A DNA stretch of 64,000 bases from Paragordius varius. Lineage: Eukaryota > Animalia > Nematomorpha. Shown in pieces: positions 1 to 64,000 of this stretch (positions are counted from its first letter, which is position 1; each line of letters starts with the position of its first letter). Made by a program: the position numbers and the translations under genes. Under the pieces are notes generated by a model. It saw nothing but the letters and a program-made list of their open reading frames with translations. It was not told where the DNA came from and made no database searches. The stretch lies in the NCBI GenBank assembly GCA_964247055.1, contig OZ176056.1, positions 1,984,001 through 2,048,000 of the forward strand, read 5' to 3'.

Positions 1-3000
1 CTAGTCTTTTAAATCCACTCATCACCGAAGCCCCAATTCAGTAACAAGATAGATGGTGTTTTGGTTGTTAACGAGTTGAGAATTGATTGAAAACAGATTT
101 TGCCGCACGGCTTATTGTGAGACTTGGCTAACTTGAGTATACTGAAAGGACTAAACAGATTAAAGTATTATTGTGTACATCCACTCATCACCGAAGCCCC
201 AATTCAGTAACAAGATAGATGGTGTTTTGGTTGTTAACGAGTTGAGAATTGATTGAAAACAGATTTTGCCGCACGGCTTATTGTGAGACTTGGCTAACTT
301 GAGTATACTGAAAGGACTATACAGATTAAAGTATTATTGTGTACATCCACTCATCACCGAAGCCCCAATTCAGTAACAAGATAGATGGTGTTTTGGTTGT
401 TAACGAGTTGAGAATTGATTGAAAACAGATTTTGCCGCACGGCTTATTGTGAGACTTGGCTAACTTGAGTATACTGAAAGGACTAAACAGATTAAAGTAT
501 TATTGTGTACATCCACTCATCACCGAAGCCCCAATTCAGTAACAAGATAGACGGTATTCTGGTTGTTAACGAGTTGAGAATTGATATAAAACAGATTTTG
601 CCGGACGGTTTATTGTAAAGACTTGGCTAACTTGAGTTTACTGTAAAGGACTAAACAGATTAAAGTATTATTGTGTACATCCACTCAGCACCAAAGCCCC
701 AATTCAGTAACAAGATAGACGGTGTTTTGGTTGTTAACGAGTTGAGAATTGATTGAAAACAGATTTTGCCGGACGGTTTATTGTAAAGACTTGGCTAACT
801 TGAGTTTACTGTAAAGGACTAAACAGATTAAAGTATTATTGTGTACATCCACTCATCACCGAAGCCCCAATTCAGTAACAAGATAGACGGTGTTTTGGTT
901 GTTAACGAGTTGAGAATTGATAAAAACAGATTTTGCCGGACGGTTTATTGTAAAGACTTGGCTAACTTGAGTTTACTGTAAAGGACTAAACAGATTAAAG
1001 TATTATTGTGTACATCCACTCATCACCGAAGCCGCCATTCAGTAACAAGATAGATGGTGTTTTGGTTGTTAACGAGTTGAGAATTGATTGAAAACAGATT
1101 TTGCCGGACGGTTTATTGTAAAGACTTGGCTAACTTGAGTTTACTGTAAAGGACTAAACAGATTAAAGTATTATTGTGTACATCCACTCATCACCGAAGC
1201 CCCAATTCAGTAACAAGATAGACGGTGTTTTGGTTGTTAACGAGTTGAGAATTGATTGAAAACAGATTTTTCCGGAAGGTTTATTGTAAAGACTTGGCTA
1301 ACTTGAGTTTACTGTAAAGGACTAAACAGATTAAAGTATTATTGTGTACATCCACTCATCACCGAAGCCCCAATTCAGTAACAAGATAGATGGTGTTTTG
1401 GTTGTTAACGAGTTGAGAATTGATTGAAAACAGATTTTGCCGGACGGTTTATTGTAAAGACTTGGCTAACTTGAGTTTACTGTAAAGGACTAAACAGATT
1501 AAAGTATTATTGTGTACATCCACTCATCACCGAAGCCGCCATTCAGTAACAAGATAGATGGTGTTTTGGTTGACGAGTTGAGAATTGATTGAAAACAGAT
1601 TTTGCCGGACGGTTTATTGTAAAGACTTGGCTAACTTGAGTTTACTGTAAAGGACTAAACAGATTAAAGTATTATTGTGTACATCCACTCATCACCGAAG
1701 CCCCAATTCAGTAACAAGATAGACGGTGTTTTGGTTGACGAGTTGAGAATTGATTGAAAACAGATTTTGCCGGACGGTTTATTGTAAAGACTTGGCTAAC
1801 TTCAGTTTACTGTGAAGGACTAAACAGATTAAAGTATTATTGTGTACATCCACTCATCACCGAAGCCCCAATTCAGTAACAAGATAGACGGTGTTTTGGT
1901 TGTTAACGAGTTGAGAATTGATTGAAAACAGATTTTGCCGGACGGTTTATTGTAAAGACTTGGCTAACTTGATTTTACTGTAAAGGACTAAACAGATTAA
2001 AGTATTATTGTGTACATCCACTCATCACCGAAGCCCCAATTCAGTAACAAGATAGACGGTGTTTTGGTTGTTAACGAGTTGAGAATTGATTGAAAACAGA
2101 TTTTGCCGGACGGTTTATTGTAAAGACTTGGCTAACTTGAGTTTACTGTAAAGGACTAAATAGATTAAAGTATTATTATGTACATACACTCATCACCGAA
2201 GCCCCAATTCAGGAACAAGATAGACGGTGTTTTGGTTGACGAGTTGAGAATTGATTGAAAACAGATTTTGCCGGACGGTTTATTGTAAAGACTTGGCTAA
2301 CTTGAGTTTACTGTAAAGGACTAAACAGATTAAAGTATTATTGTGTACATCCACTCATCACCGAAGCCCCAATTCAGTAACAAGATAGACGGTGTTTTGG
2401 TTGTTAACGAGTTGAGAATTGATTGAAAACAGATTTTGCCGGACGGTTTATTGTAAAGACTTGGCTAACTTGAGTTTACTGTAAAGGACTAAACAGATTA
2501 AAGTTATATTGTGTACATCCACTCATCACCGAAGCCGCCATTCAGTAACAAGATCGATGGTGTTTTGGTTGTTAACGAGTTGAGAATTGATTGAAAACAG
2601 ATTTTGCCGGACGGTTTATTGTAAAGACTTGGCTAACTTGAGTTTACTGTAAAGGACTAAACAGATTAAAGTATTATTGTATACATCCACTCATCACCGA
2701 AGCCCCAATTCAGTAACAAGATAGATGGTGTTTTGGTTGTTAACGAGTTGAGAATTGATTGAAAACAGATTTTGCCGGACGGTTTATTGTGAGACTTGGC
2801 TAACTTGAGTTTACTGCAAAGGACTAAACAGATTAAAGTATTATTGTGTACATCCACTCATCACCGAAGCCCCAATTCAGTAACAAGATAGATGGTGTTT
2901 TGGTTGTTAACGAGTTGAGAATTGATTGAAAACAGATTTTGCCGGACGGTTTATTGTAAAGACTTGGCTAACTTGAGTTTACTGTAAAGGACTAAACAGA

Positions 3001-6000
3001 TTAAAGTATTATTGTGTACATCCACTCATCACCGAAGCCCCAATTCAGTAACAAGATAGATGGTGTTTTGGTTGTTAACGAGTTGAGAATTGATTGAAAA
3101 CAGATTTTGCCGCACGGCTTATTGTGAGACTTGGCTAACTTGAGTATACTGAAAGGACTAAACAGATTAAAGTATTATTGTGTACATCCACTCATCACCG
3201 AAGCCCCAATTCAGTAACAAGATAGACGGTATTCTGGTTGTTAACGAGTTGAGAATTGATATAAAACAGATTTTGCCGGACGGTTTATTGTAAAGACTTG
3301 GCTAACTTGAGTTTACTGTAAAGGACTAAACAGATTAAAGTATTATTGTGTACATCCACTCAGCACCAAAGCCCCAATTCAGTAACAAGATAGACGGTGT
3401 TTTGGTTGTTAACGAGTTGAGAATTGATTGAAAACAGATTTTGCCGGACGGTTTATTGTAAAGACTTGGCTAACTTGAGTTTACTGTAAAGGACTAAACA
3501 GATTAAAGTATTATTGTGTACATCCACTCATCACCGAAGCCCCAATTCAGTAACAAGATAGACGGTGTTTTGGTTGTTAACGAGTTGAGAATTGATAAAA
3601 ACAGATTTTGCCGGACGGTTTATTGTAAAGACTTGGCTAACTTGAGTTTACTGTAAAGGACTAAACAGATTAAAGTATTATTGTGTACATCCACTCATCA
3701 CCGAAGCCGCCATTCAGTAACAAGATAGATGGTGTTTTGGTTGTTAACGAGTTGAGAATTGATTGAAAACAGATTTTGCCGGACGGTTTATTGTAAAGAC
3801 TTGGCTAACTTGAGTTTACTGTAAAGGACTAAACAGATTAAAGTATTATTGTGTACATCCACTCATCACCGAAGCCCCAATTCAGTAACAAGATAGACGG
3901 TGTTTTGGTTGTTAACGAGTTGAGAATTGATTGAAAACAGATTTTTCCGGAAGGTTTATTGTAAAGACTTGGCTAACTTGAGTTTACTGTAAAGGACTAA
4001 ACAGATTAAAGTATTATTGTGTACATCCACTCATCACCGAAGCCCCAATTCAGTAACAAGATAGATGGTGTTTTGGTTGTTAACGAGTTGAGAATTGATT
4101 GAAAACAGATTTTGCCGGACGGTTTATTGTAAAGACTTGGCTAACTTGAGTTTACTGTAAAGGACTAAACAGATTAAAGTATTATTGTGTACATCCACTC
4201 ATCACCGAAGCCGCCATTCAGTAACAAGATAGATGGTGTTTTGGTTGACGAGTTGAGAATTGATTGAAAACAGATTTTGCCGGACGGTTTATTGTAAAGA
4301 CTTGGCTAACTTGAGTTTACTGTAAAGGACTAAACAGATTAAAGTATTATTGTGTACATCCACTCATCACCGAAGCCCCAATTCAGTAACAAGATAGACG
4401 GTGTTTTGGTTGACGAGTTGAGAATTGATTGAAAACAGATTTTGCCGGACGGTTTATTGTAAAGACTTGGCTAACTTCAGTTTACTGTGAAGGACTAAAC
4501 AGATTAAAGTATTATTGTGTACATCCACTCATCACCGAAGCCCCAATTCAGTAACAAGATAGACGGTGTTTTGGTTGTTAACGAGTTGAGAATTGATTGA
4601 AAACAGATTTTGCCGGACGGTTTATTGTAAAGACTTGGCTAACTTGATTTTACTGTAAAGGACTAAACAGATTAAAGTATTATTGTGTACATCCACTCAT
4701 CACCGAAGCCCCAATTCAGTAACAAGATAGACGGTGTTTTGGTTGTTAACGAGTTGAGAATTGATTGAAAACAGATTTTGCCGGACGGTTTATTGTAAAG
4801 ACTTGGCTAACTTGAGTTTACTGTAAAGGACTAAATAGATTAAAGTATTATTATGTACATACACTCATCACCGAAGCCCCAATTCAGGAACAAGATAGAC
4901 GGTGTTTTGGTTGACGAGTTGAGAATTGATTGAAAACAGATTTTGCCGGACGGTTTATTGTAAAGACTTGGCTAACTTGAGTTTACTGTAAAGGACTAAA
5001 CAGATTAAAGTATTATTGTGTACATCCACTCATCACCGAAGCCCCAATTCAGTAACAAGATAGACGGTGTTTTGGTTGTTAACGAGTTGAGAATTGATTG
5101 AAAACAGATTTTGCCGGACGGTTTATTGTAAAGACTTGGCTAACTTGAGTTTACTGTAAAGGACTAAACAGATTAAAGTTATATTGTGTACATCCACTCA
5201 TCACCGAAGCCGCCATTCAGTAACAAGATCGATGGTGTTTTGGTTGTTAACGAGTTGAGAATTGATTGAAAACAGATTTTGCCGGACGGTTTATTGTAAA
5301 GACTTGGCTAACTTGAGTTTACTGTAAAGGACTAAACAGATTAAAGTATTATTGTATACATCCACTCATCACCGAAGCCCCAATTCAGTAACAAGATAGA
5401 TGGTGTTTTGGTTGTTAACGAGTTGAGAATTGATTGAAAACAGATTTTGCCGGACGGTTTATTGTGAGACTTGGCTAACTTGAGTTTACTGCAAAGGACT
5501 AAACAGATTAAAGTATTATTGTGTACATCCACTCATCACCGAAGCCCCAATTCAGTAACAAGATAGATGGTGTTTTGGTTGTTAACGAGTTGAGAATTGA
5601 TTGAAAACAGATTTTGCCGGACGGTTTATTGTAAAGACTTGGCTAACTTGAGTTTACTGTAAAGGACTAAACAGATTAAAGTATTATTGTGTACATCCAC
5701 TCATCACCGAAGCCCCAATTCAGTAACAAGATAGATGGTGTTTTGGTTGTTAACGAGTTGAGAATTGATTGAAAACAGATTTTGCCGCACGGCTTATTGT
5801 GAGACTTGGCTAACTTGAGTATACTGAAAGGACTATACAGATTAAAGTATTATTGTGTACATCCACTCATCACCGAAGCCCCAATTCAGTAACAAGATAG
5901 ATGGTGTTTTGGTTGTTAACGAGTTGAGAATTGATTGAAAACAGATTTTGCCGGACGGTTTATTGTAAAGACTTGGCTAACTTGAGTTTACTGTAAAGGA

Positions 6001-9000
6001 CTAAACAGATTAAAGTATTATTGTGTACATCCACTCATCACCGAAGCCCCAATTCAGTAACAAGATAGACGGTGTTTTGGTTGTTAACGAGTTGAGAATT
6101 GATAAAAACAGATTTTGCCGGACGGTTTATTGTAAAGACTTGGCTAACTTGAGTTTACTGTAAAGGACTAAACAGATTAAAGTATTATTGTGTACATCCA
6201 CTCATCACCGAAGCCCCAATTCAGTAACAAGATAGACGGTGTTTTGGTTGTTAACGAGTTGAGAATTGATATAAAACAGATTTTGCCGGACGGTTTATTG
6301 TAAAGACTTGGCTAACTTGAATTTACTGTAAAGGACTAAACAGATTAAAGTATTATTGTGTACATCCACTCATCACCGAAGCCCCAATTCAGTAACAAGA
6401 TAGACGGTGTTTTGGTTGTTAACGAGTTGAGAATTGATTGAAAACAGATTTTGCCGGACGGTTTATTGTAAAGACTTGGCTAACTTGAGTTTACTGTAAA
6501 GGACTAAACAGATTCAAGTATTATTGTGTACATCCACTCATCATTGAAGCCCCAATTCAGTAACAAGATAGACGGTGTTTTGGTTGTTAACGAGTTGAGA
6601 ATTGATTGAAAACAGATTTTGCCGGACGGTTTATTGTAAAGACTTGGCTAACTTGAGTTTACTGTAAAGGACTAAACAGATTCAAGTATTATTGTGTACA
6701 TCCACTCATCATTGAAGCCCCAATTCAGTAACAAGATAGACGGTGTTTTGGTTGTTAACGAGTTGAGAATTGATTGAAAACAGATTTTGCCGGACGGTTT
6801 ATTGTAAAGACTTGGCTAACTTGAGTATACTGAAAGGACTAAACAGATTAAAGTATTATTGTGTACATCCACTCATCACCGAAGCCCCAATTCAGTAACA
6901 AGATAGATGGTGTTTTGGTTGTTAACGAGTTGAGAATTGATTGAAAACAGATTTTGCCGGACGGTTTATTGTAAAGACTTGGCTAACTTGAGTTTACTGT
7001 AAAGGACTAAACAGATTAAAGTATTATTGTGTACATCCACTCATCACCGAAGCCCCAATTCAGTAACAAGATAGACGGTGTTTTGGTTGTTAACGAGTTG
7101 AGAATTGATATAAAACAGATTTTGCCGGACGGTTTATTGTAAAGACTTGGCTAACTTGAGTTTACTGTAAAGGACTAAACAGATTAAAGTATTATTGTGT
7201 ACATCCACTCATCACCGAAGCCCCAATTCAGTAACAAGATAGATGGTGTTTTGGTTGTTAACGAGTTGAGAATTGATTGAAAACAGATTTTGCCGGACGG
7301 TTTATTGTAAAGACTTGGCTAACTTGAGTTTACTGTAAAGGACTAAACAGATTCAAGTATTATTGTGTACATCCACTCATCATTGAAGCCCCAATTCAGT
7401 AACAAGATAGACGGTGTTTTGGTTGTTAACGAGTTGAGAATTGATTGAAAACAGATTTTGCCGGACGGTTTATTGTAAAGACTTGGCTAACTTGAGTTTA
7501 CTGTAAAGAACTAAACAGATTAAAGTATTATTGTGTATATCCACTCATCACCGAAGCCCCAATTCAGTAACAAGATAGACGGTGTTTTGGTTGTTAACGA
7601 GTTGAGAATTGATATAAAACAGATTTTGCCGGACGGTTTATTGTAAAGACTTGGCTAACTTGAGTATACTGAAAGGACTAAACAGATTAAAGTATTATTG
7701 TGTACATCCACTCATCACCGAAGCCGCCATTCAGTAACAAGATAGATGGTGTTTTGGTTGACGAGTTGAGAATTGATTGAAAACAGATTTTGCCGGACGG
7801 TTTATTGTAAAGACTTGGCTAACTTGAGTTTACTGTAAAGGACTAAACAGATTAAAGTATTATTGTGTACATCCACTCATCACCGAAGCCCCAATTCAGT
7901 AACAAGATAGATGGTGTTTTGGTTGTTAACGAGTAGAGAATTGATTGAAAACAGATTTTACCGCACGGCTTATTGTGAGACTTGGCTAACTTGAGTTTAC
8001 TGTAAAGGACTAAACAGATTAAAGTATTTGTGTACATCCACTCATCACCGAAGCCCCAATTCAGTAACAAGATAGATGGTGTTTTGGTTGTTAACGAGTT
8101 GAGAATTGATTGAAAACAGATTTTGCCGGACGGTTTATTGTAAAGACTTGGCTAACTTGAGTTTACTGTAAAGGACTAAACAGATTAAAGTATTATTGTG
8201 TACATCCACTCATCACCGAAGCCCCACAGTAACAAGATAGACGGTGTTTTGGTTGTTAACGAGTTGAGAATTGATATAAAACAGATTTTGCCGGACGGTT
8301 TATTGTAAAGACTTGGCTAACTTGAGTTTACTGTAAAGGACTAAACAGATTAAAGTATTATTGTGTACATCCACTCATCACCGAAGCCCCAATTCAGTAA
8401 CAAGATAGACGGTGTTTTGGTTGTTAACGAGTTGAGAATTGATTGAAAACAGATTTTGCCGGACGGTTTATTGTAAAGACTTGGCTAACTTGAGTTTACT
8501 GTAAAGGACTAAACAGATTAAAGTATTATTGTGTACATCCACTCATCACCGAAGCCCCAATTCAGTAACAAGATAGATGGTGTTTTGGTTGTTAACGAGT
8601 TGAGAATTGATTGACAGATTTTGCCGGACGGTTTATTGTAAAGACTTGGCTAACTTGAGTTTACTGTAAAGGACTAAACAGATTAACTTTTATTTGTACA
8701 TTCACTCATCACCGAAGCCCCAATTCAGTAACAAGATAGATGGTGTTTTAGTTGTTAACGAGCTGAGAATTGATATAAAACAGATTTTGCCGGAATGTTT
8801 ATTGTAAAGACTTGGCTAACTTGAGTATACTGAAAGGACTAAACAGATTAAAGTATTATTGTGTACATCCACTCATCACCGAAGCCGCCATTCAGTAACA
8901 AGATAGATGGTGTTTTGGTTGACGAGTTGAGAATTGATTGAAAACAGATTTTGCCGGACGGTTTATTGTAAAGACTTGGCTAACTTGAGTTTACTGTAAA

Positions 9001-10400
9001 GGACTAAACAGATTAAAGTATTATTGTGTACATCCACTCATCACCGAAGCCCCAATTCAGTAACAAGATAGATGGTGTTTTGGTTGTTAACGAGTAGAGA
9101 ATTGATTGAAAACAGATTTTACCGCACGGCTTATTGTGAGACTTGGCTAACTTGAGTTTACTGTAAAGGACTAAACAGATTAAAGTATTATTGTGTACAT
9201 CCACTCATCACCGAAGCCCCAATTCAGTAACAAGATAGACGGTGTTTTGGTTGTTAACGAGTTGAGAATTGATTGAAAACAGATTTTGCCGGACGGTTTA
9301 TTGTAAAGACTTGGCTAACTTGAGTTTACTGTAAAGGACTAAACAGATTAAAGTATTATTGTGTACATCCACTCATCACCGAAGCCCCAATTCAGTAACA
9401 AGATAGATGGTGTTTTGGTTGTTAACGAGTAGAGAATTGATTGAAAACAGATTTTACCGCACGGCTTATTGTGAGACTTGGCTAACTTGAGTTTACTGTA
9501 AAGGATTAAACAGATTAAAGTATTTGTGTACATCCACTCATCACCGAAGCCCCAATTCAGTAACAAGATAGATGGTGTTTTGGTTGTTAACGAGTTGAGA
9601 ATTGATTGAAAACAGATTTTGCCGGACGGTTTATTGTAAAGACTTGGCTAACTTGAGTTTACTGTAAAGGACTAAACAGATTAAAGTATTATTGTGTACA
9701 TCCACTCATCACCGAAGCCCCACAGTAACAAGATAGACGGTGTTTTGGTTGTTAACGAGTTGAGAATTGATATAAAACAGATTTTGCCGGACGGTTTATT
9801 GTAAAGACTTGGCTAACTTGAGTTTACTGTAAAGGACTAAACAGATTAAAGTATTATTGTGTACATCCACTCATCACCGAAGCCCCAATTCAGTAACAAG
9901 ATAGACGGTGTTTTGGTTGTTAACGAGTTGAGAATTGATTGAAAACAGATTTTGCCGGACGGTTTATTGTAAAGACTTGGCTAACTTGAGTTTACTGTAA
10001 AGGACTAAACAGATTAAAGTATTATTGTGTACATCCACTCATCACCGAAGCCCCAATTCAGTAACAAGATAGATGGTGTTTTGGTTGTTAACGAGTTAAG
10101 AATTGATTGACAGATTTTGCCGGACGGTTTATTGTAAAGACTTGGCTAACTTGAGTTTACTGTAAAGGACTAAACAGATTAACTTTTATTTGTACATTCA
10201 CTCATCACCGAAGCCCCAATTCAGTAACAAGATAGATGGTGTTTTAGTTGTTAACGAGCTGAGAATTGATTGAAAACAGATTTTGCCGGACGGTTTAGTG
10301 TAAGATTTGGCTAACTTGAGTTTACTGTAAAGGACCAAATAGGTTACCGTTTTATTGTTTTTTACCACCACTCATCACCGAATCCACCGATTTTCAAAAC
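1..10400. repeat. Tandem satellite array, ~168-bp monomer, ~62 copies, running off the window start
   Basis: Unit tgtacatccactcatcaccgaagccccaattcagtaacaagatag...aaaggactaaacagattaaagtattattg (168 bp, 62 G+C = 37%) repeats head-to-tail with scattered variants. The last monomer (~10,300-10,410) is divergent. Confidence 0.98.
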
Positions 10401-10874
10401 TAGAGAAGGTTGTAGGGTTTATGTATTCTATTTGTGTGTTATTATTTAAAAAACATTGACTTTAATAAAATGATTGTTGCTTAAATTATATATGCTCATG
10501 TTTTAAGCATTTTGTACAATAACGAGAAAAAGCTATTTCACAAATATTAATATTACAAACACAACATAGAAAAATTGAAAAATATTTTTTTAAAACTCTA
10601 CTTATTCATAAATTATAATTCCCAAAATTATAAAAATTAGCTAATATCAATTTACATCTCTAATCCCCATTTCACAACCCAAAGAGTTTATTTAAATTAA
10701 AAAAAAGATATGGTTATTTTTAATTTTTACATGTTGTGTCTGTAATTTGAATTACTATAAGATTCATTTAAAAATAATGCGAAATTTTTGAAAATATTAA
10801 AGATAGTAACTTAAATCGACTTTTTATAGGATATCCACTTAGTGTGGAGGTCTCATATTTCTTCAAACCAATTT

Positions 10875-11039
10875 AAGTTTTGATATAAACCGACCTCCAC
10901 AATCTGCTTGCAATTTACTCGTATAAGACAACCTTAAACATCAATATTGTTACTGAAAATTGGCGGCTTCAGTAATCAGTGGTTGTAAAACACAATAACA
11001 CGATAATCTGTGTAGACCGTTACAGTAAAATCAAGTTAG
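10875..11039 (-). repeat. Single diverged, inverted copy of the satellite monomer
   Basis: The reverse complement ctaacttgattttactgtaacggtctacacagattatcgtgttattgtgttttacaaccactgattactgaagccgccaattttcagtaac...aagcagattgtggaggtcggttta aligns over a full monomer length. Confidence 0.9.
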
Positions 11040-11437
11040 ATTCCTATCCGTAGGTTAGTGATAATAAAATTCCTAAATTTGATATTGATTAATGTATTAA
11101 CAAGTCATCTTCTAATATATCTCAAATTGAAATGGGTTCAATAAATTAGATGACGGATAAATATTGAAACATCGGAGAAAGATCTTTTATCAACAAAAGC
11201 GTAATGTAGAATATTAAGCAAACAAAACCCCAACACATTCGATTAGGTATATATTTATATCTATTAGCCATAATAACTAAAATTTATTTGTAGTTTCCAG
11301 GATATACTATAGATAGATTATTAAAAAAGGGGGTTAATCTGTATATCAAACATATCACATCGTAATTTAAACCATCGCCCGATAACCCATATTTATTTTA
11401 ATTATATAATAGTTTTTTCTAAAATTTAGTTTCATGA

Positions 11438-12724
11438 TTAGCAGTGATTCGTTTGAACATAAACACGATGTGAACTTGCTTCTGTGGATGCGGCATCTTG
11501 ATCTATAAAGACTGGTCTAACCACAATCTCGTATTCCGTTTCGGGCAAAACATATGGGAAGCGATAATTATCAGAAACCGCCTAAAAAAGAAATGCACAC
11601 ATTAGTTTTTATACAAATACATAAAATTTTTGGGTCGTACGAATATATATACAGAGAAATACAGTAAAAATTGATGCTTATACAGACAGAACATCTCTCA
11701 AAAAATTTTACAGTAAAAATTGGAATTATAGAGAGAACAGTAAAAATATAAAGACATATACTTTTTCAAGATAATCATACTATAAACCATTTACAGAAAT
11801 TATTTTATTACAATTGGAAATTAACGTAATTAATTGTATTACCAAAATAGATTTTTATTTCATACTCTGAAATTACAATATGAATAATATTTAAAAATAC
11901 GTTTTATAAATTACAGCAGACTTTGAAAAAATATTTGTCTTTATATTTTTACGTTCGTCCGTATAATTTCATGATTTACTGTAAAAATCATATAATATAC
12001 AGACAACTAGTTAAAAAACGTACTCGTCTGCCTTTATTATGATTCAAATATGACTCCTGTTAACCATATATACATTGTGATAAAGTCTTATATTTCGTCG
12101 TTTAAACAACCGAAGATATTTATAGTTTCAGATTTTGGGTAAAAAAGCTTGTCATAAATTTAAAATTATTAAAAATCTATCAAAAATATACCGAAATAAA
12201 TCCTCTTTTAGTTGGTAAATCTTTCCCTGGGCTACTCAAGAAAATTTCTAGGCCACGGATGTCTTTTGCTTTTTCAGGATAATTAATTAAGGGGTTGGCA
12301 AGAAAAACTAATAAATCTAAAGAATTTGTATTTCCAGCGGTTGTGCCATTTATTAGGGACACGCCTTTTATTTTGACCACCCATCTTGACAAATCTAAAA
12401 ATTTTAAACAATAAATTTAGAATATAAATATAAGTAAAAATAAAAACTTTAATATACTTTACCTTCCTGATTCAGAACATATTGACCTGCATCGTTAAGA
12501 TTAACTACACCATATATACATAAATAGATATAATATAATTAGAAAATGCAAATATTTCAATAACTTTATGATCAAAAACTAGTCTAATTTTAAATGCATT
12601 CATTACCTGATATAAGTTTAAAAGCTGAATATGCTCCGATAAGCGGTAGATTTTCATAAGCAGGTTGAACCTTAACCAAATACTCGGTGGAAAAAGTGAG
12701 TCCCTTGATTTCGAATTGAGTTTG
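11438..12724 (-). CDS. 3' exons of a fibronectin type III domain protein (5' part not found)
   Basis: GT-AG exons 12724-12607, 12504-12463, 12394-12192 and 11581-11438 join in frame: QTQFEIKGLTFSTEYLVKVQPAYEN...DIRGLEIFLSSPG...NYRFPYVLPETEYEIVVRPVF...TNHC*. Two L-x-x-x-T-E-Y-x-V/I-x-V motifs fit FN3 strands E-F. Confidence 0.7.
11709..11983. mobile_element. TA-CAGT MITE family (tacagtaaaaattg...ttttactgta)
   Basis: Imperfect TIRs; related copies at ~34,159-34,538 and ~45,150-45,434. Confidence 0.6.
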
Positions 12725-13082
12725 CTAATGCAAATTTTTTTAAAATTAAACAACCAAAATTTATTAGTTTGATTTAGAGTTTATTATTACTTGTCCTACA
12801 TTTCGCAAAGATAAATTAGGTAAGAAATAATTTAAATATAAATAATGGATATGTTTAAGTTACTGTAGCTCTAATTAAAGTAATTAAATTCATCATCATA
12901 TACCTTTAACATTTCAAATCCTCAAACAATTAAAAATACAAATCAGCCTTGAACAATTCAAATTAACACTATATATCAATTATGTGTTTCCGGGGTAATA
13001 TATTAATATTATATATATTGTTTACCATATTCATATTTTTTATCAGTTTTATGTTAATTTTAATAAAATTTTTAGTTTTAGA

Positions 13083-13129
<47 letters not shown>

Positions 13130-13340
13130 CGATAATTTTTAACATCAAAAATGTAAATTCATAATGTTTAAATTTGAAGTGTAAATGGATATAATTCAAT
13201 TTATGTTATATTATAAATAATGTAGGAAAAAATAAAATTTAAAAAAGTATGGATGTTTTTTTATATAGAAAACATTTGCACTTTTGTAAAATTTATTTTT
13301 AAATAAATATTTGAAATAAAAAAAATGAAATTAATTATAC

Positions 13341-16300
13341 CTATAACAACTCTAAATTTGGTACCGCCCACTTCCTCCTTAACATAGCTATTAAAGGATT
13401 GATTATTGAGATTGAACAATAAACTTCCATCACTTAATCTAAAATAATTTAAGTAATAAAAATAAATTTATAAAAAGACATTAAATATTTTTATAAACAC
13501 CATATTTTTTAATCCTTGATTATATAACTAAAATTATGGTTTGTGAAATAAGTAAATTCTCAAATTCCTTAAATTATCTATAAACTATTCAAAAGTGTTA
13601 TCATTTATACGCTTAAAAAAATATTATTTTTTACGATAAAAAATACTAAATTTTAAACAACAATGTAAATATTATAAAAATTTTACCTAAGGGCATCAAT
13701 TTCGATAAAACTGCCATTCATAAGCAAAAAATAACTGTTTGGTCCAGTTTTAGTTACCTAAAGGAATATATTTAAGGGTAAAATTAAAATATTTTTCCAA
13801 AAATAAAATATTAAAATTAATTTATTTTTAACCAAAAATCATAAATAATAAAATTTTTTATTTGAGAAATTAATTTAATACACATTTAGGTTCGCGGGAA
13901 AATTTCTAACAGCTCGCCTAAAAGATAAAATTTTAAATATGCTAAACAACTTTTTACACATACGTGTTCACTTAATTTTATGAATTCGCCTATCAATCGA
14001 CTTAAAGTGTTTAAATTAAATCTAATAATATTTAAATCTCTTTTAAAATTAACGGTTCCAATCAAAATGTTGGTTCAAAGATTAAAAATTAATTTAAATT
14101 GCTTCTATGAGCGAAATATTATGTATAGCCGAATAAAAATTACTCACTAAGATAAATCTTATTTAAAGGATATATCCTTATGTACAGTATGCATTTTAAT
14201 GGTTGCTTAACAGTATAAAAACGAGGCATTTGTAACACAGGAGTGTACAAAAAAAACAACAAAATATATTAAATTAACATTTTTTTCCTTTCTTTACCCT
14301 TACACAACTAACTGTGTCGCAAATTTCCCAACTCAATAGTGTGAATTAAGCAACCATTAATATGCTATATTGATATTTATTTAAAAAAAATTAATACGTC
14401 TTACCAATTAATAAATATGTCTTAAAGATCTAAATATTAATGCCCTTATTTCAAAAGCGACCCGCGGAGCCATTTTTGGCCTCTATTTTAACATTAAAAA
14501 TACCAAACAATTTTCATAATACTATAAAAAATCATTGCTAAAAAAATTAATTGACCAACTAACCTGCACACATATTTAACGTCTTTGTGTATTAAATCAA
14601 CCAAAAGAATGTCAATTAATACGCGCGGTTAAAAAGTTTTGTTTGTTAATACTTAAAAAACATCTAAAACTTATTACATTTTTATTCCAAAAACCAACTA
14701 ATTAATTAACTAACTAAACAAACTGACCTGAACACTATATTTAATGCCTTCACGTATTAAATCAACCGAAAGGGTGTGAATTAACGTGGTCGCAGGTAGG
14801 CATTGTCCACGGGCCAATGCATTTCGAAATCGATCAACGCTTGAACAAATTTTTTGATCAGCTATATGTATACTGGCACATATAACTCCAATCAAGGTAT
14901 CCGGTTTTTCAGACTAATTTAAAAGGTAAATTTTATAATTTTTATTTTTACGTTTAACAAAAATTACTTGTTCGAAATATCATAATAAATTTATATAATT
15001 TTTGCTGAATTATTGCATTTATAATATATAATAATGGGTAATTCTCTCATTTTGCTAATTATTAGGATAAATTGTATGAAAAAAATGTAAAAATATTTAT
15101 AATAAATTCCATAATATTAAAATGTTCTAATAGATTTCACTTTTTGAAAAGTAAAAAAATAATTAATTTAAAATTTTATCCAAATTATAACCTGAAAACT
15201 TTAAATATAGAAATTAATCATATGATTAGTTATGTGTATAACTCCAATCAAAGTATCAAAATTTTCGGACTAATGTTATATTATTGTTTGAAAGTTAAAA
15301 AATATATGTAAAATTTTAAATAAAATCATAATATATGTAAGATTTTCATAAAAATATTTAATTTTTTTAAAAATTATTTATTTTCTATAATTAGGGTAAA
15401 AGTTTTTTTTAAACCGTATATATGTGTAAATTTGTTTAATCATTTAAACATAGATCTAATCAAAACCGTTTAAACTATAAAAACGATATAAGATTTTGAA
15501 AAAAACCAAATCTTTAACTTTTTAATGTTATTATGGCCTTATTTATAATTATATGACGTTAAATCATTTTTAAAAGATCAAATAACCAAGAAGAATTTTA
15601 ATCCGTTACATCTAAAATTGGATTTTTGAGAATCAGTAAAAGTAAAAATATAAAACTTTATACACCTATAATAAATGGCCTCAAATATATAAATTTAAAT
15701 ATAATTTAGAAAATATTTAATACTTTAAATTTTTAAAATTGAATAGCAAATAAGCAAACAAAAAATTATAATTGTGTGACATAAAATCATTGCTATCCCT
15801 TTTCCATGCTTTGAAGGCGTCGTTTTTTTCTTTCGTAATCTCTTTTAATTCCTTTTTCCACCACCAATTTTTCTTTTTTTTATTGTATGGTTTGCATCTC
15901 CCACAAATATTATCTGCAGTTTTAACTATTGTTTTTAGGTCTCCCATCCTGAACCAATGGATTCACTGTTTTGTTAGAGCGCTTCGGATGCCTGGTTGAT
16001 GTATTTGTTCCTGATTGTTTGATTTTGTAGTTTATTGTGGTTGATTTTGGCTGGTCTTTGGAAAGGAATTAAAAGAGGTTACTAAAGAAAAAAACGACGC
16101 CTTCAAAGCATGGAAAAGGGATAGCAATGATAACAGACAAACATATCTGATCCCAACACACAAAGCGCAGAAAGAAATTAGAAAAACTTTAAATAAAAAT
16201 TGCTTAAAACTGGCCACTAAACTAGAGGACCAGGTTAAAAATAAAAAAATCTTTAAATACATAAAGAATATAAACTCAAACAAACAAGATATTATTAAAT

Positions 16301-19300
16301 CCAAATGCATAAAAAACAATATGAAGGAAATAATCTCTAACCCAGAAAGTGTAATTAAGATCAATTTAAAAATCCCTCTAACACTAAAACCAGCCACGAG
16401 CGGACCCATCCACGAAATCACAGAAAACGAAGTATTAAAAGCAATACAAAAAATGAAGCCAAACAAGTCGTCAGGTGCCAGCGAACTATCAATCGATCTG
16501 CTTAAACCAATACCATGCTTAACATCCTACCTTACAACTTTTTTTAATGAAATTCTTACCAAACGTGAAATTCCCCATGACTGGAATAAAGGTATAACGA
16601 TCCCTATATATAAAAATAAGGGAAATCGTCTCGTCTGCTCCTCATACCGCCCCTTAAAACTTTTAGAACACACTTTCAAAATATTTGAAAGCATCATTGA
16701 CAACCGCCTTAGACATACCATTACAATAACAAATAATCAGTTTGCATTTCGTAAAGAACACAGCACTACAGATGCTATCTTCATAATCAGGCAACTACAG
16801 GAAAAATACCTTTCAAAAAATCAAAAACTTTTCCACATATTTCTAGACCTGGAGAAAGCTTTTGATAATATCCCTAGGGCAACAATCAAATGGGCCCTAA
16901 GTCAAAATTACATCGAAGAATATTTAATAGAAATAATATTACTTCTTTATGAAAATACAACCACAATGGTACGCACGCAAATAGGAGACACGGAACCTTT
17001 CAAGACAAACACTGGCCTACACCAAGGGTCTGTACTTAGTCCATTACTATTCATTATAATATTAGACTGTATCACAAAAAACATATCTACCCAACCGCCC
17101 TGGGAGTTAATCTTCGCGGATGACATTGTTCTAACAGATATTTCAATTGAAAATATGTCAAACAAATTCAGAACATGGAAAATCTGTCTAGAGAATAAAA
17201 ATAAATATTAATAAAACAAAAATAATGATATCAGGAGATCGTACGCACCGCCCCAAATATCCATGCGCTATCTGCGCCAAAGAAGTCAAAACAAATTCAA
17301 TAAAATGCAACAAATGCAAATTCTGGGTTCACAAAAAATGCTCCAAAATCACCGGCAAACTCAACGAACAAATAAACTTTAAATGTAACAACTGTAAAAA
17401 CAATAATACAACTCAAACACGCTCGACATATATGACAATCGACGAAAACTCAATAGAAAAAGTAGACCAGTTTACATACCTAGGAGACGTCATCGACTCT
17501 AAAGGCCATATAACTGGAGCAATAAGGAAACGAATCCAACAAGCATGGGGTAAAATTAACTCTCTCTAAAATTTGTCCTTAAAAATGAAAATGTATCTAA
17601 CAATAATAAATGGCTAATATACAAAGCAGGAGTCAGGCCAGCTCTTACTTACGCCACCGAAACATGGCCCCTAAATAAATCAAATCTTGACAAAATGATA
17701 AATACGGAAAACAAAATAATTAAAGCTTGCTGTTCTGACTACAATATTCATCTTAAACACAAAAATGACACAGTAGAAAAGTTTAAACAAAGAAGCATGC
17801 TTAAATACTTGGGTCACATTAAAAGAAGACAAACCGACCACCCACTCCAAACCATTAAACACATACAACCCTTTGGAAACAACCGCAAAGGGCGCCCAAC
17901 ACATTCCTGGAGCGACAACATTAAAAATGACATAAAAATACTAAACCTCGACATTACCAAATGTCTAGATAAGGACCTTTGGAATAAGACCGTTCACGAA
18001 AACCTTCAAACATGAAGTCAAAAAGCCATCAAGTAAGTGTGACATAAAATAAAATACTTGAAATTTTTCAGCAATGAGTTTATCCAACCATTCCGTGTCA
18101 AAATTATTTTTTTGGAAGCTTTCCGTTTCCAACAAAGTTATAAGGTATTCAACAGTAGTTCTAAAATCACCCTTAATCGATAATTCTTTAAGGCCAACAA
18201 CCAAATTCCTAAATAAATTACAAGTTAAGTGAAAAATAGGTAAATTATTTAAAATTAAATTGGAAATGTGAAACCATTTAATATTAAAATTAAATTTTTT
18301 TTAAAAATAATTTTCGTAAATAGAAATAGTATAAGGTTAAAAGAATATATATGGTATAAACCAGTGGCAAAGAATTGGGAAATCAATAATTTCCAAAAAT
18401 ATGCTCGCAAAAATCTTCGTAAAATTAATTTTCTTACACAATTTCTCTAAGTGACACTCTACTTATTAGCAAGAAAAAATAAAAAAATGATATATTGTGT
18501 TTACATTTTACAGTCCTGAGTATAAATTCGATAGATTACTTATGAATATGCCCATATATATATTTATATATATATTTGATGCGACCACAAAATTTTTTTT
18601 GAGTTAAAAATGCGTGCGAAGCCATTTATGATGGACACGCCGCTATAAACCACGTTGTAAAAAATTAAAAAAAATTGAATAAATATATATTATTATTCGT
18701 CGATTCAATTGGTTATAATAAACCAACAAATATATACCATTTGCAATTCAAAACACCCTCGAAAATTTACAACCCCGAACAATTCAAATTCAACCTAAAA
18801 CTATGTGTTTTCGGGTTAAATATATCTCATCATTAATAGGAAATATATCTTAATGGCATAGTTTATTATTTATTCATTATTATTTAAATTTTATACGAAA
18901 TTTCAATACAAAAATATTAGTAATTTTAATCTGAATAAACACTTAATTAATTTCAGGGTGAATTTGAATTGTTAAAGGTTTGAACTATAAATGTATTCAT
19001 CATCTATAAAAAACCCAAAATGCTAAATTTTAAATTTATTATTATTTTTAATAAATTTTGCTATTTTGAATATAAATTACTATATATATATATATATATA
19101 TACATTATTAGGTTAAATATCTTTTATTTTTTCAAAAAAACTCCAAAATTTTCATAAATTATAACTCTTGAACATTTTTTTTTCAAAAGTTTCTAAAGTT
19201 AAAATGGATTTAAAAGATAGAAGTTTCAAAAAATAGATTTAAAAGCTACTGTCTAGCTTCATCACGGTTTTCACCCCACGAAAAGCAATGTCCAAACTGC

Positions 19301-21027
19301 GAATCAGCAAATTCATGCAAACCGCCCGAAGCCCCAACACTAAAATATCCCCAAATATTTTTGTTACTCCGGAAATTTAGTTCCTAAAAAACGAAAATAA
19401 AGTAAAGTATGTATGTTAAAATAAATAATAATTGATTATTGTTTACGCTGAAGTGTGATTGTATTATTATAATGCAATTATGATTCAGCTAAAATTATAT
19501 GAATTTATTATGAATTTTCGATTACTACAAGTTTAGTTTATATTTTAATTATGTTTTACGTTTGACAAATTACTTGCAGTAATCGAAAATTCAATAAATT
19601 CATATAATTTAAGGTGAAATATTATTGCAATATATTAAATAAATAATTGATTATATCAAGTTTAAAATGAATAATTAAAAGATAACTCTGTATTAAACTA
19701 ATCGCTTTTCAACCTCAAAAATCACAATATTACAAATCAATCATAAAAACCTTAAAATCATCAAATATTTAACAAAAAATTTTCAAAAAAGTCACTTGAA
19801 TTTGCCCCGACGTTGGTTTAAATCCTTCGTCAGGATTTTCACTCGTTATCCTACAAGCTATGACATGTCCCCGGGGTCGCGGTTTATATTGAGAATCTAC
19901 GCTGGCTGCTGACAAGATTGAATATCCATCAGTAACGGAATTATTTAAGCGTTGATTTCGAAACAAAATATTTTCTAGCGCATTTTCGTTTTCATTAATA
20001 AAATTTTCAGATATTTCAGTTTTTTGGCTTGAAATTTGCATTTCATCATTTTGGTTTGTAAAGGGAGTTTCCGTAACAGTTTGTTTTATTATGGCATTTG
20101 TATTATTAGTTATGGGTACTAAAAACACCATAAAAGATTAATAATAAAATAGCATTTAAGAATGAATCTAAGCAAATTTTTTGTTATAGCAAATTATATG
20201 TATTTCCTAAATTTTTTGAATATATTACACATGGTTTCAAGCGTTCAAAATCTATATCATTAAATAAAAACTAATTTACAATTCAAAATAAGATGGATAT
20301 ATCTAAAAAAGTATTTTTTCTCTAGATTTTGATTGGTTATAAAAATAATTTATATTATAAAAAATTATTATAAAATTATTTTATAACTATATAAAAACCG
20401 GCAAAAATTTCTATATCATTTTTCCAAATAATTATTGGAAATAAATTTATTACTGGTCAAAAATAAAAAATTATCATAAAAATATATACTTTGAAGAGGT
20501 GTTTCCACCATAAACCAAGGAGATAAACCCATATAAACTCGAATATCTTTTATACGGTAAAGTGGTAAGCCCATAGCAATCTAAAAAAATAAAATTTAAA
20601 CAAATTAAGAGTAATATTTTGCTTGTTAAAGGACAAAATTATGGCATATGTATTTTATTTTGTTGTTATGTTGTAATATATCGACTTTACAATTAAAATA
20701 TTAATTTTAGCAAAAGTTATAATCACAATTATAATATATATATATAGTATTTTTTATAAATTATCAAACTAATTTATATTTTATGTATTGAACACTACCC
20801 GCTCAATAGATTTCTTTTATGATTATTACATTGACATAATATTGTACTGTAAAATTTATTAAGCGTATTACAAAGTTTTTGACCCAGTAGGATAATTCGC
20901 AATTAAGAGAAGTATTTTTTGTGATAAAGCGAAACTTTTGGCTTTAATTTAAATTTGCCCCTTATCACATAACTTACATTAATAAAAAGTTCAATTTTCA
21001 AAAAAATCAAAAACTTATTTTTCCAAA

Positions 21028-21069
<42 letters not shown>

Positions 21070-24000
21070 AATTAAGTTGACAAGCTTCATTAAACTTATA
21101 TTTGAAAAATTTTGCGTCAATAATCCATGTCATAAAAAACTTCAAAAATATATTAACTAATTTAAATTCCAAATCTAAAAGACTTTAAATAATCTTTATA
21201 ACTCTTTGAGTTGTTGAGAAATTAGATTTTCCGAGTTTTTAGATAATCTGAGATTACTCAGATATATGACATACAAACAAAACATATACCTGTAATTGAC
21301 AAGCCGGTAAATTAATGTCGCAAATCATTTCTGTACATGGGTGTTCAACTTGAAGTCTGGGATTTAGTTCCAAAAAGCAAAAAGTGCCCTTCGCCGTATC
21401 ATACAAGTATTCAACAGTTCCTGCACTAACGTAGCCAACCATACGGGCTAATCTTACAGCGGCCTACATACATATAAAAAGAGTTTTTTTCTATTCACAT
21501 CTCATTAAATTTGTCAATTAAATTGTGGACAAATTTTGTTTTATCTTATATGCTACAGCAACAATTATGTGAATTGGACAACACAAATGTTACTCTATAT
21601 ATACATGGTTGGTTCAAATATTTGGGTATAATAAAAGAGTATTTAAGGTTTTTTTAATTTTCCTAAAATAAATGTAGCTACTGAGTCTAAAACAGCTTAA
21701 AATCCAAATTGTTGGATAATAAAGTTTGCATTATTCTGATAAAAACGAACGATTCTGTAAATTTGGCTGTGAAGATAAACACATACATTGATAAGGCAAG
21801 TTTTTAATGTTATAAGCTATATCAACTTAAATCTTGATAATTATAAAAAGCACCAAAAAGTATTACCTTTTCGCTAGCTCACAAGAAACTTACACTTTTT
21901 GGTGTTTTTAAAAATAATATCATATTGACCAAATATTAGAACATATCTATCATTTAATTTTCAAATTTTAACAAAATTCAATTACCTAGTACCTTTTAAT
22001 AGTCCCCAAAACCAAAAAACTCTAAAACTTTAAAATCAAACCTTTTCCATTTCTTCAATGACGTGGGCGGTTGCTATGGTAACGGGTGCTTCCTCAATAA
22101 TCTTTTGATGACGTCTTTGAATGGAACAATCTCGACCAAAGAGAGAAATAGCTGTTCCATAACTATCAGCCAGTAGTTGAACTTCCAAATGCCGACAATG
22201 GCTAGCCAGGGCCATCAAGAAAATGGGGGATCCTGGGACTTCAGTTTGAACCTTTTAGTACATAGCATTATAAAATTTTGTTTAGTAAGGATTAAAAAAA
22301 TTAAAAAACTGATAAAACAGGCTACCATATTTTGCCATAATTTTTTTAAAAAACTTATCATTTTGTGTTATATAACAAGCGATAGAAACGTAAAGTGATA
22401 TCACATTTAATCATACAAAATCACAATTATTTAGATTATGTAGTAGGAAATATCAAAATGTTTAAAAATTATTAGTCATTATATTTTTAGCCATATTTCA
22501 GATAATAAATTCCTGAAAAGATCTGTAAAAATTATTAGCCATTCACTTTTTTTAACCTTTTTTGGAGATACGACTTTTGTAAAACCTATTTATATTTACA
22601 ATTTAAATTTTAAAAAGTATTTTTTGCCGAAAATAAAACCCAAAAATTGATACCTGTTTAAAAGCTATTGGAAAATCTTCAGGTTTTAATACTTTACGTA
22701 TTCCTTTCCCTCCACCACCTTCGGAAGCTTTTATCATAATAGGGTATCCAATTTTTTTGCTCATCTGAAAAAAATTTTTTTTGTTCAAAATATAAAAAAT
22801 TAAATATAAATTCCATAATTTGATTTAAACTTTTACTATTTTTTTTATGATTATTATATAATATATGTAATTTTGAGTTGCGAAGTAAAAGATAATTGGT
22901 AATTATATAATTTAAAATTTCTCTCAATTATGCAGGTTATAAAGCTAAAATCAAAATATGAATATAGTTTTATACATGAAAAAATATTATTTTTCATTTG
23001 TTTATAAACATCATAACTCAAATATCAACTATATATATTATTTGACTAAATTTTGACAAAACCTTCAAAAAATTATTATTTTATAAAATTATGAAATTTA
23101 ATTAAAACACCCTTAAAACACAAAAAAACTCGAAAAAAAATCTATATAAACTTGTAATCCTTGTTCACAGTTTGAGATACAAGCCGATTCATATATTTCA
23201 GTTGGGATCAAGTTATTTAAATTATCTAAATCATAATAAGTTGCGGCGTTTTGCGATGCTGAAGTAGAAACACTATTTCCTACATTGGTTATTTGTTTGG
23301 TTGTTGAAACACTAATACTTTTAGTCATGAGGGATTGATTAGCAAAATGTTCGGCATTTATACTTTGTTGTAGGGAGCGACTTTTGACCTCTAAATTTTC
23401 AATCTCTATGCCTGCATTTAAGTTTCGATAATAAAATTAGTTCAATAAAAAAACGGACAAAATGTACAAAAAAATAAAATTCTTTTTAAAAGGTCCGTTA
23501 TATTGTTACTTTCCACATAAACTGAATTAAAATTTAAAATTATGTAATTGAGTTAAATAACAATAAACTTTGCGACCTGCGACCCAAAACAATAAATTAT
23601 ATTTAAAAATCATGGTTCAAAAAATATTGTCTTTTAAAATAAGATTTGATGCTTTTTAATTTTAACATTTTGTCTATATAATTTCAATTTTTATTGTAAA
23701 TTAATTAAAAAACGAAATTTCTTATAGGTTTTGGTTAGTGCTAAATGTTGCATAAATATTTTAGTAAATATTAATTATTTTTTAAAAAATGTTTTTGAGA
23801 ATCCCGCTATTAAAAATGAAGAGTGTTAATATATAAATAATTATTAAAGTTTGCAACATTAAAATTATAAAAGATCACCATAATTATATTTCAATATTTA
23901 TTATAATTCAACCATATATTGTACATTGTTCTATGCTTTAAAATTTTTACAAGCAAAATATTTTAAATATATTTAATGCAAAGCGAATTTTGAAAAAAAT

Positions 24001-25941
24001 TTACCTTTTATTTTTATCGGTTTAAATGAAAACTTACCCATAAAACAAAAAAAATATTCGTTTGAAAACACCCCCGTAAAAATTTAAAACTCATTCCCTT
24101 ATATAAATTTCTTAGCCTAAATATCCACTTTTAGTAATTTAAATGCTATTCATATAGACTATGAAAAACCAATAAGCCCAAATAATTAATTTTCAGACCA
24201 AGGTTTAACCATGGGGACAAATTATATTTTTTAATGCAAAAATATTAAAAGAACTTTAATACCCGTTAAAACAGTCTTGCTACCTTCAAACCTTAATATT
24301 ATCTACAACAGTGTTACAAACATTGTTTATTCATTTATTTCAAAATATTAATCTCTTAAAATCTTTAAAATACTAAAAACCTCGCAAAACTCAAAGTAAA
24401 AAGCATGCATTGCAAATACTAATGGGTAAAAATCACTCTCTTATATATGATTAATATCTTAGCCAAAATATTTATAGTTTATCACAAAAACTCAAAAAGC
24501 CCTTTTAAAAATTAAAGAAAACCCACCAAATAGCCATGAAACCTTTAATGACCTATAAAATCACCTCAAAAAACACTGACACCCTCTAAAAACTCCGCAA
24601 ACCCCCTTAAAAATATAAACTAAATCCAATCCAAGGCAGAGTAGAACAAGGGTGGTTGTCAAAACCGTAAAAGGCATTTTATCACCAAGGGCCATAGCAA
24701 ATTCCGAAGGTTAAAAATTATATCCTTATATAAAATCTCCTAGGCGATATAACTAGAATTTAAATAACTACTACAACAATAAAAAATCTTAAATAAACTT
24801 CTCAAAATCCTATAAAAACTTGTTATAAAACAACAAAAATAATAAAAAATTCCTTAAAATCCTAACAAAAACCACAAAACCTCAACCTCAAATCTTAAAA
24901 GATTAACCTGATCCACTCCAAGCCAGGGTGGGAACATGAGCGCTTTGTGCAATCAGAGTAGAAGCTATTTTATCGCCCAGGGCATGCATAGCAAATGCCG
25001 ATGGGCCCAAGAAAGCTAGGCAGCGGTCCGCTAAAGCGAAGGGCAGAGCTGGATTCTCACTGGCATGACCCCAACCGGCCCAAACTGCATCCGCCCCCGT
25101 CCGCACACAAATCTCTACAATGAGTTCAACATTGGCGTAATTGTGATTGTTGGAACCGCCTGGAACCGGGACATATTGATCCGCCATTTTTATGTACTCT
25201 ATTAATTTTAAAGGAAATGAATATATATGGATGAAAGGAAATATATATTTTAATATTTAAAAACTTAGGATATATATACTCTATAATCATATATATATAT
25301 AATTATATAATAGGATAACCTTCCCCATAAAAACCCCGGAAGTGGGAAAAATAGATAATTTATTTACGCATCAATCATGCTTTTTTAAAGAATATATTAA
25401 AGTTAAATTGTGGAATTTACAATTTAATCTTTTGTTATGATATAAAAAAATTATTAATTTATATAAAATTTAAAATAATATAAATTAAATGGTGAATCAG
25501 ATGGTTTTATAATATCCACAAACCATTTCGCTAAGGTTTATTATAAAAATCGAAAAAGTTCAAGATCAGATAATTTTTTAGAAAATCTATTATATAAGAG
25601 GTGAAATTACAATTGCTTTTGCTTATAATTATTGATGTATATTTTACCAGCATTAGCTTTTAAATCTTCGGGAGTCACCATGACAACAAATTTTATCGCT
25701 CGTTCGTTTCGAAACATTTCGTATGCCCATCTTCGAATAGATCGCATACATTTAACCGCAGCTATACCATTGTTGGCAATAAGGATCTAAATTTAAACGT
25801 TATAAAAATTACCTTTTGAATTAGAGTGGTTCCTCCAAATTTTATAACAAATTCTTCGGGATTGGATAGCGTAAGCGAGCCATGTTTTGAAGTACTTATA
25901 TTATTAATCGATGTATCCAAAACACTTATATCGGATGACAT
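13341..25941 (-). CDS. ACC: Acetyl-CoA carboxylase, N-terminal 782 codons (biotin carboxylase plus following region); biotinyl and carboxyltransferase domains absent from the window
   Basis: 14 phase-consistent GT-AG exons: 25941-25813, 25786-25648, 25198-24908, 23390-23152, 22764-22654, 22251-22042, 21463-21290, 20580-20490, 20118-19796, 19383-19250, 18208-18058, 14913-14728, 13757-13687, 13438-13341 (2347 nt). Motifs [86 protein letters not shown]. An in-frame stop lies upstream of the ATG at 25941. Confidence 0.95.
14183..14372. mobile_element. Empty copy of the MITE family that hosts Penelope
   Basis: tacagtatgcattttaatggttgctta...gtaacacagg / ctgtgtcgcaaat...taagcaaccattaatatgc. Confidence 0.65.
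15788..18036 (+). mobile_element. 5'-truncated, 5'-inverted RTE-clade LINE in an ACC intron, frameshifted
   Basis: Forward part ~16,060-18,036, inverted part 15,788-~16,058. TSD gtgtgacataaaat at 15,774-15,787 and 18,037-18,050. RT motifs in ORFs 16321-17211, 17225-17569 and 17695-18015, with frameshifts near 17,200 and 17,565. Confidence 0.92.
16321..18015 (+). pseudogene. RTE reverse transcriptase (disrupted) with an internal PHD-type C4HC3 finger
   Basis: [47 protein letters not shown]. Finger CAIC...CNKC...HKKC...CNNC at 17,264-17,395. Confidence 0.9.
21033..21066. repeat. (TA)n microsatellite
   Basis: Perfect TA run; similar runs at ~13,095-13,122 and ~19,080-19,102. Confidence 0.9.
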
Positions 25942-27023
25942 AAATTTGATTATAATAATTTAAAGCGAAAAAACACGCGTTTTTACGTGATTGTATGATA
26001 TTGAAGCTGTGCCAATTTATTATACGAGAACAAGGGTACTATTGTTCAGCTCAAAATTATTTTTGTAGGTCTTACTTATGATTTATTTATAAAGTATAAA
26101 ATACTATACTGTTGCAAAAGACTAGCTAAATAAAAATTAATTGATCGAGAGTTCTCCCAATGGTATCCAAATCTTAAAACACGTATTCTATGGCTTTGGT
26201 GCAGTGTGCGAAAATATATTTAAAACTGTATGATTTAAAAAAATATATTTAAAGCTATTTTTTTGGTGTATATTTTTAAAAAAATTAAAATATACCATAT
26301 ATTTCCATTTTAACACTTTATAACTTTTTGAGGGGGTGTTACAACCAAGTGCCCCTTAAAATATCATAAAAAATTTTTAACGTTAGGCTAAATTTAATGA
26401 TATTAAAATATAATAAAAATGCCTGTAAACTTTTTGATAATTTTGTTTTATATCGCAAATGCAACAGGCAAATAAATCCATCATTATGAAAAAGCTTTCG
26501 GATTATAGAAATTTATGATATTTATCTAATATCAGCTACTTGCTTCAATCAAGTTTTGGAGTTATCCGTTAGAATTAAAAATGTTAACTAATAATTATAA
26601 ATATTTTTATCTAAAAGACATATTGAAAAACAAATTTCAGCCAAACTGATTTTGAAACAGTAGGATGTTACTAAAAGCTCTGATTAGGAAACCCCCTCAA
26701 CATGCCATCTCAGATAATGTAATAAATTGTTGACTATTTAATTAGTTTTTGAGTGAGTCGTTGGTTGTATGAAATTAAAAGTTAAGCTAGAATTTATAAA
26801 ATATAATCTAATAAATTTAAAATTAATTTTTGTTTTATGGTTCTGACGTACAAATACTCCAAAATATTTTTATCTATTCCACGTGCATAAAATGAAAGAC
26901 ATGTTTATTTATTGAGGAAACATTTAAAGATTAGCGGTTTTTATATTGAAGAATGTTTGAAAAAATAAAAAAGATAAAAGGGGAGTTAAATGGCCAAACT
27001 AAAATTATGTTTATATTTTAAAT

Positions 27024-27247
27024 CAGGGGTGTCTAAAGCAAATATTTCGCGAGCCGCATTTAAAATATATATGGCCATTTATAAATAAAATATTAAATTT
27101 CAAACGTAAAAAATTTTTTCTAGTTTTTACAAATCGGGTAGATTTATATGTAGAAATATTGTTTTAAAATTAATTTTAATAATGTGAGCAAATGTTTCCA
27201 ATTATGATTTTCCGAATATTTCGCGAGCCGCCTGTTGGATAACCCTA
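27024..27247. mobile_element. hAT-type MITE
   Basis: TIR caggggtgtctaa / ttggataacccta; near-TSD ttttaaat / gcttaaat (8 bp). Confidence 0.6.
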
Positions 27248-27539
27248 GCTTAAATCAATTATTTTCATGCATGTTATGTGCCGTTTCGAAAAGAATTTAT
27301 AACCATCTATTTTTTTATAAGACCAATGCAGTTTCTGTTTTTAATTGTATTTTACAGGTTCTAATATTAACTAAAAGTTACTTCTAAACGATTAGTCTGC
27401 TTTATTTTTCCCTTCAATTTTCGAAATATAAACAATCAAATTTATTTATTGGATAAACAAATTAGTGAATTTACTACACTATTACATCTATAATATTTTT
27501 ATGGAAAATCTTTCAAAAATATTATATATGACAAATAAA

Positions 27540-30500
27540 TTATTCAGGTGCCGGCTTTAGATTTTTAATGGCTTCTTCCAAAACTTCTAAAATTATAAAT
27601 TAAATACAGTTATGATTAAATTTATAATTATAATGTTTAACACTGTAAGTTATAGTTTAAAATATATTTGTTATCTATATATACCTTTTGATATATCAGG
27701 ATCCTCTAATAATGCATCTAGAATTAACATAAAAAATAGTTTATTTGGCCAAAGTGAAATTTATATTAACTATCGAATGTAGTGAATAACAAATTAGTTA
27801 ATGAACTGAGTATATAATTAATTTTTTTTTCTTAGGAGATATATTGTATATAAAATTACTCAATTTATACATGGGTTATAAATTTTCTATTACTGATTAT
27901 ATTTAGTGATTATGACATTATGTATTACAGGATTATCAATTTGCTTAAATCAATCGAAATAATAAAATTAGTAAAAATATCTTTTTTAAAAAAATAAAAT
28001 TATATTTTAAATTTTATAAAATATTTTACTTTCAAATCCTGCATCTGGAAACATGGCGCCTAGATCAATGAGAGAAATAATTAAAGTTATGTCATATAAC
28101 CAGATATTTAAATATTTTATAATTAACAATATTTTAAAAGAAAAAATTATATAATATATTATAATTTTGTCAATTTTTATCTTAAATTTTTTTTACATTT
28201 TATTAAATAATAATATAATAAAATTAATTACTTTCATTTGCTTTGTCGATTAAATCTAATTAAGGTAATAAAATTATGAAAAAGTGATTTGCTTATATTT
28301 TTTAACATAAGGGTTGATTGTCGAATGAGAAATTTAATTTTTTTAGGTTATCCGAATGTTTAAAAATATTTTTATTAAAACTACCTATTTTTTGGTTATA
28401 ATATTAAATTTCATGGATGTTCATTCAAATTAAAACTATGTATATCCGTATCGTATTATAATTAACTTTAAAATATAATTAATAAACTATAAGTGGAGAT
28501 TTATTTTAAAGTAACACAATATTAAATTGACACTTTTTTGGAAATTTTGCGTTTGTTAATGTGATAAGATTAATGTCACCTTGAATAGTGTCCATCATAT
28601 CTATATATACTGTTTAAAGCCAAAAATATTTTTTTGTATTTAAATACATTAACAAAAAATATACTGCTAATGCGCTCTTTCAAAGCTAAATTTGATATAC
28701 ATAATTTATTTAATGTGTTTTTTCAATTTTTAGAGTTATAAAGCATACATTTTATGGATACTTTCATGCCGTCTATAAAATAATTTATATAAATATTAAA
28801 CAAAACACAAAAACGTAATCCTAAAAATCTTTCTCAAATATAAAAGAGTACTTGAAAAATACAAGACTGTCATTTTTTTAAAAATATTCAACAATATTAA
28901 TCCTATATGTGCGGTTGTAAAATCAGCGTGTCTCTGAAACCTAAATGGCTTAAATAAATATATTTTAAAAACCGGCAGTTTTAATAATTATTCGAATTTA
29001 TTGTTATTACTAATTTAGGTGATTTTAAACAAATGTCGTCAATTAATACACAATAATTTTTTTAAACATTATATAAATTTCATAACTTATCACAAAATTT
29101 ATCACAATGTGGGCTCTTATAGTAATCTTTACATACAATTTTTTTTTCATTAAACCAATTTTATTTTAATTGTTTAAAAAAAATACCAATTTTGGCCCGA
29201 TCTATATAAAATTTAATGATTTAATTAAAATTTTATAAATTATATTGCCATTAAAATTACTTATATTTTCTGGACCTAATCAAGAAGTAAAATATTTTAA
29301 AATATAATTTTTATAATGAAAACTATATAATAAAAATATATTACTGATATTTCGCGTTTCCTCCAAAAATTTTTTTGATTCTAATTATATATATGGATAA
29401 TTTTAATTAAAGATCTTTAAAAAATAAAAATAATTGCTACAAAATAAAACATAAAAATGTTAAGATTAGATCCTAAATTGTATTGAAGAGTATATTGAAA
29501 TACAAAGCTATTTTGATTTAAAAATGAAAGGTAAGTAAAAAATAAATATATATGTCAATAAATTAAAAATTTGATGGTATTTAAAACTTTATTAGAGTCT
29601 TCAGGAGTTCTTGGGAAAAATACATAAACATCATTTAATCAAAAAAACTTTTATAAGTTATTACGTATTAAATCACATGATTCTATAAAACATTTTTTAC
29701 CAAACGCAACATTTTCTATCCAAACGAAATAAAAAAAGTTTCTTTTAGTTGAAAAAATGTTGCGATGAATGAATGTTGCATTTGATTGAAAATGGTATAA
29801 TTATAATTAAACGGGCTTTTTGAAAATTCAAATTAAATTTTAAAAAAATCAAAATATATCAACTGCCATAAAGTAATTTTAAAAACCTTATTGGAATCTT
29901 TATAAATTATTATAAGTCATACAATTAGATATAAAACATGAGATTTAAGCTTTTTCGATTTTTAAAATTTTGATATTTTTTGTTATTACAAATATGGTAA
30001 AATTTTTAAACCTTCTACATTTTAGATAAAAGAGTTGAAACACAATCTATTTTTCTTGATTCACTATTATTCTTTTAGGGTATTGGCCGCTAAAAAGAAT
30101 TTAAGGGAATTTGAAGAACAATCGCAGTGGTTTTTCTTAAAAATTTTGACGAGCCGTAGAGCTTTTAGGGCTGCGGTTTAAATTAAATTATTAGCTTTAT
30201 ACAAAAACCCAAGTCTCTTAAAAGCGTACAACCAGTATAAATTCACAAACGCCAATTAAAAAGAGTGGAAAATTATGAAGACTAGTGACCTGATTTTTAA
30301 AATTAGCCAGCAATATAATGTCCACCAAGGCAACTCAAGTTTTTAGTAAGACTATGTTTTTAAACAAACTTCTTGAATATTTTTTATTTTTACAAATATT
30401 TTGGATCATTATAATTCATTAAAGCTAATGAATAAATTATACATTAACTTTCATCATTCTTCCAATAAATTTTAATTTATAACAGCTGAATTTTGGTTTA

Positions 30501-33500
30501 TATTTTATAAAACGTATTTTTTGAAAAGTCAGTAACCATCTAAGAGAACGGTTCCAATGTTAAAAACCGGTATTAAAAGTTATACTGTAAGCCAGGTCTT
30601 CCAAATTTTAAGAGATATGCTGTTTATTTTAAATTTTTACAACCCGATTGTGATTATAAACGAGCATAAACCATTGAAATTTTGGTTCCACTTTTTTTTG
30701 ACTTGGTTTTCCGGGCGTTAGTTTTCATGTTTTGTCCTTATAATTTTAATTTTTATCAATATAGATTCTAAGTAAGACATATACCTTCCATAAGATTGGA
30801 TCCTTCTGCAGAGGTAAAATAAATATATTCAATACATCAGTAAATTACTAAGTACCTGTATTCAAATTTTCGACATCTGAAATATATGGTTTATATCATT
30901 AAAATCATAACGATATATGTGCAAAAATGATTTTCAAAAATTGCTCAATTATCTTTAAAAGATGTGTTTTATAAAAATATTTAATATATAAGAAATTTAG
31001 AATTGAAAAACATACGCTCCAATATTTGTCGGCCTATAAAATTAAAATGAAATAAAATTCTTTTTTTTTGAAAAAAATTAAATAATATAATTTTTTCGAA
31101 TTGTACCTTGAACGATTCTGTCATGACTAGTTTTAAATCTTTTGCCTTATGTAAAATATTATAAAAAGTATACTTGGTCGAAGTTCTAATTGATATAGAA
31201 ACGAATTATAAATTGTTAATTTAACCCTAATCGTATTTAGGTCAAATTTATCCAATCTATAATAAATTTTGATAGCGGTATTTTATGTGTTTATTTAAAG
31301 TAATAAAAAGTTTTTTGGTTACCCTTTTTTCAGAAAAAATATTTTTTTTTAACTTAATGCTAAATTAAATGAAATTTACAATCACAAATGACTTTATAAA
31401 ATTAATTAATTCACTTATGTTCTTTAAGTGCTGATTACCCAATTTTATTTTTTGAAATTAATAAATTAAAGATTTAATATGTTATAAAAAATGAAGTCTA
31501 GATTACTTATAAATATGAAATAATCCCTCTATTTAAACAATTTTTTTATTATTTCAAAAAATATCGGCTTTTGAAATATAAATATTTCTTTTTTGCATTA
31601 AAATGTAAGTTATACCGCTTATATCATCCTCACCTACATCATAGTCTAAATTTAGGGAAATATATATATATATGTATACTCCATCAGAACTGGAATCAAC
31701 AAAAAATATGTGGAGTCTTAAGAACTAACTTAATTTCGGCCTTAAAATTTGAATATTGTCAACTGACCTTAAGTTTATGCATTAATCTTTACAAGGATAA
31801 TATAAATTAGCCAAATTTATAAAATAATATAATATTTCGTGATTATTCTTAAACTTTTATGTAAATTATGGTTTTTTATTGTCATACATCTTTTTAAAGA
31901 TGTCTATTTTGATTGCATATTAATTAAAAGGTTAAAAAAATTTTCATCAGTTTTTTTGGAGACCTATTTTTATAATTTGGTTTCATGTTGTGTGATATGG
32001 AATCATACATTTCATAATTGATATAATATTTAGCCGACCTAGGGTTAAACTGCTTATATGTTAAAAAACTTTGGTAGCAAAAAAATATATGTGCTAAAAA
32101 AGTTTGGTTTTTAAAATTATTTAAAAAAATTACAAAACATTAATAAAGGTAATATTAATTAAATTAATACTGCAATTTTATCTAAAAATTGTACATCCAC
32201 CATATCATATCATATTTTTAAAAATTTATGAAAGGCACGGCTAAGGTCATATAAACTAATAATTTTTTTTATAAAAATCTACTTCTTTGAAGACCGGATG
32301 GTCCAGGTTGGGGTTCTGTGGCCTCTGTTTAAAATATAATTGGAAAAAATAATATGTATATCATAAAAATATTTAGCTAGTATTTTAATTAAAACCTGAT
32401 GTGCTTTGTGGGGTAATTTTAGATATGGTATTATCAGAACCTGTAGAAAATATATTTTTTAAATAAAAGTATATAAATCACAGCTAATTTTTCAACAACA
32501 ATAGTATTTTCTAATTTTCTTATTTATATTACCATAAAATAATGTATAAATAGATAGAGCCGAATTAAAAAAAACCTTCAGTTGATGCTGGATTTACACT
32601 GGGCCCTGATAAAAATTAAATATTTGCTTTTAGTTATAAAGTATGTTTTTTTAATTTTTGAACATAAACCGCCAAAGATACTTAGGTTAGGGTATAATAC
32701 AGTCAAAAAAGTAAAAATTGTTTCTAAAAATAACAGTATTTGAACAAATTTTAAAATTTGTTAATTACTTTGTCACCAAAAATTAACACTAACTTGTCAT
32801 TACCTGGTTCTAACTGAGCCAATTCGCCTCCATCATCTAGATTTTTAGATTTATAAATTTTTTTTTAATCAATTTATAAAAATTCCCATAATTTGTTTGG
32901 AATAGTTTAGCGAAGCAAATATTTCAATTAAATAATTTTATACAATTTCCAATGTGTTTACCTGTTGTAATATTGAAAAAACCCGAAATTACAAAACAAA
33001 AAGTTATTTTTATATAAAAATATTTAATTATTTTTTATAAAAATATTTGTGTAACATAAATTGTCATCATCAATATTGGAATTAAAATTGCTTTTTTTGG
33101 TAGATTATAATTATTTAGATAAATCACTAATACTTATCCCATAATTTATCAATTAAACTTTTTATTTTTTTAAAAAAATATAATTACCAATATTCGCAAT
33201 TGTTTCAACCAATTTAGCAGCTTCACTGATTTCAACTATTTTATAATAAAATAAAATTTAGAAAAAAACCAAATAAAACAAAATATTTGATAATATATGG
33301 TTAATTTTTATCATAACATATAATTTTTAGGGTCATTGAATTATATACCTCCATCTACAACATTTTTATTTGTAAAAATATATTTGAGTTTTACCTGTGA
33401 GTACAGTAGCTAATGTTTAAAAATATGTATTTTATAATATATTTTTATATAATTTATAATATTAAAAACTATCTTTGAAGTGACCGTTTTTTTAACAAAG

Positions 33501-35702
33501 CAATTAGTAAAAAATTATTTAATTAAAATAACAATACAAAGTTGCAAATTTATACAAAAATTAAATCACAAGGCTATAGCTTATGTTTTTATGGTTATAT
33601 TAGGTGAATTACTTATCCAAACTCTATTCGTAATTAAAGAAAATTTATGATAATATATGTTATATTATTGCAATTTTTAAAGAAGTCTTTTGTCTTTGTA
33701 AATAAAGAAAAATGACAATATGCAAAAATTAATTTTTAGAAAAATCAGAGTCCTTATACATTCAAGACCCGCCTTAATTGGCCCTCCCAGCAAACTATAG
33801 CAACGCGCAAATAAATAAGCTCATGTTTCGATGTATATAGAGTCTTGCTTCAAATAATAGTTTTGACTTGTTAGGTCTTTGGGGACCTCATAAAGAGCAA
33901 AAAGCAATAAAATCAATTAAAATGTAATCATTTTTAGGCTTTTAAAAATAAAATATGGAAATTTATTTAAAAACGTGTCATAGAATAAATAAAATTTGCG
34001 AACGGTTTCGTAGACTATAACGTACGTCCGTCCTCAGCGTTAAAAAATGGCCAAAATATATTGTTGATATTTTGCTGATATTTTGCAAATAAATCTGAAA
34101 TTTTCTTTTTCCGTATCAAATTTCTCGGTATGGTAATGTTTCGGTTTAGTGTTAAATGTACAGTAAAAATTGAAATTATACGGACAAATTCTTATAATAT
34201 AAAGACAGATATTTTCTTTCTAAAAGATAACCATACTTTTTAAATTTTAATTTATTTAAATACAGTAAAATTGAAATTATACGGACAAAATCTAAAAATA
34301 TAAAGACAATAGACAGTCACACTTTATAAAACTGAGATTTCAAAATTTTAATTGTTAAAAAATTGTAAAATAGGATATATAAATATATTGATAACACAAT
34401 CAATTACATATTTTATATTTTGTATGTAAATAATTTATATGGAAAAATTTAGATTTAAAAAAGTATGGTTGTCTTTTAGTAAAAATATTTGTCTTTAAAT
34501 TTTTACATTTTGTCCGTATAATTTCACTTTTTACTGTATAATTCCTTGTTTTAAACTGTAAAGTATGAAATAGAGATATATATTGAGAACATGATTAATT
34601 ATGTATTTTATTGCGATATTTATAGGATAAATTTATGGGTTAAAAAATATGGTCATCTTTTAAAATAAAAATATTGTCAATTTTACTGTATTGTATATTT
34701 ATAAGTTTAAATGACGCAACCTTAAATGCGATTCAAAAAAAATAAGTAATGACTGGACTAAAACAATATTTACATATTTTTACTTTATAAAATAAAAGAT
34801 TCTAGGCAATAATTTTGAATTAAAAGAGTATGAGTTAAAAAGGTCAAATCAGTTAACCACTTTGTAACAAAACTTGTTCTTTATGCAAGACTATGCTTTG
34901 TGATACTATAAGGACAAAACGTACAAAAAAGGATTTCTTACAAAGCCAAACATTGATTTGCCCTAATTTTCCCCATTTTAATTTTATGTTTTTATTTAGT
35001 TTTTTAAGAATTTAAATCTCGATTTATCATTTTGGAAACCACAAAAGGCTGAGTTAATTTTATAAAAAGTCAACATTTTAAGAAAAAGTTGTCTTTTCTA
35101 GAAAGCCCTACTTTGAGTTTTTTCGTTTTGTTTTGTATGATTAAGTTAATTTATTTATTTTATCATGATTAAATTTTAAATTCACAAATTCCATTTTACG
35201 TCGAATAAACCCGAACTTTTATCCGGTAATATTAAAATATTTGCAATATAAATTAAATCGTTTACCTGCCACTTAAAATATTAAATAATATAACTTAATA
35301 AAAAATATTTTTAGTGTGATATTATTAAATTGGTAAATTTTAATCATAAGAATTACACGTTCATTTTAACCATTATTAATAACTAGTTTGAAATATTGAT
35401 GTAATAAAATTTTTGTCCAAGATATAACATAAAAACAAATTTAAAGTAATTTTAAAAAAATTAAATTAATTTTACAATAAAATAACTCACCAAAAAAATG
35501 TAAATAATTTATCAAATATTGGATAAAATATAATTTATTTTAATTATTTCTATATTTTTTTTATTAATTCCAACGGTTAAAATTATTAATTTTTTTTTAT
35601 ATAAAGCAATTATGAAGAAATACCTTGTGGACCTAGAGCACCTAGAAGTTTATAATGCAAATATATTTATAAGACATTTACCAATTCCGATCGCTGCAAC
35701 AA
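27540..35702 (-). CDS. Micro-exon gene, unknown product (~240 aa recovered; start codon not located)
   Basis: 26 AG/GT-bounded exons, all of length 3n and all open in phase 1, plus terminal exon 27586-27540 (EVLEEAIKNLKPAPE*). Coordinates are in the first finding. Confidence 0.72.
34159..34538. mobile_element. TA-CAGT MITE family copy with a duplicated left end
   Basis: tacagtaaaaattgaaattatacggacaaa at 34,159, again with a 1-nt deletion at 34,261; the inverse tttgtccgtataatttcactttttactgta ends at 34,538. Confidence 0.65.
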
Positions 35703-36531
35703 CTAATTTAAATCAATGATAAAATAAAATTAGAATAAATTTTTAGGACAAAACTCTTCGAATTCACACAAAATTTTTAAATAACTGGCGTAATTATTCT
35801 TTTATAAGCTTAAATAATGATGTTATCCTTAAAATCATGTTTTATCCAGGGGGTTATCTTGCACCGCAATCCTTTAAAACATTTTTGTAAATTATTATCA
35901 ATTAAATATGAAATATAATAAATGGTGCCCATAAAATCTTTAAATGTTGATATTTATTTTATTAAAATTTTCTGGATAAATTGTGCCAAATGGTGAATAA
36001 TTAGTATATATATATATGAACGCGATTACAGTCGTGTATCCTTTATTTTATCAAAAATTTATTTTTTTTCGTTAAATGGTTATAAATATTTGGTAAAGAA
36101 TGGAAAAACAAGAGCTCTATGGTAATTCTTATACTTTTTTGATGAATATATATTGTTAATACCATAGAGCTCTTGTTTTTTCCATTCTTCTTTTTTATGA
36201 TCGGCTGCAGGCGCGGAGAAGAACTTGGTATGTTCACTCCTGAGATGCGCGTACCTTTTGATTTTATAGGAAATCTTGTTCACATTCGGTGATAAACGGA
36301 ATTTATCTCATTATCTTCATCAATTTATTGTCACTTTTATTATCCGGAAGAAATTCTATCACTCAGCATTATAATCTCACATGAATTATTTCTACAGAAC
36401 ATACAACTCCAAAATTTTCATCGACAATTTCATTCCCTAAAAACCATTCTTACACATCAGTGGACATATCATACTGATTCTTTCTATTTATTACTATATC
36501 TCAATACACCACCACTAAACTAAATTCCTAC

Positions 36532-37350
36532 ATGGAAAGCCATAATTCTAAAAAAAGCTCCCGTAATTTAGAAATAAATATGGCCATCTGGAAAACACGT
36601 GGCACTTCAGATAACAAATTGGATATAATAATTCGCGAAATGAAACGTTTAAACATCCATGTGTTAGAGCTGTCGGAGACTCATATGCAACATAACTCAC
36701 ACAAAATATACGACAATTACTCGTTTTATAACTCTGGCGGGGAACTCAAACGAAATGGATGCGGTTTCTTAATATCGAATAATCTTGCCAAACATACTGA
36801 TATATATAGACCTATCTCCGATCGTATTATATCCCTACGAATCAACACCAGACCCCAGGCTAAAACAATATATCAAATCTATGCCCCCACGAGTGTTTCA
36901 CCCGAAGACGAATGTGAAAAGTTCTATAATGAGTTACAAATGGCTCTTTGTGAAACATCCAAGAAAGACATAACTTTCATCATCGGCGATTTTAACGCTA
37001 TCATAGCTAACGATAAAACAGACAAGGTCACTGGTAGAAAAGGCCTTGGTAAAGTGAAAAACCCCCGTGGTGAAAGGCTAATTGATTGCCAACAAAACAA
37101 TCTCTTTATAGCGAACTCGTTTTTCAAACAACCTAACAGACGGCTCTACACCTGGACCTCACCGTGTCGTAAACACAGGAATCAAATAGATTACATATTG
37201 GGAATGCAAAAATACAAAAGCTCATTTCAAAACATCCGGTGCTACTCAAGTGCAGACTGCAACTCAGATCATAACCTATTTATGGCCAAGATCAAAATAA
37301 AGCTACAACTTCCCCAGCCGCAAAAAAAAACTTTTCCAAAACTAAATTGA
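36532..37350 (+). pseudogene. APE-like endonuclease domain of the LINE
   Basis: LSETH, QIYAPT, IIGDFNA, NQIDYIL and SDHNL motifs; frameshift at ~37,350. Confidence 0.9.
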
Positions 37351-38057
37351 ACTACAAACTTATACCTGCCGATTTTACTCCAATCCTTAACAATAAATTT
37401 GAATCCCTAAAATACGAAACATTGAACACAGATGATCTTTGGTCTACTATTCAGAAAATTACCATCGAAACAGCTAAAGAATATATACCGCCTGCCACAA
37501 CAAAAAACAAAAAAACCATATCACAACAAAGCATCGACCTAATTGAACAGAGAAGAGTAGCAAAATCCAAGGGCACTCCCCTTGAGTACAAAAATATTAA
37601 TAATGAACTACAAAAAAGCATAAGATTTGACAAAGAATCTCATTATAATACAATCTGCGCTAACCTAGAGCAAGCTGCTAAATATCACAACTATTTCTCT
37701 TATATTAAAGACATTCAACCGCGCAAAAAACAAATATACAAAGGTCCTATGTCTCATTCAAACGGAAAACTTCTAACCGATAAAAAAGGAATAATTAAAC
37801 TCTGGGAAGAATACATCCAAAATTTATTCTCAAAACAATTAAATATAATTGCCATGAACTCTGAACAAACTTATGACCCTCCTATACTAAAAGAAAAAAT
37901 TGAATGGGCCCTGAAGCATTCATCAACCGGCAAAGCATAAGGATTCAATGATATCTCTACCGAGTTACAAAGGCACATTCCCATAAAATTAATTCTTTCG
38001 TCATTTCAAAAAATCTTCAATGAGGCAACATTCCCGACGGACTGGAACAAATCACTA

Positions 38058-39353
38058 GTGGTCCCTATATTCAAAAAGGGCGATCCTAAACTATGTGAAA
38101 ACTACCGTACAATAGCATTGATCAATCAAACCTCAAAAGTTTTCTTAAAAATAATACAAAACCGTCTACAAACATATGTCAAACCGGAAATATCAATGAC
38201 ACAGGCAGGCTTTAGAGAAAAAAGAGGATGCCGAGACATGATCTCAAACCGTAGATGGATAATGGAAAAAAACTGTGAATTCCAAAATGAGCTACACTTA
38301 TATTTCGTGGATTTTTCTAAAGCCTTTGATACCGTTCAACATGACATTCTCTGGAAGGCCCTTAAACAAATAGGAGTTTCCGATCACTTAATCAAACTAA
38401 TTAAATCCATATACTCCAACTCCTACCTATCACTTAACACCCCGCATGGCCCGACCTCTTGGAGTCCAATGAACATAGGTCTGCGTCAAGGCTGCATTTT
38501 ATCCCTCATGTTGTTCAACATATGGAATGTATCTGAGGGATCTAAATCTGCCAGGAATAAAAGTGGGGGTCATAATCTGACGACTCTCCACTACGCAGAC
38601 GACACGGTTATCTTAGCAAATTCACAAACAAACCTCGAAAACAGTCTCCGAACTTTTATAAATGTGTGCAAAAAATACAATCTTACATTGAACCTCAACA
38701 AAACTAAAATTTTACATATCAACTCCCCTCATTCCTATGACTCGCTTCGGATTAATGGCGAAACAATTCAAGTAGTCAACGAATACACATACCTTGGAAG
38801 CATTCTCAACAACTTAAGCTCCAGTTCCCAAGAAATAAGAAGACGCATAGCTATCGCCAAATGCGCTCTATCCTCACACTACAAGTTATGGAAATCTCAT
38901 GACATAACCCTTAAAACAAAAATTCGACTAGTAAATGCATTAATCTTTCCTATCATGTTATACGGATGTGAAAGCTGGACTATCAAAAGTGAAGACGAAA
39001 AAAGAATAAACGCGTTTGAAATGTTTTGCTGGAGAAAAATACTTGGTATAACATGGAAGGACAAAATAAAGAATATCGACATTGTAAATACAATTAACGA
39101 ACAAACAACGCTTCAGGGTAAAATAATAAAACAAAAATTCGGTTACTTTGGACACATTATTCGGGGCAATTCTTTGGAAAAGGATATTATGTTAGGAAAA
39201 GTAAATGGTAAGAGAGGAAGAGGACGCAGACGTATTCGCTGGGTAGACGAAATATTATCACTTTCCAAATTGTCATTGCAAAAACTATCTCAAAAAGCTC
39301 ACGACAGAACCGAATGGAGGAATTTTTCCTACAAAATCGCTAATGGTCGATAA
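38058..39353 (+). pseudogene. Reverse transcriptase domain of the LINE
   Basis: FVDFSKAFDTV, GLRQGCILS, LHYADDTVI, YLGS, YGCESWT and RGRGRRRIRW. Separated from the upstream part by an in-frame TAA at 37,938-37,940 and a frameshift. Confidence 0.92.
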
Positions 39354-40644
39354 CCGACTACAAGCTCAACAACAACAACAACATACCCATTTAACGAAAA
39401 AAAAATTTTAATAAAATAAAGGATACATGACTGTAAGTCGAAAATGCGTTCCATGAAGCCATTTGTATTAATTACCCCTGTTTTTTTTACCAATTCTTAT
39501 ATTAAATTGTGAGTCAATCAAAATGTAATGTTTTTATTTTTATTGATAAAATCCTTAAAATTTTAGTGTAAATGTTGACAATGAATGCCATTAGGTCTAA
39601 TTATTTGTCCAAACTGTTTCATTTAAGATGTATAAAATAAATGAAATATGAATAAAAATAGTATACCAGGAGAAGCAGCTAAAAATTTTTTTCCATAAAT
39701 GACAGAATCCTTTTTATATTAAATATATTTTCATACTTGTGTCCGACCTTTGTGAATTGGGCTTGATTTGTTGAGCCTTTCATATATCTTTTAAGAATTA
39801 TAATATTACTATAAAGTTTTATTTAATGTCAATTTCATATCACAGAATTTATTTTAAACGTGTAGATATTTTCAAACTTTTATACACTAAAATTCTAAGC
39901 ACGGAAAAATATCAGTTAAAATCTTATGAATATAAAAAGTAGCAAATTTTTTTTTATAATAATATGATGCAATATCAGTAAAAAATTAATTTATCAATGA
40001 ATTTTCGTAGATTTCTCTAACTTCTTCGGACCAACACAAAAATAAAGCCTGATTATTAATGCATTTTTAAATATAAATACCGTTTTATTAGGGTATTTCT
40101 TTATATTCGCAGCTATATTGAAAATGAATAAAATTCACAATTATTATTTAAAAACTTAACATTAAAATCTTTAACCATTTTAACAACATATGAATTCGAC
40201 TTTGTATTCCGAATCGGTAAAGGCAAAGTTTATTTTTTTATCTCAATTATTATAGTTAACAAGTTCTTACAAATAAGTAGACTCTCTTCAATCCAAACTA
40301 TGAGCTTTAAAATACTGCCCAATATCTGCATTTTCCAATTATATAAACAAATTTATAAAGATCGTTGGGAAACATTGTACAAAAATAATTTAAACTTTTA
40401 TTGTAACCGAAATAAATCTTCTAAACTAAAAAATAAGGTAATTAAATCTTTTACATAAAAATAAGATATGTACAATTGAGCATAGGCAATTAATATACAT
40501 TATGCATTTTAATGGTTGCTTATTTTATAGTAGGGCAATTTGCAACACAGGAGTGTATGTATGGAAAAAAGAAAGGAATAAATTGTTTATTTTATATTAA
40601 AATAATAATTTGTATTCTCGTAAAATTTATTGAATTCAAACTAT

Positions 40645-40686
40645 ATCCAAAATTTTCGATACATGAGAGTATCTTTTTCAATGGAT
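40645..40686 (-). ncRNA. Minimal type I hammerhead ribozyme motif (U3-A8 variant) in the Penelope terminal repeat
   Basis: AUCCA-UUGAAAA-A-GAUAC-UCUCAU-GUAUC-GAAA-AUU-U-UGGAU: 5-bp stem I, 5-bp stem II, palindromic AAUU stem III. Confidence 0.6.
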
Positions 40687-40793
40687 TAACTAAAATAAAA
40701 AAAAAAAAATAATAATAAGATTAATTAAAACAAATTTGAAAAATAAAATTATAAATTATGATAACATAAAAAATGCAAAGTGGTGTGCATGTG

Positions 40794-42113
40794 TTATTGT
40801 TTTTTCCTTGGTGTGGTAAATATTTTGAAATAGTCTGTTTCTTTTAGGAAGTCTTTTGTGACTTTGTTAAGATCTTTTCTCTCTTCTCTTCTGTTGATGA
40901 GGTGTGTAATGTTTGAATGGATAAAACAAGCCTCCAAAATCAACCTATCGGACAATTTGTCGGCTTGTGCTACAATGGATGCTGGGCCGAAGGTGTGACC
41001 TGTATTGTTGCAATGGTCGTAGATGGCCGAACCTTTTCTGTTGTGTTCTTTTTCTCTAATATTTATAGGGCGTTTAGATTGTCCAATATAGTGTGCTGGA
41101 CAATCATTACATCTTTTGTGGTAGACTGTACATTCGTTTTTTGGTTCTCGGCGTGGTCTTAACAAACTTAATAAATTCTTTGGTGGTTTGTAATAAACAC
41201 GTACATCCTTTTTTGTAATAATATTGTTAACTTTTTTGGATGTATTGTTATAAGTCAGGCAAATACATTTTTCGGGCGGATTTTGTTTTTCTCTTGGGTT
41301 TAATATATTGTTTATTGAATCTGTTATCCAATGCTTTTTATAACCTTGATCAAGTAATATGGTTACGATTTCTGATGTTTGAGATGTTCGTACCTTTATG
41401 TCATTTGGTAATTTAAGCGTTCTTTTTAGAAATGCGTTTGTTATGGCTTTGTAAGTTGCTACTGGATGGTTAGACGTAATGGGTAAAAATTGGTAAGAGA
41501 AAAGTTCTTTATAATGGACTTGTATGGATATACTATTGATTCTACGGGTAAGATTGAGGTCTAAAAAGTTGATACTGTTGTTCTTTTCTTCCTCTATTGT
41601 TAGTTTTAACTCGGATATTTTGTTGATAATGTTTTGAAAAACTTTTATATTGTCAATGGTGTCGATGATTAAAATATCATCCACATAACGGGTATAGAAG
41701 TTTGGACGAAATTTTTCAAAAGCCTGTTGCTCAATTAGTCTCATGCAAACTTCACCAATGATTGAACTAAATGGTGAACCCATTGGAGTCCCGCGAATTT
41801 GCTTATAGAAACTATCATTAAACATAAAATAAGTATTATGCAGCGCAATATTTATTAGGGATTGAAGCGCACTTCGATGGATCTGGCTGTTAAAATAATC
41901 TATGTTATCATTAATTGTTTTGTTTAACGCCTGAAACGCTAACTCAATTGGTATATTTGTATATAAAGAGACTACATCTAATGAACAAAATATATCCTTA
42001 TCTGTAACATGATAATCATTTAAAACCTTAACTAATTCATAAGAGTTTTTGGCTGTATAATTATAATTTTCAAGTATGGGTTTAAAGAGATTGGATAGGT
42101 ATTTACTTATTTT
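40794..42113 (-). pseudogene. Inverted duplicate of the 3' half of the Penelope ORF
   Basis: The 343-aa ORF 40794-41825 is identical to the C-terminal part of 42648-44660. Confidence 0.93.
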
Positions 42114-42118
42114 TTTTA

Positions 42119-42160
42119 ATCCATTGAAAAAGATACTCTCATGTATCGAAAATTTTCAAT
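42119..42160 (+). ncRNA. Second hammerhead copy with a disrupted stem I
   Basis: Identical to 40,645-40,686 except that the 3' stem I strand reads UCAAU instead of UGGAU. Confidence 0.5.
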
Positions 42161-42647
42161 ATAGTTTGAATTCAATAAATTTTACGAGAATACAAATTAT
42201 TATTTTAACATAAAATATTCGTTCTCGTTGACAATATTAACAAAATCAATTTTTATTACCTTATCATTATCCCATTATTATTTTTAGATTTTACTCACCT
42301 CTCGTTAAAACCTCCTAATTTCTTATTAGATTCAACATCTTATTTTTCGTGTTATCCATTCATGAAGCTTTTATCAAATAATTATACCAAATACAGAAAA
42401 AAATTGACCAAGGCAAAACAAAATTACAATTACATCGATAAATGCATCACGCACAAAGTTATACCAAAATTTTTAAAACCAAATACGGGATCACATATTC
42501 CTAAGACTCAGAAGATTAACAACAATTTACTCTATTAAATTATTAAAGACTATTAGAAAGAACTTAAACGATGAAATTACCTCTATTAACAAACAATTAC
42601 TACCCCTTAAAACATGGTTAGAAAATATACCATTATCCACATCTCAT

Positions 42648-44660
42648 TTGATTGAGAAAAAAACTGATTTGATTTGCAAAAAACTCGAAAACAAGATAAG
42701 ATCTCGACATGAAAAAAAGTTAAAAAAACTTTTTAAAAGCAACAATATTAGTATAAACGAAAAAAACAACTATGGATCTTTTATTAATTTATCATCCCAC
42801 ACATTTACACCAGATGAACTTGACATATTGAACAAAGGCACAAAGTATGCACCACAACCAAGATCATCAAACGCAAAAGAAATATTGGTAAAAACAGAAC
42901 ATATTCTTGACAACTCCGACGAAAAAACAAGAAAACAGATATATAAAGCCATCAAAAAGGATCATCATAAGAAACCGTTAATAAACGAGTTACAAACAAT
43001 AAAAAAATTAAAAACAAACGAAAATGTTTTGTTTACAAAATCCGACAAGGGAAATTTTTTAGTAGCATTAGACAAAAAAGATTATACAGAAAAAGTATGT
43101 ATTATGTTAAATGACCAAGACACGTATATAAAACTAAAACAAAACCCAATGTGCAAGTCTGTTAACCAAATAAAAAAATTACTAAAACTCTTAAAATCTA
43201 GACAACATATTAATGAAAAAATTTACATGAATATGTTACCACAGTCTCAACATCCACCTACATTTTATGCAAACCCTAAAATCCATAAACCCAACAATCC
43301 GCTACGTCCTATCATTGATTATCGCACTGCGCCTGCTTATAAAATAAGTAAATACCTATCCAATCTCTTTAAACCCATACTTGAAAATTATAATTATACA
43401 GCCAAAAACTCTTATGAATTAGTTAAGGTTTTAAATGATTATCATGTTACAGATAAGGATATATTTTGTTCGTTAGATGTAGTCTCTTTATATACAAATA
43501 TACCAATTGAGTTAGCGTTTCAGGCGTTAAACAAAACAATTAATGATAACATAGATTATTTTAACAGCCAGATCCATCGAAGTGCGCTTCAATCCCTAAT
43601 AAATATTGCGCTGCATAATACTTATTTTATGTTTAATGATAGTTTCTATAAGCAAATTCGCGGGACTCCAATGGGTTCACCATTTAGTTCAATCATTGGT
43701 GAAGTTTGCATGAGACTAATTGAGCAACAGGCTTTTGAAAAATTTCGTCCAAACTTCTATACCCGTTATGTGGATGATATTTTAATCATCGACACCATTG
43801 ACAATATAAAAGTTTTTCAAAACATTATCAACAAAATATCCGAGTTAAAACTAACAATAGAGGAAGAAAAGAACAACAGTATCAACTTTTTAGACCTCAA
43901 TCTTACCCGTAGAATCAATAGTATATCCATACAAGTCCATTATAAAGAACTTTTCTCTTACCAATTTTTACCCATTACGTCTAACCATCCAGTAGCAACT
44001 TACAAAGCCATAACAAACGCATTTCTAAAAAGAACGCTTAAATTACCAAATGACATAAAGGTACGAACATCTCAAACATCAGAAATCGTAACCATATTAC
44101 TTGATCAAGGTTATAAAAAGCATTGGATAACAGATTCAATAAACAATATATTAAACCCAAGAGAAAAACAAAATCCGCCCGAAAAATGTATTTGCCTGAC
44201 TTATAACAATACATCCAAAAAAGTTAACAATATTATTACAAAAAAGGATGTACGTGTTTATTACAAACCACCAAAGAATTTATTAAGTTTGTTAAGACCA
44301 CGCCGAGAACCAAAAAACGAATGTACAGTCTACCACAAAAGATGTAATGATTGTCCAGCACACTATATTGGACAATCTAAACGCCCTATAAATATTAGAG
44401 AAAAAGAACACAACAGAAAAGGTTCGGCCATCTACGACCATTGCAACAATACAGGTCACACCTTCGGCCCAGCATCCATTGTAGCACAAGCCGACAAATT
44501 GTCCGATAGGTTGATTTTGGAGGCTTGTTTTATCCATTCAAACATTACACACCTCATCAACAGAAGAGAAGAGAGAAAAGATCTTAACAAAGTCACAAAA
44601 GACTTCCTAAAAGAAACAGACTATTTCAAAATATTTACCACACCAAGGAAAAAACAATAA
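42648..44660 (+). CDS. Penelope RT + GIY-YIG endonuclease (670 aa ORF; N-terminus extends to ATG 42,362 across a frameshift)
   Basis: PLRPII, SLDVVSLYTNIP, GTPMGSPFS, RYVDDIL, NFLDL; endonuclease VYHKRCNDCPAHYIGQSKR...REKEH...RLILEA. Confidence 0.93.
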   Translation: MIEKKTDLICKKLENKIRSRHEKKLKKLFKSNNISINEKNNYGSFINLSSHTFTPDELDILNKGTKYAPQPRSSNAKEILVKTEHILDNSDEKTRKQIYKAIKKDHHKKPLINELQTIKKLKTNENVLFTKSDKGNFLVALDKKDYTEKVCIMLNDQDTYIKLKQNPMCKSVNQIKKLLKLLKSRQHINEKIYMNMLPQSQHPPTFYANPKIHKPNNPLRPIIDYRTAPAYKISKYLSNLFKPILENYNYTAKNSYELVKVLNDYHVTDKDIFCSLDVVSLYTNIPIELAFQALNKTINDNIDYFNSQIHRSALQSLINIALHNTYFMFNDSFYKQIRGTPMGSPFSSIIGEVCMRLIEQQAFEKFRPNFYTRYVDDILIIDTIDNIKVFQNIINKISELKLTIEEEKNNSINFLDLNLTRRINSISIQVHYKELFSYQFLPITSNHPVATYKAITNAFLKRTLKLPNDIKVRTSQTSEIVTILLDQGYKKHWITDSINNILNPREKQNPPEKCICLTYNNTSKKVNNIITKKDVRVYYKPPKNLLSLLRPRREPKNECTVYHKRCNDCPAHYIGQSKRPINIREKEHNRKGSAIYDHCNNTGHTFGPASIVAQADKLSDRLILEACFIHSNITHLINRREERKDLNKVTKDFLKETDYFKIFTTPRKKQ

Positions 44661-44926
44661 CACATGCACACCACTTTGCATTTTTTATGTTATCATAATT
44701 TATAATTTTATTTTTCAAATTTGTTTTAATTAATCTTATGTTTATTTTATACTTTGTTGTTTTTTCCATACACTAACTACTGTGTTGCAAATCGTCTATA
44801 GTGTGAAATAATCAGCCATCAAAATGCATACTGTAATAAAAATTTATATGTATTCTTAATTATATATTATTTTTTAAAAACATGTTCAAATACTTAAAAT
44901 TTAGACACGCTTTTACTTGTTCCCGG

Positions 44927-47900
44927 CTATGCCTAAAAAAGTATGAATAATTTTTTTGTAAAACCTAAATTTATATTGTTACAGTAAATATCGTTATAAG
45001 ACGAAATCTGAAAACATAAAGACAATTTTTTTTCAAAAGCAATCATACTTTTTGTCTTAATTTTTCCTAAATAAACTATTATTTACATTCGTAGAATATA
45101 TAAATGTGTTACTAATATACATCTCTATTTCATAACAATGAGTTATAAACAGTAAAAGGAAATTATACGGACAAAACGAAAAATATAAAACATTTTTTTT
45201 CTAAAAGGCAACCATTTTAATCGAGATTTAAATCAATATAACTCATTATTTTAAATGGCAAAGTGTGAAATAAAAATATATAATATCAACACAATCAATT
45301 TTATATTTTACAAATGTAACTAATTAGCTTATATGAGAAACATTGAGATTTTAAAAAGTATGGTTGTCTTTTAGAAAAAAATATTTGTATTTATATTTTT
45401 ACGTTTTGTCCGTATAATATCAATTTTTACTGTAATTGGAATAAAGTCTTAAAAACTATAGTCGTGTTGAAAAATATTGGTATTTATATTTTTACGTTTA
45501 GTCTGTATTTAATTTTTACTATAAATATTATTATACACAACATAAAAAGTTTTATAATAACAAGACCTGTTCATAATAATATTTATCCATCAACTGAGTT
45601 TCATTTGAATCTGAAAAAATAAAACAGATGACAAAATTATTTCCGTGAGTTTAATCCCGGTTACAATTTCATGCTTGTTATTATAAACATGACCAGTCAA
45701 TACTTAAACAACCATATCTTATGGCTATAAATACAAATATGAATTTGACATATGATAAACTTAATTTTATGACCAAATAAGTATATATAATCATATATAT
45801 GGTCATAGAAAAATTGAATTTTCACTCTCTGTGCCATTTAACTACTTATATTATTAAAGCGGAAATTGCATTTATAAGCAATAAGATCGTTATTTTTTAA
45901 TCGGTCAAACCAAATTCCTTATATATGGTGTAAATTAAACAATGAATCACTACAATACGTAGTTTTATATCATATTATTATAAAACCAGGGGTATCCAAC
46001 ACAAATGGCTTCGCAGGTTTTTGACTCAAAAAAATAGGCGGGCTCCGAATATATATATAGTATAAATATTTGATCTTTTAATAAATATTACAATATACAT
46101 CAATTTCTAGTTTATTGCCTATCGAATAAAATAATTCAAAATTTTTTTTGAGAAATATTAATTTAATATAGGCATATTTTTTGAAAATATTTTTCCAAAT
46201 TTTCCCGTGTCTCACGAATTATCACGGAAGTGTTGGACACCCCTACTTTAAACCAAATGAAAATATTGCATATGCCATTTACAATTTAACTTCACTCCTG
46301 AACACTTAAATCACCCTAAAAATAAATTAGGTGTTTTCGGGCTAATATAACTCCTTATTAATATGAAATTTATCTTATTAGCTTAGTTTATTACTTTTCA
46401 ATATTATTATAATTTTAAACAAAATTTTATTCTTTCAAAATTTAAATAAATATAAGGTTTAAATCTTAAAATACACTTAATTTTTTTAAGGGTGAATTTG
46501 AATGTTCGAGGGCTAATTTGATTTTTTAAGGGGAATTTGAATTGTAAATGGTATATAAAAGGATTGTATATTTGATTACAAACATATTACTTATTGCAAA
46601 TTCAGTAACAGACACGTTGGGTATTTTAGTGAGATTCTGCAAATTCAAAAATTTGAATTAGATAAATAATGATTGCTTAATATATATAATTATGCTAACA
46701 AAAAAGGGATTATATTTGATTATAACTTGTATATTTTCTGAAATTCCTAATAATAAATACGCATGAAAATATAAATTATAATATCGATTGAAACAGCATT
46801 GTATTTGTAATCGAAACCGCCGTAATTAACTGTTTAAAACTTTTCCTTTTTATAAATCTCTTATAATGTATGATTTAGAATCATACGATGTCCGGTTATA
46901 CATTCTTTCCATAAAAATGGTTATTTTTAATATATGGAATCAATTTACAATGACTTTAAAAACCAGCTCTATCAAAGACACTAAAACTAAAACCGAATTT
47001 AAAATGAAACCATAAAAATTTTTTTTTTCAACAAATATGTGGAAAAGGCAAAACAAAAAATTTTGGAACCAATTTTTATTATTCTAATATCAACCGTTAT
47101 GCATATTTAGAGTTTTTTTCGAAAAGTATATATATACTTTGTTCAATTTCAGTTCTGGATTGATTAGTATTAGGTGAATAATTATCATTCTTGATCTCAA
47201 TAACTAATTTACGATAAAATGTTAACTATATGTAAAAAATATAAATTGACAGCTAATATATTTTTTTGATAAAAAATTTATTCATATTAGTTAATCATAA
47301 ATATTAATATTTTGAAGTAATTTAACAAATTATAATCAGGTAAAAACATAAAGATATGTAAGTGTATATCCTTACCAAATACAATCTGTTTACGATATGC
47401 TATATAATTATATTAAAAAAATTATTAAACTTTGTATAGCACGGATCAATATATAAAAGCCGGTTTATTGGCTTTATAATACAATTATTCGCAAACCTTC
47501 ATCAATCTTTAAAAATATACCATTGCTCTTCAAATTTATTCTTGAAAACTTTAAAGTCACCCTCAAGCATTTTAAATAACTATAAAATGTTTTTAAATAT
47601 CTTAAATTACATATATTTTAAAATAAAATCTGAATATTATTATTATATCCGGAAAAACAATGCCATTGAGGAATTACGAATCAATTTAATAAGTTATTAT
47701 GTATTTTTAAGACTTTTCGATAAATTAAAACCCTCAAGGTAAAGAGGTGTGAACTAAACTATCAAATCAATGTCAATATTGAAAACTAATAAAACAATTA
47801 TAATTTCAAATTTTTTGCATTTAATATAAAGTATAAATGGCTATTAATCAATGATAAAATGTTTGTTTTTCCATTTACGCAAATAAGTTATTTATAAGCT

Positions 47901-49685
47901 TTCTACCAAATACCTAATTATAGGTTAGTTACTAATGTTAAACTACTTCTCGTTTTAATTATTTCATTGAAGTTTCAAATCGACTTTACGAATGCCTAAA
48001 TACGAATGCGTTTCATCACATATAATGGATTTAGTTGTATTTGTTTAGCATTATAATATCAAATTCTATATTGTTCGCAATTTATAGAAACTCAAAATTT
48101 AGAAATTACTGCAGAGCTAAAGTCAAAAAGGGTTTTTGGCGGATGTGAAGCAGAGACGTATTATTATAAAAACTGACTGACTGTTTTTATATCTATTTAC
48201 TAACGTTGTAAGGTGTGCGGCTAAAAAAGAAGCGAAAATTGCAAGCCTGCATGACGAATCTATACTCTAATAACTAATTAAAAGACTTTAACACGCAAAA
48301 AGGTAAGTTTTATTGTGAAAATCTAAGAATCTGTAAAATATTTTTAAAATTAATTGGCATAATTTGCCATTTAAAGCAGTCAAAAAGGTTTAAGGCACAA
48401 ATTGGTGCAAATTACCTGTCGTTTGACTTAGTAGAATACATGCTATAAAATTATAAATTAATGTTCGCATAATAGGAATCATCATCATCGGAATATTTAA
48501 TAAAATACTTTTTAAAAAAATATTTGGATATTCACGTAAAAAAACATTTTATACAGTTATCTATAGTACAAGTACGCTCCAGCTACAATGTAATATATAA
48601 ACAAGATAACAAACATTCTTTCTTAATAGTTATAACAGCCTAAGCAAAACAAAGTTAAATTACGTTTAGGATTAAAAATTATTTTGCATAAATACTTAGT
48701 GAACAATAATTTTAAAGGGATTTGTAAATCCGTGCGAATAACAAGTATTTAAGCAACAATATAAGTTTTTAAAATGAATAAATGTATAATTTGAAAATCC
48801 TTTTTCACATTATTTCAGGTTAAGTAAAATATATAAATATTTATTCCTGTAATATTTTAATTTTTAATGTTACGATTAGGCCATTTATTATTTAAGTTTC
48901 GCTAATTAAACTTAAATGCAAAAAGAATGAATTAATGATAACTGATTTCTTCGAATTGAAGGGAGTCAACTCATTTCAAAAAATCGTCAAATATTTTTAA
49001 TAGATTTAAGAAACGCAAGACCATTACAGCCATTATATATTAATTACAGTCATGTATCCTCTATTCGTTAAATGGGTATAAATATTTGGTAAAGAATGGA
49101 AAAAACAAGAGCTCTATGGTATTAACCATATCATATTCATCAAAAAGGTATAAGAATTACCATAAAGCTCTTGTTTTTCCATTCTTTACCAAATATTTCT
49201 ACCCATTTAACGAAAAAAAATAAATTTTTGAAAAAATAAAGGATACATGACTGTATTGCAATAAATATTGGGAAGAGAGAGAGAATAGTTACGAGAAAAC
49301 TTATGCAATAATATTCTTAGTAAGCACAATCACACGTATTTTAATAAAAATTATAATACAAATAAATATATTAATTTATAAATATTAACGAAAAACAACG
49401 TTTTGATATAGAGGAATTGAAAGAAATAAATAAAATTACCAAAAATATTTAAACTAATATATTTAGATCTTGGAATTTAAATCGCATTAGTTTGTAAAAT
49501 TAAAAATCTTAAAGAATTGCCGGAACCAGTTGATCAAAAAAAAACATTTTTGTGGGACATTTTTAACCCCTTGAAAATTCAAAGATTTGGTTGTCGCATG
49601 ATATCAATTATAAATCAATAGCAGATCCAGTATTCCTCACATTACTATTGAAAGCTGGACATACATGACGAACGTTCAATAAATC
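44927..49685 (-). CDS. Second candidate small-exon gene
   Basis: Phase-consistent exons 49685-49665, 48442-48416, 47399-47376, 46980-46964, 46636-46591, 45610-45567 and 44932-44927 give GFIERSS-SCILLSQTT-AYRKQIVF-VSLIEL-NLTKIPNVSVTEFAI-NSNETQLMDKYYYEQ-A*. Confidence 0.35.
45150..45434. mobile_element. TA-CAGT MITE family copy
   Basis: cagtaaaaggaaattatacggacaaaacg ... cgttttgtccgtataatatcaatttttactgta. Confidence 0.6.
45987..46245. mobile_element. hAT-type MITE
   Basis: TIR caggggtatccaac / gttggacaccccta; degenerate 8-bp flanks tataaaac / ctttaaac. Confidence 0.6.
46270..46556. mobile_element. Interspersed inverted-repeat element (further copy ~18,733-18,995; half copy ~12,900-12,968)
   Basis: Shared core gtgttttcggg.taa.ata.ctc.t.attaata.gaaat.tatctta and ggtgaatttgaat; terminal ccattt(a/g)caatt / aattgtaaatgg. 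Confidence 0.5.
48088..48270 (+). CDS. Candidate last two exons of an unknown plus-strand gene
   Basis: 48088-48157 and 48213-48270 join in frame (ETQNLEITAELKSKRVFGGCEAETCAAKKEAKIASLHDESIL*) across a 55-nt GT-AG intron containing TACTAAC. Confidence 0.4.
49045..49255. mobile_element. Palindromic MITE with TA-flanked CAGT ends (Tc1/mariner-like)
   Basis: Long inverted arms tacagtcatgtatcct...ggtaaagaatggaaaaaacaagagc / gctcttgtttttccattctttacc...ggatacatgactgta. Confidence 0.8.
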
Positions 49686-50778
49686 CTTAAAAAACTTCTC
49701 CAAACAAATATGTCAGACAAAATACCCAACCCTCTACTATTTTAAACAAAATTAATTCTGAAATGCCTCTAATTGGCAATACACCAAAAACTCTCCTATT
49801 AATAAACTTTTTTATAAAATTCAATGAAACTAAACTTAAAGAAACTATTTTTTAATCAAAAATCTGGGGTGATATGTTAAGCATTATTAAATGATGTAAA
49901 AAAGTCTTTATATGATTTTTTAAAGCGTATTTAAACCATTTCCATCATGTTTGAAAATGGCATGCAATACGGCTTCAACAAAAAATTTGCCAAAATTTTA
50001 GGTTTAAAACATTTTTCTAAAAATAAATTTTTATTAATGTCGCGCGATCTGGGCATTTTGCGTTATTTTAGGGGAACCATTCATTTTAGGATTCTTCCGT
50101 GGTTCACAATCTAATGGTAAGACCCAAAACAAAAGCAACATATAATTTTTAACATTTTTTATCACAATATATAATTGGGTATTTTTTTATACCACCCCCG
50201 ATTTGTGAACATTTAAATTTATTAATATTTAAGAACTTCTAAAACTAGATAATTCCTACATAAACCAATAAGTATATAATATGATCGTGGATAAATCGAT
50301 ATTACTTTGCAACACAAAACGGTGATTCTATATAATATGGTAATCTTTTATAAAGCCTTTATGTTTTTAGTTTTTAAGTTTTATCTCTATTGTATAATTT
50401 TTAAGAATTTTTAAATAAATCCTGCCAATAACTTTTAATTTGGTTAAAAAATTGAAGGTAGTATACGAAATCGCTGTCTGCCCTAATTAATTTATATCAA
50501 GATATCTAAACTATAATAAATAAAATAACCACACAATATTTGAATATTATATACGATTAAAATTATTTATTTTTTATTTTGTAAGGTGTTATGACCCCAT
50601 ATTTGGGGTTATATATGTATTATTTAATTAAAACATTAATAAATATTGGATATCAAAATAAATGTAATGGCTGCAAGTCTTTTGTAGTTTGTTTTGAGAG
50701 TTGGAGAATAAGATATGTGACAAAAATAAGAGTGAGAAAGGCAAATTGAAATCGTATGAAAAATGTGGTAATGCTATT

Positions 50779-53700
50779 AAGATGTTTGTTTTAGTTGTTA
50801 ACGAGTTGAGATTTGATTGAAAACAGATTTTGCCGGACGGTTTATTGGATTTGGCTAACTTGAGTTTACTGTAAAGGACTAAACAGATTAAAGTATTATT
50901 GTGTACATCCACTCATCACCGAAGCCCCAATTCAGTAACAAGATAGATGGTGTTTTGGTTGTTAACGAGTTGAGAATTGATTGAAAACAGATTTTGCCGG
51001 ACGGTTTATTGTAAGATTTGTCTAACTTGAGTTTACTGTAAAGGACTAAACAGATTAAAGTATTATTGTGTACATCCACTCATCACCGAAGCCCCAATTC
51101 AGTAACAAGATAGACGGTGTTTTGGTTGTTAACGAGTTGAGAATTGATTGAAAACAGATTTTGCCGAACGGTTTATTGTAAGATTTGGCTAACTTGAGTT
51201 TACTGTAAAGGACTAAACAGATTATATTATTGTGTACATCCACTAATCACCGAAGCCCCAATTCAGTAACAAGATAGACGGTGTTTTGGTTGTTAATGAG
51301 TGTTGAATTGATTGAAAACAGATTTTGCCGGACGGTTTATTGTAAGATTTGGCTAACTTGAGTTTACTGTAAAGGACTAAACAGATTAAAGTATTATTGT
51401 GTACATCCACTCATCACCGAAGCCCTAATTCAGTAACAAGATAGACGGTGTTTTGGTTGTTAACGAGTTGAGAATTGATTGAAAACAGATTTTGCTGGAC
51501 GGTTTATTGTAAGATTTGGCTAACCTGAGTTTACTGTAAAGGACTAAACAGATTAAAGTATTATTGTGTACATCCACTCATCACCGAAGCCGCCATTCAG
51601 TAACAAGATAGATGGTGTTTTGGTTGTTAACGAGTCGAGAATTGATTGAAAACAGATTTTGCTGGACGGTTTATTGTAAAGACTTGGCTAACTGGAGTTT
51701 ACTGTAAAGGACTAAACAGATTAAAGTATTATTGTGTACATCCACTCATCACCGAAGCCCCAATTCAGTAACAAGATAGACGGTGTTTTGGTTGTTAACG
51801 AATTGAGAATTGATTGAAAACAGATTTTGCCGGACGGTTTATTGTAAAGACTTGGCTAACTTGAGTTTACTGTAAAGGACTAAACAGATTAAAGTATTAT
51901 TGTGTACATCCACTCATCACCGAAGCCCCAATTCAGTAACAAGATAGACGGTGTTTTGGTTGTTAACGAATTGAGAATTGATTGAAAACAGATTTTGCCG
52001 GACGGTTTATTGTAAGATTTCGCTAACTTGAGTTTACTGTAAAGGACTAAACAGATTAAAGTATTATTGTGTACATCCACTCATCACCGAAGCCCCAATT
52101 CAGTAACAAGATAGACGGTGTTTTGGTTGTTAACGAATTGAGAATTGATTGAAAACAGATTTTGCAGGACGGTTTATTGTAAAGACTTGGCTAACTTGAG
52201 TTTACTGTAAAGGACTAAACAGATTAAAGTATTTTTGTGTACATCCACTCATCACCGAAGCCCCAATTCAGTAACAAGATAGACGGTGTTTTGGTTGTTA
52301 ACGAATTGAGAATTGATTGAAAACAGATTTTGCCGGACGGTTTATTGTAAGATTTGGCTAACTTGAGTTTACTGTAAAGGACTAAACAGATTAAAGTATT
52401 ATTGTGTACATCCACTCATCACCGAAGCCCCAATTCAGTAACAAGATAGACGGTGTTTTGGTTGTTAACGAGTTGAGAATTGATTGAAAACAGATTTTGC
52501 CGGACGGTTTATTGTAAGATTTGGCTAACTTGAGTTTACTGTAAAGGACTAAACAGATTAAAGTATTATTGTGTACATCCACTCATCACCGAAGCCCCAA
52601 TTCAGTAACAAGATAGACGGTGTTTTGGTTGTTAACGAATTGAGAATTGATTGAAAACAGATTTTGCAGGACGGTTTATTATAAAGACTTGGCTAACTTG
52701 AGTTTACTGTAAAGGACTAAACAGATTAAAGTATTATTGTGTACATCCACTCATCACCGAAGCCCCAATTCAGTAACAAGATAGACGGTGTTTTGGTTGT
52801 TAACGAGTTGAGAATTGATTGAAAACAGATTTTGCCGGACGGTTTATTGTAAAGAATTGGCTAACTTGAGTTTACTGTAAAGGACTAAACAGATTAAAGT
52901 ATTATTGTGTACATCCACTCATCACCGAAGCCCCAATTCAGTAACAAGATAGACGGTGTTTTGGTTGTTAACGAATTGAGAATTGATTGAAAACAGATTT
53001 TGCCGGACGGTTTATTGTAAGATTTGTATAATTTGAGTTTACTGAAAGGACTAAACAGATTAACTTTTATTTGTACATTCACTCATCACCGAAGCCCCAA
53101 TTCAGTAACAAGATAGACGGTGCTTTAGTTATTAACCTGAGAATTGATTGAAAACAGATTTTGCCGGACGTTTTATTGTAAGATTTGGCTAACTTGAGTT
53201 TACTGTAAAGGACTAAACAGATTAAAGTATTATTATGTACATCCACTCATCACCGAAGCCCCAATTCAGTAACAAGATAGACGGTGTTTTGGTTGTTAAC
53301 GAGTTGAGAATTGATTGAAAACAGATTTTGCCGGACGGTTTATTGTAAAGACTTGGCTAACTTGAGTTTACTGTAAAGGACTAAACAGATTAAAGTATTA
53401 TTGTGTACATCCACTCATGACCGAAGCCCCAATTCAGTAACAAGATAGACGGTGTTTTGGTTGTTAACGAGTTGAGAATTGATAGAAAACAGATTTTGCC
53501 GGACGGTTTATTGTAAGATTTGGCTAACTTGAGTTTACTGTAAAGGACTAAACAGATTAAAGTATTATTGTGTACATCCACTCATCACCGAAGCCCCAAT
53601 TCAGTAACAAGATAGATGGTGTTTTAGTTGTTAACAAGTTGAGAATTGATTGAAAACAGATTTTGCCGGACGGTTTATTGTAAGATTTGGCTAACTTGAG

Positions 53701-56700
53701 TTTACTGTAAAGGACTAAACAGATTAAAGTATTATTGTGTACATCCACTCATCACCGAAGCCCCAATTCAGTAACAAGATAGACGGTGTTTTGGTTGTTA
53801 ACGAGTTGAGAATTGATTGAAAACAGATTTTGCCGGACGGTTTATTGTAAGATTTGGCAATGAGTTTACTCTAAAGGACTAAACAGATTAAAGTATTATT
53901 GTGTACATCCACTCATCACCGAAGCCCCAATTCAGTAACAAGATAGACGGTGTTTTGGTTGTTAACGAATTGATTGATTGAAAACAGATTTTGCCGGACG
54001 GTTTATTGTAAAGACTTGGCTAACTTGAGTTTACTGTAAAGGACTAAACAGATTAAAGTATTATTGTGTACATCCACTCATTACCGAAGCCCCAATTCAG
54101 TAACAAGATAGACGGTGTTTTGGTTGTTAACGAGTTGAGAATTCATTGAAAACAGATTTTGCCGGACGGTTTATTGTAAGATTTGGCTAACATGAGTTTA
54201 CTGTAAAGGACTAAACAGATTAAAGTATTATTGTGTACATCCACTCATCACCGAAGCCGCCATTCAGTAACAAGATAGATGGTGTTTTGGTTGTTAACGA
54301 GTTAAGAATTCATTGAAAACAGATTTTGCCGGACGGTTTATTGTAAGACTTGGCTAACTTGAGTTTACTGTAAAGGACTAAACAGATTAAAGTATTATTG
54401 TGTACATCCACTCATCACCGAAGCCCCAATTCAGTAACAAGATAGACGGTGTTTTGGTTGTTAACGAATTGAGAATTGATTGAAAACAGATTTTGCCGGA
54501 CGGTTTATTGTAAAGAATTGGCTAACTTGAGTTTACTGTAAAGGACTAAACAGATTAAAGTATTATTGTGTACATCCACTCATCACCGAAGCCCCAATTC
54601 AGTAACAAGATAGACGGTGTTTTGGTTGTTAACGAATTGAGAATTGATTGAAAACAGATTTTGCCGGACGGTTTATTGTAAGATTTGTATAATTTGAGTT
54701 TACTGAAAGGACTAAACAGATTAACTTTTATTTGTACATTCACTCATCACCGAAGCCCCAATTCAGTAACAAGATAGACGGTATTTTAGTTATTAACCTG
54801 AGAATTGATTGAAAACAGATTTTGCCGGACGGTTTATTGTAAGATTTGGCTAACTTGAGTTTACTGTAAAGGACTAAACAGATTAAAGTATTATTGTGTA
54901 CATCCACTCATCACCGAAGCCCCAATTCAGTAACAAGATAGATGGTGTTTTAGTTGTTAACAAGTTGAGAATTGATTGAAAACAGATTTTGCCGGACGGT
55001 TTATTGTAAGATTTGGCTAACTTGAGTTTACTGTAAAGGACTAAACAGATTAAAGTATTATTGTGTACATCCACTCATCACCGAAGCCCCAATTCAGTAA
55101 CAAGATAGACGGTGTTTTGGTTGTTAACGAGTTGAGAATTGATTGAAAACAGATTTTGCCGGACGGTTTATTGTAAAGACTTGGCTAACTTGAGTTTACT
55201 GTAAAGGACTAAACAGATTAAAGTATTATTGTGTACATCCACTCATGACCGAAGCCCCAATTCAGTAACAAGATAGACGGTGTTTTGGTTGTTAACGAGT
55301 TGAGAATTGATAGAAAACAGATTTTGCCGGACGGTTTATTGTAAGATTTGGCTAACTTGAGTTTACTGTAAAGGACTAAACAGATTAAAGTATTATTGTG
55401 TACATCCACTCATCACCGAAGCCCCAATTCAGTAACAAGATAGATGGTGTTTTAGTTGTTAACAAGTTGAGAATTGATTGAAAACAGATTTTGCCGGACG
55501 GTTTATTGTAAGATTTGGCTAACTTGAGTTTACTGTAAAGGACTAAACAGATTAAAGTATTATTGTGTACATCCACTCATCACCGAAGCCCCAATTCAGT
55601 AACAAGATAGACGGTGTTTTGGTTGTTAACGAGTTGAGAATTGATTGAAAACAGATTTTGCCGGACGGTTTATTGTAAGATTTGGCAATGAGTTTACTCT
55701 AAAGGACTAAACAGATTAAAGTATTATTGTGTACATCCACTCATCACCGAAGCCCCAATTCAGTAACAAGATAGACGGTGTTTTGGTTGTTAACGAATTG
55801 ATTGATTGAAAACAGATTTTGCCGGACGGTTTATTGTAAAGACTTGGCTAACTTGAGTTTACTGTAAAGGACTAAACAGATTAAAGTATTATTGTGTACA
55901 TCCACTCATTACCGAAGCCCCAATTCAGTAACAAGATAGACGGTGTTTTGGTTGTTAACGAGTTGAGAATTCATTGAAAACAGATTTTGCCGGACGGTTT
56001 ATTGTAAGATTTGGCTAACATGAGTTTACTGTAAAGGACTAAACAGATTAAAGTATTATTGTGTACATCCACTCATCACCGAAGCCGCCATTCAGTAACA
56101 AGATAGATGGTGTTTTGGTTGTTAACGAGTTAAGAATTCATTGAAAACAGATTTTGCTGGACGGTTTATTGTAAGACTTGGCTAACTTGAGTTTACTGTA
56201 AAGGACTAAACAGATTAAAGTATTATTGTGTACATCCACTCATCACCGAAGCCCCAATTCAGTAACAAGATAGACGGTGTTTTGGTTGTTAACGAATTGA
56301 GAATTGATTGAAAACAGATTTTGCCGGACGGTTTATTGTAAAGAATTGGCTAACTTGAGTTTACTGTAAAGGACTAAACAGATTAAAGTATTATTGTGTA
56401 CATCCACTCATCACCGAAGCCCCAATTCAGTAACAAGATAGACGGTGTTTTGGTTGTTAACGAGTTGAGAATTGATTGAAAACAGATTTTGCCGGACGGT
56501 TTATTGTAAGATTTGGCAATGAGTTTACTCTAAAGGACTAAACAGATTAAAGTATTATTGTGTACATCCACTCATCACCGAAGCCCCAATTCAGTAACAA
56601 GATAGACGGTGTTTTGGTTGTTAACGAATTGATTGATTGAAAACAGATTTTGCCGGACGGTTTATTGTAAAGACTTGGCTAACTTGAGTTTACTGTAAAG

Positions 56701-59700
56701 GACTAAACAGATTAAAGTATTATTGTGTACATCCACTCATTACCGAAGCCCCAATTCAGTAACAAGATAGACGGTGTTTTGGTTGTTAACGAGTTGAGAA
56801 TTCATTGAAAACAGATTTTGCCGGACGGTTTATTGTAAGATTTGGCTAACATGAGTTTACTGTAAAGGACTAAACAGATTAAAGTATTATTGTGTACATC
56901 CACTCATCACCGAAGCCGCCATTCAGTAACAAGATAGATGGTGTTTTGGTTGTTAACGAGTTAAGAATTCATTGAAAACAGATTTTGCCGGACGGTTTAT
57001 TGTAAGACTTGGCTAACTTGAGTTTACTGTAAAGGACTAAACAGATTAAAGTATTATTGTGTACATCCACTCATCACCGAAGCCCCAATTCAGTAACAAG
57101 ATAGACGGTGTTTTGGTTGTTAACGAATTGAGAATTGATTGAAAACAGATTTTGCCGGACGGTTTATTGTAAAGAATTGGCTAACTTGAGTTTACTGTAA
57201 AGGACTAAACAGATTAAAGTATTATTGTGTACATCCACTCATCACCGAAGCCCCAATTCAGTAACAAGATAGACGGTGTTTTGGTTGTTAACGAATTGAG
57301 AATTGATTGAAAACAGATTTTGCCGGACGGTTTATTGTAAGATTTGTATAATTTGAGTTTACTGAAAGGACTAAACAGATTAACTTTTATTTGTACATTC
57401 ACTCATCACCGAAGCCCCAATTCAGTAACAAGATAGACGGTATTTTAGTTATTAACCTGAGAATTGATTGAAAACAGATTTTGCCGGACGGTTTATTGTA
57501 AGATTTGGCTAACTTGAGTTTACTGTAAAGGACTAAACAGATTAAAGTATTATTGTGTACATCCACTCATCACCGAAGCCGCCATTCAGTAACAAGATAG
57601 ACGGTGTTTTGGTTGTTAACGAGTTGAGAATTGATAGAAAACAGATTTTGCCGGACGGTTTATTGTAAGATTTGGCTAACTTGAGTTTACTGTAAAGGAC
57701 TAAACAGATTAAAGTATTATTGTGTACATCCACTCATCACCGAAGCCCCAATTCAGTAACAAGATAGATGGTGTTTTAGTTGTTAACAAGTTGAGAATTG
57801 ATTGAAAACAGATTTTGCCGGACGGTTTATTGTAAGATTTGGCTAACTTGAGTTTACTGTAAAGGACTAAACAGATTAAAGTATTATTGTGTACATCCAC
57901 TCATCACCGAAGCCCCAATTCAGTAACAAGATAGACGGTGTTTTGGTTGTTAACGAGTTGAGAATTGATTGAAAACAGATTTTGCCGGACGGTTTATTGT
58001 AAAGACTTGGCTAACTTGAGTTTACTGTAAAGGACTAAACAGATTAAAGTATTATTGTGTACATCCACTCATGACCGAAGCCCCAATTCAGTAACAAGAT
58101 AGACGGTGTTTTGGTTGTTAACGAGTTGAGAATTGATAGAAAACAGATTTTGCCGGACGGTTTATTGTAAGATTTGGCTAACTTGAGTTTACTGTAAAGG
58201 ACTAAACAGATTAAAGTATTATTGTGTACATCCACTCATCACCGAAGCCCCAATTCAGTAACAAGATAGATGGTGTTTTAGTTGTTAACAAGTTGAGAAT
58301 TGATTGAAAACAGATTTTGCCGGACGGTTTATTGTAAGATTTGGCTAACTTGAGTTTACTGTAAAGGACTAAACAGATTAAAGTATTATTGTGTACATCC
58401 ACTCATCACCGAAGCCCCAATTCAGTAACAAGATAGACGGTGTTTTGGTTGTTAACGAATTGATTGATTGAAAACAGATTTTGCCGGACGGTTTATTGTA
58501 AAGACTTGGCTAACTTGAGTTTACTGTAAAGGACTAAACAGATTAAAGTATTATTGTGTACATCCACTCATCACCGAAGCCGCCATTCAGTAACAAGATA
58601 GACGGTGTTTTGGTTGTTAACGAGTTAAGAATTCATTGAAAACAGATTTTGCCGGACGGTTTATTGTAAGATTTGGCTAACATGAGTTTACTGTAAAGGA
58701 CTAAACAGATTAAAGTATTATTGTGTACATCCACTCATCACCGAAGCCGCCATTCAGTAACAAGATAGATGGTGTTTTGGTTGTTAACGAGTTAAGAATT
58801 CATTGAAAACAGATTTTGCCGGACGGTTTATTGTAAGACTTGGCTAACTTGAGTTTACTGTAAAGGACTAAACAGATTAAAGTATTATTGTGTACATCCA
58901 CTCATCACCGAAGCCCCAATTCAGTAACAAGATAGACGGTGTTTTGGTTGTTAACGAATTGAGAATTGATTGAAAACAGATTTTGCCGGACGGTTTATTG
59001 TAAAGAATTGGCTAACTTGAGTTTACTGTAAAGGACTAAACAGATTAAAGTATTATTGTGTACATCCACTCATCACCGAAGCCCCAATTCAGTAACAAGA
59101 TAGACGGTGTTTTGGTTGTTAACGAGTTGAGAATTGATTGAAAACAGATTTTGCCGGACGGTTTATTGTAAGATTTGGCAATGAGTTTACTCTAAAGGAC
59201 TAAACAGATTAAAGTATTATTGTGTACATCCACTCATCACCGAAGCCCCAATTCAGTAACAAGATAGACGGTGTTTTGGTTGTTAACGAATTGATTGATT
59301 GAAAACAGATTTTGCCGGACGGTTTATTGTAAAGACTTGGCTAACTTGAGTTTACTGTAAAGGACTAAACAGATTTAAGTATTATTGTGTACATCCACTC
59401 ATTACCGAAGCCCCAATTCAGTAACAAGATAGACGGTGTTTTGGTTGTTAACGAGTTGAGAATTCATTGAAAACAGATTTTGCCGGACGGTTTATTGTAA
59501 GATTTGGCTAACATGAGTTTACTGTAAAGGACTAAACAGATTAAAGTATTATTGTGTACATCCACTCATCACCGAAGCCGCCATTCAGTAACAAGATAGA
59601 TGGTGTTTTGGTTGTTAACGAGTTAAGAATTCATTGAAAACAGATTTTGCCGGACGGTTTATTGTAAGACTTGGCTAACTTGAGTTTACTGTAAAGGACT

Positions 59701-62700
59701 AAACAGATTAAAGTATTATTGTGTACATCCACTCATCACCGAAGCCCCAATTCAGTAACAAGATAGACGGTGTTTTGGTTGTTAACGAATTGAGAATTGA
59801 TTGAAAACAGATTTTGCCGGACGGTTTATTGTAAAGAATTGGCTAACTTGAGTTTACTGTAAAGGACTAAACAGATTAAAGTATTATTGTGTACATCCAC
59901 TCATCACCGAAGCCCCAATTCAGTAACAAGATAGACGGTGTTTTGGTTGTTAACGAATTGAGAATTGATTGAAAACAGATTTTGCCGGACGGTTTATTGT
60001 AAGATTTGTATAATTTGAGTTTACTGAAAGGACTAAACAGATTAACTTTTATTTGTACATTCACTCATCACCGAAGCCCCAATTCAGTAACAAGATAGAC
60101 GGTATTTTAGTTATTAACCTGAGAATTGATTGAAAACAGATTTTGCCGGACGGTTTATTGTAAGATTTGGCTAACTTGAGTTTACTGTAAAGGACTAAAC
60201 AGATTAAAGTATTATTGTGTACATCCACTCATCACCGAAGCCGCCATTCAGTAACAAGATAGACGGTGTTTTGGTTGTTAACGAGTTGAGAATTGATAGA
60301 AAACAGATTTTGCCGGACGGTTTATTGTAAGATTTGGCTAACTTGAGTTTACTGTAAAGGACTAAACAGATTAAAGTATTATTGTGTACATCCACTCATC
60401 ACCGAAGCCCCAATTCAGTAACAAGATAGATGGTGTTTTAGTTGTTAACGAGTTGAGAATTGATTGAAAACAGATTTTGCCGGACGGTTTATTGTAAAGA
60501 CTTGGCTAACTTGAGTTTACTGTAAAGGACTAAACAGATTAAAGTATTATTGTGTACATCCACTCATGACCGAAGCCCCAATTCAGTAACAAGATAGACG
60601 GTGTTTTGGTTGTTAACGAGTTGAGAATTGATAGAAAACAGATTTTGCCGGACGGTTTATTGTAAGATTTGGCTAACTTGAGTTTACTGTAAAGGACTAA
60701 ACAGATTAAAGTATTATTGTGTACATCCACTCATCACCGAAGCCCCAATTCAGTAACAAGATAGATGGTGTTTTAGTTGTTAACAAGTTGAGAATTGATT
60801 GAAAACAGATTTTGCCGGACGGTTTATTGTAAGATTTGGCTAACTTGAGTTTACTGTAAAGGACTAAACAGATTAAAGTATTATTGTGTACATCCACTCA
60901 TCACCGAAGCCCCAATTCAGTAACAAGATAGACGGTGTTTTGGTTGTTAACGAGTTGAGAATTGATTGAAAACAGATTTTGCCGGACGGTTTATTGTAAA
61001 GACTTGGCTAACTTGAGTTTACTGTAAAGGACTAAACAGATTAAAGTATTATTGTGTACATCCACTCATGACCGAAGCCCCAATTCAGTAACAAGATAGA
61101 CGGTGTTTTGGTTGTTAACGAGTTGAGAATTGATAGAAAACAGATTTTGCCGGACGGTTTATTGTAAGATTTGGCTAACTTGAGTTTACTGTAAAGGACT
61201 AAACAGATTAAAGTATTATTGTGTACATCCACTCATCACCGAAGCCCCAATTCAGTAACAAGATAGATGGTGTTTTAGTTGTTAACAAGTTGAGAATTGA
61301 TTGAAAACAGATTTTGCCGGACGGTTTATTGTAAGATTTGGCTAACTTGAGTTTACTGTAAAGGACTAAACAGATTAAAGTATTATTGTGTACATCCACT
61401 CATCACCGAAGCCCCAATTCAGTAACAAGATAGACGGTGTTTTGGTTGTTAACGAGTTGAGAATTGATTGAAAACAGATTTTGCCGGACGGTTTATTGTA
61501 AGATTTGGCAATGAGTTTACTCTAAAGGACTAAACAGATTAAAGTATTATTGTGTACATCCACTCATCACCGAAGCCCCAATTCAGTAACAAGATAGACG
61601 GTGTTTTGGTTGTTAACGAATTGATTGATTGAAAACAGATTTTGCCGGACGGTTTATTGTAAAGACTTGGCTAACTTGAGTTTACTGTAAAGGACTAAAC
61701 AGATTAAAGTATTATTGTGTACATCCACTCATTACCGAAGCCCCAATTCAGTAACAAGATAGACGGTGTTTTGGTTGTTAACGAGTTGAGAATTCATTGA
61801 AAACAGATTTTGCCGGACGGTTTATTGTAAGATTTGGCTAACATGAGTTTACTGTAAAGGACTAAACAGATTAAAGTATTATTGTGTACATCCACTCATC
61901 ACCGAAGCCGCCATTCAGTAACAAGATAGATGGTGTTTTGGTTGTTAACGAGTTAAGAATTCATTGAAAACAGATTTTGCCGGACGGTTTATTGTAAGAC
62001 TTGGCTAACTTGAGTTTACTGTAAAGGACTAAACAGATTAAAGTATTATTGTGTACATCCACTCATCACCGAAGCCCCAATTCAGTAACAAGATAGACGG
62101 TGTTTTGGTTGTTAACGAATTGAGAATTGATTGAAAACAGATTTTGCCGGACGGTTTATTGTAAAGAATTGGCTAACTTGAGTTTACTGTAAAGGACTAA
62201 ACAGATTAAAGTATTATTGTGTACATCCACTCATCACCGAAGCCCCAATTCAGTAACAAGATAGACGGTGTTTTGGTTGTTAACGAGTTGAGAATTGATT
62301 GAAAACAGATTTTGCCGGACGGTTTATTGTAAGATTTGGCAATGAGTTTACTCTAAAGGACTAAACAGATTAAAGTATTATTGTGTACATCCACTCATCA
62401 CCGAAGCCCCAATTCAGTAACAAGATAGACGGTGTTTTGGTTGTTAACGAATTGATTGATTGAAAACAGATTTTGCCGGACGGTTTATTGTAAAGACTTG
62501 GCTAACTTGAGTTTACTGTAAAGGACTAAACAGATTAAAGTATTATTGTGTACATCCACTCATTACCGAAGCCCCAATTCAGTAACAAGATAGACGGTGT
62601 TTTGGTTGTTAACGAGTTGAGAATTCATTGAAAACAGATTTTGCCGGACGGTTTATTGTAAGATTTGGCTAACATGAGTTTACTGTAAAGGACTAAACAG

Positions 62701-64000
62701 ATTAAAGTATTATTGTGTACATCCACTCATCACCGAAGCCGCCATTCAGTAACAAGATAGATGGTGTTTTGGTTGTTAACGAGTTAAGAATTCATTGAAA
62801 ACAGATTTTGCCGGACGGTTTATTGTAAGACTTGGCTAACTTGAGTTTACTGTAAAGGACTAAACAGATTAAAGTATTATTGTGTACATCCACTCATCAC
62901 CGAAGCCCCAATTCAGTAACAAGATAGACGGTGTTTTGGTTGTTAACGAATTGAGAATTGATTGAAAACAGATTTTGCCGGACGGTTTATTGTAAAGAAT
63001 TGGCTAACTTGAGTTTACTGTAAAGGACTAAACAGATTAAAGTATTATTGTGTACATCCACTCATCACCGAAGCCCCAATTCAGTAACAAGATAGACGGT
63101 GTTTTGGTTGTTAACGAATTGAGAATTGATTGAAAACAGATTTTGCCGGACGGTTTATTGTAAGATTTGTATAATTTGAGTTTACTGAAAGGACTAAACA
63201 GATTAAAGTATTATTGTGTACATCCACTCATCACCGAAGCCCCAATTCAGTAACAAGATAGACGGTATTTTAGTTATTAACCTGAGAATTGATTGAAAAC
63301 AGATTTTGCCGGACGGTTTATTGTAAGATTTGGCTAACTTGAGTTTACTGTAAAGGACTAAACAGATTAAAGTATTATTGTGTACATCCACTCATCACCG
63401 AAGCCGCCATTCAGTAACAAGATAGACGGTGTTTTGGTTGTTAACGAGTTGAGAATTGATAGAAAACAGATTTTGCCGGACGGTTTATTGTAAGATTTGG
63501 CTAACTTGAGTTTACTGTAAAGGACTAAACAGATTAAAGTATTATTGTGTACATCCACTCATCACCGAAGCCCCAATTCAGTAACAAGATAGATGGTGTT
63601 TTAGTTGTTAACAAGTTGAGAATTGATTGAAAACAGATTTTGCCGGACGGTTTATTGTAAGATTTGGCTAACTTGAGTTTACTGTAAAGGACTAAACAGA
63701 TTAAAGTATTATTGTGTACATCCACTCATCACCGAAGCCCCAATTCAGTAACAAGATAGACGGTGTTTTGGTTGTTAACGAGTTGAGAATTGATTGAAAA
63801 CAGATTTTGCCGGACGGTTTATTGTAAAGACTTGGCTAACTTGAGTTTACTGTAAAGGACTAAACAGATTAAAGTATTATTGTGTACATCCACTCATGAC
63901 CGAAGCCCCAATTCAGTAACAAGATAGACGGTGTTTTGGTTGTTAACGAGTTGAGAATTGATAGAAAACAGATTTTGCCGGACGGTTTATTGTAAGATTT
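50779..64000. repeat. Second array of the same satellite, same orientation, ~79 copies, running off the window end
   Basis: Same monomer, with a frequent 167-bp variant (gtaagatttggc instead of gtaaagacttggc). Starts with a degenerate partial unit at ~50,779. Confidence 0.98.

What the first reader, a model, noticed from the sequence alone, without database searches (positions are those of the whole stretch)
11438..13438. ACC stops just before its biotin-carrier domain and abuts the 3' end of an FN3 gene: chimera, giant satellite intron or misassembly
Seen: the last ACC exon ends ...KFRVVI-g (phase 1) at 13,341. Canonical ACC continues GNKTCVFEKENDP...EVMKM plus the central and carboxyltransferase domains, and none of this is recognisable between 13,340 and the satellite. 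Instead, FN3 exons lacking a 5' end follow on the same strand within ~600 bp, with a half MITE (~12,900-12,968) in between. Splicing from 13,341 to the phase-1 acceptor at 12,504 gives an in-frame biotin carboxylase-FN3 fusion ending at 11,438; splicing to 12,724 is out of frame and stops early. The 14 ACC exons carry no stops or frameshifts. Inference, three options: a truncated or chimeric duplicate under constraint; ACC continuing across the >10 kb satellite as a giant intron; or an assembly join.
Basis: partly seen in the sequence, partly recalled or inferred. Interest (0 to 1): 0.75.

Follow-up and report, generated by a model that had tools for sequence, protein, structure and literature searches.

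The report
Truncated ACC gene copy, amplified, conserved
This stretch is the seam of an old duplication that joined the first third of the fatty-acid enzyme gene acetyl-CoA carboxylase (ACC) to the tail of another gene; the unit was copied about 13 times among satellite DNA, and the enzyme-derived part still evolves like a working gene.

Summary
The last ACC exon ends at 13,341 in phase 1, just before the biotin-carrier (BCCP) domain. Nothing further of ACC lies in the window. Four exons from the 3' end of another gene follow on the same strand.

This is a real duplication junction, not a misassembly or a giant intron. The same junction occurs in two other diverged copies. The only BCCP, central and carboxyltransferase (CT) exons in the 110-Mb genome belong to a full-length parent ACC about 216 kb away on the same contig.

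The contig holds 13 truncated copies in three structural types. Twelve were examined, and each has the 168-bp satellite about 1 kb beyond its tail.

On the ACC side the break lies at the outer end of a MITE in intron 14. About 95 bp of filler follows. The tail comes from a paralogue at C7:0.79 Mb.

The ACC exons are under strong purifying selection:
- dN/dS is about 0.05, also between copies.
- The window has 13 synonymous and 0 non-synonymous private changes.
- Against its sister copy, exons 9-14 show 17 synonymous and 0 non-synonymous differences.
- Only in-frame indels occur, and splice sites and promoter are conserved.

The borrowed tail is relaxed. Expression is untested. The "FN3" label is unverified. 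The scan had already noted sister copies in other windows.

The parts
13..10382 (.). 168-bp satellite array on the 3' side of the unit
   Evidence: TRF reports period 168, 62 copies, 96% matches. The same array lies about 1 kb beyond the tail exon in every copy examined.
10885..11039 (-). Isolated inverted satellite-like monomer in the 3' flank of the tail gene
   Evidence: 75% identical to the array monomer. It is present in every copy. Monomers 72-78% identical to the satellite also lie 370-520 bp 3' of the stop codon of the tail-gene paralogues at C7:9.33 and 9.52 Mb.
11423..12798 (-). Block derived from the 3' end of another gene (the 'FN3-like' gene), holding exons F4 11581-11438, F3 12394-12192, F2 12504-12463 and F1 12724-12607
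   Evidence: 78-83% identical to paralogues at C7:9.33 and 9.52 Mb. 88-93% identical to a longer paralogue at C7:0.789 Mb that continues upstream past position 12,798. Splice sites are conserved. dN/dS among copies is 0.2-0.9.
11706..11986 (.). MITE inserted in the F3-F4 intron after the tail gene diverged from the 9.3/9.5-Mb paralogues
   Evidence: 64-nt inverted arms. Many dispersed copies on both strands. Absent from the 9.33 and 9.52 Mb paralogues, present in the 0.789 Mb paralogue and in every examined copy.
12799..12895 (.). Junction filler of unknown origin
   Evidence: No similarity to the ACC parent, to the tail-gene paralogues or to any fetched locus. Kept in the copies at 1.38 and 2.06 Mb.
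12896..13190 (.). MITE in ACC intron 14; the ACC-side breakpoint lies at or within its outer end (12,896-12,952)
   Evidence: Collinearity with parent C7:1,781,428 onward stops at 12,952 by BLAST. In alignment A1 it runs to the terminal inverted repeat at about 12,896, and the same element is in the parent's intron.
13341..13438 (-). ACC exon 14, the last ACC exon of this copy, ending in phase 1
   Evidence: Aligns to human ACC1 residues 709-735. 100% identical to the copies at 1.38 and 2.06 Mb, 87.5% identical in nucleotides to the parent with one amino-acid change.
13687..14913 (-). ACC exons 13 (13757-13687) and 12 (14913-14728), the start of the BT domain
   Evidence: ACCA_BT E = 1.7e-11. 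This exon occurs only four times in the genome: window, two copies and parent.
15753..18045 (+). Non-LTR retrotransposon fragment inserted in intron 11, 13 nt after the exon 11 donor
   Evidence: Absent from the parent. RVT_1 and PHD hits. Shared at 95.3% identity with the copy at C7:2.06 Mb, which marks the two as sister copies.
18058..25941 (-). ACC exons 11 to 1: N-terminus and the complete biotin carboxylase (BC) domain
   Evidence: Biotin_carb_N, CPSase_L_D2 and Biotin_carb_C hits on single exons. Exon map. Selection statistics.
25942..26330 (-). Promoter-proximal and 5' UTR region duplicated with the gene
   Evidence: 90-96% identical to the parent and to two copies, against 67-84% for most introns.
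26316..48900 (.). Remainder of the duplicated unit, upstream of ACC, interrupted by transposon insertions
   Evidence: Collinear with parent C7:1,796,850-1,800,000 and C7:1,813,741-1,817,628. 98% identical over 4 kb to the unit at C7:1.87 Mb.
50787..64000 (.). 168-bp satellite array bounding the unit on the other side
   Evidence: TRF reports period 167, 79 copies.

Best explanation
SHOWN.
- Window 11,438-13,438 is the junction of an old segmental duplication.
- A block of about 36 kb from the full-length ACC locus (C7:1.781-1.818 Mb) was joined to the last four exons and 3' flank of another gene.
- The ACC block carries upstream DNA, the promoter and exons 1-14, that is, the whole BC domain and most of the BT domain. 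It ends at a MITE in intron 14. About 95 bp of filler lies at the join.
- The closest relative of the tail gene sits at C7:0.79 Mb.
- The 168-bp satellite resembles a sequence in the 3' flank of the tail gene's paralogues.
- The twelve examined copies each have satellite about 1 kb beyond the tail. The contig holds 13 truncated copies in two oppositely oriented arrays.
- Two deletion variants carry a junction region that is 97-100% identical wherever it occurs. One lost exons 12-14 and F1. The other also lost exons 6-10.
- The ACC-derived exons, splice sites and promoter are held by strong purifying selection in most copies, this one included.

INFERRED.
- The satellite grew out of that 3'-flank sequence, and unequal exchange between flanking arrays amplified the unit.
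- The deletion variants arose once each and spread later.
- The copies are transcribed from the duplicated ACC promoter.
- They make a BC-BT protein of about 790 residues that lacks the biotin carrier and the carboxyltransferase, so it cannot be an ACC enzyme.
- The borrowed exons mainly supply a 3' end. The tail is 129 residues here if exon 14 splices to F2.
- The likeliest role is binding or modulating full-length ACC through its BC domain.
For: Structure:
- Collinearity with the parent locus is shown.
- ACC_central, the ACC copy of Carboxyl_trans and ACC's Biotin_lipoyl exon occur only at the parent. Parent exon 15 reads GNKTCVF...MEVMKM.
- Biotin_carb_N exons of this ACC occur at 14 places on C7.
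- The junction is replicated at C7:1.395 and 2.056 Mb.
- Satellite lies next to the tail of every examined copy, and proto-monomers lie beside the tail-gene paralogues.

Selection:
- All 78 pairwise dN/dS values are 0.01-0.19, including copy against copy, with dS 0.07-0.24.
- Variable sites are almost all at third codon positions: exon 7 has 18 of 18, exon 3 has 27 of 30.
- Copy-private changes are 68 synonymous to 27 non-synonymous, against 22% synonymous expected if neutral (p = 8e-25). The window has 13 to 0.
- Non-synonymous changes cluster in the two lineage-specific insert regions of exons 4 and 9.
- The window and its sister copy share a retrotransposon insertion that has diverged by 4.7%. 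In exons 9-14 they differ at 17 synonymous and 0 non-synonymous sites. About 37 non-synonymous differences would be expected if neutral.
- Indels in ACC exons are all multiples of three, while intron lengths differ by hundreds of bases.
- GT/AG sites are kept, and the promoter region is 90-96% identical.
Against: - No RNA or protein data exist for any copy.
- The tail is used inconsistently. Exon 14 to F2 is in frame here and in one other copy. The nearer acceptor, F1, gives an early stop. The sister copy has lost F1-F3 and would end 3 codons into F4. The exon 11 type is in frame only with F4.
- Tail exons show dN/dS of 0.2-0.9, and two copies have frameshifts there.
- Two copies carry stop codons in ACC exons.
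- Four copies lack the ATP-grasp core yet share the conserved 5' exons. However, that deletion tract is 97-100% identical among them and so looks recent.
- Identity between copies is mosaic, 67-98%. Sequence exchange is therefore active, and an indirect explanation is possible.
- From my own knowledge, isolated eukaryotic BC domains are reported to be monomeric and inactive, so a catalytic role is unlikely.
Confidence: 0.6

Rival explanations
1. The copies are unused duplicates. Their coding-like evolution is indirect. Frequent gene conversion among the copies and with the essential parent ACC means a damaging change in a copy can be pasted into the parent and is then removed by selection. Alternatively, copies are repeatedly overwritten from the parent.
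For: - Identity is strongly mosaic. Some tracts are 92-98% identical between copies or to the parent, while neighbouring introns are 67-80%.
- Variable sites fail a simple tree pattern, with many incompatible splits.
- Synonymous distance to the parent (0.13-0.21) is hardly larger than between copies.
- Tandem copies of the exon 12 edge sit in intron 12. Earlier notes on this genome (s1-257456, s1-252849) read similar arrays as exchanging sequence with the real exon.
Against: - Copy-private changes are still 72% synonymous.
- The young sister pair shows 17 synonymous to 0 non-synonymous differences.
- Selection acting on only 1 of 14 family members should give a much weaker bias than the parent's own lineage shows (23 to 5). 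The three exon-14-type copies show 27 to 3.
- Overwriting from the parent would also erase synonymous differences.
- Deletion alleles, which would be lethal if pasted into the parent, have nevertheless spread.
Confidence: 0.25
2. The copy is a neutral, decaying pseudogene that happens to look intact.
For: - It is truncated and lies in satellite-rich DNA.
- A retrotransposon sits in intron 11.
- Two sister copies carry stop codons.
Against: - Introns have diverged by 16-33%, yet there are no frameshifts in 2.4 kb of coding sequence in any of 12 copies.
- dN/dS is about 0.05, and the excess of synonymous private changes has p = 8e-25.
Confidence: 0.04
3. The truncated copies are alternative 5' cassettes. 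Exon 14 (phase 1) splices across a giant intron to the parent's exon 15 (also phase 1), 216 kb downstream on the same strand.
For: - The window copy and the other copies of its array lie upstream of the parent in the same orientation.
- The phases match.
- It would explain the constraint.
Against: - The path crosses three other units with their own splice sites and tail exons, plus several satellite arrays.
- The five copies of the other array face the opposite way and are equally constrained.
- The deletion types cannot join in frame by this route without skipping their own exons.
Confidence: 0.03
4. The junction is an assembly join between unrelated reads.
For: It lies between long satellite arrays, where assemblies are weakest.
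Against: - The identical junction, with filler and MITE, occurs in two other copies at 95-98% identity, one of them in inverted orientation 600 kb away.
- A second junction type is shared by nine copies.
Confidence: 0.01

Closest known systems
Eukaryotic multidomain acetyl-CoA carboxylase (human ACC1/ACC2, yeast Acc1)
   Same: The N-terminus, the complete BC domain (Biotin_carb_N, ATP-grasp, Biotin_carb_C) and the first roughly 110 positions of the BT domain are present. The catalytic exons are identical or nearly identical in protein sequence to this genome's own full-length ACC.
   Different: It lacks the BCCP domain with the biotinyl-lysine motif, the central domain and the CT domain. It therefore cannot make malonyl-CoA.
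Sdic of Drosophila melanogaster (from my own knowledge): a chimeric gene made from duplicated pieces of two neighbouring genes and repeated in tandem
   Same: It is a chimera of the 5' part of one gene and part of another. It was made by segmental duplication and then amplified in tandem on the same chromosome. The coding sequence is maintained.
   Different: Here the parental promoter is kept. The units are separated by satellite arrays of 10-20 kb. The copies are old (dS about 0.15-0.2). Expression is unknown.
Stellate / Su(Ste) arrays of Drosophila (from my own knowledge): amplified derivatives of a casein kinase 2 beta-subunit gene in repeat-rich DNA
   Same: It is a multi-copy derivative of a housekeeping enzyme gene, arranged in arrays associated with repeats, and the arrays occur in both orientations.
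   Different: There is no evidence here of sex linkage, small-RNA silencing or genetic conflict. The copies retain introns and the parental gene structure.
Bacterial and plastid AccC, the free-standing biotin carboxylase subunit
   Same: It is a BC-only polypeptide without carrier or transferase.
   Different: AccC works with separate BCCP and CT subunits. No separate ACC-type partners were found in this genome. The only other carrier and transferase hits lie in other carboxylase genes. This protein is a recent fragment of the animal-type fused enzyme.

Membership tests
Acetyl-CoA carboxylase (functional multidomain enzyme) | Biotin carboxylase domain | tested here: met
   Single exons hit PF00289, PF02786 and PF02785. 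Protein sequence is identical or nearly identical to the parent in the catalytic exons.
Acetyl-CoA carboxylase (functional multidomain enzyme) | BCCP domain with the biotinyl-lysine (MKM) motif | tested here: not met
   ACC's PF00364 exon occurs only at C7:1,780,426-1,780,563 in the parent, where it reads ...MEVMKM.... Nothing like it lies in the window.
Acetyl-CoA carboxylase (functional multidomain enzyme) | ACC central domain and carboxyltransferase domain | tested here: not met
   PF08326 occurs only at C7:1.7676-1.7779 Mb. PF01039 occurs only at C7:1.7545-1.7613 Mb and in an unrelated gene on C5.
Unprocessed pseudogene | Disabling mutations and neutral substitution pattern (dN/dS near 1) | tested here: not met
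   No stop or frameshift in the 14 exons. dN/dS is 0.01-0.09 against the other copies. Private changes are 13 synonymous to 0 non-synonymous.
Chimeric, tandemly amplified gene family (Sdic/Stellate kind) | Junction joining parts of two identifiable parent genes | tested here: met
   The ACC parent is at C7:1.78 Mb and the tail-gene paralogue at C7:0.789 Mb. Breakpoints are at 12,896-12,952 and 12,798.
Chimeric, tandemly amplified gene family (Sdic/Stellate kind) | Several copies in arrays | tested here: met
   13 truncated copies on C7 between 0.74 and 2.14 Mb.
Chimeric, tandemly amplified gene family (Sdic/Stellate kind) | Transcription and translation of the chimera | not testable with these tools
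   No RNA or proteome data were available. Only indirect support exists: conserved promoter, conserved splice sites and low dN/dS.
   Exons F1, F3 and F4 searched singly gave no Pfam hit at E up to 1. The Atlas gave no usable hit.

The most novel reading that the evidence does not exclude
The animal maintains about ten separately conserved genes for a BC-BT fragment of ACC. The fragment has no biotin carrier and no transferase. It would have a new, non-catalytic job, for example pairing with the BC domain of full-length ACC to tune or block fatty-acid synthesis, or soaking up a BC-binding inhibitor.

The family would have been built and multiplied by a satellite that arose from the flank of the donor gene.

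A still more radical reading, which I put at about 0.07: in this genome unused exon copies in general are kept coding-like by an exon-directed correction process. The exon-edge arrays in introns would fit that.
Probability: 0.4. Interest if true: 0.75.

Novelty: new member of a known kind. Interest (0 to 1): 0.6.

Why it matters
ACC is the committed step of fatty-acid synthesis and is a drug and pesticide target. Its BC domain must pair up for the enzyme to work. I know of no description of a conserved, multi-copy BC-only derivative in an animal, and two full-text searches found none. If it exists it would point to an unrecognised way of regulating or protecting this enzyme.

The locus is also an unusually readable case of three things:
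- how a chimeric gene is born, with both parents, both breakpoints and the filler identified;
- how a satellite can arise from a gene's flank;
- how satellite arrays then amplify and reshuffle a 40-kb gene-bearing unit.

Finally, it gives a clean test of whether coding-like evolution of duplicates reflects use or gene conversion.

Tried and rejected
- Giant intron across the adjacent satellite. Rejected because no exon 15 or later exon exists anywhere except in the parent.
- Misassembly. Rejected because the junction is replicated.
- Third-position hypermutation as the cause of the synonymous excess. Rejected because intron divergence (16-33%) is at least as large as dS.
- The C7:9.33 and 9.52 Mb genes as donors of the tail. 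Replaced by the closer paralogue at C7:0.789 Mb.
- The exon-11-type junction as ancestral. Rejected because the window type keeps more of both parents, and the other junction is nearly identical in all nine carriers.
- Confirming the FN3 label. Pfam on single exons, the Atlas and ORFs upstream of the tail-gene paralogues gave nothing.
Exons 1-3 of four copies and the copy at 0.74 Mb were therefore not examined.
I redid the check by reference.
- Literature searches for truncated BC-only ACC duplicates found nothing relevant.
- The large representative-protein search was not run.
Full report
SETTING

The window is C7:1,984,001-2,048,000 of a 110.6-Mb, 44-contig, very AT-rich animal genome. About 40 kb of unique DNA (10.4-50.8 kb) lies between two arrays of a 168-bp satellite. 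ACC runs on the minus strand from 25,941 to 13,341.

I compared stop-to-stop translations of the window with the parent locus and read the exon edges. This gave 14 ACC exons with canonical splice sites and a consistent chain of phases.
- Single-exon Pfam scans place exon 3 in Biotin_carb_N, exons 6-7 in the ATP-grasp, exons 9-11 in Biotin_carb_C, and exon 12 in the BT domain.
- Exon 14 (13,438-13,341) aligns to human ACC1 residues 709-735 and ends in phase 1.
- Four exons of another gene follow 617 bp downstream on the same strand.
- By phase arithmetic, exon 14 to F2 (12,504) is in frame and gives 789 codons plus a 129-residue tail ending at 11,438. Exon 14 to F1 (12,724) stops after 17 codons.
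Frame continuity rests on phases only, and all searches were done exon by exon by reference.

WHERE THE REST OF ACC IS

Genome-wide profile searches locate the missing parts.
- ACC_central occurs once, at C7:1.7676-1.7779 Mb.
- The ACC carboxyltransferase is at C7:1.7545-1.7613 Mb.
- ACC's biotinyl exon is at C7:1,780,426-1,780,563. There it reads GNKTCVF...MEVMKM directly after the parent's exon 14.
- So a full-length parent ACC lies at C7:1.754-1.794 Mb, on the same strand, 216 kb from the window copy.
- Window 12,952 to at least 29,121 is collinear with parent 1,781,428 to 1,800,000. Window 44.7-48.9 kb matches parent-side 1.8137-1.8176 Mb.
- About 36 kb was therefore duplicated, including the promoter and upstream DNA.

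A FAMILY, NOT A SINGLETON

The Biotin_carb_N exon of this ACC occurs at 14 places on C7.
- Five copies lie on the plus strand at 1.24-1.39 Mb.
- The parent and seven copies lie on the minus strand at 1.79-2.14 Mb.
- One further copy lies at 0.74 Mb.

Mapping the window's exons onto the twelve loci I could fetch shows three structural types.
- Exons 1-14 plus tail: the window, the copy at 1.38 Mb, and the copy at 2.06 Mb, which has lost F1-F3.
- Exons 1-11 plus F2-F4: five copies.
- Exons 1-5, exon 11 and F2-F4: four copies.

The BT exon occurs only four times in the genome, so the census of the first type is complete. Each examined copy has the satellite about 1 kb beyond its tail.

ANATOMY OF THE JUNCTION
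- On the ACC side, collinearity with the parent runs into a MITE of about 295 bp. The MITE is present at the same spot in the parent's intron 14. Collinearity stops at or within the MITE's outer end, at 12,896-12,952.
- About 95 bp of filler with no match follows (12,799-12,895).
- From 12,798 down to 11,423 the DNA matches the 3' end of another gene. It is 78-83% identical to paralogues at C7:9.33 and 9.52 Mb.
- It is 88-93% identical to a longer paralogue at C7:0.789 Mb. That paralogue shares the MITE insertion in the F3-F4 intron and continues upstream past the breakpoint. It is the likely donor.
- The whole junction, filler included, recurs at C7:1.395 Mb (98% over the 401-base core, inverted) and at C7:2.056 Mb. 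This excludes an assembly join.
- The exon-11-type junction joins about 370 nt of intron 11 to a point 13-15 nt before F2. It is identical in all nine carriers. The surrounding tract is 97-100% identical.
- Because the window type keeps more of both parents, it is the older form. The deletion forms spread later.

ORIGIN OF THE SATELLITE

Monomers 72-78% identical to the satellite lie 370-520 bp beyond the stop codon of the tail-gene paralogues at 9.33 and 9.52 Mb. One inverted monomer sits in the same relative place in every copy, at 10,885-11,039 in the window. I infer two things from this. The satellite grew from the flank of the donor gene. Unequal exchange between the flanking arrays then amplified the unit.

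SELECTION

This is the unexpected part.
- Exons differ by 3-6% in nucleotides but hardly at all in protein.
- All 78 pairwise dN/dS values are 0.01-0.19, copy against copy as well as copy against parent, with dS 0.07-0.24.
- Variable sites are almost all at third positions.
- Changes private to one truncated copy are 68 synonymous to 27 non-synonymous, where 22% synonymous is expected (p = 8e-25). The window copy has 13 to 0.
- The two copies that carry stop codons have 9 to 14.
- Non-synonymous changes cluster in the lineage-specific inserts of exons 4 and 9, as expected for a folded enzyme domain.
- Introns are 67-84% identical and differ in length by hundreds of bases. Even so, every indel in an ACC exon is a multiple of three.
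- Splice sites are kept, and the 390 bp upstream of the start codon are 90-96% identical to the parent.

The cleanest test uses the window and the 2.06-Mb copy. They share a retrotransposon insertion in intron 11 that has since diverged by 4.7%. Over exons 9-14 they differ at 17 synonymous and 0 non-synonymous sites, where neutrality predicts about 37 non-synonymous.

The tail exons behave differently. Their dN/dS is 0.2-0.9, and two copies have frameshifts there. Their reading frame also differs between structural types. They look like a borrowed 3' end rather than a conserved domain.

INTERPRETATION

The simplest reading is a maintained family of BC-BT-only proteins expressed from the duplicated ACC promoter. 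I put this at about 0.6.

The main rival is indirect constraint through gene conversion with the essential parent. The mosaic identity supports it (67% to 98% between neighbouring tracts), as do the incompatible site patterns. I put it at about 0.25. Conversion does not easily explain private synonymous-only changes or constraint as strong as in the parent's own lineage.

Cis-splicing to the parent's exon 15 is possible by phase and orientation for the window's array. It is implausible over 216 kb containing three other units, and impossible for the opposite-strand array.

PRIOR NOTES

The scan had already flagged sister copies in other windows (s1-368172, s1-310112, s1-248926). One of those notes pointed out that the exon-11 type can splice in frame to the last exon, which I confirmed by phases.

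This report adds:
- the census and structural types;
- both parent loci;
- the junction anatomy;
- the satellite's origin;
- the family-wide selection tests.

The species name in those notes (a horsehair worm) is unverified here. Two full-text searches found no description of BC-only ACC duplicates.

Noticed in passing
L024 (parent, C7:1,783,100-1,784,280); also the copies at C7:1.3928-1.3937 Mb and C7:2.0574-2.0584 Mb: Intron 12 of ACC holds 6-7 tandem copies of the last 45-60 nt of exon 12 together with its donor site, 85-98% identical to the real exon edge. The window copy has lost them: its intron 12 is 970 nt against about 1,870 nt. This is the same oddity that other notes describe for SPT16 in this genome.
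   Followed up: partly
window 25,787-25,812: The intron between ACC exons 1 and 2 is only 26 nt long (22 nt in the parent). This fits the ultra-short intron class noted elsewhere in this genome.
   Followed up: no
window 10,885-11,039; L040 (C7:9,338,230-9,339,071); L039 (C7:9,521,138-9,521,289): Single satellite-like monomers (72-78% identical to the 168-bp satellite) lie just 3' of the tail-gene paralogues that are not in the array. This suggests the satellite was born from that flank.
   Followed up: partly
window 15,753-18,045: A non-LTR retrotransposon fragment (RVT_1 followed by a PHD/C1-like zinc finger) is inserted 13 nt after the exon 11 donor, antisense to ACC. It is shared only with the copy at C7:2.06 Mb.
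   Followed up: partly
window 36,190-39,400 and 40,580-44,750: Two transposon insertions interrupt the duplicated upstream region. The first has many copies at 93-97% identity on other contigs. The second has terminal repeats matched at 96-99% elsewhere.
   Followed up: no
C7:2,055,664/2,055,665 (L028, L044): The sister copy has a clean 659-bp deletion of F1-F3. One edge of the deletion coincides to the base with the filler/tail-gene boundary (window 12,797/12,798). That boundary may be a recombination-prone point.
   Followed up: no
window 29,000-32,958: This part of the unit, inside the micro-exon gene noted by others, is 98% identical to the unit at C7:1.872-1.876 Mb. That is far closer than the ACC introns of the same two units and is evidence of recent exchange between units.
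   Followed up: no

What the first reader, a model, noticed from the sequence alone, without database searches (positions are those of the whole stretch)
27540..35702. Hidden micro-exon gene: ~26 consecutive symmetric phase-1 exons of 6-48 nt
Seen: small, relatively GC-rich islands in very AT-rich DNA, each bounded by AG and GT on the minus strand, of length 3n and open in phase 1: 35702-35682, 35641-35624, 35271-35266, 34905-34858, 33409-33395, 33354-33349, 33235-33188, 32836-32804, 32605-32576, 32440-32396, 32324-32283, 31645-31616, 31185-31174, 31145-31107, 31033-31016, 30876-30856, 30805-30785, 29380-29345, 29275-29261, 29201-29187, 28772-28749, 28685-28665, 28600-28580, 28255-28232, 28059-28030, 27717-27685, then terminal exon 27586-27540. 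Joined, they read VVAAIGIGALGPQVAVSQSIVLHKEQVLLQSATVLTDGVEISEAAKLVETIANIDDGGELAQLEPGPSVNPASTEGSDNTISKITPQSTSEATEPQPGPSGLQRNYDVGEDDISELRPSKRFKTSHDRIVQGRQILEHVENLNTEGSNLMEESKKFLEETRNISPENINRAKIDGMKVSIKSLKERISNMMDTIQDLIDKANESAMFPDAGFENALLEDPDISKEVLEEAIKNLKPAPE*: a hydrophobic start, a P/S/T-rich middle and a helical-looking end. Known: this architecture defines schistosome micro-exon genes (MEGs), whose symmetric exons can be skipped to diversify secreted proteins. Inference: a MEG-like combinatorial splicing system here. Caveat: I selected for 3n length, so individual exons (especially the 6-nt ones) may be false, and others may be missed.
Basis: partly seen in the sequence, partly recalled or inferred. 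Interest (0 to 1): 0.92.

Follow-up and report, generated by a model that had tools for sequence, protein, structure and literature searches.

The report
Real hidden micro-exon gene, splicing unproven
An AT-rich animal genome holds what is very probably a real gene split into about 27 tiny, frame-neutral pieces, the same odd design as the micro-exon genes of flukes and tapeworms and the bicycle genes of aphids; no RNA data could show that it is spliced or that pieces are skipped.

Summary
Each is AG/GT-bounded, a multiple of 3 long and open in intron phase 1. A 47-nt last exon ends in TAA, with AATAAA 90 nt downstream.

AG..GT 3n open windows are common by chance (90 on the opposite strand), so that pattern alone proves little.
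- Splice consensus beyond AG/GT: P about 1e-5 to 1e-7 against matched chance candidates.
- An unbiased chain search scores 118.6 on this strand and phase, against 43.5 or less in the other five combinations and 65 or less in shuffles. It recovers 20 of 26 internal exons.
- Related organisms' DNA over four exons shows 6 synonymous against 3 nonsynonymous changes, and an in-frame 6-nt deletion.

Not shown: transcription, splicing, exon skipping, the first exon (start codon) and secretion. Six exons are individually weak, and the two 6-nt exons are tentative. The spliced protein could not be searched.

This scan has already noted many similar loci elsewhere in the same genome. This is one more member of a known architectural kind, apparently outside flatworms and aphids.

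The parts
35682..35702 (-). micro-exon 1 of the known part (21 nt), hydrophobic start; not the true first exon (no ATG)
   Evidence: LLR 9.5, best frame; recovered
35624..35641 (-). micro-exon 2 (18 nt); 40-nt intron before it
   Evidence: 9.5; recovered
35266..35271 (-). 6-nt micro-exon 3, tentative
   Evidence: score 0.8; too short to tell from chance
34858..34905 (-). micro-exon 4 (48 nt), weak
   Evidence: LLR 0.6, another frame scores better; weak donor GTT; not recovered
33395..33409 (-). micro-exon 5 (15 nt)
   Evidence: 5.8; recovered
33349..33354 (-). 6-nt micro-exon 6, tentative
   Evidence: score 1.8
33188..33235 (-). micro-exon 7 (48 nt)
   Evidence: 9.7; recovered
32804..32836 (-). 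micro-exon 8 (33 nt)
   Evidence: (12.6); covered by related organisms' contigs with no listed exonic change
32576..32605 (-). micro-exon 9 (30 nt)
   Evidence: (12.0); variants at 32595, 32598 and 32601 all fall on codon position 3, four of five synonymous
32396..32440 (-). micro-exon 10 (45 nt)
   Evidence: one Lys>Glu variant, and gaps summing to 6 nt (in frame) in one contig of organism B
32283..32324 (-). micro-exon 11 (42 nt), Pro-rich
   Evidence: (17.1); two synonymous and one Pro>Ala variant
31616..31645 (-). micro-exon 12 (30 nt)
   Evidence: (8.6)
31174..31185 (-). micro-exon 13 (12 nt), followed by a 28-nt intron
   Evidence: (1.4)
31107..31145 (-). micro-exon 14 (39 nt), holds the basic KRFK motif; weak acceptor (AAG)
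   Evidence: 3.1, best frame; not recovered
31016..31033 (-). micro-exon 15 (18 nt)
   Evidence: 3.4; another frame scores higher
30856..30876 (-). micro-exon 16 (21 nt)
   Evidence: 1.5; 0.7
30785..30805 (-). micro-exon 17 (21 nt)
   Evidence: 4.0; 3.7
29345..29380 (-). micro-exon 18 (36 nt), weak (very AT-rich)
   Evidence: -1.5; not recovered
29261..29275 (-). micro-exon 19 (15 nt), weak
   Evidence: 0.7; 0.1
29187..29201 (-). micro-exon 20 (15 nt)
   Evidence: 4.9; 3.9
28749..28772 (-). micro-exon 21 (24 nt), weak
   Evidence: 0.2; not recovered
28665..28685 (-). micro-exon 22 (21 nt)
   Evidence: 2.1; exactly bounds a GC island
28580..28600 (-). micro-exon 23 (21 nt), weak donor GTG
   Evidence: 2.5, best frame; not recovered
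28232..28255 (-). micro-exon 24 (24 nt), weak
   Evidence: -0.1; not recovered
28030..28059 (-). micro-exon 25 (30 nt)
   Evidence: 9.8; 9.3
27685..27717 (-). micro-exon 26 (33 nt)
   Evidence: 3.5; 2.7
27540..27586 (-). coding part of the terminal exon (47 nt) ending in TAA at 27542-27540
   Evidence: 8.1
27445..27450 (-). AATAAA polyadenylation-signal-like hexamer, 90 nt after the stop
   Evidence: read directly
35703..36540 (-). upstream region where the missing first exon (ATG) was sought; none convincing; holds a palindromic MITE at 36026-36189

Best explanation
This is a real protein-coding gene on the minus strand, separate from the acetyl-CoA carboxylase (ACC) gene downstream of it. 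Its known part consists of about 27 exons, and 26 of these are consecutive micro-exons of 6-48 nt (median 22.5). All are multiples of 3 and all are interrupted in phase 1. Introns run from 28 to 1448 nt. The product is at least 238 aa, acidic (pI about 4.6) and free of Cys and Trp. It starts with a hydrophobic stretch followed by Gly-Pro and small residues, which looks like the core and cleavage region of a signal peptide. It continues with a Pro/Ser/Thr/Glu-rich, probably disordered middle and ends in amphipathic helices. Inferred, not shown: an undiscovered upstream exon supplies the Met, the protein enters the secretory pathway, and the exons are recognised as GC-richer islands between very AT-rich intron ends. 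Because every internal exon is frame-neutral, exons can be gained, lost, duplicated or skipped without breaking the frame. That is the property exploited by flatworm micro-exon genes (MEGs) and aphid bicycle genes. Whether this animal uses it to make isoforms is untested. The little comparative data available point to a conserved protein under purifying selection.
For: Coordinates, AG/GT bounds, 3n lengths, single open frame and TAA. AATAAA 90 nt after the stop. Exon GC 0.39 against intron GC 0.20. In 308 chance candidates picked by the same rules these rates are 0.51, 0.33 and 0.20, giving P = 5e-6, 9e-8 and 9e-7. Unbiased dynamic-programming chain search over six strand/phase combinations: 118.6 for minus/phase 1, against 43.5 and 37.5 for the other minus frames and 5.6 or less for the plus strand; it recovers 20 of 26 internal exons. 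Shuffle controls give means of 6.4, 11.3 and 43.5, with a maximum of 65.4. Contigs of three related organisms over four exons: 7 variable exonic sites, 5 of them at codon position 3; 6 synonymous against 3 nonsynonymous changes, pN/pS 0.16, P = 0.009; exonic gaps in one contig sum to 6 nt, while the listed intronic indels are mostly not multiples of 3. ACC has its own ATG at 25941 and is a separate gene. Protein features.
Against: There is no RNA evidence at all: the only RNA runs of this organism are tiny, hold none of the locus, and showed no joints. No start codon or first exon was found in 15 kb upstream, which is full of transposons. Six exons score near zero and were not recovered by the unbiased search, and the two 6-nt exons are not individually significant. 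Half of the GC islands in the region are not exons. A KRFK basic motif could be a nuclear localisation signal, which would argue against secretion. The comparative test covers only 150 coding nt, and some contigs may be paralogues. The spliced protein could not be compared with any database.
Confidence: 0.6

Rival explanations
1. The gene is real and spliced, but it is an ordinary, constitutively spliced gene for an intracellular (possibly nuclear) acidic helical protein. On this view the micro-exon layout is a by-product of how genes evolve in this genome, not a device for variation or a mark of secretion.
For: Purifying selection (pN/pS about 0.16). A KRFK basic motif and long amphipathic helices. 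No Met or signal-peptide exon found. Many such loci are noted across this genome, which suggests a general genomic habit.
Against: Runs of same-phase 1-1 symmetric exons are typical of secreted and extracellular proteins (MEGs in PMC10526429; bicycle genes in PMC9168663; the general association is from established knowledge). The N-terminal stretch has the hydrophobic core, then Gly-Pro, then small residues expected of a signal peptide. The neighbouring conserved ACC gene has ordinary exons, so the layout is specific to this gene.
Confidence: 0.27
2. The chain is an artefact of selection: chance AG..GT windows of 3n length picked out of AT-rich DNA and strung together.
For: Such windows are common: 90 on the opposite strand of the same 8.4 kb. 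Splice-site information beyond AG/GT is low, so several exons score near zero.
Against: The signal is specific to one strand and one phase, 118.6 against 43.5 or less and 5.6 or less, and far above the shuffles. Frame preference is 22 of 27 under an independently trained model. Consensus positions give P about 1e-6. Related organisms show an excess of synonymous changes. There is a stop codon plus a polyadenylation signal.
Confidence: 0.04
3. It is a once-functional micro-exon gene that is now silent or decaying: its 5' end and promoter were lost to the MITE, LINE and Penelope insertions upstream.
For: No first exon was found. Directly upstream lie a MITE (36026-36189), a LINE (36532-39353) and two Penelope copies (40.6-44.7 kb). 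There is no RNA signal.
Against: The 238-codon frame is intact across 27 pieces with good splice sites. The variants in related organisms are mostly synonymous and the deletion is in frame. The RNA data are too small to count as absence.
Confidence: 0.07
4. The micro-exons are alternative 5' coding exons of the downstream acetyl-CoA carboxylase gene.
For: Same strand; ACC begins only 1.6 kb downstream.
Against: The last micro-exon ends in an in-frame TAA with no usable donor before it, and is followed by AATAAA. ACC has its own ATG at 25941, followed by the conserved N-terminal motifs.
Confidence: 0.02

Closest known systems
Flatworm micro-exon genes (MEGs) of Schistosoma, Echinococcus and Hymenolepis (DeMarco et al. 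2010; Olson et al. 2020, PMC7653826; PMC10526429)
   Same: Long runs of tiny exons (down to 6 nt) whose lengths are multiples of 3, separated by much longer introns, with a longer last exon. The locus is hard for gene finders and read aligners. It meets the operational MEG definition. The hydrophobic N-terminus and disordered middle also fit.
   Different: The organism is apparently not a flatworm (a lead from earlier notes of this scan, not verified here). The protein is at least 238 aa, while the longest of the 87 S. mansoni MEG proteins in PMC10526429 is 189 aa. It is acidic and has a sizeable amphipathic-helical C-terminal half. The first small comparison suggests purifying selection. A signal peptide, gland expression and exon skipping are all unshown, and no sequence homology was tested.
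Aphid bicycle genes (Korgaonkar et al. 2021; Stern and Han 2022, PMC9168663)
   Same: Many micro-exons (about 17 on average there), with almost all internal exons starting at codon position 2. That is exactly the phase seen here.
   Different: The defining paired CYC motifs are absent: the 238 known residues contain no cysteine at all. The genome has 26-28-nt introns and no close relatives in the protein database. No signal-peptide exon was found.
Phase 1-1 modular genes of extracellular proteins in animals (exon-shuffling modules; PMC3632108 on phase symmetry and disorder)
   Same: Symmetric same-phase exons encoding disordered, Pro/Ser/Thr-rich sequence, so that exons can be added or removed without frameshift.
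   Different: Those modules are usually domain-sized exons (100-300 nt). Here the median exon is 22.5 nt and no exon repeats another.
Single regulated microexons (3-27 nt) in otherwise ordinary genes, such as vertebrate neuronal microexons (own knowledge)
   Same: Exons this small can be recognised and spliced.
   Different: Those are isolated cassette exons within normal genes, not a gene built almost wholly from them.

Membership tests
Micro-exon gene, operational definition (Olson et al. 2020, PMC7653826) | At least seven exons | tested here: met
   27 exons in the known part; 20 internal exons recovered independently
Micro-exon gene, operational definition (Olson et al. 2020, PMC7653826) | [quoted passage not shown] | tested here: met
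   26 of 27 exons; lengths 6-48 nt
Micro-exon gene, operational definition (Olson et al. 2020, PMC7653826) | [quoted passage not shown] | tested here: met
   Run of 26. Even counting only independently recovered exons, runs of five or more remain
Flatworm MEG family in the biological sense (DeMarco 2010; PMC10526429) | N-terminal signal peptide, secreted product | tested here: inconclusive
   Hydrophobic stretch, then Gly-Pro and small residues at the start of the known part, but no exon with ATG found
Flatworm MEG family in the biological sense (DeMarco 2010; PMC10526429) | Transcripts exist, and isoforms arise by skipping of symmetric exons | not testable with these tools
   RNA runs of this organism hold none of the locus; nothing from the RNA run was laid and there were no joints; one read-laying run was lost to a filter
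Flatworm MEG family in the biological sense (DeMarco 2010; PMC10526429) | Sequence relationship to a known MEG family, or the post-signal hydrophobic/aromatic motif | not tested
By eye, the Phe/Trp-rich motif described in PMC10526429 is absent (no Trp, 4 Phe)
Aphid bicycle genes (PMC9168663) | Many small internal exons, nearly all starting at codon position 2 | tested here: met
   All 26 internal exons start at codon position 2
Aphid bicycle genes (PMC9168663) | Paired CYC (Cys-Tyr-Cys) motifs | tested here: not met
   No cysteine in the 238 residues
Aphid bicycle genes (PMC9168663) | Signal peptide and salivary-gland expression in Sternorrhyncha | not testable with these tools
   Organism not disclosed. 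A 26-nt intron in ACC and no close protein relatives argue against a well-sampled insect group

The most novel reading that the evidence does not exclude
An animal lineage outside flatworms and aphids (earlier notes of this scan suggest a horsehair worm, a host-manipulating parasite) has independently evolved a large set of MEG-type genes, this locus among them. Their frame-neutral micro-exons would be skipped or reshuffled to vary secreted proteins acting at the host interface.
Probability: 0.15. Interest if true: 0.8.

Novelty: new member of a known kind. Interest (0 to 1): 0.55.

Why it matters
Micro-exon genes are missed by standard gene finders and read aligners. They have been described as a class only in parasitic flatworms, with a similar design in aphid effector genes. 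A well-supported example in a different, poorly sampled animal lineage would show that this design arose repeatedly. It sits beside many similar loci that this scan has noted in the same genome. It would also mean that part of this animal's proteome is absent from its annotation, possibly including secreted proteins relevant to parasitism. The locus gives a concrete RT-PCR target for testing both points. On its own it adds one more member to that set, and it lacks the 5' end and any expression data.

Tried and rejected
1. RNA evidence. Two run searches found only DNA-like holders, plus tiny RNA runs with no words of the locus. The second was therefore limited to a 693-nt stretch free of AT-only runs and showed no RNA coverage.

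2. GC-only scoring of exons and splice PWMs trained on the exons themselves were too weak or too circular. I replaced them with a codon model trained on ACC.

3. The 'GC island equals exon' idea fails. 26 of 51 islands are not exons, and some are repeats.

4. Search for the first exon in 35703-36540, 39354-40640 and 44661-50790. Candidates such as 36472-36454 and 48488-48416 exist, but none stands out.

5. More micro-exons upstream: no signal.

6. Orthologous loci through the ACC exon and taxon placement through the Penelope ORF. The best hits are only 70% and 33% identical, so the protein database holds no close relatives.

7. Rfam and ORF scans of the unexplained islands found nothing apart from a palindromic MITE.

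8. k-mer enrichment near the exons showed only more AT/T-rich intron ends.

9. Database, family and structure searches with the spliced 238-aa product were left out.

10. The ACC 5'-exon idea was rejected.
Full report
**What is there**

- All 26 internal segments lie on the minus strand directly between an AG and a GT. Their lengths are 6-48 nt (median 22.5) and all are multiples of 3.
- Joined, they give one open frame of 238 codons in which every exon begins at codon position 2 (intron phase 1).
- The 47-nt last segment ends in TAA (27542-27540). An AATAAA lies 90 nt further on.
- Introns are 28-1448 nt, median 137.
- Exon GC is 0.39 and intron GC is 0.20.

**Setting**

The locus sits in a 40-kb unique island between two arrays of one 168-bp satellite.
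- Downstream on the same strand is an acetyl-CoA carboxylase (ACC) gene. It has its own ATG at 25941 and a 26-nt intron at 25787-25812. Removing that intron restores the conserved [13 protein letters not shown] motif, so the intron is real.
- Upstream are a palindromic MITE, a LINE and two Penelope-like copies.

**Is it more than chance?**

It is met 90 times on the opposite strand of the same 8.4 kb and 145 times on the gene strand (with GTA donors, 22 against 59). Half of the GC-richer islands are not exons.

1. Splice consensus beyond AG/GT.
 - Acceptor -3 is a pyrimidine in 25 of 27 sites, donor +3 is A in 22 of 26, and the last exon base is G in 17 of 26.
 - That gives P = 5e-6, 9e-8 and 9e-7.
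2. Codon-position composition.
 - I trained a model on 346 ACC codons of this window.
 - It matches the joined sequence, which is G-rich and T-poor at position 1 and A/T-rich at position 3.
The summed log-odds are 144 bits, against 51 and 51 for the other frames.
 - Matched chance candidates prefer that frame about one time in three. The probability of 22 or more out of 27 is about 1e-5.
3. Unbiased chain search.
 - I ran a dynamic-programming search using the ACC codon model and generic splice terms over both strands and all three phases.
 - Minus strand, phase 1 scores 118.6. The other minus frames score 43.5 and 37.5, and the plus strand scores 5.6 or less.
 - The search recovers 20 of the 26 internal exons and adds three others, about the false-positive rate seen on the plus strand.
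 - Markov simulations average 6.4, 10-nt block shuffles 11.3 and 30-nt block shuffles 43.5 (maximum 65.4).

Not recovered, and therefore individually weak: 34905-34858, 31145-31107, 29380-29345, 28772-28749, 28600-28580 and 28255-28232. The two 6-nt exons are recovered with trivial scores and stay tentative. Every exon is frame-neutral, so frame continuity cannot vouch for any single one.

**Comparative evidence**

- No close relative is in the protein database. The ACC exon's best hit is 70% identical and the Penelope ORF's is 33%.
- Sequencing runs labelled as three other organisms hold 23-53% of the locus's 31-mers.
- One read-laying run was lost to a filter. The other had to be limited to 693 nt covering four exons.
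- Across those 150 coding nt there are 7 variable sites, 5 of them at codon position 3.
- There are 6 synonymous and 3 nonsynonymous changes. pN/pS is about 0.16, and P = 0.009 for the synonymous excess.
- One contig has gaps in exon 32440-32396 that sum to 6 nt. The listed intronic indels are mostly not multiples of 3.
- Contigs often stop matching a few tens of bases into the introns.
- This is a small sample and may include paralogues.

**What could not be shown**

- Transcription and splicing. The only RNA runs under this organism's label are tiny. They hold none of the sampled words even of the terminal exon and its 3' untranslated region. Nothing from the RNA run was laid on the stretch and no joints were seen.
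- The 5' end. The first known exon cannot be extended to an ATG, because a stop lies four codons upstream. No candidate first exon stands out within 15 kb, and the first intron may hold the transposon insertions.
- Homology.

**The product**

- At least 238 aa, pI about 4.6, with no Cys or Trp.
- A hydrophobic ten-residue start followed by Gly-Pro and small residues, like the core and cleavage region of a signal peptide that lacks its Met.
- A Pro/Ser/Thr/Glu-rich middle of about 85 aa, then a KRFK basic motif.
- A 110-aa C-terminal half with strongly amphipathic helical segments.

**Most likely mechanism**

It is a real, separately transcribed gene whose GC-richer micro-exons are defined between very AT-rich intron ends. 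It probably encodes a secreted or surface protein; that part is inference, from the phase 1-1 architecture and the N-terminal stretch. The frame-neutral design allows exon gain, loss or skipping without frameshift. Whether that is used here is unknown, and the synonymous excess suggests a conserved protein.

The main rival is that it is an ordinary, constitutively spliced intracellular protein. I consider three other readings unlikely:
- A chance chain, because of the statistics above.
- A decayed relic, because the 238-codon frame is intact and related organisms show mostly synonymous changes.
- ACC 5' exons, because the stop and polyadenylation signal end the gene and ACC has its own start codon.

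**Comparison with known systems**

- The locus meets the operational MEG definition used for flatworms: at least 7 exons, at least half under 70 nt and divisible by 3, and a run of at least 4 (PMC7653826).
- It shares the exact exon phase of aphid bicycle genes (PMC9168663), but it lacks their CYC motifs entirely.
- It is longer than, and unlike, the S. mansoni MEG proteins described in PMC10526429.
- Full-text searches found no paper linking micro-exon genes with Nematomorpha.

**Earlier notes of this scan**

Earlier notes report at least fifteen similar loci in this same genome, and suggest that the animal is a horsehair worm with 22-28-nt introns.
- I confirmed one such intron in ACC.
- The micro-exon gene model itself needs a 28-nt intron at 31146-31173.
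- I did not verify the taxon.

This locus is thus one more member of a class the scan has already met on other DNA. It is well supported as a gene, incomplete at its 5' end, and without expression data.

Noticed in passing
window 13-10382 and 50787-64000: Two long arrays of the same 167-168-bp satellite (95-96% matches, same orientation) flank the 40-kb unique island that holds ACC, the micro-exon gene and the transposons.
   Followed up: no
window 25787-25812 (-): A 26-nt GT-AG intron in the acetyl-CoA carboxylase gene. Removing it restores the conserved [13 protein letters not shown] motif, so it is real.
   Followed up: yes
window 31146-31173 (-): The micro-exon gene model itself needs a 28-nt intron between the 12-nt and 39-nt exons. 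Two further introns are 40 nt, so very short and kb-sized introns occur in one gene.
   Followed up: partly
window 36026-36189 and 49092-49255: A palindromic MITE-like element with a 95% identical copy 13 kb away. It gives weak sub-threshold miRNA-precursor matches in Rfam because of its hairpin.
   Followed up: partly
window 34152-34584; copies at 45114-45526, 11704-11989 and 23600-23710: A second repeat family with internal inverted repeats, inserted in the 1448-nt intron of the micro-exon gene and in ACC introns.
   Followed up: no
window 27041-27057 and 27215-27231 (-): An exact 17-nt GC-rich direct repeat (GCGGCTCGCGAAATATT) occurs twice, 174 nt apart, in the intergenic stretch between the micro-exon gene's polyadenylation signal and the ACC start. 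About 0.01 such pairs are expected by chance. It may be regulatory or transposon-derived.
   Followed up: partly
window 40794-41825 (-) and 42648-44660 (+): Two Penelope-like (RT plus GIY-YIG) copies lie head to head, with identical protein sequence over 343 aa. The best database relatives are only about 30% identical.
   Followed up: partly
window 32244-32291 and 32628-32675: In the run of related organism B, contig depth rises 5- to 10-fold over two short intronic patches beside exons, which suggests small dispersed repeats inside the introns.
   Followed up: no
window 33746-33898 and 30078-30339: GC-richer intronic islands with no ORF, no Rfam match and no copy elsewhere in the window.
   Followed up: partly
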